Assembly (NCBI GenBank): GCA_965217585.1 | Contig: OZ244561.1 | Coordinates: 3,136,001 to 3,200,000 of the forward strand | Origin: Candidatus Latescibacterota bacterium | Lineage (GTDB): Bacteria > Latescibacterota > UBA2968 > UBA8231 | DNA length: 64,000 bases | Direction: 5' to 3' | Part shown: positions 1-64,000 of the stretch, piece after piece | Numbering within the stretch: the stretch's first letter is position 1 | Layout: each line of letters starts with the position of its first letter | Made by a program: the position numbers and the translations under genes | The notes under the pieces: model-generated | Seen by the model: only the letters and a program-made list of their open reading frames with translations | What the model was told of the DNA's origin: nothing | Database searches by the model: none

Positions 1-4
1 GGCG

Positions 5-1423
5 TTGGTCTGCGCCACCGAACACTACGGAGCAGTGCTCAACCGCCCCTTCCGCTTCGAGCGCTACTTGGCCGATGCGGCCGGCCGGGGCCAGACCCTG
101 ACCCGCCTCTTCACCCTCTTCCGCGAGCTCCAGTCCGCAGTCAATCCCTACTCGACCTGCAAGCCCGAATCGACCGACTACATCGCTCCCTTTGCGCGCA
201 CTGGGCCGGGCAAAGCCCTCGACGGCGAGCCGCGCTACGATCTAGAGATTTGGAACCCCGAGTATTTTCAACGCCTCCACGCCTTCCTATCCAAGGCGTC
301 CGCTCTAGGCGTCATCGTCGAGGTGGTCCTATTTTCCAACACCTATGCCGACAACGTGTGGGCGCTCAATCCACTCAACCCGGCTAATAATATCTCGATG
401 GATGCGACCGAGCCGATCCCTTGGCATCACTACCTAACCTGTCGCCGCGCCGCGCTGCTCAAGTGGCAGGAGGCGCACGTCCGCCGCATCGTCGAAGAGA
501 CCAACTGCTATGACAATATATTTTACGAGATATGCAATGAGCCTGGGGGCTTTCGGTCGGCGGGCGACGAGGACCGGCCCGCTGTCGATGAAGTAAACGC
601 TTGGCAGAGCCATTTCATTCGGCTGATCCGCAGTCTCGAAGAGGAGTTGCCGCAACGCCACCTCATTGCCGGCCAGGAGGCGTTTACCTACGACCCCTTT
701 GAGCAGCCCGCCGACGCGACCTTTTCCGGACTCGACTTCGACGTGGTCAATATCCACCCCCTGCCCAACACCTGCTGGGGAGGTCAGCACTACGACATGG
801 GCACCTTCATGTCCAAAGAGCTGAAGCTGCGGCCGCTGCGCGACTTCGCGCTGGCCACGTACGCCCTGTCCAAGCCCCTCAATTACGACGAAGACAATGT
901 CGCCACGCGCTACCGCGACTTGGATGGGTGGACGATTCACCGCAAGCGCGCTTGGACGGCGCTGTTTTGCGGCGCTCACTACGACATGATCGATTTCTCG
1001 ATCGCCCCGTACCTAGAGGCGGGCACCTCGGAATCGCGCCGCGGCATCCGCCGCTGGATGGGCCACCTGTCGTCGTTTGTACACGCGCTCGACTTGGCGC
1101 GGGCGCGGCCTTTAACGGATTTTTTGCAGGAGCAACCTCCGCACACCATTGGGTCGGTGCTGGCCGTGGCGGGAGAGGACTACTGCATATACCTCGCCGA
1201 CGAGCGGGAGTTGACCGCGGCTGGCTGCGGCGAAACGATCGTTGGTAGTCTCGCATTCGACCTGCCCGAGGGGCAGTACGAAATCAGTTGTTACTCACCG
1301 GTCGTAGGCGGGTTTTCGCCCGCCCTGACGTGCGCGGGCGGGCCAGCGCAAAAAGTGGCCGTGCCCGCCTTTCACCACGATATTGTCGTTCGCGTCAAGC
1401 GACGCGAACTCTCTAACGACTAA
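5..1423 (+). CDS. Glycoside hydrolase-like protein (clan GH-A/GH5-like TIM barrel plus C-terminal beta domain), 5'-partial
   Basis: Frame is open from the window edge; 'YEICNEP' resembles the clan-A acid/base NEP motif and 'PLNYDE' a nucleophile strand. Confidence 0.55.
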   Translation: MVCATEHYGAVLNRPFRFERYLADAAGRGQTLTRLFTLFRELQSAVNPYSTCKPESTDYIAPFARTGPGKALDGEPRYDLEIWNPEYFQRLHAFLSKASALGVIVEVVLFSNTYADNVWALNPLNPANNISMDATEPIPWHHYLTCRRAALLKWQEAHVRRIVEETNCYDNIFYEICNEPGGFRSAGDEDRPAVDEVNAWQSHFIRLIRSLEEELPQRHLIAGQEAFTYDPFEQPADATFSGLDFDVVNIHPLPNTCWGGQHYDMGTFMSKELKLRPLRDFALATYALSKPLNYDEDNVATRYRDLDGWTIHRKRAWTALFCGAHYDMIDFSIAPYLEAGTSESRRGIRRWMGHLSSFVHALDLARARPLTDFLQEQPPHTIGSVLAVAGEDYCIYLADERELTAAGCGETIVGSLAFDLPEGQYEISCYSPVVGGFSPALTCAGGPAQKVAVPAFHHDIVVRVKRRELSND

Positions 1424-1433
1424 GGAGACGATT

Positions 1434-1754
1434 ATGTATTCGATTGGCTTGGGCATGCGGCTGCGCCCCAATGCGTACGCCGAGTACAAACAGGCCCACG
1501 ACGACCTGTGGCCCGAAATCGCCGAGAGCATGACCGACAACGAGGTCAGCATGGCCATCTACCGCTTGGGCGAACACCTCGTCATCCACGCGGTGGCCCC
1601 TACCGAGGAAGACTGGCTCAAGAGCCGCCAAGTTCCCATTCTAGAAAAGTGGTACGACTACATGGCGCAGTTGTTGGAGACCGACGACGAGGGGCAGATC
1701 ATCTTCGAGGAGTTACCCGAAGCCTTTGCCTTCGGAATGTTCAAAGAAGCGTGA
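1434..1754 (+). CDS. rhaM: L-rhamnose mutarotase family protein
   Basis: 'LRPNAYAEYKQAHDDLWPE' and 'KWYDYMA' motifs; AAGGAG RBS before ATG 1434. Confidence 0.75.
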   Translation: MYSIGLGMRLRPNAYAEYKQAHDDLWPEIAESMTDNEVSMAIYRLGEHLVIHAVAPTEEDWLKSRQVPILEKWYDYMAQLLETDDEGQIIFEELPEAFAFGMFKEA

Positions 1755-1757
1755 ACC

Positions 1758-2561
1758 CTAGGCCGCGTCCACTGGGTTTTGCAGCCGGCCGATCTGGTCT
1801 ATTTCCACGATTACCTCGTCGCCGGCCGCGAGCCACACGGGCGGTTTGCGCGCAAAACCCACGCCCTGCGGGGTGCCGGTGAGGATGACTGTGCCTGGCA
1901 GCAAGGTCGTATCTTGGCTGAGGAACTCGATCAGTTCGGCGACCGTGAAGATCATGTCGCCGGTGGTGTGGTCCTGCATGATCGCGCCGTTGAGAATCGT
2001 GCGGATGCCGAGGGTTTGTGGGTCGGGAATTTCGTCGGCTGTGACCAGCACCGGCCCCAAAGGGCAGAAGGTGTCAAAGCCCTTGCCGCGAATCCACTGG
2101 CCGCCGCCGCCGTGGAGCTGCCACTTGCGGGCCGAGACGTCGTTGGCGCACGTGTATCCGAGTACGTAGCTGAGGGCGTCGGCCTGCGCCACGTTGCGGG
2201 CGGCCTTGCCGATCACCACTGCGAGCTCGCACTCGTAGTCAACTTCCGGCCCGCGGCGACAGCAGGCCGGCAGCAGGATCGGGTCGCCCGGGCCGCAGAC
2301 CGCGCTCGTGGGCTTGGCAAAGACTACGGGCTGCTCGGGTGGCTCGAGGCCAGATTCGGCTGCGTGTTCTCGGTAGTTTAGCCCGATGCAGAAAATGTTG
2401 GTTGGGGCGAGCGGGGCGAGCCGCCTTTTGACGGCCACTTGTTCGCCCATGGGCACTAGTTCTGCGAAGAGATCGCCGGTGAGGACGGAGGCTTGGCCCT
2501 CCTCGGCTTCGAGGCCCCAACGGACGGTGTCACCAGCGTCGATAAAGCGGATGATGCGCAT
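1758..2561 (-). CDS. Fumarylacetoacetate hydrolase family protein
   Basis: 'CIGLNYREH', 'DYECEL', 'NDVSAR', 'KGFDTFCPLGP', 'LTGTPQG' motifs; start taken at MRIIRF. Confidence 0.9.
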   Translation of the reverse strand: MRIIRFIDAGDTVRWGLEAEEGQASVLTGDLFAELVPMGEQVAVKRRLAPLAPTNIFCIGLNYREHAAESGLEPPEQPVVFAKPTSAVCGPGDPILLPACCRRGPEVDYECELAVVIGKAARNVAQADALSYVLGYTCANDVSARKWQLHGGGGQWIRGKGFDTFCPLGPVLVTADEIPDPQTLGIRTILNGAIMQDHTTGDMIFTVAELIEFLSQDTTLLPGTVILTGTPQGVGFARKPPVWLAAGDEVIVEIDQIGRLQNPVDAA

Positions 2562-2630
2562 GTCTTTCTCCTTTGTTTTTCCAGCACTTGCACAAACCTT
2601 AAGGCAGGGCTGGCAGCCCGTCAAATAACC

Positions 2631-2659
2631 TTGACGCTTGAGGTGGGGCCGCCTATTTT
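2631..2659 (+). promoter_or_regulatory. Putative sigma70 promoter of the BMC operon
   Basis: TTGACG (2631-2636), 17 bp spacer, TATTTT (2654-2659), about 40 bp upstream of the aldehyde dehydrogenase start. Confidence 0.55.
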
Positions 2660-2698
2660 CCCCTTCTTAAAATTAAACTCAACGCGAGGGTAAAGAGA

Positions 2699-4111
2699 GT
2701 GCCCCAAAACGTCAGCGAAGAACACGTACGCAAAATAGTCGAAGAAGTGGTGCAGCGCGTCGTCAGCGGCGGGGACGGCAGCGAGGGCGGGGACACTGGT
2801 GTCTTCGCGACGGTCGACGCGGCTGTCCAAGGCGCGACCCGCGCCCAGCAGCAGTTGGTGGCCTTGTCGCTAGAGGAGCGCAAAAAGATCGTCGAGGCCC
2901 TCCGGCAGACGGCGCACGTCCACGCCGAGGAGTTTTCGCGGCGGGCCTTGGCCGAGACGGGCATGGGGCGGTTGGAAGACAAGATCATCAAGCACCAAGT
3001 CGCGGCCGACACCACGCCCGGTGTCGAAGACCTAGAGGCCACTTCGTGGACCGGCGACCACGGGCTGACCGTAGTCGAAATGGCTCCCTACGGGGTCATC
3101 GGCGCGGTCACCCCATCTACACATCCCGTGCCGACGATGGTCAACAACGCCATTTGCATTGTCGCCGCGGGCAACTCGGTCGTCTTCAACGTACATCCGG
3201 CGGGCAGAAAGGTCTCCATGTTCGCGGTGGGCTTGATCAATCAAGCCATCGTCGCAGCCGGCGGGCCGGCCAACTTGGTGACCGCGGTTGAGACGCCGAC
3301 GATTGAGACGGCCAACGAATTGTTCAACCACCCGGATGTCCGCCTGCTGCTGGTAACCGGCGGGCCGGGCGTGGCCAAGGCCGCACTGGGTAGCCCCAAG
3401 AAGGCCATTGTCGCTGGTCCGGGCAATCCGCCCGCGGTGGTCGATGAAACCGCCGATTTGGCCAAGGCCGCGCGCGATATAATCGACGGGGGGGGCTTCG
3501 ACAACAACATTCTCTGCATCGGCGAGAAGCAGGTCTTTGCCGTCGCCTCCATTGCCGACGAGCTCAAGCGGCTGATGGTCCAGTACAATGCATATGAGCT
3601 CGATGCGCGGCAGATCGAGGCCCTCGCGCAGGTGGCCTTTGTCGAAGGGCCGGACGGGCATCTCGCAGCCAACCGCGAGCTGGTAGGACGCGACGCTGCC
3701 GTGCTGGGCGAGCGCATCGACCTCCGGCTCGACTCGTCGCTGCGCGTGCTCATTGGCGAAACCGACGCCAACCACGTTTTTGTGCGCGAGGAGCAGATGA
3801 TGCCCTTTCTGCCGATCGTGCGGGTTCCCAACATCGACCAAGCCATCCGCGAGGCCGTCATCTCCGAGCACGGCTACGGGCACACGGCCGTGATCCATTC
3901 GCGCAACATCGAAAACATGCACAACATGGCCCGCGCCGTAGATACCACTATTTTCGTCAAGAACGGCCCTTCCTACGCTGGGGTTGGCTTGGGCGGCGAG
4001 GGCTTTGGGACGTACTCCATCGCCGGGCCTACGGGCGAGGGCCTGACTTCACCGCGGACTTTTACCCGCCAGCGCCGCTGCGCCCTCGTCGACTACTTCC
4101 GCATCACCTGA
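2699..4111 (+). CDS. CoA-acylating aldehyde dehydrogenase (EutE/PduP family) with N-terminal encapsulation peptide
   Basis: 'ETGMG', 'TPGVEDL', 'PYGVIGAVTPSTHP', 'GPGNPP', 'FDNNILC', 'TGEGLT'; amphipathic N-terminus 'EEHVRKIVEEVVQRV'. Confidence 0.93.
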   Translation: MPQNVSEEHVRKIVEEVVQRVVSGGDGSEGGDTGVFATVDAAVQGATRAQQQLVALSLEERKKIVEALRQTAHVHAEEFSRRALAETGMGRLEDKIIKHQVAADTTPGVEDLEATSWTGDHGLTVVEMAPYGVIGAVTPSTHPVPTMVNNAICIVAAGNSVVFNVHPAGRKVSMFAVGLINQAIVAAGGPANLVTAVETPTIETANELFNHPDVRLLLVTGGPGVAKAALGSPKKAIVAGPGNPPAVVDETADLAKAARDIIDGGGFDNNILCIGEKQVFAVASIADELKRLMVQYNAYELDARQIEALAQVAFVEGPDGHLAANRELVGRDAAVLGERIDLRLDSSLRVLIGETDANHVFVREEQMMPFLPIVRVPNIDQAIREAVISEHGYGHTAVIHSRNIENMHNMARAVDTTIFVKNGPSYAGVGLGGEGFGTYSIAGPTGEGLTSPRTFTRQRRCALVDYFRIT

Positions 4112-4425
4112 TGCTCTTGGGCCAAGTCAAAGGGCATTTGGTTTCCACGGCCAAGGTCCCGAGCCTCAACGGCAAGAAGCTCTTAGTCGTCGAAATCGCG
4201 TCGGTGCGCGAGCATGGTCTGGTGCTGACGGGGCGGGATATGGTCTGCATCGATGCGGTGCAAGCGGGCAAGGGCGAGCTGGTGATTTTGGTGCAGGGCA
4301 GCTCGTCGCGGATCGCCCCGGACTTGGCCGACGTGCCAGCCGACGCGGTAATCGTCGGGATCGTCGATTCGCTACAGGCCATGGGCAAAGACTTCGACTG
4401 TCGGCAACTGAGCCGCGAAGGATAG
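4111..4425 (+). CDS. BMC vertex pentamer (EutN/CcmL family)
   Basis: 'G.V.STAK..L.G.KLLVV', 'DAVQAGKGE.V', 'GSSSR', 'DAVIVGIVD'. Confidence 0.92.
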   Translation: MLLGQVKGHLVSTAKVPSLNGKKLLVVEIASVREHGLVLTGRDMVCIDAVQAGKGELVILVQGSSSRIAPDLADVPADAVIVGIVDSLQAMGKDFDCRQLSREG

Positions 4426-4428
4426 GCG

Positions 4429-5109
4429 ATGGACGTTGCACCAGCGGCTGGATTGGACCGCAAGCAGATTGAGGCGTTGGTGCGCCGGGTGGTGTACGAT
4501 CACCTGCCCGACGCTCAGCTAGAGCAGGCACCCCCAGCCCCGAGGCTGGTAGTCAATATGTCCGCCCGCCACGTCCACCTCAATCAAGAGGCGCTGGACG
4601 CGCTTTTCGGCGCGGGTGCCGAGCTAACCGTGCAGAAGGCCCTGTATCAGGAAGGAGCTTTTGCCGCCGAGCAGACGGTGTCGGTTTTCGGCCCGCGCAA
4701 GCAGGTGATTCCCAATGTCCGCATCCTCGGCCCATTGCGCGAGTACAACCAAGTGGAGCTGGCCTTTACGGACGCCCGCTTTTTGGGCATTAACGCGCCG
4801 GTGCGGCTCAGCGGTAACATAGAGGGGACGCCGGGCTGCTACTTGGTGGGGCCGGCTGGGGGACTAGAGTTGGATCACGGGGTGATTCGGGCCGCCCGCC
4901 ATGTACATCTAAACCCGGCAGAGGCCGCGTACTATGGGGTCGGCCCGGGGGACTTGCTGCGGCTGGTAGTAGAAGGTGACCAGGGCGGGGTGCTGGAAGG
5001 GCTGATCTGTCGAGTCAGCGAGCGCGAGCGCCTAGAAGTTCACATCGACACGGACGAGGGCAATGCGATTGATTTGGTCCATGCCCGCAAGGTATATTTG
5101 GAGCGTTGA
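4429..5109 (+). CDS. pduL: Phosphate propanoyl/acyltransferase (PduL) with N-terminal encapsulation peptide
   Basis: 'SARHVHL', 'VRILGP.R', 'P.RLSG', 'RHVH', 'HIDTDEGNA'; N-terminal 'KQIEALVRRVV'. Confidence 0.92.
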   Translation: MDVAPAAGLDRKQIEALVRRVVYDHLPDAQLEQAPPAPRLVVNMSARHVHLNQEALDALFGAGAELTVQKALYQEGAFAAEQTVSVFGPRKQVIPNVRILGPLREYNQVELAFTDARFLGINAPVRLSGNIEGTPGCYLVGPAGGLELDHGVIRAARHVHLNPAEAAYYGVGPGDLLRLVVEGDQGGVLEGLICRVSERERLEVHIDTDEGNAIDLVHARKVYLER

Positions 5110-5146
5110 ACGCAAAAATCCGCACAATTACTTCAGGAGGTAAGGG

Positions 5147-5707
5147 ATGTCGGATGCAATAGGCATGGTAGAAACGGTGGGGCTGGTCGGGGTCGTCGAG
5201 GCCGGCGACGCCATGGCCAAGGCCGCCAGCGTACAGCTTTTGGGCTGGGACAGAGTCGGCTCCGGCTTGGTGACCGTGTTTTGCTCGGGCGATGTGGCGG
5301 CCGTCAAGTCGGCCGTGGATGCCGGCTCGGCCGCTGCGGCCAAGGTTGGGGAGGTGCATTCGGTGCATGTGATTCCCCGCCCGCACAGCGAGTTGACGGC
5401 CGTCGTGCCCGAGCGCGGCGACAGCGACGACAGCGATGGTCGCGTCCGCGCCTTGGGTCTCATTGAGACGAAGGGGGCCATCGGCGTGATCGAAGCAGCC
5501 GACGCCATGAGCAAGGCCGCCGATGTGGAGGTCGTCAAGCTCCAGGACATCGGTGGCGGGTACATTACCGTCATGGTCAGCGGCGACGTAGGCTCGGTGC
5601 AGGCTTCGGTCAGCGCTGGTGCCGAGGCGGCCGAGCGCGTGGGCGAGCTTGTGTCGCAGCACGTGATTCCCCGTCCCCACGACGATCTCGTCGCGTTGTA
5701 CTTGTAG
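5147..5707 (+). CDS. BMC shell protein with two tandem BMC-H-like domains
   Basis: Two repeats of A[IL]G[ML].ET.G...DAM.K...GDV..V..[AS]V.AG...VIPRPH. Confidence 0.92.
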   Translation: MSDAIGMVETVGLVGVVEAGDAMAKAASVQLLGWDRVGSGLVTVFCSGDVAAVKSAVDAGSAAAAKVGEVHSVHVIPRPHSELTAVVPERGDSDDSDGRVRALGLIETKGAIGVIEAADAMSKAADVEVVKLQDIGGGYITVMVSGDVGSVQASVSAGAEAAERVGELVSQHVIPRPHDDLVALYL

Positions 5708-5723
5708 GTAGAGGAGAGAAATA

Positions 5724-5987
5724 ATGAAAGCATTGGGTATGGTCGAGACCCGCGGTTTGGTCTGCGTCGTCGAAGCCCTCGACGCCATGTTGAAAACCGC
5801 CGACGTGAGCTATGCGGGCCAAAAGCGCGTGGGTAGTGGCCTAATTACCGTGCTAGTCGAAGGCGACGTAGCGGCCGTCAAAGCGGCCGTAGATGCGGGA
5901 GCGCAAGCCGCCCAGCGCATCGGCGAGCTGCGCAGCGTCCACGTGATTCCCCGCCCTACTGAGGGGCTGACAGACCACATTGGTTAG
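5724..5987 (+). CDS. BMC hexamer shell protein (BMC-H, PduA/EutM-like)
   Basis: 'ALGMVETRG', 'DAMLK', 'VGSG', '[10 protein letters not shown]', 'VIPRP'. Confidence 0.95.
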
Positions 5988-5991
5988 CTAA

Positions 5992-6441
5992 GTGGCCGAG
6001 GCTTTGCACATCGACGCCCCGGTAGTCACCGGCGATTTGCTCGGGCGCGAGCACAAGGGCGAGCGGACGCTCAGCGTGGCTCCCAGCGCCATCTTGACGC
6101 CGACGGCTTGGGATTACATCCGCCAGCACCGGTTGCAGCTAAGTCGCGGCGAGGCCGTTGCGGCAGCCGCCGACGGCGTTGCGGACGCGGGCCGTTGCGA
6201 GCATCCCGACCGCGCCTGCGGCTGCCAGCACGAGGAATTTGGCTCGGGGTACGTCGAGCCGTCGCGCTGCGGCGATTGCGCCGTCCACCAGCGCAAGAAG
6301 GCGGGGGATCCCGAGGCGAGTTGCGAGGGTTGCAACCGCTACAAGACGCTGTTGCAACAAATCGAGCAGGGCCAAGCCACCGATCCAGAAGCCTTAATTG
6401 AGCAGATCACCGAGCTAGTAATTCACCGGCTGGCAGACTAA
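5992..6441 (+). CDS. BMC-associated Cys-rich hypothetical protein with C-terminal encapsulation-like helix
   Basis: N-terminal 'ILTPTAWDYI' module; CxxxxxxCxC, CxxC, CxxC clusters; C-terminal 'EALIEQITELVIHRL'. Confidence 0.65.
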   Translation: MAEALHIDAPVVTGDLLGREHKGERTLSVAPSAILTPTAWDYIRQHRLQLSRGEAVAAAADGVADAGRCEHPDRACGCQHEEFGSGYVEPSRCGDCAVHQRKKAGDPEASCEGCNRYKTLLQQIEQGQATDPEALIEQITELVIHRLAD

Positions 6442-6444
6442 GCT

Positions 6445-7029
6445 ATGGCGGGCGACCCAGCAGTTGGCATGATCGAAGTGCAGGGCGTGGCCGCCGCCAT
6501 TGTGGGTGCGGATGCGGCCTGCAAGGCCGCGGATGTGCAGCTCGCGGGTTGGGCGTCAATCGGCGGCTATACCACGGCCTTTTTCACCGGGTCGATCAGC
6601 GATGTGGCCGCCGCGCTGCAAAGCGGCGAAGAAGCGGCCCGCGGCGTGGTAGAACACGTGGTGGCCGTGCCTCTAAACCAACCCGTTCCCGCCTGCTTCC
6701 ATTTCGTCGATTTTCCGGTCCGTGCCCACAGCGACTTTCCCGCCGGTGCCTTGGGGTTGGTCGAGACGCGCGGCTATGGGGCCCATATTCACACGAACGA
6801 TCAGATGGTCAAGACGGCTGCTGTCGAGGTAATCAACGTGCTGACGGTCCACGACCGCGTGGTGTGTTCGCTGGTCTTGGGAGACGTAGGAGCCGTCACC
6901 GAAGCCATCGCCGTCGCGCAAAAGCTGCTCGCGGGGTGCGAGCGCTTGCTAGGCACGGCACTGATTCCGCAGCCGCGACCAGAGGTTTTGGCTGCATACG
7001 CCGTGCCGATGGGAGGTGGCGGTGTCTAG
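6445..7029 (+). CDS. Divergent two-domain BMC shell protein
   Basis: 'AVGMIEVQG...DAACKAADV' and 'ALGLVETRG...DQMVKTAAV...GDVGAV...IPQPRP'. Confidence 0.85.
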   Translation: MAGDPAVGMIEVQGVAAAIVGADAACKAADVQLAGWASIGGYTTAFFTGSISDVAAALQSGEEAARGVVEHVVAVPLNQPVPACFHFVDFPVRAHSDFPAGALGLVETRGYGAHIHTNDQMVKTAAVEVINVLTVHDRVVCSLVLGDVGAVTEAIAVAQKLLAGCERLLGTALIPQPRPEVLAAYAVPMGGGGV

Positions 7030-8170
7030 CGGGGCGATCGGCATGTTGGAGACGCGCGGCATGGCGTCGCTGATGGCTTCCACCGACGCCATGCTCAAGG
7101 CCGCTGAGGTACACCTCTGTGGTCGGCACGGCATTGGCTCGGGTTGGCTCACCGTAGTAATTGCCGGCCAAGTAGCTGACGTGGAGGCGGCCATTCGCGT
7201 CGGCGAGGTCGAGGCGAACCGCACCGGCGAATTGATTGGCGCGCGAGTGGTGCCGAGGCCGGACACGCGCGCCATGGACGCCATGCCCCACGCAACTGGC
7301 CTCGGTGCCGAACAGGTACGGCCGCAGGCGATTGGCCTGTTGGAGACGCAGGGCCTGACGCCGCTAGTGGCTGGCGTCGATGCCATGCTCAAGGCCGCCC
7401 AAGTGGAGCTAGGGGGTTGGGCTTTCATCGGCGGCGCGCTGTGTCACGCGCCGATCTTTGGCGATGTGGCGGCTGTGCAGACGGCGCTAGAAGTCGGCCG
7501 ACAAGCAGCCGAGCGGATTGGCACTGTGTACGCGACCCTCGTTTTGCCCCAGCCCAGCGAGGGGCTAGGCCCTCTGCTGCCGCCCGCGCCACCGGTCACA
7601 CCGCGCTCCACGGGTGCCTTGGGCCTCATAGAGACCATTGGTTACTCCGCGGTCGTGGGCAGCGCCGACGCCATGCTCAAGGCCGCGGATGTCCAAATCG
7701 AGCGCTTGAGCATCGGCAGCGGCGGGCGGATTGCCGCGCTGGCTACCGGCCAGCTCGACGACGTGCAGGCCGCCCTGCGCGCTGGTGCTGAGGCGGCCAC
7801 GGGCTTGGGGCAGCTCGAAGCCTCGGCTGTAGTCTCTCGGCCCGATCCCGCGCTAGTCGCTCGTTTTGCCACTGCGGCCGAGGGCCTTGGGCCGGGTGCG
7901 CGGCAGGCTATGGGGCTGATTGAGACGCGCAGCACCGTGGCCTTGGTGCGGGCCGTCGATCGGATGCTCAAAGCCGCGGCCGTCGAATACGAAGGGGCCT
8001 ATAAGGTGGGGTACTACTTGACGGCCGCCGTCGTCCGCGGCGATGTCGGTGCCGTGCAGGTCGCCATAGAGGCGGGCCGGCAGGAGGCCGTCGCACACGG
8101 AGAACTGGTCTCGGCCTACGCCATTCCGCAGCCCTACAGCGGCCTCGAAGGCCGCCTGCCGCACGTTTAG
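7016..8170 (+). CDS. BMC shell protein with four fused BMC-H-like domains
   Basis: Four repeats starting AIGMLETRG / AIGLLETQG / ALGLIETIG / AMGLIETRS, each with D(A/R)MLKAA, in one 384-aa ORF. Confidence 0.9.
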   Translation: MAVSSGAIGMLETRGMASLMASTDAMLKAAEVHLCGRHGIGSGWLTVVIAGQVADVEAAIRVGEVEANRTGELIGARVVPRPDTRAMDAMPHATGLGAEQVRPQAIGLLETQGLTPLVAGVDAMLKAAQVELGGWAFIGGALCHAPIFGDVAAVQTALEVGRQAAERIGTVYATLVLPQPSEGLGPLLPPAPPVTPRSTGALGLIETIGYSAVVGSADAMLKAADVQIERLSIGSGGRIAALATGQLDDVQAALRAGAEAATGLGQLEASAVVSRPDPALVARFATAAEGLGPGARQAMGLIETRSTVALVRAVDRMLKAAAVEYEGAYKVGYYLTAAVVRGDVGAVQVAIEAGRQEAVAHGELVSAYAIPQPYSGLEGRLPHV

Positions 8171-8184
8171 CGAGGACGCGAAAA

Positions 8185-9357
8185 ATGATTCGGATTGACG
8201 ATGCAGTAATTACCGCTCAGACCTTGGAGGGCCGCCTGTCTGGCGAACGGCAGGTCGAGCTCGGCCCGGGGGCCAAGCTGACGCCCTCGGCGCAGGACTT
8301 TTTGCGCGCTCAAGGCGTTGAGGTTGTGCGTCGATCGGACGGGGAGCCAGCACCTGCCGCGCCCGCCGCGCCCCGGGTCCCGGCCGCTAACGTGGGGGGC
8401 CGCAAGGCATTTGCTGGCATCTTCTGCCCCAACGTCGTCCTTTTCGACCGCGAGAACGAGATCAACCACGCCGAGATGGAGCGCTACATCAACTGGCTGG
8501 TCGAGGTTGGGATCCACGGGCTGTATCCCAATGGCAGCACTGGCGAGTTCGCGCGCTTGTCGCGGGAGGAGCGCCAAGACGTGGTGCGGCTGGTCTGCGA
8601 GGTCAACGCGGGGCGCGTACCTGTACTGGCCGGAGCCAGCGAGGCCAACTTGCGCGACGTGCTCAAGATGGCTGAATACTACGCCTCGCTCGGCGTGGAT
8701 GCCATTGCGCTGATGCCCCCCTATTACTATGAGATTTCCACTGAAAGCCTCTTCGAGTACTTCGCTGAAATCGCCGAAGAATCGCCGCTGGACATCTTGC
8801 TATACAATATCCCGCGATTTACCCAAGAGCTGTCGATAGATCTGATGGAGCGACTCTTGCCCTACGAGCGGATCTTCGGCACCAAGGACTCCAGCCGCGA
8901 CCTGCCGCGGCTGCTCAACACCATGAATCGCTTGCGCCAACAGCGCCCCGAATACGTGGTAATGACCGGTTGCGAGGAGATCGTGTTCCCCTCGGTGCTC
9001 ATGGGCGCCAGTGGGGGCACCATCGCCACCTCGGGCATCGTCCCAGAGGTGATTGTCGAGCTTTATGAAAAGGCCAAAAGCGGCGACATTGAGCGGGCCC
9101 GCGAACTGCAATACCGCATCCTCGATCTCATCAACCTCATGCTCTTAGGCGTCAACTTCCCAGAGGGCTTCAAGACCGGCGTGGCGGCTCGTGGCTTTGA
9201 CGTAGGCCCAGCGCGGGCATCTACTACTGCCGCCGAGCAGGAGTACCTGCTCAAGCTAGAGGCCCAAATCAACTGCGTCCTCGCGGATATGGGCTATCCG
9301 GTGAGCGGCCCCCGCGCCTGCCCGACGACCAACCTGCCGCCGATCGTCGGCCGTTAG
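8185..9357 (+). CDS. DHDPS/class I aldolase family enzyme with extra N-terminal module and Pro/Ala linker
   Basis: 'PNGSTGE', 'YNIP', 'TKDSS' (Schiff-base Lys); about 70 aa N-terminal extension. Confidence 0.88.
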   Translation: MIRIDDAVITAQTLEGRLSGERQVELGPGAKLTPSAQDFLRAQGVEVVRRSDGEPAPAAPAAPRVPAANVGGRKAFAGIFCPNVVLFDRENEINHAEMERYINWLVEVGIHGLYPNGSTGEFARLSREERQDVVRLVCEVNAGRVPVLAGASEANLRDVLKMAEYYASLGVDAIALMPPYYYEISTESLFEYFAEIAEESPLDILLYNIPRFTQELSIDLMERLLPYERIFGTKDSSRDLPRLLNTMNRLRQQRPEYVVMTGCEEIVFPSVLMGASGGTIATSGIVPEVIVELYEKAKSGDIERARELQYRILDLINLMLLGVNFPEGFKTGVAARGFDVGPARASTTAAEQEYLLKLEAQINCVLADMGYPVSGPRACPTTNLPPIVGR

Positions 9358-10434
9358 ATGGCCCTTGCGGGCGCGCGTGTGTTGGTGGTCGGGGCCGGTA
9401 TCATTGGCCGCTCGACGGCCTACTTCCTCGCGCGGCAAGGCGCGAAGATCGTCCTGCTCGACGAGGGAATCCCCGCTGGCTCGCCCACGAGCCGGGCCTC
9501 TTTGGGCGTCCTCACCCACTGCAACGGCGGCGACAATCCCTACGCCCAGCTTTTCCGCGACGGTCACGCTCTGCACGCTCGGCTGGCCCGCGACTTAGAA
9601 GAAGATATAGACGCAGATGTGGGCTGGCGTCCCCTCGGCGGCATCGAGCTTTTTGCCGACGCATCCCAGATAGAGGAGGTCTGGCGCTTCAACCGCGCGC
9701 GCGGCTGTCGGGTCGAACGGCTCGACGAGCGGGCCTTGCGCGGTGCGGAGCCGGCGTTGGACGGCGGTTGCGAGGGTCTGTATTTTGCCGACGATCACCG
9801 GGTGGATCCCCTCAAGTTGGGCGCGGCGCTTTGGGCGGCGGCCGTACAGCGTGGCGCGTCCGCCGCTTGGGGTGAGCGCGTCTGGCGCATTGCCCAAGAG
9901 GGCGAGGCCGTCGAGGTCGCCACCAGTCGCGGAACCCACCGCGCTGACTTTGCGGTCTTGGCGGCTGGAGCGTGGACCGGCGGCTTGGCTGCGCAACTCG
10001 GTGCCCGCGTCGCGTTGCGCCCGGTGCGGGGCCAACAAGCGCGATTTGCCGGTGCCCCGCTGCGCCACCTAGTGAAGGTAAACGGACGCCACCTAATTCC
10101 AGACGGCGGCGAAACGGTCGTGGGATCGACGATGGAAGAGGTCGGCTTTCGGTTGGAAACGACCCGCGCGGCCGCGGCGGAGTTTGCCTCGGAGGTACGC
10201 TCCGCGCTGGGGAGGTGCTTGCCGCTGTCGCGCCAGCAGGCTGGTCTGCGGCCCAAGCCCCGAGGCGGGCGTCCGCTCATCGGCCCGCTGACGGATGCGC
10301 CGAGGGTTTTCGTGGCCTCTGGGCACTACAAAAACGGCGTCTTATTAGGCCCGATTACCGGCCAGATCGTCGCTCACTGGATCGCCGAGGGAACCCCAGG
10401 GCGCGACATGCGCCGCTTCGCACCCGAGCGTTGA
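9358..10434 (+). CDS. FAD-dependent amino-acid oxidase (glycine oxidase ThiO/DadA-like)
   Basis: GAGIIG dinucleotide motif, 'PVRGQ', 'GLRP', 'GHYKNG.LLGP.TG'. Confidence 0.85.
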   Translation: MALAGARVLVVGAGIIGRSTAYFLARQGAKIVLLDEGIPAGSPTSRASLGVLTHCNGGDNPYAQLFRDGHALHARLARDLEEDIDADVGWRPLGGIELFADASQIEEVWRFNRARGCRVERLDERALRGAEPALDGGCEGLYFADDHRVDPLKLGAALWAAAVQRGASAAWGERVWRIAQEGEAVEVATSRGTHRADFAVLAAGAWTGGLAAQLGARVALRPVRGQQARFAGAPLRHLVKVNGRHLIPDGGETVVGSTMEEVGFRLETTRAAAAEFASEVRSALGRCLPLSRQQAGLRPKPRGGRPLIGPLTDAPRVFVASGHYKNGVLLGPITGQIVAHWIAEGTPGRDMRRFAPER

Positions 10435-10467
10435 ATTCATTGCCACCTAACACAGTTGAGGTTAAAC

Positions 10468-11409
10468 ATGCCATTGCAAAAAGAAGACCTACTCGCCGCG
10501 CTAAACTCGGTTACCTCCATCCCGGTGGTCCCTTTTCGCGGCGGGCAAATCGACTACGAGGCCCACGCCAAGAACATCAACTACTTAATGGAGAACAATC
10601 ACTTAGACGGTGATCGGCCCCGGGTGATTGGTATCGCTGGCACTAGCTTGATCCACCACATTAGCGCGGACGAGCGAGTGCGGCTGTTGGGCTTTACCGG
10701 CGAGCAGATGGGGGGGCGCGGGGTGCTGATGTCCGGGATTGCTCCCAATCCAGTTGGGGATGCCGAGCGGTTGATCGAGCGGGAGGCCGCGCTGGAATAT
10801 CCCCCGGATGTCTATCTCGTCATGCCGCTTACTGGCGTGGCCAATCCAGAGGGCATTTTCGCGTACTACGTGGATTTTGCCGAGCGGTTGGGGCGTTCGT
10901 GCGGGGCCAAGTTGCTCTACTACCTGCGCAACCAAGCCGAGCGCGAGATAGCCGTGCGACTGATGAACGAATCCGAGCACTTCGTGGGGCTGAAGATCGG
11001 CACTACGGTCGAGGACGTTGAGCCGATTGTCGCCGACGTACAGGAGGGAGCTGCGCTGGTGATATGGGGTGTGGGGGACCGTTCGACTGGGCCGGCCGAG
11101 CGCGGCACCAAAGGGCATACGTCGGGGATCAACGTGGCCTTCGCCCGCGCTTCAGACGAGATCAACAACGCCCAGCGCCGAGGCGATTTTGCGACCTCGC
11201 AGCAGATCGAAAACCAGCTCGCGGCCCTAGAGGAAATTCGCTTCCGCAACGGCCGCATGTACAACTACTCGGCTGTGGTCGAGGCCATGCACTTGGGGGG
11301 ATTCAGCGATGTGGATGGCGGCGAGGGCGGTCCGTTCAATCCGCGGGTGTCGGCGGAAGTGGCCGAGGAAGTAGCCGCGGCCATAGCCGACATTGTGGAC
11401 TATCACTAG
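10468..11409 (+). CDS. Divergent DHDPS-family protein (keto-deoxy acid dehydratase/aldolase-like)
   Basis: 'IPVVPF..GQID', 'YYLRN', 'GLKIG', 'WGVGD', 'GHTSG'. Confidence 0.7.
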   Translation: MPLQKEDLLAALNSVTSIPVVPFRGGQIDYEAHAKNINYLMENNHLDGDRPRVIGIAGTSLIHHISADERVRLLGFTGEQMGGRGVLMSGIAPNPVGDAERLIEREAALEYPPDVYLVMPLTGVANPEGIFAYYVDFAERLGRSCGAKLLYYLRNQAEREIAVRLMNESEHFVGLKIGTTVEDVEPIVADVQEGAALVIWGVGDRSTGPAERGTKGHTSGINVAFARASDEINNAQRRGDFATSQQIENQLAALEEIRFRNGRMYNYSAVVEAMHLGGFSDVDGGEGGPFNPRVSAEVAEEVAAAIADIVDYH

Positions 11410-11708
11410 CCTTCGTCGCGCAGCCGCTCTAGATAGGCCGTCCATTCGACGGGGAGCAGGTGCTGCTTTTGGCTGTTGCAGTGCTTGCAGCAAGGCACCA
11501 CGTTGGACTTGGTGGTGCGGCCGCCGCGGATGAGCGGCACGACGTGGTCCATGGTTAGCTCATCGGGCGCAAACGACTGCTGGCAGTAGTGGCATTGGCC
11601 GGCGGCCCGTTTGCGCTTCCACCACTGGGAGCGGCGCAGCATCTTGGCCTTGTTCTTTTCTCGGGCAACGTGTTCGGTGTCGGCTGGGACGAAGTATGTG
11701 TTTTCCAT
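11406..11708 (-). CDS. Small HNH endonuclease family protein
   Basis: 'CHYC...TMDHVVP..RGG....NVVPCCKHCN..K'. Confidence 0.88.
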   Translation of the reverse strand: MENTYFVPADTEHVAREKNKAKMLRRSQWWKRKRAAGQCHYCQQSFAPDELTMDHVVPLIRGGRTTKSNVVPCCKHCNSQKQHLLPVEWTAYLERLRDEG

Positions 11709-11878
11709 GCGAAAGCAAGATAGCGCAGAATGGGCGCAGGACAAATGAACCTTAGCGAAGCCGATACCGGGGCTAAGCTCATAGAAGGATATTCGCCGCA
11801 TGACGAAATACCAGCTTTATATTGCCGAAGTGGGAGAACCTGACCAGAAAGGTGAGGATACCTGAGAGAAGTTGATAT

Positions 11879-12820
11879 ATGACAGACAATGCAAACAAGA
11901 AAATACTAGACCGGGATAAAGCAGCAAACCTCGGAGAAATGATCACAGAGCCACTTGATAGCCTACAAGTCTTAGTAAATTACGGCACTAATCTTGTCCT
12001 CCGATGCTACTATTATGGTTCCAATAAGTCCCTCAAAGACGTCGTAGCATTATTTTCGCTGTTCAAAAATGCCCTCTCGATGGCTGACGCTATCGAAGTC
12101 ATGATGAGACAAGGAGTAATTCGTCCCAGCCAACTGCAACTTCGGTCATTGTTCGAAGTGTCTGTCACGCTTCAGTGGGTCCTGCAGGAATCGGGCGATG
12201 AGCGTGCTAGGGCATATCACGTTGCCAATCTCCGAAGACAACGTCTCTCGGCTCGCCGCGACCTTCCTGGCACAGAAGAGAATGAGGCTTTCCAATACTT
12301 TTGGGATACAGTAGGAGATAGAACCCCCTCGCCGGAGAGGGTGAAGGAAGTACGTGCCCAAATCGCCAATTTGGACAAAGAGCTGTCTGGACCTTCCTTA
12401 TGCGATCTCAATGAAAAATTTGAAACTTTTTATCAAAAGAACGAACGTGAGGAGGATTGGTACAAAATACTCGGTGTACGATCATTCTGGAAGATCGCCA
12501 AGGATATCGGTCGTACTGCGGAGTATGCCAAGATTTACACTTCTGGTTCCGAAGTCATGCACGGCTCTACGTACAGCGGTCAATTAGCTTTTGATGACTC
12601 AGAAATAATCATAGATCTGCTGAGATCGCCTAGAGAAATAGGCTACTCGCTGAGGCTAGCTATGGCGCTGACACTCAAGATGACACGGTCAACGCTTGAT
12701 TACTACAGGCCTGCTGAGGTGGAGAATTTGAAACGGAAGTACCGTGAAGATTGGGCTTCTCCTTTGAGGAGGATACCCGACATCAGGGCAGAAGAATTCA
12801 CGGTCATTTTAGATAGATAG
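11879..12820 (+). CDS. Hypothetical protein (DUF5677/HEPN-like)
   Basis: AT-richer ORF; 'LRSLFE' helix and 'Y...SEVMH' motif. Confidence 0.55.
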   Translation: MTDNANKKILDRDKAANLGEMITEPLDSLQVLVNYGTNLVLRCYYYGSNKSLKDVVALFSLFKNALSMADAIEVMMRQGVIRPSQLQLRSLFEVSVTLQWVLQESGDERARAYHVANLRRQRLSARRDLPGTEENEAFQYFWDTVGDRTPSPERVKEVRAQIANLDKELSGPSLCDLNEKFETFYQKNEREEDWYKILGVRSFWKIAKDIGRTAEYAKIYTSGSEVMHGSTYSGQLAFDDSEIIIDLLRSPREIGYSLRLAMALTLKMTRSTLDYYRPAEVENLKRKYREDWASPLRRIPDIRAEEFTVILDR

Positions 12821-12850
12821 GCTCTCGTCTAGCTATATAGCACCTGTCGG

Positions 12851-13156
12851 TCAGACGGGTTCATAACGCTGGACGCTGATCTCATTTGCGCGGGCGCGCA
12901 TCTGCGAGGCGTCATACCAAGCCTGCATCCTCAACAGCATGTCCATGCCTACGCCAAATGCCTTCTCTATACGTAGTGCCATCTCCGGTGATAGCGCGGC
13001 GTTGCCATTCAGCAAGTCCGAAAGCGTTGCCCGCCGAACTCCCAGAATCTCGGCTGCTCTCGTCACGTTCAGGCCCAACTCCTCGATGACTTCCGTGCGA
13101 ATAAAGTCGCCTGGATGCGAAGGGGTCATGTTCACTTTGATGCCGTCGGTAGCCAT
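12851..13156 (-). CDS. higA: HigA-family addiction module antitoxin
   Basis: 'HPGDFI', HTH, 'SPEMALRIEKAFG', 'RMQAWYD'; start overlaps the toxin stop (TAATG). Confidence 0.9.
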   Translation of the reverse strand: MATDGIKVNMTPSHPGDFIRTEVIEELGLNVTRAAEILGVRRATLSDLLNGNAALSPEMALRIEKAFGVGMDMLLRMQAWYDASQMRARANEISVQRYEPV

Positions 13157-13446
13157 TAGTGGTAGTCCTCCAAGTTCAAGCGGTCTATGTAGCCGTCCTC
13201 TTCTGCAAAGGTGATCCGCCAATTGCCGGATACCGAAATGCTCCATTCGTCCTGCCGGTCACCTGAGAGTCTATGGACGCGCCAGCCACGAGGCGCATCG
13301 GCGATGAATCTGTCCAACTCCTCTGCCAAGATCAGGGCTGTCAAGATCTTGCGCACTCGGTCAACCAAATTGTGTTGCAGGAACCGGGGGTTGTCGTCTT
13401 CGATCAACCGGCGCAATCCTCGGTGGTGGACAGAGCGAATAATCAT
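13156..13446 (-). CDS. higB: HigB-like (RelE/ParE superfamily) toxin
   Basis: 'IRSVHHRGLRRL', 'H.LSGDR...WSISVSGNWRITF', 'EDYH'. Confidence 0.9.
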   Translation of the reverse strand: MIIRSVHHRGLRRLIEDDNPRFLQHNLVDRVRKILTALILAEELDRFIADAPRGWRVHRLSGDRQDEWSISVSGNWRITFAEEDGYIDRLNLEDYH

Positions 13447-13537
13447 GCTCTAAGTGTACGGTAATACCGTTCACCCTACAAGTCTTCCCACGGATTGTCA
13501 GGAGGTCACCGGGCGTTGGCCGGCTTGCGGGATGGAG

Positions 13538-14490
13538 TCAGCAGCGCTTGCTGATGAATTCGCGGCTCATCCACTGCCCGAGCACTTTCTGCGAGCGGAG
13601 CAGCATCTTCTGGTAAGCGCGCTCTAGGTTCTTTTTGTTTTTTGCGTTGGGCAGGACGTTATAGCGGCCGCGGATTTGGGTGATGGCGCGGCTGCGTGGA
13701 TCGACGGCGAGGGTGAGGATGCGGTGGCGGTGACCTTTGCCGTCTTCTACGCCGAGGGACCAGATCGAGGTACTGCCGTTGCGGCAGCTCTTGGCGTAGG
13801 TATAGACGCAGTGGCCCATTTCGCCGCCCTCGGCCCCAGTTCGTGGTTGGAGAGCAACTCCTTGATGCTCCAGGTGAGGGTCTCGCCGAGTTGCTTGTCC
13901 TCCTGCTTCTGCTCGAATTCGCCGATACTCGAAGCTCCCCAAGACATGGGCCGGACGCGGCTCTTTTTGCCACCAGCTCTGTCTGGCTCGGCGTCTGCAT
14001 CGGGCGGCAGCACCTGCCGAGCCAGCGCTTCGTGCCACTCGTCAACTTGGCGCAACAGCTTGGGGATGCTGCGGCTCTTCATTGAAAAGTTCGGCTGCGC
14101 AGGTGGCCTTTGCTCGACGCCACCGCCGGGCAGGACGATTTGCTGCGGCACGTATTTCTGATCGTGGATAAAATCGACGATGGGGCCGACGTGGGCCGGA
14201 TCGAGCATGGGATTGTTAGCAAAAAACAGGATCGCGGTGGACCAAAAATCCTCGTTTTCAAACGACTGGCCCAGCCGGGTGCCAAGCACCGCCCGCGCCA
14301 ACGCCGGACTACCTCCTTGCCCCAAGACTTGACCCCAGCGCAAGGCGTGGGCTATGGAGAGGTCGTCGGGGGCCGCGAGGAAGCAGTGGGCCGACTTCTT
14401 GTTCAAGGCAACGGGGAGGTCGGCGGTGCGGATATTCTGCCCCGAGCCGATGTATTTGAACCACGCTTGGTGCAAACCGGCTTCTGGCAT
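13538..14490 (-). pseudogene. PcfJ-like domain protein, 5'-truncated and frameshifted
   Basis: Frame 13747-14490 ends '...IKELLSNHEL' and continues in frame 13538-14038 as 'EG.EMGHCV.TY...SIWSL...LT.AV...ITQIRGRYN'; shift near 13835. Confidence 0.65.
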
Positions 14491-14768
14491 CTGCGAGGTA
14501 AAAAAGGTTGGCGCGGTTGTGGGCTCGCTCTATCTCGCTGCGGACATTTCTTTTGCGGTGCGCCATAGCCAAGTCCCGGTTTTGGGGCATCCTCTAATGA
14601 GTCGCGCAGCTAGTATAATGTCAACAGTACTGCCAACTCCAGCCGCGACCAGCGTCGCAGCAGATCGAAGACCCATAGAAGGGACAAGGCCTCCATCGCC
14701 GACGAGCCGCTTGCCTGCGCCGGTATCGGCGGTTTAATTTGCTCTTACCAACCCAACACGACGTGCCC

Positions 14769-15422
14769 ATGCTAGATTGCAATCCGATCCCACTCTTTCC
14801 CTTGCCGGTGGTCGTCTTCCCCGGCCAAATCGTGCCCCTGCACATATTTGAGCCGCGCTACAAGCAGATGCTCGCCGATGTGCGGGCCGCTGACGAGCGC
14901 GGCGAGACTCTGCCCATTGGCATGATTCTGGGGGAAGACCGCGAGGTGCAGGGCGGGGTGGGCTGCGCGATGCTGTTGGCCAAAGTGCTCGACGAGTTCG
15001 ACGATGGCCGACTCAACATCATCGTCCGCGGCGCGCGACGCTTTCGCATTGCTCGCATCGCCGAGGGCAAGCCCTACTTAGAGGCGTGGGTAGAGTACGT
15101 AGATGACGCCGAGGAGCCGATAGATCCAGTGCTCTTGGCCAAGGCCGTTGCGGCCCTAGAGAAATTGGTGGGGCAACTCGAAGAAGTGACCGGCGCGCGG
15201 GCCGAAGTAGGGCCGCTGCAAAGCGCCTTTCAAATCGCCCAAGTGACGGGCCTCGACTTGGAGATTAGGCAACAACTGCTGGAAATGACGACCGAAAATG
15301 GCCGCCTGCACGCGCTCTGCGAGTACTTTGATCAAATGATCCCCCTGCTAGAGGCGGAAAGCAAGCTCCATCGCCTCTCGTCCTCCAATGGGCACACCGA
15401 GGGCCATGAAGAAGGCTCTTAG
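14769..15422 (+). CDS. LON peptidase substrate-binding (N-terminal) domain protein
   Basis: 'IPLFPL.VV.FPG...PLHIFEPRY', 'DGR.NI...G.RRFRI'. Confidence 0.88.
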   Translation: MLDCNPIPLFPLPVVVFPGQIVPLHIFEPRYKQMLADVRAADERGETLPIGMILGEDREVQGGVGCAMLLAKVLDEFDDGRLNIIVRGARRFRIARIAEGKPYLEAWVEYVDDAEEPIDPVLLAKAVAALEKLVGQLEEVTGARAEVGPLQSAFQIAQVTGLDLEIRQQLLEMTTENGRLHALCEYFDQMIPLLEAESKLHRLSSSNGHTEGHEEGS

Positions 15423-16099
15423 TCGGCTTCGACGAAGATACTACCGGCCACTTCCAACCCCAGCGACACCTCCTTGGCAGCATCGATCTTCAATTGCAGC
15501 GGGCCGTTAAAGGGTGCCCTAGCGGTGACTTCGACCCGGGTGCCCAAGAGCAAGTGCAAATTTTCCATATAGCGCAGCATCTGGGGGTTGCGGTCGCTGA
15601 CTCGGCGGATGACCGCGGATTGGCCGTCTTGTAGCTCGGAGAGACGGCGGTACTTCGGGTGCTCGATCTGGCCTTGCTTGGTGGGGATCGGCTCGCCGTG
15701 AGCGCCGACGGTCGGATAGCCCAAAGCCTCGTCGATGCGATCCTCAAACTCCTCGGAAATAGCGTGCTCTAGGCGATCGGCCTCAGCGTCTATTTGGTCC
15801 CAAGAATAGCCCAACGCTTGGCTGAGATACAGCTCAATCAAGCGGTGATGGCGGATGGTCTCCAAGGCGATCTTCTCGCCGCTGGCCGTTAGCTCGACCC
15901 CTCGGTACGGCGTGTACATGAGCAAATTCATCTCGGCGAGTTTCTTGATCATATTGGTCGCCGAGGCCGCGGCCACTTCCATGCGGCTGGCAATCACCGA
16001 GGTGGTGACGCGCCCGCCGGGCTCGTCGCTGTGCTGCAGTTTGTAGATCGTCTTGAGATAGTCCTCAATAGCCTGAGTAAGCAATCCCCTTACCTCCAA
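15419..16099 (-). CDS. mntR: DtxR/MntR-family metal-dependent repressor with FeoA domain
   Basis: 'EDYLKTIY', 'Y.PYRGV.LT..G', 'RHHRLIE.YL', 'EADRLEH', 'HGEPIP'. Confidence 0.9.
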   Translation of the reverse strand: MEVRGLLTQAIEDYLKTIYKLQHSDEPGGRVTTSVIASRMEVAAASATNMIKKLAEMNLLMYTPYRGVELTASGEKIALETIRHHRLIELYLSQALGYSWDQIDAEADRLEHAISEEFEDRIDEALGYPTVGAHGEPIPTKQGQIEHPKYRRLSELQDGQSAVIRRVSDRNPQMLRYMENLHLLLGTRVEVTARAPFNGPLQLKIDAAKEVSLGLEVAGSIFVEAD

Positions 16100-16156
16100 G
16101 ATTACGTGCCTTACCTCGTTTTTAAGATAGGGCCAAAAGCAGATTTAGCAATGACC

Positions 16157-16184
16157 TTGACAAATTTTTAGCCATGACTAAATT
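16157..16184 (+). promoter_or_regulatory. Promoter overlapped by a palindromic DtxR/MntR-type operator
   Basis: TTGACA 16157-16162, TAAATT 16179-16184; palindrome TTTAGCCATGACTAAA at 16167-16182 (14/16 symmetric). Confidence 0.65.
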
Positions 16185-16224
16185 TTATTTTTGTATGCAA
16201 CTAAAATTAGATAAGCAAGGGACT

Positions 16225-17121
16225 ATGCTCTGGATTTTTATTTTGTTGTGCGCTTTGGGTTGCGATGCTCCCGAGCGCGGAGACGGGCGGATTGAGGTGG
16301 TGTGTACTACCGGAATGGTGGCGGACCTCGCTCGCAATATCGGTGGCGACCGCATCGCGGTTGTCGGGATGATGGGTCCGGGCGTCGATCCTCATTACTA
16401 CAAGGCATCGCAAGGCGATTTGGCCAAGCTGACGGGTGCAGATTTGATTCTCTTCAACGGCCTTTTTCTCGAAGGCAAGATGGAAAACATCTTCGCCAAA
16501 ATGGCCCGCAGCAAACAGGTGTTGGCCGTTGCCGAGAAAATACCAGAGGAGCGCTTGCTGCGTCCTCCGGAATTCGAGGGCAACTTCGATCCCCATATAT
16601 GGTTCGACGTATCGCTGTGGGCGCAGACGATCGAGCCGGTCGTGGCTCGCCTGAGCGCACTGGACCCGGACGGGGCGTCGGTCTATCGCCAGAACGGCAC
16701 CCGCTACCGAGCGCGCCTCGACTCGCTGCACCAATGGGTCGTCGAGCAGGTCGAGCTGCTGCCGGAGGCTAGCCGCGTGCTGATTACGGCCCACGACGCC
16801 TTTGGCTATTTTGGCCGGGCCTACGGAGTGGAGGTCATCGGCCTGCAAGGCATTTCCACGGTGGCCGATTACGGGGTCAACGACGTCACCCGGCTAGTCG
16901 ATCTAATCGTGGAGCGCGAGGTCAAGGCCATATTCGTCGAGAGCAGCGTACCCGTGCGCTCGATTGAGGCCGTGCGCGAAGGGTGCTTGGGCCGCGGCTT
17001 CCAAGTGAAAATAGGTGGCACCCTATACTCGGATGCGATGGGGGCCGCCGGCAGCGGTGCCGACACCTATGTGGGCATGGTCGAAAGCAACGTCAACACC
17101 ATGGTGGGAGCCTTGCAATGA
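16225..17121 (+). CDS. troA: Mn/Zn/Fe ABC transporter substrate-binding lipoprotein (TroA-like)
   Basis: Lipobox-like 'ALGC'; 'GPGVDPH', 'DPHIWFD', 'TAHDAFGYF', 'LYSDA'. Confidence 0.9.
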   Translation: MLWIFILLCALGCDAPERGDGRIEVVCTTGMVADLARNIGGDRIAVVGMMGPGVDPHYYKASQGDLAKLTGADLILFNGLFLEGKMENIFAKMARSKQVLAVAEKIPEERLLRPPEFEGNFDPHIWFDVSLWAQTIEPVVARLSALDPDGASVYRQNGTRYRARLDSLHQWVVEQVELLPEASRVLITAHDAFGYFGRAYGVEVIGLQGISTVADYGVNDVTRLVDLIVEREVKAIFVESSVPVRSIEAVREGCLGRGFQVKIGGTLYSDAMGAAGSGADTYVGMVESNVNTMVGALQ

Positions 17122-17888
17122 GCGTACCCCATCCCATCCAGATCCACGACATGACCATTGCCTACCACAAGAAGCCGGTGCTGTGGGACGTCGATCTCGA
17201 TGTGCCCGAAGGGCAGCTCGTGGGCATCATCGGTCCCAACGGCTCGGGCAAAAGCACCATGATCAAGGCCGTTATGGATCTCGTACCCAAGGCGTCGGGA
17301 TGGGTCAAAATCTACGGCGAGGACTACCGCCAGATGCGCAAGATCATCGGCTATGTACCGCAGCGCGAGTCCGTGGATTGGGACTTCCCCATCAGCGCGC
17401 TCGACGTGGTGCTGATGGGCCGCTACGGCCACGTGGGATGGATGCGGCGGCCGCGCAAGGAAGATCGCCGCTTGGCTTGGGCGGCCCTCGACGAGGTGGG
17501 CATGGCCTCCTTTGCCGAGCGGCAAATAAGCCAGCTATCGGGCGGCCAGCAGCAGCGGGTCTTTCTCGCCCGCGCCTTGGCCCAAGAGGCCCGCATCTAC
17601 ATCATGGACGAGCCGCTTGCCGGCGTGGATGCGGCGACCGAGCGCGCGATTATCGCCAGCTTGATCGCCCTGCGCCAGCAGGGAAAAACCATCTTGGTCG
17701 TACACCACGACTTGCAAACCGTAACCGAATACTTCGATTGGGTCATCATGCTCAATATGCGGGTCGTGGCGTCCGGCCCAACCCGCGAGGTCTTTACCGA
17801 CGCCAACCTGCAAAAAACCTATGGAGGCCGGCTGACCGTGCTCTCGCAGGCCGCCCAAGCCATGGCTGAGCAGCGGCGCGAGGGCTGA
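17118..17888 (+). CDS. troB: Metal ABC transporter ATP-binding protein (TroB-like)
   Basis: GPNGSGKST, LSGGQQQR, MDEP, 'VHHDL'. Confidence 0.93.
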   Translation: MSVPHPIQIHDMTIAYHKKPVLWDVDLDVPEGQLVGIIGPNGSGKSTMIKAVMDLVPKASGWVKIYGEDYRQMRKIIGYVPQRESVDWDFPISALDVVLMGRYGHVGWMRRPRKEDRRLAWAALDEVGMASFAERQISQLSGGQQQRVFLARALAQEARIYIMDEPLAGVDAATERAIIASLIALRQQGKTILVVHHDLQTVTEYFDWVIMLNMRVVASGPTREVFTDANLQKTYGGRLTVLSQAAQAMAEQRREG

Positions 17889-17890
17889 CG

Positions 17891-19219
17891 ATGCTAGTCG
17901 AAAATGCCCTGCGCTTTTTGAGCTTGGCCGACGCCAACGTGCGCTTCGTGCTGATCGGCTCCCTGCTGATCGGCGCGACCGGGGGGTTGCTGGGGTCGTT
18001 TGCGGTGTTGCGGCGGCGCAGCCTCGTCGGCGACGCGCTGGCGCACGCGGCCCTGCCCGGGGTGGCGTTGGCCTATCTGTGGACTGGGAGCAAGGCCCTG
18101 CCGGTGCTGCTGACGGGCGCGGCGATTTCCGGGGTGCTCGGCGTGTTGGTGATGCAGTTCATCATCAACTTTACCCGCATCAAAGCGGATGCGGCCATCG
18201 GCATTGTGCTGTCGGTATTTTTTGGCGTGGGGATCGTGCTGTTGACCCACGTTCAGCGGGTCGGCACGGGCAATCAGAGCGGCTTGGACAAGTTCCTCTT
18301 TGGGCAAGCCGCCTCACTGGTGGATGACGACCTGCGCGTAATGAGCGTGCTGGCGGGCTTCATCATCCTCGCGGTGGCCTTGTTTTTTAAGGAGTTCAAG
18401 GCGCTGATTTTCGACGCAGACTTTTTGCAGACGCTCGGCTACTCGTCCCGCTGGATCGACGCCTTGCTGATGGGGTTGATTGCGCTGACGGTGATCGTGG
18501 GCTTGCAGGCTGTCGGCGTGGTGCTGATTGCGGCCATGCTCATCACGCCCGCCGTGGCGGCCCGCTTTTGGACCGAGCAGTTGCACAAGATGGTGCTGCT
18601 CGCCGCTGCTTTCGGGGGGTTGTCGGGGGCCGTCGGCACCTTCATCAGCTCCTTGGTGCCGCGGATTCCCACCGGCCCGGTGATGGTACTCATCGCCACC
18701 TTGTGCTTTGTGGTCTCGGCTCTTTTTGCGCCTCGGCGAGGGGTGTTGGCGCGGTGGCGCAGGCAGCGGCACAACAGCCGCCGCGAGAGCCGACAGCACT
18801 TTTTGCGCGCCTGCATCGAGCTGCAAGAGAAGCTGGGGACGGGCCGCTCCTTGGCCGTGGAAGAGCTGGCCATTGAGATGGGCCTGTCGCCGGACCGGGT
18901 CAAACGCCTTGGGCGGCGGCTCGCCGAGAAGGGACTAGTCTCCGATCAAAGTGGGCATTTCACCCTGACGGCCCTAGGCGCGGAGGAAGGGCTTTTCGTG
19001 GTCAAATCACACCGTTTGTGGGAGCACTATTTGTATTATCGGGCCATACTCGACGCCGATCACGTGGATCGGCCCGCCGACGAAGTCGAGCACTTGCTGA
19101 CGCCGGAAATCATCGCCCAGCTAGAGGACATCCTCCAGCGCGAGCAAGGGCTGGACCCGGCCCGGATCGTCAATATCCACGGCACCGGCAGCCACTACCG
19201 CCGGGGAGGCCGCGAATGA
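17891..19219 (+). CDS. troC: Metal ABC permease (TroC-like) fused to a DtxR-like wHTH/metal-binding domain
   Basis: 'GDALAHAALPG' ABC-3 motif; C-terminal 'LT..G...SHRLWEHYL...ADEVEH'. Confidence 0.88.
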   Translation: MLVENALRFLSLADANVRFVLIGSLLIGATGGLLGSFAVLRRRSLVGDALAHAALPGVALAYLWTGSKALPVLLTGAAISGVLGVLVMQFIINFTRIKADAAIGIVLSVFFGVGIVLLTHVQRVGTGNQSGLDKFLFGQAASLVDDDLRVMSVLAGFIILAVALFFKEFKALIFDADFLQTLGYSSRWIDALLMGLIALTVIVGLQAVGVVLIAAMLITPAVAARFWTEQLHKMVLLAAAFGGLSGAVGTFISSLVPRIPTGPVMVLIATLCFVVSALFAPRRGVLARWRRQRHNSRRESRQHFLRACIELQEKLGTGRSLAVEELAIEMGLSPDRVKRLGRRLAEKGLVSDQSGHFTLTALGAEEGLFVVKSHRLWEHYLYYRAILDADHVDRPADEVEHLLTPEIIAQLEDILQREQGLDPARIVNIHGTGSHYRRGGRE

Positions 19220-20493
19220 TCGAAGGCGCTTTCTGGATCGTACTTACCGGTGTGTTGGTTACCGCGTCCTGCGCCCTGTTGGGCACCTTCTTAGTGCTGC
19301 GCAAGATGTCGCTATTGGGCGACGCTTTGAGCCACGCCGTGCTGCCTGGGATCGCCGTGGCCTTCCTGCTGTCGGGCAGCCGCGCGGTGCTGCCGATGTT
19401 TTTGGGGGCAGCCGCCTTCGGCTTGTTGACCGCGCTGTTAGTCGAGGCATTTCACCGGCGGTGGCGCGTGCAAGAGGACGCGGCCATCGGCATTGTGTTT
19501 ACCGCGCTTTTCGCGCTGGGCGTGGTGATCATCACCGCGTATGCCGGTCAAGTGGATCTCGATCAGGAGTGCGTGCTCTACGGCGAGATCGCCTATACCC
19601 CTTGGGATCTGCTGCTGTGGGGAGACGAGTCGCTGGGGCCGCGGCCAGTGTGGATATTGGGCGCGGTGCTGGCGATTAACCTGATTGTGATCGCGCTCTT
19701 GTACAAGGAATTCAAGATCTCCGCGTTCGATCCGGCCATGGCCATGTCGGTGGGGATCAACGCCGCGCTGATGCACTATCTGTTGATGGGGTTGGTGGCG
19801 CTGACCACGGTGGCGTCGTTTGAGTCCGTGGGCGCGATTTTGGTCGTGGCCATGCTGATCGTGCCCGGGGCAGCCGCCTACCTGTGGAGCGACCGGCTCA
19901 TCGCGGTGCTGGGGTTGGCCGTGTTCTTTGGGATGGCCTCGGCCGTGGCGGGTTATTTTTTGGCCAGCTTCTGGAATAGCTCCATCGCCGGCGCTATGGT
20001 GGTGGTCATCGGCGGGATATTCCTCTTTTCTTTGCTTTTTTCACCCAATCAGGGCGTGCTGGCGCGGGTCTATCAGCGCGTGCGGCTGTCGCTACAAGTG
20101 GCGCAAGATCACATGCTGCTCGCGCTAGTGCGGCGCAAGGAGAAGGAGGCCGAGCGCGCTGGGCTGCGGCCCGCCGAGCTGGTGGCGGCCGCGGCCGTTT
20201 GGAACCTGCTGGCGCGGCTGGCGTTTGGCAATCTGCGGCGGCGGCAACTGCTGGTACAGGCGAATGGCGTGGTCGAATTGTCGGCAAAGGGCCAACAAAC
20301 CGCGCTGCGCCTGTTGCGCAATCACCGGCTTTGGGAGACCTATATGAGTCATTTGGGCCTGCCCGAAGATCACGTCCACGACCCGGCCGACGCGATTGAG
20401 CACTTTATCGGCGGCGAGCTGGCAGCCGAGTTGGACGCGCAGATCAGCGACGAACAAGATCCGCAAGGCAAGCAAATCCCGCCCTCTCATTGA
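19216..20493 (+). CDS. troD: Metal ABC permease (TroD-like) fused to a DtxR-like domain
   Basis: 'GDALSHAVLPG'; C-terminal 'NHRLWETYM...HDPADAIEH...DPQGKQIP'. Confidence 0.88.
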   Translation: MIEGAFWIVLTGVLVTASCALLGTFLVLRKMSLLGDALSHAVLPGIAVAFLLSGSRAVLPMFLGAAAFGLLTALLVEAFHRRWRVQEDAAIGIVFTALFALGVVIITAYAGQVDLDQECVLYGEIAYTPWDLLLWGDESLGPRPVWILGAVLAINLIVIALLYKEFKISAFDPAMAMSVGINAALMHYLLMGLVALTTVASFESVGAILVVAMLIVPGAAAYLWSDRLIAVLGLAVFFGMASAVAGYFLASFWNSSIAGAMVVVIGGIFLFSLLFSPNQGVLARVYQRVRLSLQVAQDHMLLALVRRKEKEAERAGLRPAELVAAAAVWNLLARLAFGNLRRRQLLVQANGVVELSAKGQQTALRLLRNHRLWETYMSHLGLPEDHVHDPADAIEHFIGGELAAELDAQISDEQDPQGKQIPPSH

Positions 20494-20506
20494 TGCAGAG
20501 GCCAGC

Positions 20507-21109
20507 ATGATCCGGCTGAAGAGCAAAGATGCAGACCTCAAGCGAACCTACGCGCGGGACCTGTGGGCTTCGGTGGGGTTTGCGGTCCTGTTGCTCGCTG
20601 CGGTGGTGGCGATTGATCCGCAGATTGTATTCGATGCGAGCAGGCCCATGAAGCGTCCCGTGATTATCGAGATAGAACCCGTTCCTGCGACCGAGATGCG
20701 GCTGCCCTTGCCGCCGCCGCCGGTCCGGCGCATCGAGCCAGTGGCGTACGCGCCGCCCGTGCGCGAGCATAAACTGCCGCCACCCGTAGTGGTGACCGAG
20801 TTTCCTTTGGAGACGGAAGAGGAGGTTGCGGAGTTGTGGATGGTGGAGCAGCCGCCGAAAGTGCTTAAGAAGGTTATGCCGGCCTATCCCGACAGTGCGC
20901 GGAGAGCATTGGTGGAGGGCAAGGTCTTTGTGCGGGTGTTGGTGGGGCGAGAGGGGCGGGTCGAGCACATCGACCGCATCGAGGGGCCGCAGGTCTTTCA
21001 GCGCGTGGTGGCGCAGGCCGCCAAGGCTTGGGAGTTTGCGCCGGCTGTGCAAAACGACCGCGCCGTCCCAGTGTGGGTCAGTTTGCCGTTTGTGTTTGAG
21101 CTGGAGTAA
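20507..21109 (+). CDS. Energy transducer TonB family protein
   Basis: N-terminal TM helix, Pro-rich linker, 'YP..AR...VEGKV.V', 'W.F.PA.Q...V.VW..LPF.F'. Confidence 0.85.
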   Translation: MIRLKSKDADLKRTYARDLWASVGFAVLLLAAVVAIDPQIVFDASRPMKRPVIIEIEPVPATEMRLPLPPPPVRRIEPVAYAPPVREHKLPPPVVVTEFPLETEEEVAELWMVEQPPKVLKKVMPAYPDSARRALVEGKVFVRVLVGREGRVEHIDRIEGPQVFQRVVAQAAKAWEFAPAVQNDRAVPVWVSLPFVFELE

Positions 21110-21430
21110 TCAGCCGCCAGCGCGCTTGGCCTGATAGCCGCGCTTGGCTAGCTCGGCGAGTACGACTTCCACTTTATCCCCCTGAATTTCTATTACGCGA
21201 TCGACGACCGACCCACCGCTGCCGCATTTGCGCTTGAGTTCAGAGGCGAAGGCTTTCAGTTCGGCTGCGGACAACCGCAGGCCCGAGACCGTGGTGACAG
21301 TCTTGCCGCCGCGGCCCTTTTTCTCGCGGCGCACGCGGGCGATACCGTCGCCAGTGGGTGCCGCATCTTGCTTTTTCGGCGGCGGTACGCGGCCGGTATC
21401 AGAGGAATACACAAGGCGGCTTTTAGCCAT
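21110..21430 (-). CDS. yciH: Translation initiation factor SUI1/YciH
   Basis: 'LVYSSD', 'KGRGGKTVT', 'LKRKCGSGG', 'IEIQGD'. Confidence 0.92.
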   Translation of the reverse strand: MAKSRLVYSSDTGRVPPPKKQDAAPTGDGIARVRREKKGRGGKTVTTVSGLRLSAAELKAFASELKRKCGSGGSVVDRVIEIQGDKVEVVLAELAKRGYQAKRAGG

Positions 21431-22235
21431 GATTGGGATTCTCCATCCCGTGTCCTGCCGCCCGCCGTTCTTGGACTAGGCGCAAGGTCTCGTCGCGCCA
21501 CGCTGCAAACCCGTCGGTATCCACTGCGTCGTGCAGGGTCGCCCTTTTGGCGTAGGGCACGTAGTTGCCGATGTGCCATAGCGTATTGCGGTAGAGGCAG
21601 AAGTCGCCGGCGTCGAGGAAGAGCTGCCGGGCACCGGGCATACTCTGTACATAGCTGAGGCAGGTCCGCTCGCGTTCGGTAGCGGATTGTCCTTCGAGAT
21701 CGGGCGTGGCAATGGGGCGCTCGGGGAAACGAGTGCGCTCGCACGGCAGGTCGCGGCGCAGGTGGCTGCCGGGGACGACCCACGTGCATGAGTCGGCGTA
21801 CAGGGCGCAGTTGACTTGGTTGAAGTAGCGGTCGTCGGCAAAGTGCTCGTCCCAGCGCGCCAGTTCCAAGCCGGGCATATTGTCGCGCCAGTCGCGGTGC
21901 CAGTGGGTACACCACGGCCACTCGGCCGGCTCGAAGAGTACGCCCATGATCTGCGGGCCGCCGACGCGAAACGCCGGCGAGAGTAAGCGGTGCAGAGCGT
22001 CGTTGAGCGCCGGGAGCGCGACGTAGTCGGCGAAGGGCTGCTGGTCGAGCGGAAAGTCGGCCATCGGCTGCAAGCGCTGGGCTTGGGGGCCACGCTGTTG
22101 ACGAGCCAAGTCCCGCGCCTTGTCGCAGACTCGGCGTAGGTCGGCGACGAGGGAAGGCGGCAGGATTTGGCGGAAGACCGTGTAGCCCTGCGTGCGGTAC
22201 TCGTCGATGTGGCGGTCGGAAAAGGCGAAGGCCAT
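21423..22235 (-). CDS. Phytanoyl-CoA dioxygenase (PhyH) family protein
   Basis: 'WHRD', 'VVPGSH', 'L.AGD', 'WH.G', 'RATL'. Confidence 0.85.
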   Translation of the reverse strand: MAFAFSDRHIDEYRTQGYTVFRQILPPSLVADLRRVCDKARDLARQQRGPQAQRLQPMADFPLDQQPFADYVALPALNDALHRLLSPAFRVGGPQIMGVLFEPAEWPWCTHWHRDWRDNMPGLELARWDEHFADDRYFNQVNCALYADSCTWVVPGSHLRRDLPCERTRFPERPIATPDLEGQSATERERTCLSYVQSMPGARQLFLDAGDFCLYRNTLWHIGNYVPYAKRATLHDAVDTDGFAAWRDETLRLVQERRAAGHGMENPNHG

Positions 22236-22244
22236 GGCGGGGTC

Positions 22245-22955
22245 TCAGACGTGCGCCACGTGAAAGCCTTGGGGCGGCTCGAAGTGCTCGGCGCGTTTGC
22301 CGATATAGTGGCAGATGAAACTGCGCCGCCAGCGGTCGGCGGTCTGGTTGGGGTAGGAGCCGTGGATGGTCTTGCCGGCGAAGAAGAGGCCGTCGCCCGG
22401 AGCCATGTCGAGACCGACGATTGCCGCCCCGGGAGGTAGCTGGCTCTGCGCGCGGGTAAAAGAAACATTCGTGTCGGCTTTTTCAACGGGCCGGAGTTGG
22501 CCGTGCGAGCCGGGGACGACGACCATCTGACCCACGGCGTCGTCGGACGGGTCTAGGGCGATCCACAGGCCGATCAGTGGTTTGGTAGTGATGTACTGCT
22601 CGTCTTGGTGCAGGCCCTGACCACGGCCGCCGGGCGGCTTGAAGTAGAGCATAGTCTGGCGCAGGACAGGCTCGTCGTTGATGAGCTGTTCGACCGCGGC
22701 GAGCAGATCGGGGCGGGTAGCCCAAGTGGCGCTGGCGGGGTCCCAGTCGTGCATGTTGATCATGCGCGGGTAGGTGTGGTTGGGATCGTCGGGTCGGTCG
22801 TCGGTACCGCCGCTGTCGCCCGGATGGGGGCCTTGGGCACGCAGTTCCATGTAGTGGTCAATCATGGCTTCGGCTTGGTCGGGTGCGAACACCTTGGGCA
22901 CGGTGAGGTAGCCTTGGTCGCGGTAGGATTGTACTTGGGCGGCGTTGAGCTTCAC
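22245..22955 (-). CDS. Phytanoyl-CoA dioxygenase (PhyH) family protein
   Basis: 'FKPPG', 'LHQD', 'WIALD', 'VPGSH', 'HGS.PN', 'RRS'. Confidence 0.9.
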   Translation of the reverse strand: MKLNAAQVQSYRDQGYLTVPKVFAPDQAEAMIDHYMELRAQGPHPGDSGGTDDRPDDPNHTYPRMINMHDWDPASATWATRPDLLAAVEQLINDEPVLRQTMLYFKPPGGRGQGLHQDEQYITTKPLIGLWIALDPSDDAVGQMVVVPGSHGQLRPVEKADTNVSFTRAQSQLPPGAAIVGLDMAPGDGLFFAGKTIHGSYPNQTADRWRRSFICHYIGKRAEHFEPPQGFHVAHV

Positions 22956-23032
22956 GGTGGGTTACTCCCTAAGTGATGGGTATCTGCTCCGTAACTTAGT
23001 GAACAGGGTCACGGGCTTCAACCAATGGCGAT

Positions 23033-24172
23033 TTACCATTCGGTTACGCGCTTCTTGGCGAAATAAGCCCGGTCCCACTCGGCTCCCCAGCCGGGGCCAG
23101 CCGGTGGCGCAATGTGACCATCGACGGGCAGTGGGGGATTGAGTAGGCCGATCTCGCGGCCGATCTCGTCGCGGCTACCACCGGGGAAGTACTCGTAATA
23201 AGTGGTGTTTTGCAGGGCGCAGACTAGGTGGGCGTGGACTAGGCCAAAAAGGCCGCCCGGACCGTTGAATTCGATGGTGGTGCGATAGGCAGCGGCCATC
23301 GCGGCGAGTTTGAGGGTGGCCGTGGTGCCGTGGCGGGCATTGGCGCGGACGAGATCCGTGGCATTGGCGCGGACCCAAGCGGTGCAGATCTCGTAATCGT
23401 GCATCAGGGTCTCAAGGGCCATGACTGGGATGTCGAGTTCGGCGCACAGCGTTTGCAAGCCCTGGAGGTCGCGGTCGGAAATGGCCTCCTCGAACCAGCC
23501 GTAGTTGAGTTCTTCCAGCGCACGGCCAACGCGCAGGGCTTCGCGCAGGGTATAGGGGCTGCCGGCCGCGTCGTGTAACAGATCAATGTCGGGACCGACG
23601 TGATCGCGGATGGCACGCGACCAAGCGATATTGGTGTCGGGGGGGCCGGACCAATGGTCTTTGAGCGCCACAAAGCCCGCTGCGAGCGCCTTATCTGCGC
23701 CTTCTAGGGCGGCGTCGAGACTGCCGGAAGGGAAGTTGTAATAAGCCCGGCAACGCGGACGCGCCCGGCCGATTAGGGCGCAGATCGGGAGGCCGGCGGC
23801 TTGCCCGGCGATGTCCCAGAGGCAATTGTCGAAAGCCCCGTGCCAGCCCGGGCGCGAAAACAGCGAACGGGTGGCCCAGCGCAGCTTGTCGTCGAGCTGC
23901 TCGCGGTCGAGCGGGTCTTGGCCGATGGCCATGATTCGCAGGGCCTCTAGTTCCTCGCGGCGCATGGTCTGGTAGCGGGCGTCGCCGACCGTGCAGATGC
24001 CCTCCAAGCCTTCGTCGGTCAGCACGTGCAGCACGTGGATGGGGGCCTCGGCGCGGTGGTGGCCGTGGGGCTGCCAGCGGGTGCGATGGCCGTAGGGGAC
24101 TTGTTCTAGATCGAAGAGGGGAGTGGTGGCTGGAAGCTCGAAAACCGAGAGTTTGATGGCCGTGATTTTCAC
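23033..24172 (-). CDS. Mandelate racemase/enolase superfamily enzyme
   Basis: 'DNCLWDI.G..AGLP', 'HD', 'WFEE', 'P..PGWG'. Confidence 0.85.
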   Translation of the reverse strand: MKITAIKLSVFELPATTPLFDLEQVPYGHRTRWQPHGHHRAEAPIHVLHVLTDEGLEGICTVGDARYQTMRREELEALRIMAIGQDPLDREQLDDKLRWATRSLFSRPGWHGAFDNCLWDIAGQAAGLPICALIGRARPRCRAYYNFPSGSLDAALEGADKALAAGFVALKDHWSGPPDTNIAWSRAIRDHVGPDIDLLHDAAGSPYTLREALRVGRALEELNYGWFEEAISDRDLQGLQTLCAELDIPVMALETLMHDYEICTAWVRANATDLVRANARHGTTATLKLAAMAAAYRTTIEFNGPGGLFGLVHAHLVCALQNTTYYEYFPGGSRDEIGREIGLLNPPLPVDGHIAPPAGPGWGAEWDRAYFAKKRVTEW

Positions 24173-24286
24173 AAGTTTTGCGCAGGTTGAGGTGGAAATG
24201 GGCCACCAGCGGGCCGATATAGTGCGCCGAGCGTGGCGCTATCTGTTGAATCCATTTTCCCCATGAAAGAGTCCTTGAATCCACCG

Positions 24287-24604
24287 CTAGCGAACGGCTT
24301 GGACTTTGAAGTGTAATCCTTCGCGCTTTTGAAGGCATCCGATAATCTCAAATAGGTTCCGAGCTTGGGGGTTGCCGTTGGGGCTGAACATGCGCATCAA
24401 GCTCTTGGGCGACTTCGCGGTCAACCCGCCTAGCTCCTGAAAACCAATGGTCGCGTTGATGTAGTCGCGCAATACCGCCTTGCCGGTGTCCATATCGCCC
24501 GAAAGCAGGCTCTCGACCCCTTCCTTGAGCAGTTCCTCGCGGAAGGTCGGATCGCGCGCTATGCGCGCTTGGATCGTTTCCTTGAAATTTCGCGTCAGAA
24601 CCAT
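24287..24604 (-). CDS. Addiction-module antitoxin (HTH DNA-binding)
   Basis: 'LRDYINATIGF..L...KSLMRM..P.GNP'; directly downstream of the toxin. Confidence 0.8.
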   Translation of the reverse strand: MVLTRNFKETIQARIARDPTFREELLKEGVESLLSGDMDTGKAVLRDYINATIGFQELGGLTAKSPKSLMRMFSPNGNPQARNLFEIIGCLQKREGLHFKVQAVR

Positions 24605-24609
24605 AGTTT

Positions 24610-24945
24610 TCAAACCTCCCGTCGCTTGCGTCGCTTATATTCCCGCCAGAATTCTCGGGCGGTCTCAATATCTTGTTGCTGGGACCTCTTGGTTCCACCG
24701 CCCAAGAGGATGACCAGGGTATCGCCTTCCTTGCCGAAGTAGACCCGGTAGCCAGGACCAAAGTCTATCCGGCATTCGAGGACACCGCCACCCACGCCCT
24801 TAGCGTTGGAAAGATTTCCTTGCTCCATCCGGATCAGCGCCATCGCTACTTTGGCCGCGGCTTGAGCGTTGAGTCGATTGAACCATCTAGCGTAGGGGCT
24901 ACGTCCTTTGGGGTCGATGTATTCCCTGATCTCGGTCATCGACAA
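24610..24945 (-). CDS. RelE/ParE-family addiction module toxin
   Basis: 'G.SPY..W', 'K.VGGGV.E.RIDFGPGYRVYF', 'LLGGG.K..QQ.DI..A'. Confidence 0.88.
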   Translation of the reverse strand: MSMTEIREYIDPKGRSPYARWFNRLNAQAAAKVAMALIRMEQGNLSNAKGVGGGVLECRIDFGPGYRVYFGKEGDTLVILLGGGTKRSQQQDIETAREFWREYKRRKRREV

Positions 24946-25019
24946 TAGGTAACGGATATGGCACCATTTGGCAAGCCCTGTCCTCGACCTACCGGAACCT
25001 TATGCGGAGGTGCTTCTGT

Positions 25020-26009
25020 TCACGCCTTCTCGCCGCGCACAAATTGCTCCAACGTGGCCACGTCGTCTCTGCTGCCGATGAATAGCGGCGTCCGTTGGTG
25101 TAGCTCGGTCGCTTGCAAGTCCATAATGGGCTGGGTTCCGTTGGAGGCTGCGCCGCCGGCTTGTTCGACGACAAAGGCCAAGGGCGCGGCTTCGTACAAG
25201 AGGCGCAGCTTGCCGTTGGGCGACTTGCTGTCGCTGGGGTAGAGGAAGATGCCGCCCTTGAGCAGATTGCGGTGGAAGTCGGCCACGAGCGAGCCGATGT
25301 AGCGCGCCGAGTAGGATTGCGGACCTTCTTTGAGCTGATCGACGTAGCGGCGCACCGGCGCATCCCACCTGGGATAATTGCCCTCGTTGGCGCTGTAGTA
25401 CTGACCTTTCCTGGGGATTTCGATGTGCTCGTTGGAAAGCAGAAATTCGCCGAGGCTTGGGTCGAGGGTGAAGCCGTGGCTGCCGCGGCCGGTGGTATAG
25501 ACCAGCATAGTGCTGGAGCCGTAGATGATGTAGCCGGCGCAGACTTGCTCGTGGCCGCAGCGGAGAAAATCTGCGCGGGTTACGCTGCCGGTGCTTTTCT
25601 TGCGGTAGATGGAGAAGATGGTGCCGATGGAGACGTTCACGTCTATATTGGACGAGCCGTCAACCGGATCGAAGACGAGGATGTAGTTGCCGCGCGGGTG
25701 TCTTTCCGGGATAGGATAAATGTCGTCCATCTCTTCGGAAGCCATGCCGGCCAGCCGCCCGGTGTGGTCGGTGGTGCTGATGATGAGCGCATTGGCGAAC
25801 TCGTCGAGTTTTTGCACCTCTTCGCCGTGGACGTTGGTGCGGCCGGTCAGGCCCATTACTTCGGCGAGACCGGCCTTGTTGACGTCGCGGGCGATGATTT
25901 TGGCGGCAATGCTCAGGTCGGTGAGCAGGCCGGTGAATTCGCCGGTGGCCTCGGGGTGCTGCCGCTCTTCTTCGATGATGAAGCGAGTGAGGGTGGTGCC
26001 GATTTGCAT
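25020..26009 (-). CDS. fbp: Fructose-1,6-bisphosphatase class 1
   Basis: '[11 protein letters not shown]', 'SEE', '[11 protein letters not shown]', '[11 protein letters not shown]', '[10 protein letters not shown]'. Confidence 0.95.
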
Positions 26010-26123
26010 GAGGGGCCTTGCATCAATTGAGGGTGTTTGACATGGGATAGGATAAAACAATAAAATCCCGTCTCTTCTGTCCATTCATTAAATTCGCAAC
26101 GCTACTGAGGAGAACGAGAGACA

Positions 26124-26942
26124 ATGATCAAATTGGCGACTATGAGCAGCGCGTGTCCAGACTGGACCTTGGACGAGGTCGTCGCCGGTATGAAGCGGCA
26201 CGGCTATCAGGGGTTTGAGCCGCGCGTCGAATGGGATCATGCCTGCGGCATTGAGGCTGCGCTTGCGGCCGCAGAGCGGCGAGAAATTCGCCGGCGGATG
26301 GAGGACGAGGGGCTGGAAATTTGTTGTATTGCTACGGGTGCGCGGATGGCTGCGCCCGACGCGGCAGAGCAGGCCGGGCACGTGGAGAACGTGAAAAAGT
26401 ACATTGACTTGGCGGCTGATTTGGGCTGTGGCTTGGTGCGGGTTTTCGGCGGCCAGCGCGACCGGAGCCGCGAGTGGACTGCGGTTGTCGATTACGTGGT
26501 GGAGGGTTTTGCGCAGGTATTGCCCGCAGCGGCTGGACGCGGTGTGACGTTGCTGCTGGAGACGCATGACGATTGGTGCTGCTCGGCCCCGGTACGCGCG
26601 GTTGTCGAGCGGGCCGGGCACCCGAGTTTGCAGGTACTGTGGGACTTTATGCACACGCAGCGGATGCTGGAAGAGCCAGCCGAGAGCTTCCGGCTGCTGG
26701 GCGCGCACACGCGCCACATTCATGCCCACGACGGGATGATTGTCGATGGCAGGGTGCAGGTCAGCGATGTGCTGGGCACGGGTGTCTTCGATCACGCCGA
26801 GCCGCTGCGTTTACTCGCTGAGGCTGGATTTGCTGGGTATTGCTCGGTGGAAGTGATCTACAAGCGAGGCAGCGGAGATCGGGCCGATGCGGTGCTTGGG
26901 CAATATGCCGAGGGGCTGCGGGGGATTGTGGCTGGTTTTTGA
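26124..26942 (+). CDS. Sugar phosphate isomerase/epimerase (xylose isomerase-like TIM barrel)
   Basis: 'VRVFGG', 'LETHD', 'WD..H', 'HIH.HD', 'SVE'. Confidence 0.85.
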   Translation: MIKLATMSSACPDWTLDEVVAGMKRHGYQGFEPRVEWDHACGIEAALAAAERREIRRRMEDEGLEICCIATGARMAAPDAAEQAGHVENVKKYIDLAADLGCGLVRVFGGQRDRSREWTAVVDYVVEGFAQVLPAAAGRGVTLLLETHDDWCCSAPVRAVVERAGHPSLQVLWDFMHTQRMLEEPAESFRLLGAHTRHIHAHDGMIVDGRVQVSDVLGTGVFDHAEPLRLLAEAGFAGYCSVEVIYKRGSGDRADAVLGQYAEGLRGIVAGF

Positions 26943-27030
26943 GTGGCCAACGGTTAGTAAGTCCCTATCTTAAAGCCGCTTTTGCGGGCGAGACGCTCGC
27001 GTCCCCAAACGACAAAACGGAGCGCAATAC

Positions 27031-28368
27031 ATGGATAGCGCGCAAAGCAGCATCCGCGAGGCCCCGACTCATTTTGGTGGCTTCTTACGCAATATCGGCC
27101 CCGGCGTCGTTGTCTCTGGGTCGGTGGTTGGCTCAGGCGAGTTGTTGGTGACGACGCGGATGGGAGCCGAGGTCGGCTTTGTCTTCCTCTGGGGCGTGAT
27201 CTTGGCCTGTTTGGTCAAATTTGTGATTCAGCTCGAATTGGGCCGACAGTGCCTGTTGCGCAAGAGCAGTACCGTGCAGATCCTCGACCAAGTGCCGGGC
27301 ACGCGCTGGCGCGACACTTCGTGGATCGCGTGGCTGTGCGTGGTAGGCTACTTCTCGGTGACGGTGGCCGTCATCGGCATCTTGGGGTCGGTGGCGGGGC
27401 TGATGGTCGCGGTGTTCCCCTTTGCGTCCGAACAGATATGGGCGGTAGCAGTATTTCTCGCCATGTCGGTTTTGCTCTGGCGGGGGCTATACGGCGACTT
27501 GGAGAAAATGGTCTCTGTGCTGGTGGCGACCTTCAGCTTGGTCGTCGTCGGATCGGTGCTCGCACTGCAAGGCACCAGCTACGCAATCGGCAGCGCGCAA
27601 ATCGCCTCGGGCTTCCGCTTTGCCATGCCAGCCGAAGGCGCGTTTGTGGCCCTTGCGGTGATGGGATCGGTGGGCGCAACCGCAGTCGAGCTTTTCATGT
27701 ATCCCTATTGGATCGTGGAAAAAGGCTACCCGGATTTTGTCGGACCAAAAGACGATAGCCCCGAATGGCAGGCGCGCTACCGGGGCTGGATGCGGGTCTT
27801 GGTCACAGATGCGGGCGTGTGTACGGGCATTGCGCTGGTGGTCACGTGCGCGTATTACCTGCTGGGCGCGTCGGTGCTCAATCAGCTACAAGTCCTGCCC
27901 GAAGGCATGAAGGTCGTCGAGCAAGTCTCGCTAATTTTCACCGAGAGCCTCGGCGGCGGGGCGTATTATCTCTTTATGTTCGGGGGATTTTGCACGCTTT
28001 TTTCCACGCTGCTGGTCTTCGCTGCTTCTTCGGGGCGGATCGGTGCCGACTTTCTGCGACAACTAGGGGTGAGCGCGCTCGCCGAAGAAGAGGGCTACCG
28101 CCGCTGGATTCGCATTTTCCAGATCGGCTTCCCGTTTGGCTGGCTGCTTTTCATATTGTTCGACCCGCGCACCCTCGACTTTGTGCTCAAAGGTGCCAAC
28201 GCTAACAATCTGTTGCTGATCCCGATGGCCTACGCGGTGCTGCATCTGGCGATGCGGGTGCCCAAAGACGAGCGGATGTCGCTGTGGACCGAGTTGGCAC
28301 TGCTGTTTACGATCTGGGCCATCATCAACTTTACGGCGGTCAATTTGTTTAAGCTGTCCGGGCACTAG
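27031..28368 (+). CDS. Nramp-related membrane transporter
   Basis: 'GPG.V....VGSGE', 'GA..G', about 11 hydrophobic segments, 'YPYW..EKG'. Confidence 0.75.
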   Translation: MDSAQSSIREAPTHFGGFLRNIGPGVVVSGSVVGSGELLVTTRMGAEVGFVFLWGVILACLVKFVIQLELGRQCLLRKSSTVQILDQVPGTRWRDTSWIAWLCVVGYFSVTVAVIGILGSVAGLMVAVFPFASEQIWAVAVFLAMSVLLWRGLYGDLEKMVSVLVATFSLVVVGSVLALQGTSYAIGSAQIASGFRFAMPAEGAFVALAVMGSVGATAVELFMYPYWIVEKGYPDFVGPKDDSPEWQARYRGWMRVLVTDAGVCTGIALVVTCAYYLLGASVLNQLQVLPEGMKVVEQVSLIFTESLGGGAYYLFMFGGFCTLFSTLLVFAASSGRIGADFLRQLGVSALAEEEGYRRWIRIFQIGFPFGWLLFILFDPRTLDFVLKGANANNLLLIPMAYAVLHLAMRVPKDERMSLWTELALLFTIWAIINFTAVNLFKLSGH

Positions 28369-28383
28369 CGGCTTTCTTTCAAT

Positions 28384-31300
28384 ATGACCGGCCAGCTATT
28401 CACTCACTATTTCCTCACCGACGGCATAAAGACCACGCCCGAGTGGCAAGCGTCTGTTGACCAGCCGGAAGCGTTTGCTGCGTTTAGGAACGGCGTTGCT
28501 CGACATCACAGCGCCCTCAGCCGTTCCCGAAATCCCAACGAAGCTCGCACGGAGGAAGAGCTGATTCGTCCGGTTCTGGAGCTATTGGGATGGACCGAGT
28601 ACGTGCCTCAGCCAAGCGCCGCCGGCCATGAGGACATTCCCGACCACCTGCTTTTTGCCGACGCCGAATCCAAGGCGCGGGCCGGGAATCCCTTCCAGAA
28701 CGCGACAGTAGTTGAAGAGAGTAAGCGCTTTGAGCTTGCGCTCGACAGTCGGGACCGGAATGATCGGGCGCAACGTGGGACGCCGCACGGTCAGATTCTT
28801 CGATATTTGGCGACGGCTGAGATCGAGTCGGAGGGGCACATTCGCTGGGGCATCCTCACCAATGGCAGTGTATGGCGGCTGTACGACTACCGCGCTCGAC
28901 CGCGTGCTAGCGGCTACTTTGAAGCCGACTTGACAGAACTGCTCCAGCCCGGCAACGAGGATGGTTTGCGCGTCTTTCATCTGCTGTTCCGCCGCGAGTC
29001 CTTCACGCTTCGGGACGGGGCCACGAGTACGTTTCTCGAAGAGGCGCTGGCTGAGGGTCGGCGCTATGAGGAACAGGTCGCACAAGACCTGTCGGGGGTG
29101 GTGTTCGAGCGGGTGTTTCCCAACCTCGTCAATGCGCTTGTGCAGAAGTCGGAGGAAAGCCTCGCCGAGAGTCGGGATGCGGCGTTGATCTTTCTCTATC
29201 GGCTGCTGTTTGTGCTCTACGCCGAGGATCGAGGTCTGCTGCCTGTTAATGATGAGCGATACGACGACTATGGTTTGCGAAAGCCTGTCCGCGACGAGAT
29301 TGCGAGCAGAATGGCGGCTGACGACACGTATTCGGCGATTGCTACCAATTATTACGACCACCTGACAACGTTGTTCAAGCTCATCGACAAGGGCGACGAG
29401 TCCATTGGTTTGCCACCGTATAACGGTGGGCTGTTCGCGGCGGAAGCTGCTCCATTGTTAGAAACGGTCCGTCTGGCCGACAAAGACATCGCGCCGATCA
29501 TCTACGACCTGAGCCACGCCGAGGATTTGCAGGGCGTGCACCACTTTGTCAACTACCGCGACATGTCGGTGCAGCAGCTTGGCTCGATCTACGAGCGGCT
29601 GCTGGAGCACGAGCCGGTGCGCGATGACGACGGCAACATTTCTATCCGTCCCAATCCGTATGCCCGCAAGGACAGCGGCAGTTTTTATACCTCTCAGGAA
29701 CTCGTCGATCTGATTGTCGAACGGACTTTGAAGCCGCTGGCCGAAGAGCGGCTACAAGCCTTTGAGGACAAGGCCGCCGAACTTAAGAGCGACCGTCGAT
29801 CCAAGCAGGAACGGCGAGAGGAACTTGAGCAGCTTGATCCGGCAGCGGCTGTGTTGGACCTCAAAGTTTTGGACCCGGCGATGGGCAGCGGGCACTTCCT
29901 CGTCACGGCGGTGGATTTTCTGTCGGACTACATCGCCGAGTTAATTGAGCGCGTCCCCTCGGTTCCGGAGTGGTTGGACGGCGAGTATGCGTCGCCGCTG
30001 GTGGGGCGCGTGGCGGCGATTCGGGATGACATTCGCAAACGGGCTAAAGAATCAAACTGGGTTTTGGCCGAGGCGCAGCTTACCGACCAAGCCATTATTC
30101 GTCGCATGGTGCTCAAGCGCTGCATTTACGGGGTGGATAAGAATCGGCTGACGGTCGAGTTGGCTAAGGTGTCGCTGTGGCTGCACAGTTTTACGGTGGG
30201 TGCGCCGTTGTCTTTTCTCGATCATCATCTGCGTTGCGGCGACTCGCTGGTTGGTCTGCGGGTGCGGGACGCTACGGATGAGTTGCACCGGCTCGGCGGG
30301 ATGTTTGCCAGTAGCGCCATTGCCGGGGCGGAGACGGCCACTGACGGGATGCAGCGGATTGAGGAGATGTCCGACGCCGACGTTGCGGAGGTGCAGGAAT
30401 CGGCGGTGCTGTTTGACGGAGTGGAGGAGACGACTGCTGACCTGCGCGGCTTGCTCGACTTTCTGTGCGGCTGGCGTTGGCTGACGGCTGGGATGAAAAA
30501 GAAAGAACGCGATGAATTTGAGGGGCCGTTGGTTACGACGCTCGGTCAGCATACGGCGGATGCTTACGAGCTTTTGGCGCGAGGGCCGGAGGAAATGGGC
30601 GTTGCCGACGACACGCGGTTTGCCGAGTTGTGGCGTGAGGCTCGAACCATTGCCAACCGCGAGGGCTTTCTGCATTGGGAAGTGGCCTTTCCGGGAGTGT
30701 GGCATCGGTGGCAGGAAAGTCGTCCGCAAGGCGGCTTTGACGCGGTTATTGGCAACCCGCCGTGGGACCAGATTGAACAGCCGGAAGTGGAATGGTTCGC
30801 AATCCGCGACGAAGAGATAGCCCACGCAGCAACTGGAGCCAAGCGAAAGTCACTGATAAAAAAGAAAAAAGAGGCAGGCGATAAACTCGTCTTGGAGTAC
30901 GAAACGGTGCGGAACCAAGCTACGGCGATGCGCGAGTTCATTCGATCATCGGATGAGTATCCGCTTCTAAGTGGCGGTCGCATCAATCTGTACTCGCTGT
31001 TCGTTGAGCGGGCCATGAGTCTGATTAAGCCGGATGGCTTTGTCGGCCTGCTGACACCGTCGGGTATTTGTGCCGACAAGACTGCGGCTCGATTCTTCAA
31101 GTCCGTTTCGACCAGTGGACGGGTGAGTGGCCTATTCGATTTTGAGAACAAGAGAATTTTCTTCAAGGACATCCATGCTTCGTTCAAATTCTGCGCCCTC
31201 ATCTTTGGCGGCGAGGAGCGACGATTCGACCAGACTGAATGCGCGTTCTTCCTGCATGATACGAAAACGATCAACGACGAGGACCGCTGCTTTCCATTGA

Positions 31301-32385
31301 CGCCGGACGACTTCGCCCGCGTAAATCCGAATACCGGCACGGCACCCGTCTTTCGCACCCGCCGTGACGCCGACATCACTCGTGGAATCTACGAGCGGCA
31401 TCCGGTTATGGTGGATAGCTCAGGGAGTAAGAAACGCCGCGCTTGGCGAGTGCAGTTCATGCAGGGACTGTTTAACATGACCTCCGACTCCCACCTCTTT
31501 CGCACCGCCGCGCAACTCGATGAGGAAGGTTTCTATCCTATCGAGGGCAACCGCTGGAAACGGGGCGAGGAACTGTATTTACCGCTATATGAAGGGAAGA
31601 TGGTGCAGGCATTTGACCATCGTGCCGCTAGCATCACCAACCGAGAAGGCAACTTATTCCGACCGGGGCAACCGGACAGAACCCTTGACGAAGAATACCT
31701 CGATCCGGCTTTCTCACCTCGTCCTCGATATTGGGTTAGCCAGCAGGAGAGTGATGTTGTCCAGAGTTTGCAATGGCTCTTGTCGTTCAAAGACATTACG
31801 GCGTCAACCAATGTCCGCACCATGATCGCCGCTGTCGTTCCGCAAGTTGGATGCGGGCACACATTGCCAGTCCTCATTCCGGCCAAATGCGACTTCGATG
31901 GCGAGAGCGCAGCCTGCCTGCTGGCCAATCTCAACAGCTTCTGTTTTGATTACGTTGCGCGTCAGAAGGTTCAGGCGACCCACCTCATGTGGTACATCGT
32001 CGAGCAACTCCCCGTCATCGCCCCCACCGACTACGACCGCCCATTCGGCGTGACAACCGCCCGCGACCTCGTCCGCGACCATGTGCTCCGCCTCACCTAC
32101 ACCGCCCACGACATGGCCCCCTTCGCCCGCGACCTCGGCTACGACGGCGAGCCCTTCTTATGGGACGAAGAGGAACGCCGCCACCTCCGCGCCCGTCTCG
32201 ACGCTCTCTACTTCCATCTCTACGGCCTATCACGGGACGACGCCGAATACGTGCTCGACGACACCTTCCCCATCGTCCGTAGCCAAGACGAAGACGCCTG
32301 CGGAACATACCGCACCCGCGATATGACGCTGGCGTATATGAACGCACTGGCGGCGGGGGATACGGAGACGAGGGTGGCGGTGTAA
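28384..32385 (+). CDS. Type IIG restriction-modification enzyme (Eco57I-like; nuclease + N6-MTase + TRD)
   Basis: 'PD...EESK' nuclease motif, 'ILTNG..WRLY', 'GSFYT', motif I 'DPAMGSGHF', motif IV 'GNPPW'. Confidence 0.9.
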   Translation: MTGQLFTHYFLTDGIKTTPEWQASVDQPEAFAAFRNGVARHHSALSRSRNPNEARTEEELIRPVLELLGWTEYVPQPSAAGHEDIPDHLLFADAESKARAGNPFQNATVVEESKRFELALDSRDRNDRAQRGTPHGQILRYLATAEIESEGHIRWGILTNGSVWRLYDYRARPRASGYFEADLTELLQPGNEDGLRVFHLLFRRESFTLRDGATSTFLEEALAEGRRYEEQVAQDLSGVVFERVFPNLVNALVQKSEESLAESRDAALIFLYRLLFVLYAEDRGLLPVNDERYDDYGLRKPVRDEIASRMAADDTYSAIATNYYDHLTTLFKLIDKGDESIGLPPYNGGLFAAEAAPLLETVRLADKDIAPIIYDLSHAEDLQGVHHFVNYRDMSVQQLGSIYERLLEHEPVRDDDGNISIRPNPYARKDSGSFYTSQELVDLIVERTLKPLAEERLQAFEDKAAELKSDRRSKQERREELEQLDPAAAVLDLKVLDPAMGSGHFLVTAVDFLSDYIAELIERVPSVPEWLDGEYASPLVGRVAAIRDDIRKRAKESNWVLAEAQLTDQAIIRRMVLKRCIYGVDKNRLTVELAKVSLWLHSFTVGAPLSFLDHHLRCGDSLVGLRVRDATDELHRLGGMFASSAIAGAETATDGMQRIEEMSDADVAEVQESAVLFDGVEETTADLRGLLDFLCGWRWLTAGMKKKERDEFEGPLVTTLGQHTADAYELLARGPEEMGVADDTRFAELWREARTIANREGFLHWEVAFPGVWHRWQESRPQGGFDAVIGNPPWDQIEQPEVEWFAIRDEEIAHAATGAKRKSLIKKKKEAGDKLVLEYETVRNQATAMREFIRSSDEYPLLSGGRINLYSLFVERAMSLIKPDGFVGLLTPSGICADKTAARFFKSVSTSGRVSGLFDFENKRIFFKDIHASFKFCALIFGGEERRFDQTECAFFLHDTKTINDEDRCFPLTPDDFARVNPNTGTAPVFRTRRDADITRGIYERHPVMVDSSGSKKRRAWRVQFMQGLFNMTSDSHLFRTAAQLDEEGFYPIEGNRWKRGEELYLPLYEGKMVQAFDHRAASITNREGNLFRPGQPDRTLDEEYLDPAFSPRPRYWVSQQESDVVQSLQWLLSFKDITASTNVRTMIAAVVPQVGCGHTLPVLIPAKCDFDGESAACLLANLNSFCFDYVARQKVQATHLMWYIVEQLPVIAPTDYDRPFGVTTARDLVRDHVLRLTYTAHDMAPFARDLGYDGEPFLWDEEERRHLRARLDALYFHLYGLSRDDAEYVLDDTFPIVRSQDEDACGTYRTRDMTLAYMNALAAGDTETRVAV
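32067..32385 (+). repeat. Direct repeat copy 1 (3' end of the RM gene)
   Basis: Near-identical to 35895-36211. Confidence 0.92.
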
Positions 32386-32540
32386 GGGATGCACGGAACA
32401 CACTGTGGTCGTTGACGATACGTGCGATGCGGGACAAGATGAAGCAGGATAGCTATATGATGAATTACGCCACTCAAGACTGTCCCTTTTCAGCCTTGCT
32501 CGGTTTATCCGCACCTGTCGCTTCGTCCCCCTGCGTACCC

Positions 32541-32569
32541 TTGACACGGTTTGCTATTCCGGCTACGTT
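32541..32569 (+). promoter_or_regulatory. Putative sigma70 promoter of the ubiquitin-like operon
   Basis: TTGACA 32541-32546, 17 bp spacer, TACGTT 32564-32569; AGGAG RBS before ATG 32629. Confidence 0.55.
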
Positions 32570-32628
32570 CTCTTATAAGCGTAGCTTAGTAGAACCGAAA
32601 CACTCTTAATACATCAGGAGACATAAAA

Positions 32629-32859
32629 ATGGCTGACTTCACATTCAAGGTTAATGGTGTAGAAATCCCTACTGATCACCAATCTCTCTTGGCGAAAGAG
32701 ATACTAGAACTGGCGAAAGAAAAAGGAGCTATTCCTGGAAATCCGGCGGATTATATCCTGCAGGGCGACAAGGGTTCGTATAAAGCAAATGACCGAGTCA
32801 ATCTAGAGGAAGACAATGTGTTCATAGCAATTCCTGACAAACCCACGCCGGTAGCATAA
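32629..32859 (+). CDS. Ubiquitin-like (beta-grasp, multi-ubiquitin-type) protein
   Basis: 76 aa; 'F.FKVNG......L.A.EIL.LA....P.DY.L......VNL'; first gene of an E2/E1 operon. Confidence 0.7.
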   Translation: MADFTFKVNGVEIPTDHQSLLAKEILELAKEKGAIPGNPADYILQGDKGSYKANDRVNLEEDNVFIAIPDKPTPVA

Positions 32860-32870
32860 CCCTTTCCGAA

Positions 32871-33248
32871 ATGTCCAACAATATTGACCAAATAAAAAGG
32901 GAATTGGAATCCCTAGATTACGAAACCGTCTTGTCCGATAGTCCACAGGGCAAAGTAGTTTTTTTCCCTTACACCGTCGAGATCGGTTCCTACAAAGACA
33001 AACAGTTTATGTTGGGTATCAGTATGCAAGGAAGTGAACCGTATCCTGAGTATCCTCCTCATTGGATTCATTTGGCACCACCGATTGACGATGGTAGAGG
33101 TGGCGTAGTTCAAAGGTACTGCGATGCGAGTGGTCAAGAATGGGCTGCGCTGAGCAGGCCTCCGGGAGAGATTTGGGACCAGTTGTTGACAAAACATATG
33201 CACACTTACCTCAACGAACATCTGCGTCGCTTTTGGAACGGTATATGA
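32871..33248 (+). CDS. Prokaryotic E2/UBC-like protein
   Basis: 'YPEYPP' UBC-type motif and 'W..LSRP'; context between Ubl and E1 genes. Confidence 0.65.
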   Translation: MSNNIDQIKRELESLDYETVLSDSPQGKVVFFPYTVEIGSYKDKQFMLGISMQGSEPYPEYPPHWIHLAPPIDDGRGGVVQRYCDASGQEWAALSRPPGEIWDQLLTKHMHTYLNEHLRRFWNGI

Positions 33249-34696
33249 GTTCCGAAGTCGCTTTTACCTCGGAAGCAGATTCGATCTCCAGCGAACATTT
33301 GTTGCAACATTATCAGCGCAACGAACGTCAAGAAGATCTTTGCTTCGCATTGTGGCGTCCATCTACAGGACAGTTACGCCGCACCGCACTAATCGACGAA
33401 ATTATTCTGCCTCAAAGAGGTGAGCGAATTCTGCACGGCAATGCCAGTTTTGAACCCAACTATCTTTCACGGGCGGCGAAAATAGCATTGAAAAAAAAAG
33501 CGGGTATAGCTTTTATGCATAGTCATCCGAGTTCTGGATGGCAGGGAATGAGCGATCCTGATGTCGAAGCAGAGCGCGATGTTCTAGCGTATCCGGCGGG
33601 AGCTACTGGCTTACCATTGGTGGGTTTGACAATTGGCACTGACGGCTATTGGAGCGCACGCTTTTGGGAAAGAGACGGTGGACAAATGCGCCGTCATTGG
33701 TGCGAAAAAGTTCGCGTTGTCGGGCCGCAGTCCTACAAGATTTACTCTAACGACAACATTGCGCCGCCGCCGTTGAGAAAAGAAGTTCTCAAGCGCACTT
33801 TCGACACTTGGGGGAGTGAATCGCAAAATACGATTGCACGTTTGAAAGTTGGAATTGTTGGACTTGGCAGCGTCGGATGTATTGTCGCCGAGGCGATTGC
33901 TCGAATCGGGATCGCACAAGTTACGCTGATCGATCCCGACAAAGTCGAAGAGCACAACCTCGACCGTTTGCTTTACGGAACGGCGAAAGATGTCGGCAAA
34001 TTAAAGGTCGATTTGGCCGCGCGATCCATGCGACGCAATGCCACCGCCAAAAAAATCCAAATAACAGCTTTGCCGTTTTCAGTTCAAGAAGAAGCGGCTT
34101 ATAACGCCGCACTGGATTGCGATATTCTTTTTAGTTGTGTTGATCGCCCGGTTGCCCGAGACATCCTAAACTACATCGCACAAGCACATTTGATTCCAGT
34201 CATCGATGGCGGAATCGCTGTGGAAACTGACAGACAGCAAGACCGTTTGTCTTCGGCTCATTGGCGTACACACATCGTCACGCCTTATCACCAATGCCTG
34301 CGTTGTAGCAGGCAATACAATTCAAGCATGGTGGTAATGGAATTGGACGGGTCGCTTGATGATCCGTCTTATATCAGCAATTTGCCTCCTGAAGAGCGGG
34401 TCGGCAACCAGAATGTTTTTCCATTCAGTTTAGGCGTTGCCGGAATGGAGGTCAATTTGATGCTTCGCTATCTTCTCGCCGCTGATTGGTGGCCATTGGT
34501 ACGGCAACAGGACTACCAATTTATCATCGCTGAGACGCGCATCATCAACGATGAATGTCATCCTAACTGCTCTTTCCGCCAGCGCCGCGCACAAGGTGAT
34601 GAGGAGAATCCGTCCTATTTGATAAGAACGGCCCCAGAATCTTGGTGGAGTAAGATTTGGCACCTCATTGTCAGGGTTTTCGATAAGATATATTAG
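33245..34696 (+). CDS. JAB/MPN metallo-isopeptidase fused to a ThiF/E1 adenylation domain
   Basis: 'QED...HSHP-SSGWQGM-SDPD' JAMM-like motif; GLGSVG, 'IDPD.VE.HNLDR', 'CVD', CLRC and CHPNC Zn ligands. Confidence 0.85.
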   Translation: MSSEVAFTSEADSISSEHLLQHYQRNERQEDLCFALWRPSTGQLRRTALIDEIILPQRGERILHGNASFEPNYLSRAAKIALKKKAGIAFMHSHPSSGWQGMSDPDVEAERDVLAYPAGATGLPLVGLTIGTDGYWSARFWERDGGQMRRHWCEKVRVVGPQSYKIYSNDNIAPPPLRKEVLKRTFDTWGSESQNTIARLKVGIVGLGSVGCIVAEAIARIGIAQVTLIDPDKVEEHNLDRLLYGTAKDVGKLKVDLAARSMRRNATAKKIQITALPFSVQEEAAYNAALDCDILFSCVDRPVARDILNYIAQAHLIPVIDGGIAVETDRQQDRLSSAHWRTHIVTPYHQCLRCSRQYNSSMVVMELDGSLDDPSYISNLPPEERVGNQNVFPFSLGVAGMEVNLMLRYLLAADWWPLVRQQDYQFIIAETRIINDECHPNCSFRQRRAQGDEENPSYLIRTAPESWWSKIWHLIVRVFDKIY

Positions 34697-35714
34697 AGCG
34701 CTCGACTTTCGGGCCCTCTAAGTTCGCTCGCCGCATGAGTGTCTTTAGATAATACTCCACATTATAGGGATGAGACACACAAGGCCCAAGAGTTATTAAA
34801 CTCTCTGTGACCAACATGTTCTCAATCCCAAGTTCAACATCTTCGGGTTCATAATAATGTTTTATACATTCAGGATAATCTTTTCGATCCTGATCTTCAA
34901 AACGGATTTTCTTTTTGTCTGGAATATCTGACTCAGCAATAACAAACCGGCATTCGCTCTCATGTTTGTATGCATCGCTCTTATATAAGTAGCGAATTTT
35001 CTCCAGATATTCCCAAACAACCCCCGACAATACTTCCCGGACACGTTCGCGAATCGGTGACTTGCGAATTCTTACTAACGGCTCTAGAGAATCCAATACA
35101 GACTTCAGAACCTTTACTGTGTCGTTCACCTCCCTAGTGCCGTAACGGACTTTCTGCAATCGACTACGAGGAACGCGCAGCCACAAAGAACAGCCGTTAC
35201 CTTCTTTCCCGTAGACGCTCCAAAATGCGAGATCATCTCTCTTGCTAATAGTGTCAGACATAAAAGAGGCAATATATGCGTGACTTTCCTCTCTGTTTCC
35301 TAGTAGCCAGTTATATTTTTTCGGTAGGTTCTGAATAAGAAGGTTCCCCTCTTCTGGATCGTTCAGATGCACGGAATCGTACAACCGCCACGAAGACTTT
35401 TTGTCGCTCGTCATCGGTTCTGATTCGGACTTCTTGTCTTCGCGCTTTGGCTCTTCAGAGGCATCTCGAAGCATGGACACGAGAGCAGAGATGCTCGTAT
35501 AGTGTATAACAAATTTATGTTCCTCATTTCCAGAGTCATCAACTTTATGACGCTCTTTGATTCGGAGGCACAAATCTCTCAACATGTTCTGTAATAGTGG
35601 ATACACGATATCAGTTATATATTCCAAAGGTAACGTTCCCGATTGCTCCAAGTATTCTCGACCACCATTTACAGCTACTTTTAGCTCTTCCAATATCTCT
35701 TCGGATTGTTCCAC
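34671..35714 (-). CDS. DUF2971-like protein
   Basis: 'HYTS', 'LNDPEEG', 'DDLAFWS.YG..G.G', 'YK..AY.HE.E.R'. Confidence 0.65.
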   Translation of the reverse strand: MEQSEEILEELKVAVNGGREYLEQSGTLPLEYITDIVYPLLQNMLRDLCLRIKERHKVDDSGNEEHKFVIHYTSISALVSMLRDASEEPKREDKKSESEPMTSDKKSSWRLYDSVHLNDPEEGNLLIQNLPKKYNWLLGNREESHAYIASFMSDTISKRDDLAFWSVYGKEGNGCSLWLRVPRSRLQKVRYGTREVNDTVKVLKSVLDSLEPLVRIRKSPIRERVREVLSGVVWEYLEKIRYLYKSDAYKHESECRFVIAESDIPDKKKIRFEDQDRKDYPECIKHYYEPEDVELGIENMLVTESLITLGPCVSHPYNVEYYLKTLMRRANLEGPKVERSNISYRKP

Positions 35715-35894
35715 CGATCTACTCCTCTCTTGATTAGATAAGTTTTAATTTCACAATTCCATGAAGCGGTTGAATGAAGACAGACCTCTTATTAGATTGA
35801 GCATGACTTCCTTCCAAGAAAACCGATGCCCGCTCGTCCAGGGAGCATATTATGCCCAATGTACGTATCACCCGCCCCTGGTCAACCCCGTCGC

Positions 35895-36211
35895 CCTCGT
35901 CCGCGACCACGTGCTCCGCCTCACCTATACCGCTCACGACATGGCCCCCTTCGCCCGCGACCTCGGCTACGACGGCAAGCCCTTCATCTGGGACGAAGAG
36001 GAACGCCGCCACCTGCGCGCCCGCCTCGACGCGCTCTACTTCCACCTCTACGGCCCTGTCGCGGGACGACGCCGAATACGTCCTCGACACCTTCCCCATC
36101 GTCCGCCGCGAAGACGAAGACGCCTTCGGAACATACCGCACCCGCGATATGACGCTGGCGTATCTGAATGCACTGGCAGCAGGGGATACGGAGACGAGGG
36201 TGGCGGTGTAG
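35895..36211 (+). repeat. Direct repeat copy 2: orphan, frameshifted 3' fragment of the type IIG RM gene
   Basis: Encodes '[27 protein letters not shown]...[13 protein letters not shown]' with a 1-nt shift near 36055. Confidence 0.92.
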
Positions 36212-36298
36212 GCGATTTAGGCGGCTATTGACCAGTGTTAGAGCGATTTGTAATTTGAACCTAATTAATGTATAATCAGCTAATTAGGAGGAAATGTC

Positions 36299-36496
36299 AT
36301 GTGCGAAGAAAATGAGACAGAAGCCGTCTTAGATGATTACCTCAAGACATTAGAAGAGGTCAAAAAGCAATACCAGCAATACGTGGAAGTCAGTGAGCTT
36401 TATAAGTTGCCGATGCAGAAGGCGGAGGAACCAGTACAATATCAACCTCCCAGCCTAGAACATCCCCTGACGACAAATACAATCCGCACCAAGTAA
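36299..36496 (+). CDS. Small hypothetical protein
   Basis: Strong AGGAGG RBS; sits just upstream of the Clp-fold protease gene. Confidence 0.55.
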   Translation: MCEENETEAVLDDYLKTLEEVKKQYQQYVEVSELYKLPMQKAEEPVQYQPPSLEHPLTTNTIRTK

Positions 36497-36508
36497 AACG
36501 GAGCAATC

Positions 36509-36870
36509 ATGGCTTCATGGAGTGAACTTTTAGAGGCTTTCAACATAGAGACCTCCAGAACGCCCGACCCTAACTGGTTCGATAAAAAACTGGAAGAGCA
36601 CCTAGACGCTATCTCAAAACGTCTTGGCGATGCGACCGTTATATTCTATGCGTCGGCTTTTCTACAGAAAGCGGACGACGATAGTGTGTCTATCACTAGA
36701 GAAGATATTAACGGTTTCATGAACGCGCTCGCCGGAACGCCGACGGATAACGGTCTCGTATTGATACTTCATACCCCCGGCGGAGATCCGAACGCTGTTG
36801 AGAGTATAGTTGAGTATTTACACGCTAAGTTTGACCGCATAGATGTGGTCATTCCATACTTGGCAATGAA
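36509..36870 (+). pseudogene. SDH/ClpP-fold (S49-like) serine protease, truncated
   Basis: 'LILHTPGG..A.ESIV.YL...V.IP.LAM' homology stops where 'AMSAGT' with the catalytic Ser is expected. Confidence 0.7.
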
Positions 36871-36989
36871 TTCATCGCCAGCGATAGAGGAAAAATGTGG
36901 GTCAAACAGCAACAGCAAATCCTTATTCCGGCATCCCCACCCGTTCCGCAACAATTGCCCTCCAACAATCCATAATCCTACCTACATAA

Positions 36990-37093
36990 CTGATGTTACG
37001 CAGTTTTCCAGAAAATCCTCAATTTTGCCCCAATATCTTGGGTCAACAGGCTCCAATAAACCACAAGATAGCGAGCCACTGCGTAACATCAGA
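36990..37093. mobile_element. MITE-like element
   Basis: Perfect 15-bp inverted repeats CTGATGTTACGCAGT (36990-37004 / 37078-37092), with TACATAA at 36983-36989 and 37094-37100. Confidence 0.65.
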
Positions 37094-37137
37094 TACATAA
37101 TAGAACTTCAGCGAAGAGGCCAAGCTTCTCGTCGCCG

Positions 37138-37920
37138 TCAAGCTCTACAAGTTGGGACGGTTTCGCCCTCCCCTCGGTATGCCAACATATCCTCGTAGCG
37201 CAGCCCCGTGCCGCCGAAAATATCCAGCGCTGCTCCCACCGTAAAATCCAATTTCCCCTGGCCGAGCCGGCGGATAATCTCGATGTCCGCAGTGCTGCTC
37301 ACGCCGCCGGCGTAAGTCGTTGGAATCGGCGCGATCTCGCCCAAGAGTGCGACGAGTTCGGCATCAACTCCCTGCTGTTTGCCCTCGACCCCGGTGGCGT
37401 GAATGAGGAATTCGCTGCAAGACTCGGCGAGGAGCGCCAAGTTGTCCGCGTTGATTGCAAAGTTCGTGGCCTTTTGCCAGCGGTCGGTCATCACCACGTA
37501 GCGCCCATCGCGTTTGCTGCAACTGAGGTCTAAGACCAGCCGCTCGCGCCCCACCGCAGCCACCATTTGCGCCAGTCGGCTGCGGTGAAGCTGGCCGTCA
37601 CTAAAGACATAGGAAGTGACGATCACCTGCGCGGCACCGCGCCTGAGCCAAGCCGCGGCGTTGTCGGGGCGGATGCCGCCGCCGACCTGCAACCCCCCGG
37701 GGAAGGCGGCCAACGCCTGTGCGGCCGCGTCCTCGTTGCCTGGGCCGAGCATGATGACGTGGCCGCCGAAGAGCTGGTCGCGGCCATAGCGCGCCGCAAA
37801 GTAAGCCGGAGGATGCGGGGCGATGAAGTGGGTTTGGGGGGCGCTGCCGTCGCGTAGGCTGGTGCCGACGATCTGCTTAACTCGCCCCTCGTGCAGGTCG
37901 ATACAGGGCCGGAAGCGCAT
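37138..37920 (-). CDS. hisA: ProFAR isomerase, His6/eukaryotic-type HisA
   Basis: 'FRPCIDLH.G.VKQIVG', 'GGHVIMLG', 'LQVGGGI', 'EFLIHA..VEG', 'TYAGG'. Confidence 0.9.
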   Translation of the reverse strand: MRFRPCIDLHEGRVKQIVGTSLRDGSAPQTHFIAPHPPAYFAARYGRDQLFGGHVIMLGPGNEDAAAQALAAFPGGLQVGGGIRPDNAAAWLRRGAAQVIVTSYVFSDGQLHRSRLAQMVAAVGRERLVLDLSCSKRDGRYVVMTDRWQKATNFAINADNLALLAESCSEFLIHATGVEGKQQGVDAELVALLGEIAPIPTTYAGGVSSTADIEIIRRLGQGKLDFTVGAALDIFGGTGLRYEDMLAYRGEGETVPTCRA

Positions 37921-39017
37921 CAGCGGTCGCAGCGGTACTCTGCGAGTGCGTCCTCGTCGAGGGTGACGCCGAGGCCCGGGCCGGCTGGCGGGAGGATGTA
38001 CCCGTCGGCTATGGGCAGCTTTTCGCGGATGACGTCGCCGCGGTGATAGACGCAGCCGTTCACGTCGCTGGCGTAGCCCAAGTTGGGCATGGCAAAGGCG
38101 AGATGGGCTTGGGCGGCGGTGCCGATCCCCAGCTCGGGCATGCTGCCGATGATACAGGGCAGACGCGCTGCTTCGGCAATGGCGAAGATGCGCGCGGCCG
38201 CCCCCAAACCGCCAGCTTCCGATACGTACACGTTGAAGACATCGACGGCTTGGTGGCGGACGCAGTTGAGGGCGTCGGCCGGCGTCCAAACGCTCTCGTC
38301 GGCCATGATGGGCAGCGAGACGCGCTCGCGGACAAAGCGCAATCCCTCTAAGTCGTCGGCGGCTAAGGGCTGCTCGACCAGTTCTAAGTCAAAGTCTGCG
38401 ATTGCCTCGATGTGGCGCACGGCTTCCTTGGCTGAGGACCAGCCCATGTTGGCATCTACGCGCAGGACGACTTCGCTGCCGATTGCGTTGCGCACGGCTG
38501 CGAGCACGGCTAGGTCGGCGCGAATGTCCCGCCCGATCTTGGCCTTGAGGGTCTTGTACCCTTGGGCCACTAGATTCTGGGCTTGGGTGGCGATGGCTGT
38601 GGGGTCGCCCATGGACAGCGAATGACTCAGCAACACGCGGTCGCGGACTAGGCCACCTAGCAGTTGGTAAACGGGCACGTCGCAGGCTTTGCCGACCAAG
38701 TCGTAGAGGGCCATTTCAATGCCAGCCTTGGCCGGGAAGGAGCGGTGCAAGGCTTGATTCATGCGGTCGGCGATCTCGCGGATGCGGCGCGGGTCCAAGC
38801 CGCAGAGCATATCGGCGAGCAGCCCGTTGATGGCCTCGCTTTCCCCGCGTCCGCGGCGGTCCCAGATGCTGGAGGCTTCGCCGATGCCGGTGAGTCCGGC
38901 GTCGGTGTGGATCAAGACGACGGCGTTTTCAGAGGCTTGGTGGGTGCCGAGGCTGCTTTGAAAAGGTTGCGGCCTTGGCACGCGCACGGGTATGGCTTCG
39001 ACGTGGGTAATTTTCAT
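37920..39017 (-). CDS. Mandelate racemase/muconate lactonizing enzyme family protein
   Basis: 'K.KIG', 'RVDAN', 'EQP', 'DES', 'GPGLGV'. Confidence 0.9.
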   Translation of the reverse strand: MKITHVEAIPVRVPRPQPFQSSLGTHQASENAVVLIHTDAGLTGIGEASSIWDRRGRGESEAINGLLADMLCGLDPRRIREIADRMNQALHRSFPAKAGIEMALYDLVGKACDVPVYQLLGGLVRDRVLLSHSLSMGDPTAIATQAQNLVAQGYKTLKAKIGRDIRADLAVLAAVRNAIGSEVVLRVDANMGWSSAKEAVRHIEAIADFDLELVEQPLAADDLEGLRFVRERVSLPIMADESVWTPADALNCVRHQAVDVFNVYVSEAGGLGAAARIFAIAEAARLPCIIGSMPELGIGTAAQAHLAFAMPNLGYASDVNGCVYHRGDVIREKLPIADGYILPPAGPGLGVTLDEDALAEYRCDR

Positions 39018-39021
39018 GGGA

Positions 39022-39585
39022 TTAGGTGAGGCTATAGATACTGAGGGCGGTATTGCCGTAGGTCCGCTGTTGGTCGAGCGCGAGGCGGCCGCTCTGCTCG
39101 GGCACGTCCAAGTCGATTTGGTGCTGCACGAACAGCAGGCCCTCGTCGTTAAAGAGTGCGGATTCCCCGAGGGTTTCGATTAGGCCCAGCAGGAGCGGGG
39201 CACCGCAGTAGCGGGCGTGGTACGGGGGGTCGGCGTACACGATGTCGAAGCGACGACCGGCCTCCGCCAGTTGGGGGATGAGTTGTTGGGCCTTGACCGA
39301 GTGCAGGCCCGCGACGCCGGCCCTCCACTGGTAGAGCAGTGAGCGAATCTGCCGCCGCCGTCGGTGGTCTGGCTCGTTGAATTCGACGCTCGCGCCTCGG
39401 CTCAGTGCTTCAAGCCCCATCTGGCCCGACCCAGCACACAGGTCGAGGAAGGTGCGGCCCTTCAGGTCGGGGCCGAGCATAGAGAATACGGATTCTTTGA
39501 GGCGCGTCGAAGTGAGGCGTATCTGGCGCAGGCGTTGCCCGGAGGGAATCTGCCGACCGCGATAGGTGCCAGTGACAATGCGCAC
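39022..39585 (-). CDS. rsmD: RsmD-family rRNA methyltransferase
   Basis: 'MRIV.G..RG', 'LDL.AGSG..GLEALSRGA', 'DPPY', 'YG.T'. Confidence 0.82.
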   Translation of the reverse strand: MRIVTGTYRGRQIPSGQRLRQIRLTSTRLKESVFSMLGPDLKGRTFLDLCAGSGQMGLEALSRGASVEFNEPDHRRRRQIRSLLYQWRAGVAGLHSVKAQQLIPQLAEAGRRFDIVYADPPYHARYCGAPLLLGLIETLGESALFNDEGLLFVQHQIDLDVPEQSGRLALDQQRTYGNTALSIYSLT

Positions 39586-39736
39586 GGGTAAGCCTCGAAT
39601 TGGGGTTGATTGAGATAAAAAAGTATCGCGGTTGGGGTTAGCAGCGTCAAGTTGTGGGTTGCGGGCGATGGGGGAAGTTTGAAGTTTGAATCAAGGCCAT
39701 CTTCTCTTGGGGGAATCGGTGGAGGTATAATCGCTA

Positions 39737-40885
39737 ATGGTCACAGAACGATACGACGTCGTCGTCGCAGGGGCCGGTGGCATGGGCAGTGCCGCGCTGT
39801 ACCACTTGGCGCGCCGCGGCGTGCGCGTCTGCGCTGTAGAGCGCTTTGGCATAGCCCACGACCGGGGATCTGCGCACGGGGACACTCGCATCATTCGCAA
39901 AGCCTATATGGAGCATCCCGACTACGTGCCCCTGTTGCACCGGGCCTACGCGCTGTGGGAGGAGCTAGAGGCCGAAGAAGCGGGGGAACTCTTTGCCCGC
40001 GTCGGGCTGTTAGTGGCGGGCGATCCCGACGCGGAGGCGATGCAAGGCCAGGCAGCCTGTTATCAGGAGCACGATCTGCCGCACGAACAGCTCGATGCGA
40101 CAGCCATTGTCGCACGCTACCCCGGCTTGGCTTTGCCTGCGGAATGGAGTGGCTTTTACGATCCTCTAGGCGGTTTTCTCCGAGTCGAGGAGGGCGTCCG
40201 GCGGCATGCCGCGTTGGCCCAGCAGCACGGTGCGAAGCTCTACGCCGGGGAGACCATGCTGTCGTGGCGGCGCGAGGGCGAAGGAGTGGTAGTGGAAACC
40301 GAACGACGGCGCTTGCTCGCCGCGCGTTTGGTGCTGGCGACCGGGGCTTGGGCAGTACCGGAACTTTGTCGGCTGGGCGTGGCAGCGTGCGTGGTGCGCA
40401 AGGTGCAGTTGTGGTACCAGGGGCGCGGCGTGGAGCAGTACGCGCGCGGCGCGTTCCCCTGCTTCTTCATCGCCGACGGCGAACAGTACTTCTATGGTTT
40501 TCCCGCGGAAGCGCCGTGGGGTCTAAAGTTGGCAGAGCACAACGTGTCGCACGATCCGGTAGCCGACCCGCTCCAACTCAATCGCGCACTGGCTGCCGAA
40601 GATCAGACCCCTGTTCTCGACTTTCTCGCGCGATTCTTTCCCGCGCTGCAACCAGAGCTGAGCAAATACGCCGTCTGCATGTATTCGCTGACGCCGGATA
40701 AGAACTTCGTTTTGGACATCCACCCCGAATGCCCGGCCGTGGTGCTCGGGGCGGGCTTTTCTGGCCACGGCTTCAAATTCGCTTCGGTAGTGGGTGAAAT
40801 ACTAGCTGAATTGGCGCTGGAAGGCGATACCCAGCATCCCATCGAATTCCTGCGTCTTTCCCGTTTTGCACAAAGGAGGTCATAA
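39737..40885 (+). CDS. solA: N-methyl-L-tryptophan/monomeric sarcosine oxidase
   Basis: 'G.GGMGSAA', 'GSAHG.TRIIR.AY.E', 'CMY..TPD', 'GFSGHGFKF'. Confidence 0.88.
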   Translation: MVTERYDVVVAGAGGMGSAALYHLARRGVRVCAVERFGIAHDRGSAHGDTRIIRKAYMEHPDYVPLLHRAYALWEELEAEEAGELFARVGLLVAGDPDAEAMQGQAACYQEHDLPHEQLDATAIVARYPGLALPAEWSGFYDPLGGFLRVEEGVRRHAALAQQHGAKLYAGETMLSWRREGEGVVVETERRRLLAARLVLATGAWAVPELCRLGVAACVVRKVQLWYQGRGVEQYARGAFPCFFIADGEQYFYGFPAEAPWGLKLAEHNVSHDPVADPLQLNRALAAEDQTPVLDFLARFFPALQPELSKYAVCMYSLTPDKNFVLDIHPECPAVVLGAGFSGHGFKFASVVGEILAELALEGDTQHPIEFLRLSRFAQRRS

Positions 40886-40886
40886 A

Positions 40887-41663
40887 ATGGATCTAGGACT
40901 GAAAAACAAAATTGCTCTGATAACTGGAGGGAGTCGGGGGATTGGTCGGGCGATTGCGTTGGCCTTGGCCAATGAGGGGTGCAAGGTGGCGATTTGCGCC
41001 CGCGACCAAGAGTCGCTCGAACGCGCATTGCAGCAAGTGCGGGCCACTGGAGCTGAAGCCATCGCCGAGGCTGCCGATGTGCGCTCGCGGTCGGACGTGG
41101 AAGCCGTTGTCGAGCGCTGTGCGGCCGAGTGGGGAGGCGTGGATATATTGGTCAACAATGTGGGCGGGGCGGCCGGTGGACAGAGTCTGCTCGAAACCGC
41201 TGATGAGGATTGGGAGGAAACCTTTGATCTAAATGTGTTCCACGCCGTGCGCACGACGCGGGCGGCGCTGCCCTACATGCGGCAGCGAGGCGGGGGCGCG
41301 GTGGTGATCGTATCGTCGATTTCGGGGTGGAAGCCGGGGCCTACGTCCCAATACGGAAGCGCGAAGGCCGCGGAGATTTTTCTCGCCGGTGCGCTGGCGC
41401 TGGAGCTGGCCGAATGCGGGGTGCGGGTCAACACCGTCGCGCCGGGATCGATATTTTTTCCCGGCGGCGGCTGGGCGCGTTTTCAGGAGGAACAGCCCGA
41501 ACACTTTGCACAGTTTGTGGAACGGGATCTGCCCGCTGGGCGCTTGGGGACCCCTGAAGAGGTGGCGGATGTGGTGGCGTTTCTGGTATCCGAGCGCGCG
41601 AATTGGATCAATGGAGCGATGATTCCCGTGGATGGGGCACAGGACCGGCCGACGGCGTTTTGA
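40887..41663 (+). CDS. SDR family oxidoreductase
   Basis: TGGSRGIG, NNVG, YGSAK. Confidence 0.92.
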   Translation: MDLGLKNKIALITGGSRGIGRAIALALANEGCKVAICARDQESLERALQQVRATGAEAIAEAADVRSRSDVEAVVERCAAEWGGVDILVNNVGGAAGGQSLLETADEDWEETFDLNVFHAVRTTRAALPYMRQRGGGAVVIVSSISGWKPGPTSQYGSAKAAEIFLAGALALELAECGVRVNTVAPGSIFFPGGGWARFQEEQPEHFAQFVERDLPAGRLGTPEEVADVVAFLVSERANWINGAMIPVDGAQDRPTAF

Positions 41664-41666
41664 TGG

Positions 41667-41714
41667 GTGGCGATTGTCGCCACCGCCCTCGATATAAAGC
41701 TCGGCGGTTACCAT
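41667..41714 (-). pseudogene. N-terminal stub of a DUF4276-like partner gene
   Basis: ATG overlapping the ATPase stop, reading 'MVTAELYIEGGGD' and then running into the SDR gene. Confidence 0.5.
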
Positions 41715-42916
41715 CGATTGCCGCCCAATTGGCCCGAAGTCCAAAGATCGCCGAGACTGTATTCTTCCAGCCATTTTGCCAACTCGGCCTTGTCGAGCCG
41801 TCGCATCAAGGTCTGTCCAGCATGCTGTTCGCAGACCACGATGCTCTCCGGCTTGTCGGTCAGTGCGTCAACAAGCACATCCGAATGGGTCGTAACGATC
41901 AGTTGGCTTCGTTCGGATGCTTGGACCAACAAGTCGCTCAACGTGGGCAGCAAATCGGGATGAAGACCCAACTCTGGCTCCTCAATGGCGACTAAGGGAG
42001 GCGGTTCGGGATGCAGCAGAATGGCCAGCAGGCAGAGGTAGCGCAGGGTGCCGTCGGATAGGCGGCTCGCTGAAATCTGACGTCCGCCTTGTTCCTCCAG
42101 AAAAAGCGACACCGTCCCACCCGTCACCGGACAGTTGACGTCCACGATGCCGTCAAAGAGTTCCTGCAACGACGCGACGAGTTTCCTCTTGTTCTCCCCT
42201 TGGAAATGCGATAGTACAAGGGCCAAATTCGCCCCCCCTTCGTTCAGGAAATCGGAGGGGTCGTGCGTACTCTGGTTCCGGCGCAACTCCGCCGCAGGCC
42301 CGAATGACCAGTTGCGGTACAGGCGAATTCGCTCGTACTGTTCCTGTAGGCAGTGCAGCGAGGGGTAAGTTTTTGCGTCGCGGACCTGAGACAGAACGGA
42401 TTCTTCCAGCTTTGTTCGCTCGCGGTACATATTTAGACCAAGAGATTCAGACACGATGGGAGCGGAGTCAGAGAGGATAGGACGGGACGACGTTCTTTCA
42501 ACTCTCGGCTCAGTCTGGACATCGAATATGTGACGCCCCTGATGAAGGCGATAGGAGAACTCGGTCTCCGCGCATTCAATGCGCTCGTCGGTGACTTCAA
42601 AGCGTCCACCGTGTTCCGTGAATTCCAGCACGTGTTGTAAGTGACTATCCTTCTCTGGATCGTTGACGGTGGCTTCCATTGTCGCCTTGAGAGACGACTC
42701 GTCACCCCTCCAGAGCCATTCCCAGATTCCGCCACCTCGCTTGATCGGTCTCGCCAGTTCACGCGGCGCGGCCCTCAGCAAGGCCAGGACTTCCAGTAGG
42801 TTTGACTTCCCTGAACCGTTCGGGCCGATCAAGACATTCAGCGGTTCCATGGGCAGATCAATCCCCTGCGGCCCGAAGGACAACAGTCCTGAGACTTTCA
42901 GTCTATGTATCATCAT
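41708..42916 (-). CDS. AAA_21/ABC-type (OLD/AbiEii-like) ATPase
   Basis: GPNGSGKSN, 'LSDGTLR', 'IEEPE.GLHP', 'TTHS', 'LG.LW..G.LGG'. Confidence 0.85.
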   Translation of the reverse strand: MMIHRLKVSGLLSFGPQGIDLPMEPLNVLIGPNGSGKSNLLEVLALLRAAPRELARPIKRGGGIWEWLWRGDESSLKATMEATVNDPEKDSHLQHVLEFTEHGGRFEVTDERIECAETEFSYRLHQGRHIFDVQTEPRVERTSSRPILSDSAPIVSESLGLNMYRERTKLEESVLSQVRDAKTYPSLHCLQEQYERIRLYRNWSFGPAAELRRNQSTHDPSDFLNEGGANLALVLSHFQGENKRKLVASLQELFDGIVDVNCPVTGGTVSLFLEEQGGRQISASRLSDGTLRYLCLLAILLHPEPPPLVAIEEPELGLHPDLLPTLSDLLVQASERSQLIVTTHSDVLVDALTDKPESIVVCEQHAGQTLMRRLDKAELAKWLEEYSLGDLWTSGQLGGNRW

Positions 42917-43016
42917 ACCGGATCCTCGTCCAGTTTAAAGCGCATATGGCCACGTTTGTCCATAATTTTGAAAATATATCCCCACTCTATCGGCGACAAC
43001 CGCACCGGGAATGGCC

Positions 43017-43055
43017 GCAAAAAAGGGAGCGGTTCCTGTGCGGTACCGCTCCCTT
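43017..43055 (-). terminator. Putative rho-independent terminator
   Basis: 11-bp stem AAGGGAGCGGT/ACCGCTCCCTT followed by a T-run on the minus strand, downstream of the SDR gene. Confidence 0.55.
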
Positions 43056-43226
43056 GGCGTACTCTCTATCTCTCGGTTCTAAGCTGCCACTTCCATCCGC
43101 ATAGGCATCACCAAAATATCTCGGCACCACTGATCGTGCTTCTAGTCGTCAGCATCGAGCAAGGCTAGGATTATCCCTGTATCGATCAGATCCTTAGCCT
43201 GCACGGCGTTGGTGAGCTTGCGAGCC

Positions 43227-44009
43227 TCACCCCTGAAACAGCGACAGCGCCCCATCGACGTACATCTCGGTCCCCGTAATGTAGCTGGCCTCGTCCGACG
43301 CCAAGAAGAGAATGGCGTTGGCGACCTCCTCGGCGCTGGCGGCGCGCTGTTGTAGGGGGATCATGCCCTGGGGGAACTCGCGGGGGATGCGAATCTTGTC
43401 GATGTCGCGGGGAAAAGTGTTCTCGCCGATGCTGGTTTTGGTGGCTCCAGGGCAGACGACATTGATGCGGATGTCCCACTGCGCCAGTTCGACCGCGGCC
43501 ATTTTGGCGAAGGTAACTTGGGCGGCCTTGGAGCAGGAATAGGAGGTGAAGCCGAAGTTGGAGAAGATGCGGTTGCCGTTGACTGAGGAGACCACGACGA
43601 TGCTGCCGCCACCAGCCGCGCGCAGATGGGGGATGGCGTATTTAACGGTGAGGAAGGTGCCGCGCACGTTGATGTTGTGCGTCTGGTCCCACTCCTCGGG
43701 AGTGATGTCCTCGATGGGGGCGAAGACTCCGTTGATGCCGGCGTTGGGCACGACGATGTCGAGGCGGCCCCAGCGCTCGACGGCGGCGGCCACCAGCTCG
43801 GCGACGTGATCGGCGTTAGCTACATCGCCGGGCAAGGCCAATGCTTGGCCGCCTAGTCCTTCGATTTCGGCGACAGCTTCCTCGCAACGCTCGGCACGAC
43901 GGGCCGTCAGCGCAATCTTGGCTCCTTCGCGGGCCATAGCCACGGCCGCGGCCCGGCCGATGCCGGTGCTACCCCCGGTGATGAGGGCCACTCTGTCTTT
44001 CAGCTTCAT
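43227..44009 (-). CDS. SDR family oxidoreductase
   Basis: TGGSTGIG, NAG, YSCSK. Confidence 0.92.
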   Translation of the reverse strand: MKLKDRVALITGGSTGIGRAAAVAMAREGAKIALTARRAERCEEAVAEIEGLGGQALALPGDVANADHVAELVAAAVERWGRLDIVVPNAGINGVFAPIEDITPEEWDQTHNINVRGTFLTVKYAIPHLRAAGGGSIVVVSSVNGNRIFSNFGFTSYSCSKAAQVTFAKMAAVELAQWDIRINVVCPGATKTSIGENTFPRDIDKIRIPREFPQGMIPLQQRAASAEEVANAILFLASDEASYITGTEMYVDGALSLFQG

Positions 44010-44093
44010 GTCGATCTCCTAAGTTGACGAAAAAATGTGGGCGGGATATCATTGAAAGCCCTTAAAATACATCCAGCGAAAGTGGAGACAATA

Positions 44094-45353
44094 ATGGAAG
44101 AAAATGTGAACCCGCACTCTCGCCCCTCGGATCTGAAGATCACGGATCTGCGCGTCGCCAATGTGCGCGGTGCGCCATTCCGCGCGACGATTATCCGCAT
44201 CGACACCAACCAGGGTCTCTCTGGCTACGGCGAGGTGCGCGACGGCGGTAGCCCGACCTACGCGCTGATGCTCAAAAGCCGTTTACTCGGTGAAAACCCC
44301 TGCAACGTCGATAAGCTCTTCCGCAAGATCAAACAATTCGGCCACCACGCGCGCCAGGCCGGCGGCGTCTGCGGCGTCGAGATGGCGCTGATGGACCTAG
44401 CGGGCAAAGCCTATAATGTGCCGGCCTACCAACTGGCCGGGGGCAAGTTCCGCGACCGCATCCTCTGCTACTGCGATACCCCCACGCGGCGCGATGGCCG
44501 GGAGATGGGACAGTTGCTCAAGGAGCGGATGGAGCGGGGGTTTAAATTCCTCAAAATGGACGTCGGCATTGGGTTGCTGCGGGGGATCGAAGACGCGCTG
44601 ATTGCCCCACCGGGCATGTTGGAAAGCCGCGACATCATGCACCCATTTACGGGGATCCAGATTACCAACAAGGGCATTGATATCCTCTGCGAATACGTGG
44701 CGCAGGTGCGCGAGGTGATCGGCTATGAAATTCCCTTGGCCGTCGATCACTTCGGCCACATTGGCGTCGAGTCCTGCATCCGCTTGGGCAAGGCACTGGA
44801 TCAGTTCAGCCTAGCTTGGTACGAGGACATGATCCCCTGGCAGTTGCCAGACCAGTGGCAGCGGCTTGCCGAATCAGTGGATACGCCCGTATGCACGGGC
44901 GAGGACATCTATCTCAAGGAAAATTTCTTGCCGCTCTTTGAACGGCGCGCGATTGCCGTCGCCCACCCGGACTTGGCCTCTTCCGGCGGAATTCTCGAAA
45001 CCAAAAAGATCGGCGACCTAGCGCAGGAGCACGGTGTTGCCATGGCGCTGCACATGGCCATGTCGCCGGTGGCAGCGCTGGCTTCGGTGCATTGCGCCGC
45101 GGCGACCGAAAACTTCATGGTGCTCGAAAACCACTCGGTCGATCAGCTAGAACAGTGGAGCAGCTTGGTCGAGGGCTTGCCGATGCCCCTGATTGAGGAC
45201 GGGCACATTGCGGTGCCGGAGGGGCCGGGGCTGGGCTTTAGCGGCCTCAACGAAGAAGTGCTGCGGTCGTTTGCCGATCCAGAGCAGCCGGAGATTTTTG
45301 GCCCCACCGAGGAGTGGGACGACGAGCGGCCACACGACCGCTTGTGGAGCTAA
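44094..45353 (+). CDS. Mandelate racemase/MLE family (acid-sugar dehydratase-like)
   Basis: 'LKITD', 'GYGEVRD', 'KMD', 'DHFGH', 'WYED', 'TGED', 'ENH'. Confidence 0.88.
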   Translation: MEENVNPHSRPSDLKITDLRVANVRGAPFRATIIRIDTNQGLSGYGEVRDGGSPTYALMLKSRLLGENPCNVDKLFRKIKQFGHHARQAGGVCGVEMALMDLAGKAYNVPAYQLAGGKFRDRILCYCDTPTRRDGREMGQLLKERMERGFKFLKMDVGIGLLRGIEDALIAPPGMLESRDIMHPFTGIQITNKGIDILCEYVAQVREVIGYEIPLAVDHFGHIGVESCIRLGKALDQFSLAWYEDMIPWQLPDQWQRLAESVDTPVCTGEDIYLKENFLPLFERRAIAVAHPDLASSGGILETKKIGDLAQEHGVAMALHMAMSPVAALASVHCAAATENFMVLENHSVDQLEQWSSLVEGLPMPLIEDGHIAVPEGPGLGFSGLNEEVLRSFADPEQPEIFGPTEEWDDERPHDRLWS

Positions 45354-45355
45354 AA

Positions 45356-46414
45356 ATGACCTACGACATCGCCGTCCTAAAAGGCGACGGCATTGGACCG
45401 GAGGTCATGGACGAGGCCCTAAAGGTACTCAATGCGTTGGGAACGCCTTCCCTTACTTTCGTCGAGTACCCCTGTGGCGCGGGGTGCTATCTAGAGCAAG
45501 GGGATCCGCTGCCGGAGGCGACGGTGGAAGGGTGCCGCCGGGCGGATGCGGTGCTGTTGGGAGCGATGGGGTTGCCGCACGTGCGCTGGCCGGACGGGAC
45601 GGAGATGCGGCCACAAGTGGACTTGCGGATCAAGCTAGACCTGTACGCGGGGGTGCGGCCGATTTACCTCTATGCAGCCGCGCACACTCCGCTCAAAGAC
45701 TTAGAGGCGGGCGACATTGACTTCGTCATCCTGCGCGAGAACGTCGAGGGGCTTTTTGCCTCCATGAACGGCGGCATCCAGTTGCGCGGAGAAGTGGCCG
45801 TGGACTCTATGGTCATTACGCGCACTGGCACGGAGCGCGTGGTGCGCTACGCCTTTGAGCTGGCGCGGCAGCGCGGCCGGACGCCGATGAAGGTGACGTG
45901 CGTTGACAAGGCCAACGTCTTCCGCTCGATGGCCTTCTTCCGCAGCGTGTACGACGAGGTCGCCGCTGAGTACCCAGACGTCGAGCGCGATTACGCGTAC
46001 ATCGATGCCCTGAGCATGTACTTGGTGCAGCAACCGGCAGGATACGACGTGCTGGTCACAGAGAATATGTACGGGGACATTATCTCGGACTTGGCTGCCG
46101 GTTTGGTTGGCGGCTTGGGGCTGGCTCCTTCGGGGGACATCGGCGAGGAGGCCGCCGTATTCCAGCCCTCGCACGGCACTGCGCCCGACATTGCCGGGCA
46201 GGGGAAGGCCAATCCGGTGGCGATGATCCTGTCGGTAGCTTTGATGCTGCGCTGGTTGGGCCAGCGGCACGGCGATCCGGCGGCTGTTGCGGGTGCTGAT
46301 CGGATTGAAGAGGCGGTGCGCGCAGTAATCGGCGAGCAGGGCGTGGGGACGCCCGATTTAGGGGGTGCGTTGAGCTGCCGCGAGCTAGGGGAGCGGATTG
46401 TCCAAGCGCTCTGA
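45356..46414 (+). CDS. Isocitrate/isopropylmalate/tartrate dehydrogenase family protein
   Basis: 'GDGIGPEV', 'RENVEG', 'DKANV', 'NMYGDIISD', 'HGTAPDIAG..KANP'. Confidence 0.9.
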   Translation: MTYDIAVLKGDGIGPEVMDEALKVLNALGTPSLTFVEYPCGAGCYLEQGDPLPEATVEGCRRADAVLLGAMGLPHVRWPDGTEMRPQVDLRIKLDLYAGVRPIYLYAAAHTPLKDLEAGDIDFVILRENVEGLFASMNGGIQLRGEVAVDSMVITRTGTERVVRYAFELARQRGRTPMKVTCVDKANVFRSMAFFRSVYDEVAAEYPDVERDYAYIDALSMYLVQQPAGYDVLVTENMYGDIISDLAAGLVGGLGLAPSGDIGEEAAVFQPSHGTAPDIAGQGKANPVAMILSVALMLRWLGQRHGDPAAVAGADRIEEAVRAVIGEQGVGTPDLGGALSCRELGERIVQAL

Positions 46415-46415
46415 C

Positions 46416-47534
46416 ATGGACCGCCGGACCTTTCTCGGGTTGGGTTTAAGCGCGGCTGTGTGGCCTGCGTTGGGCCGCGCCTCGCCCGTGCGGCCGGAGC
46501 GGGCGCGCCTGCGCGAGTTGGGCATTGTAATTGGCGAGTTGGCGACCGGCACCCATAACGCCATCACCGATGTCGAGGGCGTACAGGTCGGCCATGTGAC
46601 GCTGATTGAGGATGGGGGTCCGGTGCGCACCGGCGTGACGGCGATTGTGCCGCGCACGCCCGCGTTTGCCGCGGATTTTACGCTCAACGGCAACGGCGAG
46701 CTGATGGGGGTAGGCTCTATGCGCCGCACGGGCCTATTGGCCGGCCCAGTCCTTTTTACCAACACGTCCAGCGTCGGCGCGGTGTACGATGGGGCGGTGG
46801 AGTGGATGCTGGCGCGCGATCCCGACCTGTTCAAAAGCGATTTACAACCCGCGCCCATAGTCGGCGAGACGTGGGCTGCGTTTCTCCACGATGAGTCTGG
46901 GCGGCACGTGCAGCCCGCACACGCGGCTGCGGCCCTCGACGCGGCGCGCAGCGGGCCGGTAGCCGAAGGCTGCGTTGGCGGCGGGACCGGGATGCGGGCC
47001 TATAGCTTTAAGGCCGGTATTGGCACGGCGTCGCGCAAAATCCCCTGCGGCGATCAGCTCTATACCGTGGGCGTGTTGGTGCAGGCGAATTTTGGCCGGC
47101 GGCCCCAGTTGCGCGTTGATGGCGTCCCGGTGGGCCGGGAGATCACCGACCTAATGCCTGCGCGCGGCGGCAAGAGCAAGTCCATGATCGCGGCGGTGGC
47201 TACAGACGCGCCATTGCTCCCAAGCCAGCTCCAGCGCGTGTGCAAGCGAGTGGCTTTGGGTATGGCGCGCACGGGGGCGATTTCTACCCACGGCAGCGGC
47301 GATCTCTTGCTGGCTTTTTCTACGGCTTCTCCCGAGCCGTCGGATGAGCTCGCGATGCTGGCCGACCGTTGGATTTCGAGCCTGTTCCAAGGCGTAGTCG
47401 AGGCCACGGAGGAAGCCATTCTCAACGCGCTGACTACGGCTCACACCATGACCGGCCGCGCTGGCAATACCATTCACGCCCTGCCGCTGGACCGCTTGGT
47501 CGAGATTATGCGCGCACACGGCCGACTCAAATGA
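46416..47534 (+). CDS. P1/S58 peptidase (DmpA-like) with Tat signal
   Basis: 'DRRTFL' twin-arginine motif; 'NAITDV.GV.VGH', 'EG.VGGGTGM', 'FK.GIGTASR', 'ATDAPL', 'GSGD'. Confidence 0.88.
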   Translation: MDRRTFLGLGLSAAVWPALGRASPVRPERARLRELGIVIGELATGTHNAITDVEGVQVGHVTLIEDGGPVRTGVTAIVPRTPAFAADFTLNGNGELMGVGSMRRTGLLAGPVLFTNTSSVGAVYDGAVEWMLARDPDLFKSDLQPAPIVGETWAAFLHDESGRHVQPAHAAAALDAARSGPVAEGCVGGGTGMRAYSFKAGIGTASRKIPCGDQLYTVGVLVQANFGRRPQLRVDGVPVGREITDLMPARGGKSKSMIAAVATDAPLLPSQLQRVCKRVALGMARTGAISTHGSGDLLLAFSTASPEPSDELAMLADRWISSLFQGVVEATEEAILNALTTAHTMTGRAGNTIHALPLDRLVEIMRAHGRLK

Positions 47535-48514
47535 ATCGCTCGTGCCCAGCGGGCGATGCGGCGGGACCGCACAACGCCATTGTCGATGTGGCCGGAGTCA
47601 GCGTGGGCCACGTGGACATCCGCACATCCGACCTGCACACCGGCCTTACCGCCGTCGTTCCGTATCCGGCCGCAGTGGCCGAGCGCAAGCTGTTTATCGG
47701 TCGCTTCTCGATAGACGGCGGCGACGCTATGAGCGGCCTTGGGGTCGCCGAAGACTTCGGCACCTTTTCCTCGCCCATTGTCCTTGCCCCAACCCCGGTC
47801 GTCGGCCGGGTGTACGAATCCTTAATTCGCCACAGCTTGGGCCGCGACACCGGGCTATCGACCGTGGCCGGCTGGCCGCCGGTGGTCGTGGGGATCGACG
47901 ACACGGCTGTCAACGACCCTGTGCTCGTCCGCAAGGTCCTGACACACGCCCATGCAGACGAGGCGTTGACCAGCGCTGGCAGCGCGGTGCCTAGAGGTAA
48001 TGCCGGAGTCGGTGGCGGGTTGCAAGCCTTTGGCTACAAGGGCGGCATTGGCACGGCCTCGCGCCGGGCTGGCGAATATGCGCTGGGGCTGCTGATAGCG
48101 GTCAATGGGGGACGCGAGCTGCGCTTGGCTGATCGCGTCCTGCCGGCGGGCGAGGGGGCCGGGGGGCCGCAGACTTTTGCGGCGGTCGTGGCGACGGACG
48201 CGCCCCTAATCCCGCGTCAATTAGAGCGTTTGGCTGGTCGCGCCGCGCTAGGGCTGGCGCGGACGGGCTTGTGGAACCCGCATACGCGCGAGGGCCTCGT
48301 CCTCGCCTTTTCCACCACGGGCCTCGTCCAAGAGGAACCCCAAAGCCCGGTCGCACCTGTGCGGATGGTGGGCGAAGAAAGGCTCTACCCGCTCTTTGCC
48401 GCTGCTGCTGGGGCCGCCGAGGGTGCGGTAGTCGATGCTCTTTTGGCCGCCGAGACGGTCGGGGATCTCAAAGCCATGCCGCCGATCGGCTGGCCGGAAG
48501 GGGAAGACGATTGA
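47531..48514 (+). CDS. Degenerate P1/S58 peptidase (DmpA-like)
   Basis: 'NAIVDVAGV.VGH', 'KGGIGTASR', 'ATDAPL'; GSGD motif absent. Confidence 0.78.
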   Translation: MNRSCPAGDAAGPHNAIVDVAGVSVGHVDIRTSDLHTGLTAVVPYPAAVAERKLFIGRFSIDGGDAMSGLGVAEDFGTFSSPIVLAPTPVVGRVYESLIRHSLGRDTGLSTVAGWPPVVVGIDDTAVNDPVLVRKVLTHAHADEALTSAGSAVPRGNAGVGGGLQAFGYKGGIGTASRRAGEYALGLLIAVNGGRELRLADRVLPAGEGAGGPQTFAAVVATDAPLIPRQLERLAGRAALGLARTGLWNPHTREGLVLAFSTTGLVQEEPQSPVAPVRMVGEERLYPLFAAAAGAAEGAVVDALLAAETVGDLKAMPPIGWPEGEDD

Positions 48515-49638
48515 GCCGCAGCCTGCTCGACGATCAGGACGCGCTCAGCGCCTTCCGCGCTCGGCTCTTGGCTTGGTATCGCCAAAACAAGCGGCAGACG
48601 AGTTGGCGCGACAGCGACAATCCCTATCACGTCTGGGTATCCGAGGTCATGTTGCAACAGACCCGGGTGGATCAGATGGCCCCGTATTTCGAGCGATTTA
48701 TCCGCGCATTTCCCACGCTTCAATCGCTGGCCGCTGCTTCCGAGGACCAAGTGCTCAAGGTCTGGGAGGGCTTGGGCTATTATGCGCGGGCGCGCAACAT
48801 GCACAAGGCGGCCAAGCGCATGGCCTTTGAGTTGGGAGGCCGCATACCGGATACGTACCAAGAGCTGATCGAACTGCCTGGGGTTGGCCAATACACGGCC
48901 GCGGCCGTCAGCAGCATTGCCTTCGACCGCGATCACCCGGTGCTCGATGGCAATGTAACCCGCGTGCTCTGCCGCTTGTTGCGGATTGAGGAAGAGCCGG
49001 CCCGCGCCCAAGTCAAGGCGCGGCTCATCGCCGCTGGAGAGGTCCTGTTGGCTCGGGGCGAGGCCGGCGACTTCAATCAGGCGATGATGGAGTTAGGGTC
49101 GAGGGTCTGCACGCCGCAAAGTCCTTCCTGTCCGACGTGTCCGGTCGGCGGCTGGTGTCGGGCCAAGGCCGAGCTGGACGACCCGGCCTCCCTGCCGCGC
49201 AAAGCCCCGAAGAAACAGAAGCCGCATTATCACGTGGCGGCTGGCTTGATTCGCAAGGGCGACGAGTTGCTAATCGCCCAGCGGCCGGCCGGGGGGATGC
49301 TCGGCGGTCTGTGGGAGTTTCCCGGGGGCAAGCAGGAGTCCGGCGAGACCCTGCCCGAATGCTTGATGCGCGAGATCCGCGAAGAATTGGACATTGAGAT
49401 CGAGGTGGGTGAGCGGCTGACGAGCGTAGATCACGCCTATTCGCACTTCAGCATCACCTTACACGCGTTTGCCGCCCGCTATGTGTGCGGCACCCCCCAA
49501 GCGCTGGGTTGCGCTGCTTGGCGCTGGATCACGCCGGAGGCCTTGGATGACTTCGCCCTGCCGCGGGCCGATCGCTTGATCGTGGAGTTCATGCGCGAAC
49601 ACGCGCAGCAGATGGAGCTGTTTGGTGAAAAAAAATGA
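48511..49638 (+). CDS. mutY: A/G-specific adenine glycosylase with C-terminal NUDIX domain
   Basis: 'VSEVMLQQT', 'GLGYY.RARN', 'LPGVG.YTA', Fe-S Cys motif, 'WEFPGG.....E....L.RE..EE'. Confidence 0.93.
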   Translation: MSRSLLDDQDALSAFRARLLAWYRQNKRQTSWRDSDNPYHVWVSEVMLQQTRVDQMAPYFERFIRAFPTLQSLAAASEDQVLKVWEGLGYYARARNMHKAAKRMAFELGGRIPDTYQELIELPGVGQYTAAAVSSIAFDRDHPVLDGNVTRVLCRLLRIEEEPARAQVKARLIAAGEVLLARGEAGDFNQAMMELGSRVCTPQSPSCPTCPVGGWCRAKAELDDPASLPRKAPKKQKPHYHVAAGLIRKGDELLIAQRPAGGMLGGLWEFPGGKQESGETLPECLMREIREELDIEIEVGERLTSVDHAYSHFSITLHAFAARYVCGTPQALGCAAWRWITPEALDDFALPRADRLIVEFMREHAQQMELFGEKK

Positions 49639-50524
49639 ATTGCTAGCCGAGGGCAGACGCCGTGCACCTGGGCTGGTTTTGCGCGGGCTGTGCATGGGCG
49701 CGGCCGATGTGATTCCCGGGGTTTCCGGAGGGACGATTGCCTTGGTCACGGGCATTTACGACGAACTAGTCGGGACTATTGCCGCAGTCGATCAACGGCT
49801 CGTGGGTGCCTTGGTGCGGGGACGCTTGATCGAGGTGTTGCATCGAGTCAATGCCCCCTTTCTGGTGCCGCTGCTGTGCGGCGTGGGCTTGGCTATTTTC
49901 TCGCTGGCCAAGTTCATAACCTCGCTGCTGGCAACGCATCCCCAGCCTGTGTGGGGCTTTTTCACGGGGTTGATCTTGGCTAGCGCGCTCGTGGTCGCTC
50001 GGCAGGTCGCCGGATGGGGGCTGGCGCAGTGGGGGCTGACGGCTCTCGGTGCCGTGATTGGCTACGCCATCACCACGTTGGTGCCGGTCGAGACCGGTGC
50101 CGAGGGCTACAAGTTCGCGCTGGCCGGCATGGTGGCTATCTGCGCGATGATTCTGCCGGGAATCAGCGGCTCGTTTCTGCTGGTGGTCATGGGCAAATAC
50201 CAGCAGGTTTTGACCGCGGTACACGAGTTCGATTGGGCGATCTTGGCTCTTTTTGGCGTTGGGGCGGTTGTTGGTCTGCTGGGCTTCTCGCGGCTACTCA
50301 AGCATTTGCTGAGCCGCTTTCGCGCTGGTACCATGGCCTTGTTGGTGGGATTGATGTTGGGTTCCCTGCGCAAGGTGTGGCCGTTCCGCAACGCGCTGGA
50401 GGAAGGGCGCTACGAATGCGCGTGGCCGCAGGAGTTTAGCGGCGAGGTTTGGCTGAGCTTGGGGCTAATTGCGGTGGGAACTGTGCTGGTCTTGGCGTTG
50501 GAGCGGCTGGGTAGAAGGCGGTGA
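49622..50524 (+). CDS. DUF368 membrane protein
   Basis: 'MGAADVIPGVSGGT.A..TGIY' and 'AMILPGISGS' repeats, 'KVWP'. Confidence 0.9.
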   Translation: MVKKNELLAEGRRRAPGLVLRGLCMGAADVIPGVSGGTIALVTGIYDELVGTIAAVDQRLVGALVRGRLIEVLHRVNAPFLVPLLCGVGLAIFSLAKFITSLLATHPQPVWGFFTGLILASALVVARQVAGWGLAQWGLTALGAVIGYAITTLVPVETGAEGYKFALAGMVAICAMILPGISGSFLLVVMGKYQQVLTAVHEFDWAILALFGVGAVVGLLGFSRLLKHLLSRFRAGTMALLVGLMLGSLRKVWPFRNALEEGRYECAWPQEFSGEVWLSLGLIAVGTVLVLALERLGRRR

Positions 50525-50665
50525 AACGCTTTCATCTAGCCATCAACTATTGCCGGATGAATGGCTTGTATGCACTCGGCGATCAGATCGCCGATCAGCG
50601 CGGCTTGGGGTGAGTCGGCTTGACATAGTGGACGACATGGGCATTATCGGGAAGGTCGTTTTCGT

Positions 50666-51050
50666 TCATGTGCCCATCAGCGATGTGAGATCGAAAGCAT
50701 CAATCTGTCTTTTCACCCCATCAAGCGTGTCGCGGCCGGCCACTCGCGCAACATCTATGGTGCTTAGACGGCGTTTGAAAATGACATATTCCACACCATT
50801 GGTTGCCAAGAAACTGAATTCCAAGGTGACTCTCATCATCGCCTTTCCAAACGGCACGTAGATTTCCATTGTCCACAAGTACCAGCCCTGCTTTTTGTGC
50901 GAAGGGTACTGACCTGATATACTGCCAAAAATCTTTTTCGGACGCCTCGTTCAATACAAAGCCATCGTCCTCGGCGTCGCTGCGCAGTACTTCAATCCGG
51001 CGCGAATAGTCTTTGTGGATTTTTCGCGGGTTTTCTTGTGTGACCGACAT
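50666..51050 (-). pseudogene. Frameshifted hypothetical protein
   Basis: ORF 50721-51050 appears to continue in frame 50666-50878 ('GIQFLG' then 'VEYVIFKRR'). Confidence 0.45.
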
Positions 51051-51071
51051 TTGTATCCTCTGCTGTTTAAC

Positions 51072-52245
51072 GGCTTTGTTGCATGAAAGGCGGGTGTATG
51101 TGTTGGCTGCTTGGGTATTTGGTTTACGCTTTTTTGCTTATCGGATAAGACTCGGGTTTAGCGATCTGTAGCATCCGGTTGAGCAGGGCACCGCCCAACC
51201 GCGTTTCGGTCTGTTGGTTGGGTAGGATTCGGGCGCGCAAGGTGTCGCCCAGAATCTGTTTATAGCGGCTCATCTGGGTTTCGGCGATGGAGCGGCGATG
51301 ATAGCCGCTGTCGTTTTTCCACGCTCGCCGGCCCCGTTTTCGGATGACTCGAATCGTCTCATCGCGGGGCAACGGCTCGGCTTTTGTGTTGCCATGTTGC
51401 TCTATCTTGGCGTTTTTGCGCGGCGGAATGATCGGTCGAATGGGCGGTCCCTGTTCGGGCGCGGCCAACGCCTCGAAGACCTTGCGCGTATCATAGGCTC
51501 CATCACCGCCCAATGCCTCGATAGAGGCTTGGACTTGCGCTAGCAGGGGCTCAACCTGCCCCGCATCATCTTGGCTTGGGGTCGTCAAGGTCTGCGCGAC
51601 GATCTGGCCGGTGGCTTCATGGATCCCCAAGTGCAGCTTGCGCCAGGTAGGTCGCTTGTTCCAGCCGTGCTGACGCACCCTCCACTCCCCTTCACCAGAG
51701 ACCTTCAACCCGGTCGAATCCACCACCAAATGGATCGGCTCGGTCGGCTGTTGGGGGAACCAATCCACCGCCAAACCCGCTTGACGCCGGGACCAGGTCG
51801 AGTGATCTGGCACCGCCAAGTCTACCCCCATCAGACGCATAAGGGACGCGACAAAGCCTTCGGTTTGGCGCAGCGGCAAATGATAGATCATCCGCAGGGT
51901 CAACACCGTTGGGATGGCCCCATCCGAAAAAGTGTATTGGGCCCCCGCTGTTTAGGGCCTTGGTAATACCATACGCGGGTCAGGTCGGCGGGAAACCACA
52001 CCGTCAGACTCCCACGCTGTTTAAGCCCCGCGTCGTAGGCCGGCCAATTCCGCACGCGATACCCTCCCTTGGAGCGACGGCGACGGGGCTTGACCGAGGA
52101 GGAGCGAGACGATACCTTGGGCATGACAGGTTCCTTGGAAGAAAAGGCGTGGATTTTTTGGCGAAAAGGTCCTGCCCAAGCTACTAAGGAACCTGTCTTG
52201 GTTCAACCGAGACGCTAAAAAATCGACGATTCATGCACCAAAGCC
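51072..52245 (-). mobile_element. IS5-family (IS903-like) insertion sequence with frameshifted transposase (51124-52124)
   Basis: Imperfect TIRs GGCTTTG(T/G)TGCATGAA; 'Y...NW..Y..GL..RGSLT.W', 'DSTG.K..GEGEW', 'DGAYD', 'Y..RS..ET'; frameshift near 51930; no target duplication. Confidence 0.88.
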
Positions 52246-53043
52246 CTCTTTTGGCAGTACTCAGGCACGACTCGGAATTTGCCTTAGGACAGTTTCTTAG
52301 GCTCGTCGAATCTCGGGATAGCCAACCTAGTGATGATCGCTTACTGGCAACACCGGATGTGCAGCGTTTCATTCGTTATGGGCTATACGAGCATTTCGAG
52401 GATCTTCAAATCGTCGTTGAGAAGATGCTACGGTCAAACTTTCCTAAAACGAGTCAGAGTGGTGCTCGGTTGGCGAGCATTGCTTTGCTTCTTCAGTACG
52501 ATAATGCCGAAGATCTTGTAGAAGAAGCGCTTCGTGGTAACTCCTCACAAAGGCTAGGAGTGGCTCAAGTAGCGTCTGGCAATATTGGCGAGGAGGCGTG
52601 ACAGGCAATGGTCAGAGAAAAAACTTCTACTACTTTTTGATGACGATGATAGTGAGGTTCGCCAAGAAGCCGCAGCATGTTTCCGAAACTTGGAAGAACA
52701 ATCTCTGGAATCTTACGAAAATCTGATAACCAGATTCTGCTATAGCGCAGCCTACCAAGAAGACTCGTTTTCCTTAATTTATGTGCTTGAGAAATCTTCG
52801 TATAGGCTACCCGGCATTACGTGTTTTGTATGCAAAAAATTTCTCGAACGGTTTAGCGAGGAGGCGAATGATATGCGTACTAATCGGGCAGGGGATATTT
52901 CGAGTGTGTCAAAGTTAATTTTACGAACGTATCATCAACACCAACGTGATAAATGGGCAGCTAAATGCCTCGATCTAATAGACCAGATGTGTCTTGAAAA
53001 AAGTTACGCTATTCGCACAGATCTGAATGAATACGAACGGTGA
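52246..53043 (+). pseudogene. C-terminal remnant of a large alpha-helical (HEAT-like) protein, cut by IS5 and frameshifted
   Basis: AT-richer ORFs 52233-52601 and 52585-53043 read as one helical protein ('LFDDDD.EVR..AA.CF'); begins at the IS end. Confidence 0.5.
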
Positions 53044-53061
53044 GATATATAGGAGATTAAA

Positions 53062-53700
53062 ATGTACGACGAATGGAAGCCCATCTACTCGGCTTTAGTT
53101 ACCGACATCATGGACCAACTCGGCTACCGCGATCAAGCCATGACCCCTGATATCCGGCCTAGCCGCCCCGACGCCTCTATCGCCGGTCCGGCGCTCACTA
53201 TCGACGCGTACGCCGATACCAGCCCCGACCCCGATCCCTACGGCCAAATTTTTGCCGCCTACGATCAAGCTAGCCCCGGCGACGTTTTCGTCATTGCCAC
53301 CAACGGCGAAGAGCGTTCCGGCCTCTGGGGCGAGCTTCTCTCCACGGCGGCCCAAGCTCGCGGCGTCGAATCCGTGCTCACCGACGGCTTGGTCCGCGAT
53401 GTGCGCCAGATGAACGCCATGGGCTACCACTGCTTCTGCAAAGGCTATTCGCCGCTCGACTCGGCGGGCCGCATCCTCGCCAAGACGATCAACCAACCGA
53501 TCACCTGCGGCGGCGTGCAGGTTCACCCCGGCGATTTTATTCTAGCCGACTACGATGGTGTGGCGGTGATTCCGGCGGCGATCAAAGGCGAAGTCCACAA
53601 AAAGGCCATGGAAAAGCTCGCCGGGGAAAACGTCGTGCGCGATGAATTGGCTGCGGGGCAGTCGCCGAGGGAGGTCTTTGATCGCTATGGGATACTGTGA
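53062..53700 (+). CDS. RraA/HMG aldolase family protein
   Basis: 'G.A.T', 'WGEL...A..RG', 'DG.VRD', 'V.PGD.I.AD.DGV'. Confidence 0.88.
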   Translation: MYDEWKPIYSALVTDIMDQLGYRDQAMTPDIRPSRPDASIAGPALTIDAYADTSPDPDPYGQIFAAYDQASPGDVFVIATNGEERSGLWGELLSTAAQARGVESVLTDGLVRDVRQMNAMGYHCFCKGYSPLDSAGRILAKTINQPITCGGVQVHPGDFILADYDGVAVIPAAIKGEVHKKAMEKLAGENVVRDELAAGQSPREVFDRYGIL

Positions 53701-53831
53701 TTGTTGGACGCTCATAGACGACTATGTAATTCAGTTTCATCTAACAACACTTGATTCGCTTGGGTCTGTTCAGTATCGTAACTTTTAAACGGGTCAAGTC
53801 ATATTCGCAGCCTTAAATGAAGGAGAGACCT

Positions 53832-54023
53832 GTGCCCACGCGTTTTACAGCCGTAATAACCAAGAGCGAAGATTTGCCTTTATTCGTCGCTCGTTGCCCC
53901 CAGGTAGGCACGGCTAGCCAAGGAAAGACTGAGGAGGAAGCATTGAAAAACCTCAAAGAGGCTACCGAGCTGTACTTGGAAGAAGTCACAGACTCTTCAC
54001 ACCAGACTCTTCACCTTGCCTAG
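53832..54023 (+). CDS. hicB: HicB-family antitoxin (short)
   Basis: 'SQG.T.EEAL.NL.EA.ELYLE'; GTG after AGGAG RBS. Confidence 0.85.
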   Translation: MPTRFTAVITKSEDLPLFVARCPQVGTASQGKTEEEALKNLKEATELYLEEVTDSSHQTLHLA

Positions 54024-54249
54024 CCTTCCCTCTGGAATCTCAGCTAGAAAAGCCCAGCGTGCTCTTGAGCGCTTGGGCTTTTATTTTGTCCGGCAGAAGG
54101 GCAGCCATATTGTACTTAAGCGGCCACATCCCACAGGTGCGGAGGATGTAATCGTTCTTCCCAACCATAAGGAAATTGATAAATGGACGCTAGGGGATAG
54201 CCTAAAATTGGGAAATGTCGGCATAGACGAGTTTTTAGAGTCACTCTGA
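54016..54249 (+). CDS. hicA: HicA-family toxin
   Basis: 'L.RLGF...RQKGSH..L', 'P.H.EI...TL'. Confidence 0.88.
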   Translation: MPSLPSGISARKAQRALERLGFYFVRQKGSHIVLKRPHPTGAEDVIVLPNHKEIDKWTLGDSLKLGNVGIDEFLESL

Positions 54250-54259
54250 CCAAGTAATA

Positions 54260-54505
54260 ATGGATTACATGGAAATGGAAGCTGGTTTACCACTGGAAGC
54301 AGGCGGCCCCTTTATGCTCGTCGTTCTCATTCTCAAGGCAATCGAACGGCTCTGGCGCTCGGGCGACGATTACGACGACGATAAGCATCGCTACTATATG
54401 AAGGATCCTCGTTATAGGAAAGAGTGGATCGAGAGGGAGGGGCACAAGCGGCGTGCGGATTTTATACGGCTAAGCGATTCGTGGCAGAAATACGAGCGAA
54501 ACTAA
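54260..54505 (+). CDS. Small hypothetical protein
   Basis: 81-aa ORF with a short hydrophobic stretch and charged tail; no motif recognised. Confidence 0.35.
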   Translation: MDYMEMEAGLPLEAGGPFMLVVLILKAIERLWRSGDDYDDDKHRYYMKDPRYRKEWIEREGHKRRADFIRLSDSWQKYERN

Positions 54506-54695
54506 TGATAATACACCCCGACTAGGGGGTTCTCTCTCTGGTAGCGGTCGTTATCGCGGTATTCCACGCGCGCGTTGGGCTTCACCAGTTCCACCACCAT
54601 CAGTCTCGCATCGGCTCCGCCGGCGTCTTGTGGGGTTTCGACGGATTAACTACAGTAAGATTGAGCCGACACACCCCGCCGAGGCAGGCAAGCAA

Positions 54696-54782
54696 ATGAT
54701 CGCATTTTTAATCTCACTCCTGCTCGATCTACCATTCGCAATTTTCCATTATCGCAAACGCAAGCGCAAGCGTAAGCAGTAG
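54696..54782 (+). CDS. Putative 28-aa hydrophobic/polybasic peptide (type I toxin-like)
   Basis: Hand translation MIAFLISLLLDLPFAIFHYRKRKRKRKQ*; paralogous unit follows. Confidence 0.5.
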   Translation: MIAFLISLLLDLPFAIFHYRKRKRKRKQ

Positions 54783-54829
54783 CGTCGATCACATCGACGT
54801 GAGCCCACACACCTCGCCGAGCGCAGCAA

Positions 54830-54925
54830 ATGATCTTACTGGAACTCCTGATCGAGCTACTGGCCCCACTGCTAGGAGCGATAGACGACTTTCGCGCACA
54901 AAGGCGCAAGCGCAAGAAGCGGTAG
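54830..54925 (+). CDS. Putative 31-aa hydrophobic/polybasic peptide (Fst/Ldr-like)
   Basis: Hand translation MILLELLIELLAPLLGAIDDFRAQRRKRKKR*; shares upstream leader with the previous unit. Confidence 0.5.
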   Translation: MILLELLIELLAPLLGAIDDFRAQRRKRKKR

Positions 54926-54943
54926 CGTCGACGGCATCGGCTT

Positions 54944-55159
54944 CGCCGGCGTCCGGGTTTGACTACCGATAAACCCAAGTATTGCTCCATAATTCACTCC
55001 TAGCGATCCTATACCCCATCCAGCGCCTGCGCAAAATCCGCGCACAAATCCTCGGCGGCCTCAATGCCGCACGCCACTCGCACCAAGCCGTCGGCTATGC
55101 CCATGGTCGCCCGCTCTTCTCGGCTCAAGCCGCTGTGCGACGTGGTGACGGGCCGAGTG
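54944..55159 (-). repeat. Diverged duplicate of the 3' end and downstream region of the PLP transsulfuration gene
   Basis: Matches 58257-58484 ('RPVTTSHSGL.REERA.MGIADGLVRVACGIEAAEDLCADFAQAL'). Confidence 0.9.
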
Positions 55160-56572
55160 CGGAACGGTACCCCGCAGCTCCACACCCTTCCCCCGATGAT
55201 CCGCAAGGCGGAAAAGACGCCGCCTTGCTCTAGCCCGCGAGACAACCGACCACACCACCAACACCCCCGACCGTCTTGCTCCCGATTGCTCGTCTCACGT
55301 CTTGGCCGCTTGCCCCCCAAGACTTTGACCCACGCGGAACCCATGCAGGAGAATTGAGAGCGCCAAAGCCCGCAGGAGAGGACGGAGCAGGCCCCCACAG
55401 ACCCGCCCAAGTGTGAGACTGCAATCGAAAAGACCCCAAAGACGAGAAAAATAGCTTACGGCCCCGCAAGGCCGACGCCGCACCATTCTGGATGATCGAC
55501 GGTAGACTTGCCTGCTGATTCTTCCGAGGGGATATAGATATAATCATCATACATATAAGCCTCTAAATCTTGCTCAGTTTCACCAGGAAATGGACATAAA
55601 TGGAAATTATTGGTCCGTTCTCTAATCCAACAACTAGGCAATCCTTTTTCAGGATTATAAGTCGGGAGTCTTTCTAATCCAGATTCATATTTAACATTCC
55701 ATCCTATATCCTCAAAAACACCTAATGTTGTTCGGGAAATATTAGGCAGGCCATTATCGTGCAGCCAATAGGTCGTAAAAAACCCCCACTTCATTGGCGA
55801 AAATAACAGCCAATGATATGCCGCCCTCGGTTTTACAAGTGATTGAGGTTCTAGAGGGATGCCTTTGTGTATTTCGGTATGATCTGGTGCCATTAAGTGG
55901 TATTGTCGGACTCCATTTGGACCAGTATACCATACAGTAAAATTATCATCCCATTCTATATGTCTATTCCATACAGGGGAAACGCCAATGCCGAAGACGT
56001 GCCCTAACTCATGGTGAAATACCTTTCTCCATGTGTCCTCTATTTTAATGTCTATCCACTCTGAATCCCAATTTTCAATAATACTGCTTTCTATATCCTC
56101 TCCATTTATACGTATGGTTCCAATAAGTGGAATATCTCCACCCGGTCTAAAAAGTGAGGCTCCTCCTAATCCCCAAGGGGATACATCCCAAACCGCGTCT
56201 TTATAATTGCCCGTTTCTTCGGTCAATTTATCTACATAGAGAAGAAAATCATCAATTCTTCTGCCTTCTTGGAACCTTATCCTACGTCCCTGATGGATTT
56301 GCACCGTCGTCGTTACATCAAAGACATAGTCGTCCATTCCGCCAAAAAAATGTTCCCATTGGGATACGATCTCTCGTATCCATTCCTCTTTGTCTGGATC
56401 AAATGAATCCAAAAAGATCAGCTCAATATTGAAGCTATGATCGGCCCACGTGGTAAAATTTTCTTCTGCAAAGACCCAATCTGACGGCCCATCGCTATTT
56501 TCGGCCCGGACAGCCCATCGGTATTCCGTGCTCGGCTCAAGGTCATAGATGGTATTGTACAGCCTAGTGCCC

Positions 56573-57838
56573 CAGGGCAATCGCATTATAAATGGCCATG
56601 CGACAAAAGTTTAGCCAGATATTTGTGGTCCCAGCCAGCCTTGAGCCGTTTGGTTTGCATGCCGGCTTTGGTCGTTTTGTCTTGCTGGAGTAGATTGAGC
56701 GCGATGTGGCGTATAACGGCCATATTTTCGGGGCCATGCCCCCGGCGTATGCGGGACTGATCTTCGTTGAAGACGACATCAAGGATCCAGTGTAATGCAT
56801 TCTCAATAGCCCAATGCCCGCGCACGGCCTGCCCCAACCGTTGGGCGTTGTTGTCCAGCGTGGAGATATAGTAACGTCGTTCGACCGAAACAGTATCGCC
56901 GCAGCGCCGGGTGGCCTCGACCATACCAAACAGGCGTAAGCCCGGCCACAGGGCATGCCCGGCAAAATCCTCGATCTGGTCGGTGGTCCAGTACTGCCGC
57001 GTTTCGCAACGCCCGTGGTTTTCGTCCTGAGTACCCCAATAATCTACGGCGGGATCAGCGTGGAGTTTCGAGTCGGAACGGTCAAAAAGCTGTTGGAGAT
57101 GGGCGTGGAGTTTGGGTTGATTGGCCTTGACGGCCAGCACATAGTCGGCCTCTTGTTCGACGACCTGTTCGGCCGTGCTCGTATGACACCCCAACGCATC
57201 GGTGGTGACCAGGCAGCCTTTGAGGCCTAACACGCGTAATAATTCGGGGATAATCGAGATTTCTTCCAAGGCTTCTTCACCATGGAATTGTCCCAAGACC
57301 AGCCGATTTTTTACCGCCCAAGCATGCACCATGTGGATGGCGGCTTGGCCCGAGCCTGTATCGTAGGAGCGGCGCAGCGTCTTGCCATCCAGCGGCACGA
57401 TCTCGCCTTCGTCGGCCAACTTCGGCATCAGCGATTGCACCCAAGCGGTGAAACAGTCTTGGAAATGCCAAGGCGAAATACGGGCCAACACGCGACCGAA
57501 GGTATCATGCGAGGGGATGCCGTTGGGCAAAGCCAAGAACGTCTTAAGCCAGTCGGTTTTAGCCCGGCCAAATTCGGCGATCGCCACCCAGTTGTCGGCC
57601 CCGCAGATAGAGCCACACACCGCAATCATGAGAATATCAATCAAGCGATGCGCCCGACAACGCTCCATACGCGGGTCGGGGATATCGGCCAGATAATCCA
57701 GCAACCCTGAAGACGATGAGGGCATGAAGAAACACTCCGAGCAAGAGGGAAATGGGAGGACATGAAGCTAATCTCCATAGAACGGCCAAAAGTAACATAA
57801 CCGCATGGTAAAAATCAACTTATAATGCGATTGCCCTG
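56573..57838 (-). mobile_element. ISAs1-family insertion sequence
   Basis: Perfect 19-bp TIRs CAGGGCAATCGCATTATAA; 10-bp target duplication CCTAGTGCCC (56563-56572, 57839-57848). Confidence 0.95.
56586..57725 (-). CDS. ISAs1-family transposase
   Basis: 'DPR', 'GIPSHDTF', 'DGK.LR', 'DA.GC', 'K.NQ', 'HW.IEN.LHW.LDV.F.ED'. Confidence 0.95.
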   Translation of the reverse strand: MPSSSSGLLDYLADIPDPRMERCRAHRLIDILMIAVCGSICGADNWVAIAEFGRAKTDWLKTFLALPNGIPSHDTFGRVLARISPWHFQDCFTAWVQSLMPKLADEGEIVPLDGKTLRRSYDTGSGQAAIHMVHAWAVKNRLVLGQFHGEEALEEISIIPELLRVLGLKGCLVTTDALGCHTSTAEQVVEQEADYVLAVKANQPKLHAHLQQLFDRSDSKLHADPAVDYWGTQDENHGRCETRQYWTTDQIEDFAGHALWPGLRLFGMVEATRRCGDTVSVERRYYISTLDNNAQRLGQAVRGHWAIENALHWILDVVFNEDQSRIRRGHGPENMAVIRHIALNLLQQDKTTKAGMQTKRLKAGWDHKYLAKLLSHGHL

Positions 57839-58256
57839 CCTAGTGCCCTTGTGCGGCTCATTGGTCCAGCGGCCTTCCAACGTCCGATAGTTCACGTCGT
57901 AATCGGTAGCTCCAGCCACGGCGTCCCAGCGCACCCGAGCAGATGAATCGGAAAGCACCTCACTCCGCAGGTTCGTCGGCTCTCTTGGCGCGTCTTGAGA
58001 CGCGGTGAGCTTGCCGGCCGAAGAAAGAGGAGCGGGCCGATCCTTGGAGCAAGCGATAAGAGCAAGGGAGATAAGTACTACGAGAGTGCGGAGCATAAGG
58101 GCACCTCATCAGGTGAGAGAGTAGACAAGTTTCTTTTTTTATAGATAGGAGAAAAGTCGGGCCTTGTCTACTCTCATTGCTCCGCTTTTCCTCGTCGCGC
58201 CAGGTCAACACAGCTTCCCGTTGATCTGGCTCCATTTTTGCTTGCTAGAGGGTTTC

Positions 58257-58484
58257 CGCCGGCGTTGGGTTTAAGTACCGATAAACCCTAGAGCGATTTG
58301 TATTGCTGCTTCCATAATTCACTCCTAGCGACCCTACACCTCAGCCAGCGCCTGCGCAAAGTCCGCGCACAAATCCTCGGCGGCCTCAATGCCGCACGCC
58401 ACTCGAACCAAACCGTCGGCTATGCCCATGGCCGCCCGCTCCTCTCGACGCAAGCCGCTGTGCGACGTGGTGACTGGCCGAGTG
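58257..58484 (-). repeat. Source copy of the duplicated gene 3' end
   Basis: Matches 54944-55159, including the GGGTTT..AAACCC hairpin. Confidence 0.88.
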
Positions 58485-59473
58485 ATGAGGGTTTCGACCC
58501 CGCCGAGACTGGGGGCTGACGCCGGCAAAACCAGCTTGGACAGCAACCGCTCGGCGGCCTCCACGCCCCCGTGCAGCTCAAAGCTCAATACCCCACCCGC
58601 CCCGGCAAACAGCCGCTGCGCCCGCTCGTATTGCGGATGGCTTTCCAGCCCTGGGTAATTCACTCGTGCCACCTGTGCCTGCTCGGCCAAAAAGTGCGCT
58701 AGCCGCAACCCATTTTCGTCGTGTTGCCGCATTCTCAGCGATAGGGTTTTCAAGCCCCGTTGCAGCAGAAAGCAGGCGTGGGGATCTAGTGAGCCGCCCA
58801 AGTGATTCAGCTTGTGTCTAATGGCTGTGACGTGTGCAGCCGAGCCGACGACCACGCCCGCGACGATATCCGAATGGCCGTTGAGATACTTGGTCGCGCT
58901 GTGCAGTTCTATATCAAACCCGATTTCCAGCGGGCGGAAGTTGCACGGCGAGGCAAAGGTATTGTCGATCAGCGAGACTAGTCCGTGCTCGCGGGCAAAC
59001 GCCACTACTGCCTCTAAATCCGCAACCTCTAATAGCGGGTTGGTCATGGTCTCCACGTAGATCGCCCGCGTCTCGGGCCGCAGCTTGGCCGCCCACGTCT
59101 CAGGCGCGTTGCCAGCGATAAAGTCGTAGCTCAGCCCCAAATCTGGCGCATCCTGCGTCACAAAGCTGTGCGTACCCCCGTAAAGGCAGTCTTGGATCAG
59201 CAGGTGATCGCCGCTGTTGAGTACGGTCAGCAGCGCCGTGGTGATCGCCGCCATTCCCGAGCCGGCGACTAAGGCGTCCTCGCCGCCGCAGACAGAGGCC
59301 AGTTTGGCGTGCAAGGCGCGGTGATTGGGCGTGTTGTTGAGGCGGAGATAGCGGATGGCGTCGTAGTCCTGCTCGTCTTGCGAGACAAAAGTCGAGCTCT
59401 GGAAGATCGGTAGCACCACGGCACCGTCGATGCGCTCCTCGCCAGCGTGGACGAGGCGGGTCTGAATATCCAT
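58334..59473 (-). CDS. PLP-dependent Cys/Met metabolism enzyme (cystathionine gamma-synthase/lyase family)
   Basis: 'PIFQSSTF', 'SGMAAI', 'DNTFA', 'HSATKYLNGHSD', 'SLGGVE'. Confidence 0.92.
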   Translation of the reverse strand: MDIQTRLVHAGEERIDGAVVLPIFQSSTFVSQDEQDYDAIRYLRLNNTPNHRALHAKLASVCGGEDALVAGSGMAAITTALLTVLNSGDHLLIQDCLYGGTHSFVTQDAPDLGLSYDFIAGNAPETWAAKLRPETRAIYVETMTNPLLEVADLEAVVAFAREHGLVSLIDNTFASPCNFRPLEIGFDIELHSATKYLNGHSDIVAGVVVGSAAHVTAIRHKLNHLGGSLDPHACFLLQRGLKTLSLRMRQHDENGLRLAHFLAEQAQVARVNYPGLESHPQYERAQRLFAGAGGVLSFELHGGVEAAERLLSKLVLPASAPSLGGVETLITRPVTTSHSGLRREERAAMGIADGLVRVACGIEAAEDLCADFAQALAEV

Positions 59474-59492
59474 GTAGATTTCCTTAGCTGGT

Positions 59493-61604
59493 TTACAGGA
59501 CAAATTGGGTGAGCAGCCGCTCGTATAGCCGAATGAAGTCCCGGCGGCCGTTGTCGCGGTTGTAAACGTAGCACATGGGGTTGGGATTGATCTCTATAAT
59601 GGAGAAACCGGCCGCGCCGTGGATGAGGTCAATGGCGTAAAAACCGAGCGAGTACACACCGGCCACTTGCTCAGTTAGCTGTTGCATCTGCTCTAGCAGA
59701 GTCGCGTCCTCCACGCGCCCGGCGCGCCCGGTGGTCTGATGAAGCGGATTGAGGTCGCCATCTCCCCCCACGGCCTCGCTCTCTTTGCGATAGGCCAGCA
59801 ACAGCTCTTCGTGACTGGCGACGATCCGATACTCTGGCCCGGCCACGTATTGCTGCACCAGCGCGACGTTGTCCAAAAAGCCGCTGTTGGCAAAGAGGGA
59901 TTCGAGCCGCTTGCTGAGGTCTGCCGCGTTGCGCTCCAAGAACACGCCCTGCGCCAGCGAGCTGTGGCACTTCTTGACCAACAGGGGGAACTCGAACCGC
60001 GCCACTACCTCCGCGACGATTTCCGCGACTGTAGCGTGCGTCTTGTAGCGGTCGAAGCGCGCGTCGGCTAGCGGGTTGAAGAGCTTGAGCGTATCGGGGA
60101 TGGGCAACCCGGCGGTGGCGAAATCCTCATACTGATACGCCTTGTCTTCGGCGAGCCGGGCTTCGACGTAGTCGTTGAAGGGATGCTTGTTGCGCCAGAA
60201 GCGCAGGGGCCGCCGTCTGCCCGACAGCTTGAGCCGAGTGCCGTCGTCCGAAATCCACTCGCAGACGAGTCCCTGCCGCCGACCCGCTTCGGCGACGCAC
60301 TCCAGATTCTCCAGCGCCATGTCTTCGGTGATGCCATCGCGCTCGCCGGGCAGGTCGAAAAACTCCCGCGCCCGTGCTACCAAGTGCAGCGACCCGGCCA
60401 CGCAGACTTGGCCTTTGCGCCCCGCCAACGCCAGCGCGCGCTTGAGAGCCTGGCTGCTTGCAGGTACCTGCTCGACGGCTAGCCCGTCCGGTGCTAGGTC
60501 CGCTAGCACCGCTGGTGCCAGCGCCCGTGGATGGTCCGACGAAGTCAGCAAGACTCGCTGCGCCACCGGCGCTAGGGTGCGCAAAATCCCCGAGGCATCG
60601 TGCCCGGTTCCTGCGCCAACCACCAGCACCCATGCGTCGCCAGTATTGGCGACGGGACGCTCTCCGCTCAGCCGCTGTAACTCCCCGGCCAACGCCTGTG
60701 CAGCCGCTGGATTGTGCGCGCCGTCGAGCAAGACCAACGGCTTTTCTTGCGCCACTTCAAAGCGACCCGGCCAGTGGTGGGTCGCCACGACTTGGTGTGC
60801 TACTTCGTCTTCTATGCCCTGGACGAGCCCCTGCGCAGCCGCAAGGGCCAGCCGCGCATTTTCCGCGTAGATCGCTGGATGGCCCGTTAGGTGACCTAGG
60901 TGCCATTCCGTTTCAGCGATTTGCAACTCCACTTCTCGCTTTGCACAGGTCCGCCGGATTAGATCCATCACCTCGGGTGTCTGAGCCGCCGTGGTGACGA
61001 GCGTGCGACCCGACCGGGCGATGTGCAGCTTGTCGGCGGCGATTTCCTTCAAGGTATTGCCCAGCAGGTCCATGTGGTCTAGGCCAATGGCCGTCAGGAC
61101 TGCTAGCTCCGAGTCCCAGGCGTTGGTCGCGTCGTAGCGGCCCCCGAGTCCTACCTCAAAAACCCCGAACTCCACGCCCTGCTGCGCGAAGAGATGGGCC
61201 GCGAGGCCGGTCAGGGCCTCGAACTTGCTAAACGAACCCAAGGCCTCCCGGCCAAAGTCGCGGGTGCAATCGTCGAGATGTGACACGGCGTCAGCCCATT
61301 GTTCCTTGCTGAGGATCTCGCCGTCAATGCGGATCCGCTCGCGCTGGGTGTGCAGATGCGGCGAAGTGTATAGCCCGGCCTTGTGCCCCTGCGCCTTTAG
61401 GATGGCGGCGAGCAAGCTAGCGACCGTTCCCTTGCCGTTGGTGCCGCCGACAATGACCGAGCGGAAGCGCGTCTGCGGGTCGCCGAGGCGGGTCAGCAGG
61501 GCGCGCATCCTCGGCAGGTAATCCGCGATTGGCCCGAGCGCTGGACGGCCGACCTCCCAATCGGGCAGGGCGTCCAAATAGCGTTTGGCGCGAAAGTAAT
61601 CCAT
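59493..61604 (-). CDS. FolC/folylpolyglutamate synthase-like Mur ligase fused to a C-terminal ATP-grasp domain
   Basis: 'GTNGKGT', 'YTSPHL', 'EVGLGGR.D.TN', 'WPGRFE', 'DGAHN', 'GSL.L'; then 'EDK', 'FPL.VK', 'QQYV.G.EYR', 'IDL', 'IEIN.NP'. Confidence 0.85.
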   Translation of the reverse strand: MDYFRAKRYLDALPDWEVGRPALGPIADYLPRMRALLTRLGDPQTRFRSVIVGGTNGKGTVASLLAAILKAQGHKAGLYTSPHLHTQRERIRIDGEILSKEQWADAVSHLDDCTRDFGREALGSFSKFEALTGLAAHLFAQQGVEFGVFEVGLGGRYDATNAWDSELAVLTAIGLDHMDLLGNTLKEIAADKLHIARSGRTLVTTAAQTPEVMDLIRRTCAKREVELQIAETEWHLGHLTGHPAIYAENARLALAAAQGLVQGIEDEVAHQVVATHHWPGRFEVAQEKPLVLLDGAHNPAAAQALAGELQRLSGERPVANTGDAWVLVVGAGTGHDASGILRTLAPVAQRVLLTSSDHPRALAPAVLADLAPDGLAVEQVPASSQALKRALALAGRKGQVCVAGSLHLVARAREFFDLPGERDGITEDMALENLECVAEAGRRQGLVCEWISDDGTRLKLSGRRRPLRFWRNKHPFNDYVEARLAEDKAYQYEDFATAGLPIPDTLKLFNPLADARFDRYKTHATVAEIVAEVVARFEFPLLVKKCHSSLAQGVFLERNAADLSKRLESLFANSGFLDNVALVQQYVAGPEYRIVASHEELLLAYRKESEAVGGDGDLNPLHQTTGRAGRVEDATLLEQMQQLTEQVAGVYSLGFYAIDLIHGAAGFSIIEINPNPMCYVYNRDNGRRDFIRLYERLLTQFVL

Positions 61605-61624
61605 GTAGTGGGAAAGGGTGCGGC

Positions 61625-62674
61625 TCAACCGCCGCGGGTGTGCATCTCGCGGTGCGGATCGGCTTTTAAGGCTTCGACCGGATAGAGTGCGCCGCGCTGT
61701 GGGTCGCGGCTCCGCTCTTCGGCGCTTTGATCCGTTCGCCCTGCCCACCCGGCGCTGATACGCCTCACGAGCCGCTCCCGGTCCGCTCCGCCGCGCAACA
61801 AAGGCTTTAGATCGGTGCCTTGCTGCGCGTACAGACACGTGTACCACAGCCCGTCGGCCGTCAGCCGACTGCGGTCGCAGGCTCCGCAAAACGGCTCGGA
61901 GACCGACGCGACAATGCCAAAGCGCGTCCCATCGCTCAAGCGGAAGCGCTCTGCAGGCGCTGAGCCGCGGCCAGCCTCGCGCTCGATCGGCCCGTAGTGG
62001 GCCGTCAGCCGCGCCAGTATTTCCGCCTGCGACACGACTTTTTGCATAGACCACTGGGTCGCGCCACCTACGTCCATGTATTCGATGAAGCGGACTTCGG
62101 CCCCTACCTCGCGCCCGAATTCGAGGAGATCCACGAGTTCGTCGTCGTTGAAATCGCGCATGACGACCACGTTGAGCTTGAGCGCGTCAAAGCCAATGGC
62201 CGCGGCCACGCGGATCCCCTCCAGCGCCTTGGCGTGAGTGCTGCGGCGCGTCAAGGCCGCGAAGCGCGCTGGATCTAATGAGTCCAAGCTGACGGTGATC
62301 CGCTGCAAACCAGCAGCCCGCAATGGCTCGGCCCACCGCGCCAATCGCGTAGCGTTGGTAGTCATTGCCAAGTCTTCGACGAGGGGCAGCGCGGCGAGGC
62401 GGGCGACGAGCGCGGGCAGGTCGGCGCGCAACAGCGGCTCGCCGCCGGTCAGGCGCACGCTGCGGACTCCAACTTGGCAAAAGGCATCGACCACGCGCTC
62501 GATCTCGGAGGCGTTGAGGATGTCTTTACTGGGCAGCCAAGTGTAGTGCTCTTCGGGCATGCAGTACTGGCAGCGCAGGTCGCAGCGGTCGATTACCGAC
62601 ACGCGCAAAGAGGCCAACGGGCGGCCCAAAAGGTCGCGCACCAACTCGGTTTTGGCAGGTGTTTCAAGGGCCAT
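61625..62674 (-). CDS. moaA: GTP 3',8-cyclase MoaA
   Basis: CxxxCxxC 'CDLRCQYC', 'RLTGGEP', 'FC..C.R.RLT.DG....CL', C-terminal GG. Confidence 0.95.
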   Translation of the reverse strand: MALETPAKTELVRDLLGRPLASLRVSVIDRCDLRCQYCMPEEHYTWLPSKDILNASEIERVVDAFCQVGVRSVRLTGGEPLLRADLPALVARLAALPLVEDLAMTTNATRLARWAEPLRAAGLQRITVSLDSLDPARFAALTRRSTHAKALEGIRVAAAIGFDALKLNVVVMRDFNDDELVDLLEFGREVGAEVRFIEYMDVGGATQWSMQKVVSQAEILARLTAHYGPIEREAGRGSAPAERFRLSDGTRFGIVASVSEPFCGACDRSRLTADGLWYTCLYAQQGTDLKPLLRGGADRERLVRRISAGWAGRTDQSAEERSRDPQRGALYPVEALKADPHREMHTRGG

Positions 62675-62877
62675 ACAAAGGCATCCACAGACGGTGTTAA
62701 AGAGACTTGAGAATATAGAGAATCCCTAGCAGTGGGCAATGTCCGGCGAAGTTGGCGCGTTCTTGCTGTACGGAAGTCGGCGCGTGATATTAGGGAACTT
62801 GCACCGCCCGTGCCGTCGGAGAGAGAAGCGTTGTGGGCGGCGAATAGGACGTTACACCGCGCAACGAGAGGGGTCTA

Positions 62878-63774
62878 ATGAGTGCCACTGCCGCGATCCA
62901 AGAGATGCTCGCCGAGCACGGGTATGTCGCCGATCGCCAAGTCGTTATGTCCGTGTACCTCGCTCAGACCTTGGAGCGTCCCTTGCTCATCGAGGGGCCG
63001 GCTGGCGTCGGCAAAACCGAGGTCGCCAAGGTCGTAGCCCGCGCCCTCGACACCGAGTTGATTCGTTTGCAGTGCTACGAGGGGCTAGACGCCCACGCCG
63101 CCCTGTACGAGTGGAACTACCAGCGCCAGCTCTTACACATCAAGCTCGACGAGAAGAGCCAACGTCCCCTAGCCGAGCGCGAGGCCGACCTCTTCTCCGA
63201 GGACTTTCTGCTCAAGCGCCCCTTGCTCCAAGCCATTACCCAGCCCGTCCCGCCGGTGCTGCTGATCGACGAACTCGACCGCGCCGACGAAGAGTTTGAG
63301 AGCTTCCTCCTCGAAGTGCTGTCCGACTGGCAGATTACCGTCCCCGAGATCGGCACCATTCGCGCGGCGGCGCGGCCACACGTAATCCTGACCAGCAATC
63401 GCACCCGCGAACTCTCCGCCGCCGTGCGCCGCCGCTGCTTCTACCTGTGGATCGACTACCCGGAATTTGCCAAGGAAGTGGAGATCGTGCGCGGCAAGGT
63501 CGCCGGGATCGACGCTCAGCTCGCCGAGCAGATTTGTCGCTTCATGGAAAAGATCCGCATGCAGCGCCTCGAAAAGATCCCCGGTGTCGCCGAAACCCTC
63601 GACTGGGCCAAGGCCCTCGTCGCCCTACACCAGCACCACCTCGACCTCGAAGTCGTGGCGGATACCTTGGGCATTGTATTCAAGGACCAGCGCGACGTGG
63701 CGCAGGTAAAGCAATCGCTGGCCGAGTTCTTGGAAGGATTGGGGGTCCGCGCCAAGCTGGCTCCAGAACAATGA
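62878..63774 (+). CDS. MoxR-family AAA+ ATPase (CoxD-like)
   Basis: 'GPAGVGKTE', 'LQCYEG', 'LYEWNY', 'LLIDE.D', 'TSN.TRE', 'RRRC'. Confidence 0.9.
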   Translation: MSATAAIQEMLAEHGYVADRQVVMSVYLAQTLERPLLIEGPAGVGKTEVAKVVARALDTELIRLQCYEGLDAHAALYEWNYQRQLLHIKLDEKSQRPLAEREADLFSEDFLLKRPLLQAITQPVPPVLLIDELDRADEEFESFLLEVLSDWQITVPEIGTIRAAARPHVILTSNRTRELSAAVRRRCFYLWIDYPEFAKEVEIVRGKVAGIDAQLAEQICRFMEKIRMQRLEKIPGVAETLDWAKALVALHQHHLDLEVVADTLGIVFKDQRDVAQVKQSLAEFLEGLGVRAKLAPEQ

Positions 63775-64000
63775 ATCACAAAATCGACGACATCGCCCTG
63801 CACGGCGCGTTGAGCGCGAATGTGGTCGGCTTCTGCCGCCTGTTGCGCGCCCAGCAGTCCGGCCCGGCCTTAGGCGAGGAGCAAGACGCGCTTCGCGCTC
63901 TCGCGGCCATTGACCTGTCAGACCCGGAGGACTTTCGGCTAAGTTTGCGGACGACCTTGGCCAAGACGCCCGATGAGCAGAAGTTCTTCGACGCACTCTT
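63771..64000 (+). CDS. CoxE-like VWA protein, 3'-partial
   Basis: ATGA overlap with MoxR; 'VVGF.R.LR', 'DA..AL', 'LR.TL'; runs off the window. Confidence 0.7.
   Translation, partial: MNHKIDDIALHGALSANVVGFCRLLRAQQSGPALGEEQDALRALAAIDLSDPEDFRLSLRTTLAKTPDEQKFFDAL

Follow-up and report, generated by a model that had tools for sequence, protein, structure and literature searches.

Which enzyme supplies the aldehyde in a microcompartment whose operon carries a DHDPS-type aldolase, and does such an operon specify a metabolosome of its own kind? The locus lies in a window (the whole stretch of DNA that was analysed) of 64,000 nucleotides from an uncultured Latescibacterota bacterium, whose genome is a single contig and 94.6% complete. 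An earlier note on this DNA had claimed a distinct metabolosome type with the DHDPS-family aldolase as its apparent signature enzyme. It appears instead that the DHDPS module supplements a compartment of the fucose/rhamnose style and makes no wholly separate kind. The genes concerned are as follows.

1758..2624, minus strand: FAH-family hydrolase, divergent neighbour (Pfam FAA_hydrolase, 257.9 bits)
2699..4111, plus strand: CoA-acylating aldehyde dehydrogenase, AldDH (NCBIfam PRK15398, 653 bits, cut-off 403)
4111..4425, plus strand: BMC-P pentamer (vertex) protein (Pfam EutN_CcmL, 84.1 bits)
4429..5109, plus strand: PduL-type phosphotransacylase (Pfam PTAC, 222.7 bits; NCBIfam PRK15070, 225 bits, cut-off 209)
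5147..5707, plus strand: BMC2a, two-domain BMC shell protein (Pfam BMC, two stretches, 177.7 bits)
5724..5987, plus strand: BMC-H, single-domain shell protein (Pfam BMC, 94.2 bits)
5992..6441, plus strand: Cys149, Cys-rich protein of 149 aa (no Pfam family)
6445..7029, plus strand: BMC2b, two-domain BMC shell protein (Pfam BMC, two stretches, 109.7 bits)
7016..8170, plus strand: BMC4, four-domain BMC shell protein (Pfam BMC, four stretches, 255.5 bits)
8185..9357, plus strand: DHDPS1, DHDPS/NAL-family class I aldolase (Pfam DHDPS, 199.5 bits, residues 76-362)
9358..10434, plus strand: DAO-family FAD oxidoreductase (Pfam DAO, 193.7 bits)
10456..11409, plus strand: DHDPS2, divergent DHDPS-family protein (Pfam DHDPS, 39.7 bits, cut-off 22.1)

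The open reading frames and the Pfam/NCBIfam scans bear out the gene list given previously. The microcompartment operon is one plus-strand run in which neighbouring genes abut or overlap, and its shell inventory comprises nine BMC domains across four polypeptides plus one pentamer gene (Pfam). None of the eleven operon proteins matches a B12 lyase, glycyl-radical enzyme, class II aldolase, acetate kinase or alcohol dehydrogenase family, and the operon locus has no alcohol dehydrogenase for NAD+ recycling. AldDH and PduL each begin with an amphipathic encapsulation-type helix and a Gly-/Pro-rich linker; in AldDH the helix spans approximately residues 6-23 and the Pfam domain starts at residue 37, and in PduL the Pfam domain starts at residue 42. 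The top solved relatives of AldDH (438-445 bits) are 5jfl and 4c3s, named aldehyde dehydrogenases by their depositors. BMC4 is one unbroken frame in 13 orthologues, with a separate conserved pore-loop sequence in every one of its four domains, and its AF2 prediction has a mean pLDDT of 87.7 and a pTM of 0.86. There are 556 relatives of BMC4 at E<=1e-10, and the best 120 of these are 285-404 aa long. The stop of BMC2b overlaps the start of BMC4, and the three BMC4-containing locus layouts all keep BMC2b beside BMC4 and DHDPS1.

With the shell protein as bait, and with hits of <40% query cover and DAO hits of <40% identity excluded, 61 of the 64 loci that could be evaluated have DHDPS1 immediately 3' of BMC4, behind the two- and four-domain shell genes. 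Among 39 loci anchored on DHDPS1 itself, 28 keep the order of the window from AldDH through DHDPS2, four are interrupted by contig ends and are consistent up to there, and seven contain the trio of BMC2b, BMC4 and DHDPS1 alone. The gene order, and the place of the aldolase beside the shell genes, are conserved. In a sister lineage, AldDH is apart from the trio in 5/5 genomes searched, and the distance is ~2.2 Mb in one of them (G001). DHDPS1 is missing from three of the 64 loci and from one further genome, and in these operons BMC4 is followed directly by the DAO gene, with or without DHDPS2. Therefore, DHDPS1 is dispensable for the compartment. Overall, it is encoded by 85 of the 168 genomes of the phylum.

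Ahead of its barrel, DHDPS1 has an N-terminal domain of 50 aa, conserved in every orthologue, and then a linker rich in Pro and Ala. Residues 2-49 are 35% identical (pairwise E 5e-9) to the N-domain of Cys149, a protein that consists of an N-terminal beta-alpha-beta-alpha-beta domain (AF2 pLDDT 79-90 for residues 1-50), a CxxC...CxxC metal-knuckle region, and a C-terminal encapsulation-type helix. Among nine Cys149 orthologues, C78, C93, C96, C111 and C114 are invariant and the helix is also conserved. The search for a known fold relative of the shared domain found none; its profile matches 542 protein clusters, 60 of which were sampled and included 12 LacAB_rpiB and four DHDPS matches. More distant DHDPS1 homologues in two families (f13 and f14; ~50% identity) do not have the N-terminal domain; they carry a variable linker and then a C-terminal helix of the kind seen in AldDH and PduL, and a two-domain BMC gene lies immediately 3' of them. 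As judged from the company that the domain keeps, we infer that it recruits DHDPS1 into or onto the compartment. Given the shell-gene linkage, the conserved N-terminal domain, and the C-terminal helix of the homologues, DHDPS1 is very probably a microcompartment cargo.

Like the pyruvate-dependent class I aldolases of the DHDPS/NAL family (KDG aldolase, the keto-deoxy-pentonate aldolases YagE/YjhH, and N-acetylneuraminate lyase), DHDPS1 matches the Pfam family over the full barrel and keeps the Schiff-base Lys at the aligned position, together with the YNIP Tyr and the GSTGE motif; GSTGE, YNIP and the Lys in FGTKDSS align with KDG aldolase 4uxd and YagE 2v8z. Unlike them, it has a 75-residue N-terminal extension, and its best solved relatives (KDG aldolase, DHDPS and YagE) all score ~125-128 bits, the level reached with any solved member. 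A shell-gene neighbourhood together with such an extension is not known for KDG aldolase, YagE/YjhH or N-acetylneuraminate lyase. The DHDPS family also includes dehydratases and deaminases. DHDPS1 reaches no NCBIfam equivalog cut-off; it scores higher with the aldolase and synthase models than with the dehydratase models of the family.

The neighbourhood offers some indications of the substrate. The best NCBIfam model of the FAH-family neighbour is 2,4-didehydro-3-deoxy-L-rhamnonate hydrolase (223.8 bits, under the cut-off of 500), and 26 of the 39 DHDPS1-anchored loci have an FAH-family match upstream of AldDH (only a fragment in two of them); this hydrolase may belong to a cytosolic pathway that handles the same sugar acids. 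One f14 locus has the order enolase-superfamily acid-sugar dehydratase, SDR, DHDPS homologue and BMC-T, and in another, GlcE/GlcD-like and GlcF-like genes, a Zn-ADH and a GH9 gene adjoin the DHDPS homologue. No sugar-acid dehydratase adjoins the operon in the window. The nearest pair of enolase-superfamily and SDR genes is ~12 kb upstream of the operon, behind housekeeping genes, and its proximity may be due to chance, given 39 enolase-superfamily matches in the genome. Cleavage of 2-keto-3-deoxy-L-rhamnonate to give lactaldehyde is a reasonable guess. Overall, the shell linkage, the targeting-type extensions, the catalytic motifs and the sugar-acid context of distant relatives support the earlier proposal of a DHDPS-family aldolase that is linked to the microcompartment, probably encapsulated, and a source of aldehyde.

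The operon does lack a class II aldolase and an acyl kinase, as the earlier note had it, but the genome encodes both. The class II aldolase (PF00596) is a single gene two genes from a satellite BMC-H, and a single acetate kinase gene lies outside the operon; a BMC-P triplet and another BMC-H are found elsewhere in the genome. In 8/8 loci from seven genomes, this aldolase ends in an amphipathic encapsulation-type helix behind a variable linker. Its orthologues (E<=1e-40) are present in 144 of the 168 genomes of the phylum, and BMC domains in 152. In the sister lineage, the AldDH/PduL locus includes the class II aldolase, three BMC-P genes and acetate kinase, and DHDPS1 is in the satellite. The tagged class II aldolase near a satellite BMC-H, its place in the sister-lineage locus, and the loss of DHDPS1 from some homologous operons all speak against the distinct metabolosome type of the earlier note.

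A self-standing new type, with the DHDPS-type aldolase as sole signature enzyme and the class II aldolase unrelated and cytosolic, is accordingly rather unlikely. The operon does encode no other lyase or aldolase that would form an aldehyde, and among the non-core enzymes beside the shell genes DHDPS1 is the best conserved. In seven of the 85 DHDPS1-encoding genomes, a class II aldolase orthologue was not found at the above threshold, and in three of them (83, 84 and 94% complete) no PF00596 gene was found at all. However, the other 78 genomes have both aldolases, the three PF00596-negative genomes are fragmented MAGs from a genus in which 5/8 members have the orthologue, and the conserved helix and the shell-gene neighbours of the class II aldolase in both lineages speak against an unrelated cytosolic enzyme.

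Two other explanations give the DAO-family enzyme a leading part. In a hydroxyproline-like route, which is considered unlikely, it would oxidise a D-amino or imino acid, and DHDPS2 or DHDPS1, acting as deaminase/dehydratase, would form alpha-ketoglutarate semialdehyde or a similar product for AldDH. A DAO-family gene beside DHDPS-family genes is the layout of bacterial D-hydroxyproline dehydrogenase and pyrroline-hydroxy-carboxylate deaminase, and here the DAO gene abuts DHDPS1 and is followed by DHDPS2. Where DHDPS1 is missing, DAO and DHDPS2 are kept in 2/64 loci and DAO alone in 1/64. Cys149 is found in operons that have DAO and is absent from the sister lineage without it, and its metal knuckles would fit an electron-acceptor role. 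However, no gene of the proline-racemase/4-hydroxyproline-epimerase family was found in the 94.6% complete genome, no hydroxyproline-pathway model is among the NCBIfam matches of DAO, DHDPS1 and DHDPS2, and the model scores of DHDPS1 favour aldolase or synthase over dehydratase. Furthermore, orthologues of DAO and DHDPS2 were not found in the five sister-lineage genomes that keep the trio, where the DAO paralogues are <=34% identical. Glycine oxidases stand closest to DAO among solved structures (~106 bits), which also argues against hydroxyproline but suits the remaining alternative, namely that DAO itself makes the aldehyde, either glyoxylate from glycine or formaldehyde or another aldehyde from an N-methyl/amino compound, and that the DHDPS-family enzymes either condense this aldehyde with pyruvate or release the two, in a reaction of the 4-hydroxy-2-oxoglutarate type. 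The relatives of DHDPS1 include human 4-hydroxy-2-oxoglutarate aldolase (98.8 bits), DAO is the sole non-core enzyme in some operons, and glycolate-oxidase-like genes adjoin distant DHDPS homologues. This combination is nevertheless quite improbable: DAO has no evident targeting extension, misses the cut-off of the ThiO equivalog TIGR02352 (174 vs 251 bits), and is the least conserved operon enzyme, with 44-70% identity in divergent loci compared with 70-81% for DHDPS1. An oxalyl-CoA or formyl-CoA route via such an AldDH has no known precedent.

Three known systems resemble the present one in part. PVM and PVM-like microcompartments, of the Planctomycetes/Verrucomicrobia type, degrade L-fucose and L-rhamnose via lactaldehyde, as outlined by Axen 2014 (PMC4207490) and Sutter 2021 (PMC8217296). 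They are similar by gene content (acylating AldDH, PduL and multiple BMC-P genes), in a class II aldolase that supplies the aldehyde and an acetate kinase (both within the locus itself in the sister lineage), and in hosts that degrade polysaccharides (PMC4207490, PMC8217296). Compared with that outline, a satellite locus encodes the class II aldolase here, DHDPS1, the DAO-family flavoenzyme, DHDPS2, Cys149 and the pair of four- and two-domain shell proteins are additional in the main operon, and a DeoR regulator and a lactate/malate-dehydrogenase-family gene were not seen among the operon proteins (Pfam scans). ‘EUT module’ satellite loci (EutABC and an EutL-type shell protein) are described for HO, SPU3 and SPU6 compartments, in which a signature enzyme and its own multi-domain shell protein move as a unit and widen the substrates of the main compartment (PMC8217296). 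Similarly, the trio stands apart as a satellite in one lineage but is joined to the core in another; whereas the EUT module brings a B12 lyase and EutL, the enzyme here is a cofactor-free class I aldolase with four- and two-domain shell partners. ‘SPU-like’ loci from Latescibacteria single-cell genomes share the phylum, AldDH, PduL, class II aldolase and acetate kinase, but the account of PMC4207490 gives them PduS and an RpiB-like protein and mentions no DHDPS-family enzyme. Proteins matching LacAB_rpiB are among those that carry the N-terminal domain of DHDPS1, although in the genome of the present bacterium the domain is limited to DHDPS1 and Cys149.

The favoured reading, which has about an even chance of being right, is that DHDPS1 and dedicated shell tiles form a plug-in module feeding a PVM-like lactaldehyde metabolosome from non-phosphorylated keto-deoxy sugar acids. 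From the gene content, conservation, motifs, extensions and co-occurrence observed, we infer encapsulation, reaction, substrate and pore role. The window would contain the main locus of an aldehyde-oxidising microcompartment, with AldDH and PduL held by their encapsulation helices within a shell that BMC-H, BMC-P and multi-domain BMC proteins build, and with the three-gene module of BMC2b, BMC4 and DHDPS1 fused to this core. DHDPS1 would be recruited via its N-terminal domain, the role of which may be taken by the C-terminal encapsulation helix in distant relatives, and would bind a non-phosphorylated 2-keto-3-deoxy sugar acid as a lysine Schiff base, releasing pyruvate and an aldehyde. The simplest candidate substrate is 2-keto-3-deoxy-L-fuconate or -L-rhamnonate, giving L-lactaldehyde; alternatively, a keto-deoxy-pentonate would give glycolaldehyde. 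The aldehyde would be converted to acyl-CoA and then acyl-phosphate, with ATP formed by the single acetate kinase of the genome, and BMC2b and BMC4 may form a pore for the acid substrate or pyruvate. Since the compartment would also receive lactaldehyde from the satellite-encoded, encapsulation-tagged class II aldolase of the fuculose/rhamnulose-phosphate type, it would be an extended PVM-like compartment and not a separate organelle. If so, the DHDPS module adds a second, non-phosphorylative route to it. No published description of such a DHDPS-aldolase shell module was found in the literature searched, which comprised papers other than the supplements of BMC catalogues.

DAO and DHDPS2 are variable accessories, and the sugar-acid scheme gives neither a role. 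DHDPS2 has an amphipathic C-terminal helix behind a Gly-rich linker, conserved in eight orthologues; its top solved relative is 3e96 (40.5 bits), and one of its Lys residues aligns with the Lys of the DHDPS chain 2ehh.

There is a hint that the operon is expressed, although contigs from RNA libraries fall short of proof for transcription or for a single transcript. Metatranscriptome contigs 90-99% alike to the operon come from four runs of two studies; they cover 30/30 bins of the operon in three runs and 29/30 in the fourth, and the longest pieces correspond to 2756-7263 and 2792-7191.

Eleven open reading frames that abut or overlap one another lie on the + strand at 2699-11409, in the order listed below.

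Genes of the operon, in order, with strand, product and family match; coordinates are those of the window
Gene 1, +, acylating aldehyde dehydrogenase (AldDH); PRK15398, 653 bits (NCBIfam)
Gene 2, +, BMC-P; PF03319
Gene 3, +, PduL phosphotransacylase; PTAC, 222.7 bits
Gene 4, 5147-5707, +, two-domain BMC protein (BMC2a); PF00936
Gene 5, +, BMC-H; PF00936
Gene 6, 5992-6441, +, Cys-rich protein of 149 aa (Cys149); no family match in Pfam or NCBIfam
Gene 7, 6445-7029, +, two-domain BMC protein (BMC2b); PF00936
Gene 8, 7016-8170, +, four-domain BMC protein of 384 aa (BMC4); PF00936
Gene 9, 8185-9357, +, DHDPS-family protein of 390 aa (DHDPS1); Pfam DHDPS match at residues 76-362
Gene 10, 9358-10434, +, DAO-family FAD oxidoreductase (DAO); Pfam/NCBIfam
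Gene 11, 10456-11409, +, divergent DHDPS-family protein (DHDPS2); 39.7 bits

The shell of a metabolosome is represented by BMC-H, multi-domain BMC proteins and BMC-P (PF00936 in four proteins, PF03319 in one), and its core by an acylating AldDH and a phosphotransacylase, both with putative encapsulation peptides. On inspection of the sequences, the N-termini of AldDH and PduL each consist of an amphipathic helix, as the earlier note had described, and then a flexible linker, and the note's count of nine BMC domains in four polypeptides plus one pentamer agrees with the Pfam scan. The same note had placed a Cys-rich protein, two DHDPS-family enzymes and a FAD oxidase in one packed operon, which the reading frames and the Pfam and NCBIfam matches bear out, and, as it had also stated, the operon proteins gave no match to lyase, class II aldolase, kinase or alcohol dehydrogenase families. 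Among the operon proteins there was likewise no match to the SPU-type markers DeoC-type aldolase (PF01791) and RpiB (PF02502), and none of the acetate kinase, DeoR regulator and lactate/malate-dehydrogenase-family gene expected in PVM and PVM-like loci.

The further proposal, that the locus is a distinct metabolosome type with a DHDPS-type aldolase as signature enzyme and no class II aldolase, is not supported when the whole genome is considered. The host genome (GCA_965217585.1; 7.32 Mb in one contig, 94.6% complete) carries, away from the operon, a BMC-P triplet and two more BMC-H genes; its single class II aldolase gene (PF00596) likewise lies outside the operon, two genes from one of these satellite BMC-H genes. 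Among solved structures, this aldolase is closest to a depositor-named 'Aldolase' and to fuculose-phosphate aldolases. It has a C-terminal extension that ends in an amphipathic helix of the encapsulation type after a linker of variable length, and the helix is kept in 8/8 loci from 7 genomes. In the sister lineage, i.e. genomes in which BMC2b, BMC4 and DHDPS1 form a trio apart from the AldDH/PduL locus, the main locus comprises PduL, a 475-aa protein, BMC-H, BMC-P, AldDH, two BMC-P, the class II aldolase and acetate kinase, and this is the content of the PVM-type locus in the parts of Axen 2014 (PMC4207490) and Sutter 2021 (PMC8217296) that were compared. The class II aldolase signature of PVM and PVM-like loci is present at the genome level in the window's host and within the locus in the sister lineage, and acetate kinase, a single copy 1.5 Mb from the operon in the host, belongs to the locus in the sister lineage alone. 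The conserved 475-aa protein between PduL and BMC-H in the sister lineage (L047:6723-8150) has no Pfam family.

Among 168 genomes of the phylum, BMC domains were found in 152, the class II aldolase orthologue in 144, and DHDPS1 (E<=1e-80) in 85, of which 78 also have the class II aldolase orthologue. Five DHDPS1 genomes without this orthologue were considered as possible cases of a 'DHDPS-only' compartment, and none is a decisive one: PF00596 genes are present in two, and the remaining three are MAGs in fragments. We rate the locus as an aldolase-fed metabolosome that is PVM-like in make-up, as judged by gene content, and to which a class I aldolase module, shell proteins of an unusual kind and a new candidate domain for targeting are added. 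This is less than a 'distinct type', yet it is a concrete, testable extension of compartment biochemistry.

In family f3 of the phylum, 16/17 genomes with DHDPS1 have eight BMC-domain matches (the 17th has a partial DHDPS1 match at a contig end and two BMC matches), and five genomes without DHDPS1 have two each; the difference equals the six domains of BMC2b and BMC4, a co-occurrence to be taken as a pattern rather than a statistic since the genomes are kin. The simplest history would be that the class II aldolase compartment is older, that the shell-shell-DHDPS1 module was added later, and that the module then became fused with the core genes in the window's lineage. The published analogue is the set of 'EUT module' satellites, which, in the passages of Sutter 2021 (PMC8217296) compared, are likewise an enzyme-plus-shell add-on to a main compartment. 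A LytB gene separates the satellite BMC-P triplet from a TnpB-like gene ~1.3 kb away (OrfB_IS605 and Cas12f1-like TNB domains; L049:10165-11385).

The gene order of the window was searched for around DHDPS1 in 39 loci from species-representative genomes (identity 68-93%), whose hosts are labelled Latescibacterota, in some cases Gemmatimonadota, and in one Planctomycetota. AldDH through DHDPS2 are kept in the window's order in 28 loci, four more end at a contig edge and agree for the part present, and in seven only BMC2b, BMC4 and DHDPS1 are present. Two of the 28 full-order loci (L003 and L025, from related genomes) have an insert of ~4.3 kb that separates Cys149 from BMC2b. When the four-domain shell protein was used as bait instead, 66 loci were fetched and 64 judged (one had no qualifying match and one was too short), dropping matches with <40% query cover and DAO matches with <40% identity. 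DHDPS1 is the next gene after BMC4 in 61/64.

Genes that follow BMC4 in the 64 BMC4-anchored loci
DHDPS1 + DAO + DHDPS2: 39 loci
DHDPS1 alone: 15 loci
DHDPS1 + DAO: 6 loci (one too short to judge DHDPS2)
DHDPS1 + DHDPS2: 1 locus
DAO + DHDPS2: 2 loci
DAO alone: 1 locus

DHDPS1 is nevertheless dispensable, since it is absent from homologous operons (3/64), and its loss from them is evidence against a central role. Family f1 also includes genomes with ten or eleven BMC-domain matches and no DHDPS1, and the three that were inspected have a homologous operon in which DAO + DHDPS2 or DAO alone stands directly after BMC4. Homologous operons without DHDPS1, with DAO (with or without DHDPS2) directly following BMC4, were seen at L124, L125 and L134 and also at L073-L075; in two of the genomes with these operons, a search for the class II aldolase orthologue (E<=1e-40) likewise gave no match.

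Four lines of evidence, the first being the linkage to BMC4 in 61/64 loci, suggest that DHDPS1 is very probably cargo of the compartment. The linkage outlasts a split of the locus: in 5/5 sister-lineage genomes searched, AldDH (57-59% identical) is found in another locus than the trio, ~2.2 Mb away in one closed chromosome. All orthologues of DHDPS1 share its conserved first 50 residues, which are homologous to the N-terminus of Cys149 (35% identity, pairwise E 5e-9); the shared N-domain is a 50-residue beta-alpha-beta-alpha-beta unit with no Pfam family, encoded at 8185-8337 in DHDPS1 and at 6001-6153 in Cys149. These two proteins are its only carriers in the host genome, and DHDPS1 is the only carrier in five sister-lineage genomes. 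Among the 85 DHDPS1 genomes, 79 (families f1, f3 and f4) have matches of the window's kind that start at the N-terminus, except for four that are partial or truncated at a contig end. In the other six (f13 and f14), identity is ~50% and the match begins near query residue 55-76; these homologues lack the N-domain and end, after a variable linker, in a classical amphipathic helix of the encapsulation type at the C-terminus, and a two-domain BMC gene lies directly 3' of each. Therefore, together with the window and sister-lineage layouts, one enzyme clade is tied to shell genes in three layouts and with two kinds of extension.

Searched against 1.84 billion representatives, a profile of the N-domain retrieved 542 protein clusters, with many proteins of 215-255 aa. 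In a sample of 60 clusters, 12 weakly match LacAB_rpiB, four match DHDPS, and most others match no family; the passages of Axen 2014 (PMC4207490) compared include RpiB-like proteins among the contents of sugar-phosphate microcompartment loci. No fold relative of the N-domain was found in the PDB by Foldseek (E<=0.001) with the Cys149 model, which is confident for residues 1-50 only. A complex prediction of BMC4 and BMC2b with the DHDPS1 N-domain as partner gave a score of 0.00 ('no answer'), which is neutral on binding.

Of the two shell genes at 6445-8170, the start of BMC4 overlaps the stop of BMC2b by 14 nt, and the pair is kept in every layout with BMC4. BMC4 is a single conserved frame in 13 orthologues and has 556 relatives (E<=1e-10), of which the best 120 are 285-404 aa long; its AF2 model is confident overall (pLDDT 87.7, pTM 0.86). 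Each of its domains has its own conserved loop sequence, and the loop sequences differ among all six domains of BMC2b and BMC4. As an idea only, BMC4 and BMC2b (four plus two domains) might build one asymmetric six-domain tile or pseudohexamer. The fullest reading of the locus is a tentative one that we regard as rather unlikely: a DHDPS-family class I aldolase would be a new kind of signature enzyme on a portable module, the four-domain and two-domain shell proteins would form one asymmetric six-domain tile gating the sugar-acid substrate or pyruvate, and the new 50-residue domain would replace the encapsulation peptide for targeting.

The family of DHDPS1 is clear (DHDPS/NAL, PF00701; 199.5 bits against a cut-off of 22.1), and its cleavage substrate is a guess from motifs and gene context. 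Its GSTGE, YNIP and Lys motifs align with those of KDG aldolase 4uxd, YagE 2v8z, also 4xky, 3eb2 and DHDPS chains; we take the Schiff-base Lys, the catalytic Tyr and GxTGE to be the catalytic features of the family. The solved relatives score alike (~125-128 bits), and DHDPS1 falls below every NCBIfam equivalog cut-off, including those for DapA (156 vs 206), NanA (163.9 vs 281 and 133.4 vs 382), archaeal KDG aldolase (127.1 vs 390) and KdgD (100.5 vs 374). When the DHDPS1 core or BMC4 was the query, the best 120 matches were all close orthologues, named at most by automatic labels, e.g. '2-dehydro-3-deoxy-D-pentonate aldolase'.

The gene context fits a probable role of DHDPS1 in cleaving a 2-keto-3-deoxy sugar acid, which would yield pyruvate and an aldehyde. 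In one f14 locus, an enolase-superfamily acid-sugar dehydratase and an SDR precede the DHDPS1 homologue; in a second, the homologue lies between GlcE/GlcD-like and GlcF-like (glycolate-oxidase-like) genes on one side and a Zn-dependent dehydrogenase and a GH9 on the other. The conserved, divergently transcribed FAH-family neighbour of the window's operon (1758-2624, - strand) scores best, though below the cut-off, against the model for the hydrolase from the non-phosphorylative route of L-rhamnonate. The host genome has 39 enolase-superfamily (MR_MLE) matches (E<=1e-10), one of them inside the window at 37920-39017 (- strand), which points to a large putative repertoire of acid-sugar dehydratases. 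An enolase-superfamily gene is paired with an SDR ~12 kb upstream (L067:3172-5092); this pair was rejected as a pathway partner, being 12 kb off with housekeeping genes between and one of 39 such matches genome-wide. Lactaldehyde is the economical guess for the aldehyde formed by DHDPS1, since the AldDH/PduL core also serves an aldolase of the fuculose/rhamnulose-phosphate type, and glycolaldehyde from keto-deoxy-pentonates is the main alternative.

A different chemistry, a hydroxyproline-like route with DAO and a DHDPS-family deaminase, was also considered since the DAO gene adjoins DHDPS-family genes as it does in the bacterial hydroxyproline catabolic cluster. However, that cluster combines DAO-family and DHDPS-family enzymes with a 4-hydroxyproline 2-epimerase/proline-racemase family protein (PF05544), which had no match in the 94.6% complete host genome, and the NCBIfam models matched by DAO, DHDPS1 and DHDPS2 include none from the hydroxyproline pathway. 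DAO is closest to glycine oxidases and has no targeting extension. DHDPS2 has a conserved C-terminal helix and a Lys aligned with that of DHDPS chain 2ehh, presumably the Schiff-base Lys. Cys149, present only in operons with DAO among the loci compared, has an invariant CxxC...CxxC pattern and a conserved C-terminal helix in the style of the AldDH and PduL helices; its best score in a Protein Atlas look-up was 0.84, a lead only, and a cluster of EutQ fragments scored 0.78.

Term searches of the literature, mostly at the level of titles and abstracts, found no DHDPS/NAL-family enzyme linked to a microcompartment. Papers retrieved with 'dihydrodipicolinate' or 'neuraminate lyase' plus microcompartment look unrelated by title or abstract, the BMC passages of the Latescibacteria paper name no such enzyme, and the passages compared from the keto-3-deoxy aldolase literature make no link to a compartment. 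Exact phrases for a four-domain BMC protein were found in no paper searched. The DHDPS family is absent from the main texts of Axen 2014 (PMC4207490) and Sutter 2021 (PMC8217296), whose supplementary locus tables may include it with a MIC, MUF, FRAG or PVM-like code, some of which denote types of unknown function.

Should DHDPS1 be cargo, the reach of microcompartments would extend to the non-phosphorylative (sugar-acid) branch by which deoxy-sugars are catabolised, and a class I aldolase that needs no cofactor would join the encapsulated aldehyde-forming enzymes. The locus is an example of how a portable module of enzyme and shell proteins can widen the substrate range of a compartment. For compartment engineering, it offers a small folded candidate targeting domain and, in BMC4, a shell protein with which asymmetric pores might be built. 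The hosts are Latescibacterota, abundant and uncultured, and several of their MAG records and of the RNA runs derive from sponge metagenomes; hence the pathway may matter for how polysaccharides rich in fucose and rhamnose are turned over in sponge habitats.

Twenty-one public runs contain part of the window, six of which are RNA libraries. In four metatranscriptome runs from two studies, contigs 90-99% alike, and on that account from relatives, cover 1700-11900 (30/30 bins in three runs and 29/30 in the fourth), and single contigs span 2756-7263, 2792-7191 and 2699-6383. This coverage is compatible with transcription of the operon and falls short of proof, since such libraries can contain DNA and the contigs carry neither strand nor ends.

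Just downstream of the operon, G+C drops to 0.49 at 12001-13000, as compared to ~0.63 in the operon, and a DUF5677 gene and an XRE-type regulator lie there; this may be a small foreign island. An HNH endonuclease gene at 11406-11801 (- strand) converges on the operon and overlaps the stop of DHDPS2 by 4 nt. It is kept at the operon end in nearly all full-length loci, including those without DHDPS1 or DHDPS2, and since its position is conserved even after the loss of these genes, it is a fixed neighbour rather than a stray mobile gene.

Follow-up and report, generated by a model that had tools for sequence, protein, structure and literature searches.

The literature describes shell tiles as built either from one domain repeated six times or from three identical two-domain chains. 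Because these tiles are symmetric, identical loops surround each pore, in sets of three or six. At the tile edge, the lysine of a D-x-x-x-K motif has a role in tile-tile contacts, as is familiar from work on PduA and CcmK proteins. Tiles containing CcmK3 and CcmK4 consist of single-domain subunits in variable composition. These heterohexamers of beta-carboxysomes are a precedent for one tile from different gene products (PMC6788708). Among fused shell proteins, the BMC-T(s) class, which includes PduT (PDB 3N79 and 3PAC) and Haliangium ochraceum BMC-T1 (PDB 5DIH), is characterized in the relevant part of PMC8217296 as a trimer of identical chains, each with two domains; for BMC-T(dp), the corresponding part of that source describes circularly permuted domains and two rings that are not covalently joined. 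In the BMC-T(dp) proteins CsoS1D and CcmP, the known example of its kind, two pseudohexameric rings function together as a unit. An engineered relative of these systems is PDB 6NER, a synthetic tandem BMC-H fusion from the H. ochraceum shell with two identical domains and a presumably trimeric assembly, in which consecutive canonical domains are ring neighbors joined by a linker.

Here, we describe a natural shell protein with four unlike BMC domains (Q384) and its conserved two-domain partner (T194). The two proteins probably build one six-part tile, since the four-domain gene always adjoins the two-domain gene. Neither literature searches (main text of the 2021 catalog included) nor a search of PDB sequences returned a natural protein in which a single chain carries three or more BMC domains. 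Such chains are likewise not described in passages of MCPdb or of an archaeal-microcompartment preprint, or in papers retrieved for latescibacterial microcompartments or for MUF2, a locus type whose function is given as unknown in the main text of PMC8217296.

A four-domain shell protein in a metabolosome locus

The window, that is, the whole 64,000-nucleotide stretch of DNA analyzed, contains a metabolosome locus at positions 2699 to 11409, in which Q384 is co-encoded with a BMC-P protein (PF03319), an acylating aldehyde dehydrogenase, and PduL (Table 1). A BMC-P triplet is found elsewhere in the genome. The locus also encodes a second two-domain protein, T186, that is 51-64% identical to the BMC-H gene product of the locus. 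The candidate signature enzyme of the compartment is the DHDPS/NAL-family aldolase-like enzyme encoded downstream of Q384, whose nearest solved structures are KDG/KDPG aldolase, YagE, DapA, and NanA (~1e-36). The N-terminal 48 aa of the Cys-rich protein are homologous to the N terminus of this enzyme (BLASTP, 35% over 48 aa, E 5e-9). An aldolase-family gene directly follows the Q384 orthologue in 17 of 20 distant loci; in the other three, no aldolase was found, and a homologue of the FAD-dependent oxidoreductase follows Q384 instead. The oxidoreductase listed in Table 1 is ThiO-like at 174 bits, which is under the model cut-off of 250.8.

Table 1. Features of the metabolosome locus, with positions counted from the first letter of the window; residue conservation is given as counts among 51 non-redundant orthologues.
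Feature	Position	Strand	Evidence and remarks
Acylating aldehyde dehydrogenase (metabolosome core)	2699..4111	+	PF00171; NF011927, 653 bits, cut-off 403
BMC-P vertex protein	4111..4425	+	PF03319, E 9.7e-24
PduL-type phosphotransacylase	4429..5109	+	PF06130, E 3.7e-66
Second two-domain BMC protein T186	5147..5707	+	two PF00936 stretches; both domains BMC-H-like
BMC-H hexamer protein (87 aa)	5724..5987	+	one PF00936 stretch
Cys-rich 149-aa protein	5992..6441	+	no Pfam family found
Two-domain BMC shell protein T194 (194 aa, 19.6 kDa)	6445..7029	+	two PF00936 stretches
T194 domain T1	6460-6663	+	PF00936
T194 domain T2	6748-6975	+	PF00936
Overlap of T194 stop (TAG 7027-7029) and Q384 start (GTG 7016 or 7022)	7016..7029	+	GGAGG just upstream
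Four-domain BMC shell protein Q384	7016..8170	+	384 codons plus stop; 38.9 kDa
Q384 domain Q1	7034..7261	+	pore loop GIGSGW; edge K28; C-terminal motif PRP; K28 in 51/51
Q384 domain Q2	7328..7555	+	pore loop FIGGAL; edge K126; C-terminal motif PQP; K126 in 51/51
Q384 domain Q3	7616..7843	+	pore loop SIGSGGR; edge K222; C-terminal motif SRP; K222 and R238 in 51/51
Q384 domain Q4	7907..8134	+	pore loop KVGYYL; edge K319; C-terminal motif PQP; K319 in 51/51, K330 in 50/51
DHDPS/NAL-family class I aldolase-like enzyme	8185..9357	+	PF00701 on residues 76-362; 75-aa N-terminal extension
FAD-dependent amine or amino-acid oxidoreductase	9358..10434	+	PF01266, E 8.5e-57
Second, divergent DHDPS-family protein; locus end	10456..11409	+	PF00701, E 3.1e-10

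The first-pass annotation had reported four complete BMC repeats in one chain without internal stops, each with a D-x-x-x-K edge motif and a PRP/PQP-like end and with the pore loops IGSG, IGGA, IGSGG, and VGYY. These features were all recovered: in the Pfam profile search, Q384 matched PF00936 in four stretches (E 2.1e-77) at 255.5 bits, above the gathering score of 24.5 bits, and the open frame, edge lysines, pore loops, and C-terminal motifs are as described. Each domain corresponds to profile positions 1-75 in canonical order; thus, the domains are not circularly permuted, unlike those of BMC-T(dp) proteins. With four domains, Q384 falls outside the BMC-T(s) class, which requires exactly two PF00936 domains per chain; T194, with two, has that count. 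Translation of Q384 may start at the second GTG (7022), which has a GGAGG 5 nt upstream and gives a protein of 382 aa, the commonest length among the homologues listed (38 of them have it).

Pairing with the two-domain neighbor

The reading frames of T194 and Q384 overlap and, judging from the sequence, the two genes are likely to be translationally coupled. In relatives, the gap between them falls between about -14 and +12 nt, except for a single gap of +175 nt, which is based on a rough estimate of the start. In each of the 59 loci examined, Q384 is immediately preceded on its strand by a T194 orthologue; 20 of these loci are from distant genomes (46-60% identity), all of which show the arrangement. 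T194 is present in 84 of 168 genomes of the phylum, namely the 83 that carry Q384 and one in which a T194 fragment ends the contig; none of the 168 has Q384 without T194. Moreover, two near-complete genomes (100% and 99% completeness) encode the pair of two- and four-domain proteins as their only multi-domain shell proteins. Any pair of components from the same organelle would also be expected to co-occur and to be encoded side by side.

Further regularities extend across the gene boundary. The T194 edge lysines K27 and K123 are present in 51 of 51 orthologues, as are the four of Q384. Successive domain starts from T1 to Q4 have mean spacings of 96.0, 95.6, 98.2, 96.3, and 97.4 codons (53 of 60 loci; the motif pattern missed the other 7), and the second of these, which crosses the gene boundary (range, 92.7-100), matches the spacing set by the covalent linkers. 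Such regularity need not reflect a structural constraint and could instead have been left over from common ancestry and dense packing of the genes. In phylogenetic analysis, the six positional domains from 10-11 species formed separate clades (SH-aLRT 86-100), each an old clade of its own. The pair likely originated by triplication of a two-domain gene, with later fusion of copies 2 and 3.

Predicted structures and interface

AF2 modeling of the Q384 monomer with a 117-row alignment gave a pLDDT of 93.0 and a pTM of 0.91, and given this pTM, the four domains appear rigidly placed relative to each other. The single-sequence run produced no fold (pLDDT 36.9, pTM 0.26); it carries no information on how the domains are arranged and demonstrates only that the alignment is needed for the confident model. 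PDB 6NER was the best match to Q384 both by sequence (E 2e-33) and by fold, with consecutive Q384 domain pairs superposing on its tandem BMC-H chain at TMt 0.87-0.89 over 179 columns; it is engineered and has two identical domains, in contrast to Q384, which is natural, has four unlike domains, and is accompanied by a conserved partner. In Foldseek comparisons with PduT or BMC-T1, only one domain of the Q384 model superposed (TMt ~0.42, rmsd ~15 A), and, going by this model, consecutive domains may be connected differently in Q384 than in these BMC-T(s) proteins.

Multimer prediction of a combination of four and two domains, as the first-pass annotation had proposed, yielded a six-domain ring that closes. 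Three runs of Q384 with T194 gave ipSAE values of 0.85, 0.85, and 0.86, compared with 0.01 for the best control. Of 80 solved complexes, 58 reach the ipSAE mark used, as do 2 of 110 mismatched pairs. Contact agreement among the runs was at least 93%, and partner pLDDT was at least 89. Confident contacts join Q1 (residues 8-94) to T2 (110-143 and 188-191) and Q4 (305-362) to T1 (7-87), with none at Q2 or Q3 in the predicted complex. This pattern corresponds to a predicted closed ring of six domains, two from T194 and four from Q384. Hexamers and trimers of this family abound among solved structures, so the high score of the predicted ring may, as the prediction tool itself cautions, reflect likeness to them rather than pair specificity. 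Covariation across the interface (mutual information with APC correction; 51 of 60 pairs after removal of those >97% identical; effective number 20) placed the best contact pairs at only the 93rd to 95th percentile and was uninformative, because the contact residues hardly vary, most of them being invariant.

A proposed two-chain tile and its alternatives

The first-pass annotation had offered two readings of the four-domain chain: two covalently linked pseudohexamers, or co-assembly with one- and two-domain shell proteins. Co-assembly is now favored, specifically with the product of the adjoining upstream two-domain gene, based on adjacency in 59 of 59 loci, occurrence in the same 83 genomes, and the predicted ring; linked pseudohexamers have become the less favored reading. 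We therefore consider it probable, with appreciable room for doubt, that Q384 and T194 form a two-chain pseudohexameric tile without symmetry, a proposal that builds on the observed architecture, conservation, strict pairing, and even spacing and on a ring that is predicted. The two proteins would assemble 1:1 into a single shell tile in which ring order follows gene order (T1-T2-Q1-Q2-Q3-Q4), with the C-terminal tail of T194 heading to Q1 in the manner of a linker. Such a tile would have no rotational symmetry and would present six different pore loops at its center, where the conserved residues are His/Arg in T2, Arg in Q3, and Lys/Tyr/Tyr in Q4. As all six outer edges keep the canonical lysine, the tile should fit into a facet just as hexamers do; only two of the six edges retain the PRP-motif arginine. 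The result may be a unique pore or docking site for the tagged aldolase-family enzyme encoded next door.

Like BMC-T(s) proteins, whose two-domain format T194 shares, the pair would arrange fused, non-permuted PF00936 domains into a hexagon-shaped six-domain tile; unlike them, Q384 contributes four domains per chain, and the predicted tile consists of two unlike chains and has no symmetry. In comparison with CcmK3-CcmK4 tiles, order and stoichiometry would be fixed by fusion. A broader reading, on which we are evenly divided, is that T194 and Q384 constitute the first natural tile without rotational symmetry, with six different, order-fixed positions and a single-copy pore or docking site for the tagged aldolase-family enzyme. 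Together with three-domain BMC proteins of other lineages, they would then represent a further class of building block beyond BMC-H, BMC-T, and BMC-P, in which chains have more than two domains and domain counts add to six. If true, the two-chain tile would break the symmetry rule, could form its pore from six different loops, and would make edges and faces individually addressable, which bears on the questions of how shells selectively transport particular metabolites and how specific cargo is placed against the shell. It would also offer a natural template for synthetic-biology tiles carrying exactly one modification per hexagon, and it can be tested directly, as only two small, soluble proteins are needed.

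Alternatively, although we regard this as unlikely, Q384 may form a homotrimer in which the Q1Q2 halves make one pseudohexamer and the Q3Q4 halves a second, stacked face to face or lying side by side with the Q2-Q3 linker as tether, and T194 would be a separate BMC-T trimer. BMC-T(dp) proteins provide a model for the stacked form. RP-type ends on Q1 and Q3 alternate with QP-type ends on Q2 and Q4, and because the motif types alternate, each half of Q384 looks like a two-domain unit, a unit known to trimerize; furthermore, the linker is ~21 residues long and leaves from the edge of the tile, so that it might plausibly reach a neighboring one. However, the AF2 monomer holds all four domains rigid, and the complex model sets Q1 and Q4 exactly two domains apart, which rules out separate rings of Q1Q2 and of Q3Q4 for a chain in this conformation. 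Lattice edges would be dispensable in a stacked outer ring, yet all four edge lysines are invariant among the orthologues, and a homotrimer leaves the strict 1:1 pairing and gene overlap with T194 unexplained. Linker length was considered as a means of discriminating between in-ring and between-tile placement and was rejected, as the tail starts at the tile edge and both placements are geometrically conceivable.

Equally improbable, in our estimation, is that Q384 fills four positions of a tile whose other two are taken by two BMC-H subunits, by T186, or by half of a second Q384 in domain-swapped chains of tiles, with T194 trimerizing alone. Every genome checked has BMC-H genes, carboxysomes offer recorded examples of mixed hexamers of BMC-H paralogues (PMC6788708), and the complex prediction, in which T194 was the sole candidate filler tried, ranks no alternatives. 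Against these points, T186 is missing from two near-complete genomes of one family (f3) that retain Q384, and T194 is the only shell gene that always accompanies Q384. The spacing from the T194 tail to the head of Q1 equals a linker length, and if T194 trimerized alone, Q384 would need a dedicated filler, of which none co-varies with it in presence.

Integrity of the four-domain frame

The source genome is a single 7.3-Mb contig, and the four-domain frame is uninterrupted in 83 of the 168 genomes of the phylum, with no stop inside any full-length Q384 match in those 83. More than 100 clusters of proteins of ~380 aa share the four-domain architecture, down to 54% identity, in the homologue search suggested by the first-pass annotation, which excludes a chance architecture. 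No indels between 7016 and 8170 are listed for contigs of four public runs from four studies, which speaks against the lost stop codon considered at the outset, and a 1110-nt RNA-library contig spans 6885-7993 without gaps, bridging the junction of T194 and Q384. The four-domain frame is not an assembly error. That the mature protein nevertheless differs from the frame, through a gene-model or assembly artifact or through post-translational cleavage into two-domain halves, is highly improbable: the artifact version has no support, and although cleavage would be invisible to sequence data, the Q2-Q3 linker is conserved (P180 invariant; G183, L187, and P189 each at least 90% conserved) and is modeled by AF2 with the same short helix as the other Q384 linkers.

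The possibility that relatives carry two separate two-domain genes, which would have spoken against a single chain, did not materialize: the short forms checked are fragments at contig ends, such as P0250 (185 aa), whose contig is only 782 nt long and whose cluster includes a member of 387 aa. Long tblastn matches in Firmicutes and Cyanobacteria, considered as possible four-domain proteins, are runs of separate adjacent shell genes, and at none of 10 such loci (L012-L019, L022, and L031) could an open frame at the match hold four BMC domains. A single chain of six domains was also considered and rejected, as the long frames upstream of Q384 (up to 791 codons) are out-of-frame overlaps with T194 in 20 of 20 loci; homologues of 673-2000 aa gave no match, which is weak evidence. 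In 2 of 53 loci, T194 and Q384 lie in the same frame, separated by a stop codon.

Four BMC domains in one reading frame

The Pfam family PF00936 (BMC) matches Q384, a 384-codon open frame, at an E value of 2.1e-77 in four stretches, which bears out the first-pass annotation's proposal of four fused BMC repeats in a single chain. Each stretch spans profile positions 1-75, so the domains (Q1 to Q4) are canonical and not permuted. The edge lysines of the D-x-x-x-K motif (residues 28, 126, 222, and 319), the pore loops (IGSG, IGGA, IGSGG, and VGYY from Q1 to Q4), and the C-terminal motifs (PRP, PQP, SRP, and PQP) described in that annotation were likewise all found. Judging from the sequence, translation may instead start at GTG 7022, giving 382 aa; this GTG lies 5 nt downstream of GGAGG, and 38 of the homologues listed have this length.

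Features of the Q384 locus and related sites (window positions unless a contig or locus is named)
Feature	Position	Strand	Source
Metabolosome locus	2699-11409
Gene 1, acylating aldehyde dehydrogenase
Gene 2, BMC-P vertex protein
Gene 3, PduL phosphotransacylase
Gene 4, T186, two-domain BMC protein	5147-5707	+
Gene 5, BMC-H
Gene 6, Cys-rich protein, 149 aa, no family
Gene 7, T194, second two-domain BMC protein	6445-7029	+
Gene 8, Q384, four-domain protein	7016-8170	+
Gene 9, DHDPS/NAL-family enzyme with 75-aa N-terminal extension
Gene 10, FAD-dependent oxidoreductase
Gene 11, second DHDPS-family gene, divergent
Q1 PF00936 stretch	7034-7261	+	Pfam
Q2 PF00936 stretch	7328-7555	+	Pfam
Q3 PF00936 stretch	7616-7843	+	Pfam
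Q4 PF00936 stretch	7907-8134	+	Pfam
PRP-type motifs, T194	6679-6684, 6970-6975
PRP-type motifs, Q384	7256-7261, 7550-7555, 7838-7843, 8129-8134
48-aa N-terminal module (two copies)	8185-8328, 5992-6150
DHDPS-family and oxidoreductase genes	8185-10434
Gapless RNA-library contigs	6885-7993, 5100-7263
Satellite shell genes (BMC-P triplet, two lone BMC-H)	G000 C1:5126021-5126816; C1:1549825-1550052; C1:6432676-6432903
Three-domain gene, Candidatus Sumerlaeota	L130:3629-4501	+

A probable two-chain shell tile

The stop codon of T194, a two-domain BMC protein (domains T1 and T2), overlaps the start of Q384. All 59 loci inspected (L001-L010 and L081-L129, with some genomes entering twice through separate collections) have a T194 orthologue on the strand of the Q384 orthologue and immediately upstream of it; the two are separated by roughly -14 to +12 nt, except for one gap of +175 nt, where the start is a rough estimate. 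The pairing was kept in all 20 distant genomes picked from the 83 with Q384 (46-60% identical to it), and the rest of the locus varied among them. T194-type genes occur in 84 of 168 genomes, namely, those 83 plus G096 (85% complete, 980 contigs), which has a T194 fragment at a contig end; Q384 without T194 occurred in no genome of the 168. Another family includes two near-complete genomes (100% and 99%) whose entire BMC inventory is eight domains, from two single-domain genes and the 2+4 pair.

The six domain starts are evenly spaced on the DNA, with mean intervals of 96.0, 95.6, 98.2, 96.3, and 97.4 codons in the 53 of 60 loci measured (the motif pattern missed seven). The second interval, from T2 to Q1, spans the gene boundary (range, 92.7-100 codons), and thus the T194 tail and Q384 head together equal a covalent linker in length. 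Linker type alternates from domain to domain, and the layout would fit an origin in which a two-domain gene was triplicated and copies 2 and 3 then fused. T194 and Q384 differ in frame in 51 of these 53 loci and share one, with a stop between them, in the other two (L008 and L129), the stop in L129 directly separating the open frames; read-through of such a stop would yield a six-domain chain. No such chain (~575 aa) was found in homologue searches or the loci examined.

Each domain position has its own identity. In a tree built from 11 Q384-family and 10 T194-family proteins, chosen for diversity from 121 and 121, T1, T2, Q1, Q2, Q3, and Q4 formed one clade each (SH-aLRT, 86-100), with the branching among clades left unsettled, and pairwise identity among the window's own T1, T2, and Q1 to Q4 is only 20-47%. 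Across 51 nonredundant orthologue pairs, the class-specific pore loop is nearly invariant and the edge lysine is kept in 51 of 51 in each of the six classes. This pattern agrees with alignments A1 (117 of 121 Q384-family sequences, four shorter than 365 aa left out) and A2 (the window's T194 and 116 of 120 others, four outside 180-200 aa left out). The PRP-type arginine occurs only in Q1 (R81, 40/51) and Q3 (R275, 41/51), with glutamine at this position in T1, T2, Q2, and Q4; this makes the edges of the proposed tile nonequivalent, and the tile may sit in the facet with a preferred orientation. Conserved residues in the loops are His/Arg in T2, Arg in Q3, and Lys/Tyr/Tyr in Q4, and six such loops meeting at the tile center would form a pore unlike any symmetric one.

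With alignment A1, AF2 folded the Q384 monomer at pLDDT 93.0 and pTM 0.91, the latter indicating that the four domains are rigidly placed relative to one another. Without an alignment the fold failed (pLDDT, 36.9; pTM, 0.26), a result that speaks only to the model's dependence on the family alignment. Prediction of Q384 with T194, each with its alignment, gave ipSAE values of 0.85, 0.85, and 0.86 in three runs and 0.01 for the best control; in calibration, 58 of 80 solved complexes reached the tool's ipSAE mark, as did 2 of 110 mismatched pairs, with the warning that families with solved complexes, of which BMC hexamers are one, can pass by recall of known structures. The runs share at least 93% of contacts, with partner pLDDT of at least 89. 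Confident Q384 contacts fall only at residues 8-94 (Q1) and 305-362 (Q4), Q1 being predicted to touch T2 (110-143 and tail 188-191) and Q4 to touch T1 (7-87), a pattern that closes a ring running T1-T2-Q1-Q2-Q3-Q4. The best Foldseek match of the Q384 model was PDB 6NER, a synthetic tandem BMC-H chain of a Haliangium ochraceum shell, which matched consecutive Q384 domains at TMt 0.87-0.89 over ~179 columns, whereas the natural two-domain proteins PduT, BMC-T1, and 3NWG gave no such superposition (TMt, ~0.42; rmsd, ~15 Å). In this model, the direction of linked domains round the ring may thus differ from that in classical BMC-T.

Strict pairing, a sum of six domains, their spacing, and the agreement of both predictions, none of them a measurement, favor a two-chain, symmetry-free pseudohexamer of Q384 and T194, which we regard as the probable assembly. 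A Q384 homotrimer forming two tethered rings is unlikely; since all edges are lattice competent, a model with one ring outside the facet is less attractive. We hold it equally unlikely that other proteins fill the last two ring positions.

Reality and spread of the four-domain frame

A near-length homologue search with Q384 returned 754 proteins, the best 120 of which include more than 100 clusters of ~370-400 aa, with identity down to 54%. By record titles, the closest relatives are from Candidatus Latescibacterota, with a few from Gemmatimonadota or Gemmatimonadetes. Among 168 genomes of the phylum searched in all six frames, 83 have a Q384 orthologue (three families; 17 of 49 genera), and no full-length match contains an internal stop; short database forms were contig-end fragments in the cases checked. 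Contigs of four public runs, each from a different study, carry no indel in the Q384 frame; two gapless contigs come from RNA libraries, where a contig is no proof of transcription. An artefact, or cleavage of Q384 into halves, is very improbable.

Among 1.84 billion representatives scanned, full-length four-domain clusters at the 50% level numbered only two, plus fragments, and the four-domain architecture is confined to the Q384 family. In Firmicutes and Cyanobacteria, the long matches obtained with tblastn were strings of separate genes. The sections of a 2021 catalog that set out six shell-protein types describe none with more than two domains, and its curation removed sequences suspected of reflecting sequencing or gene-model errors (PMC8217296); the class definition in MCPdb gives BMC-T as two tandem repeats. 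Searching the literature by phrase for BMC proteins with three or four domains returned nothing relevant, and the 53 distinct chains found by PDB sequence search at E ≤1e-10 included none longer than 213 aa.

Other lineages have three-domain BMC proteins: of 10 hits of the representative search selected for a closer look (286-569 aa), 7 contain three PF00936 stretches (P0254-P0258, P0261, and P0273). One of them is encoded in a Candidatus Sumerlaeota MAG by a solitary gene without shell neighbors; the seven BMC domains of that genome are arranged as 3+2+1+1, and such chains might combine as 3+3 or 3+2+1.

Neighboring enzymes and a candidate docking tag

Q384 lies within a metabolosome locus in which the DHDPS-family enzyme and the Cys-rich protein have homologous N-terminal modules of 48 aa (35% identity; E, 5e-9). 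This module matched no Pfam family, and the Cys-rich protein had one weak, subthreshold NCBIfam match, to an ethanolamine-utilisation hypothetical protein. Because the two genes encoding this module lie on either side of T194 and Q384, it is a candidate tag that could dock both proteins to the proposed shell tile. Of the 20 distant loci, 17 have the aldolase-family gene (gene 9) directly after Q384; none was found in the other three, where an oxidoreductase homologue follows. Eight of the 20 (L110, L111, L115-L117, L120, L125, and L129) have the T194-Q384-aldolase trio with no AldDH, BMC-P, PduL, T186, BMC-H, or Cys-rich gene within 3 kb. The trio resembles a movable cassette made up of one tile and one tagged enzyme. 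In the window, the DHDPS-family enzyme is followed by an FAD-dependent amine or amino-acid oxidoreductase and then the second DHDPS-like gene, none of the three reaching a named NCBIfam equivalog cutoff. We conjecture that the compartment's substrate may be an amino-acid-derived 2-oxo acid that would be cleaved to an aldehyde.

The genome, a single 7.32-Mb contig, holds 11 BMC domains, nine of them within this locus, and four BMC-P genes; its satellite shell genes lie beyond the window.
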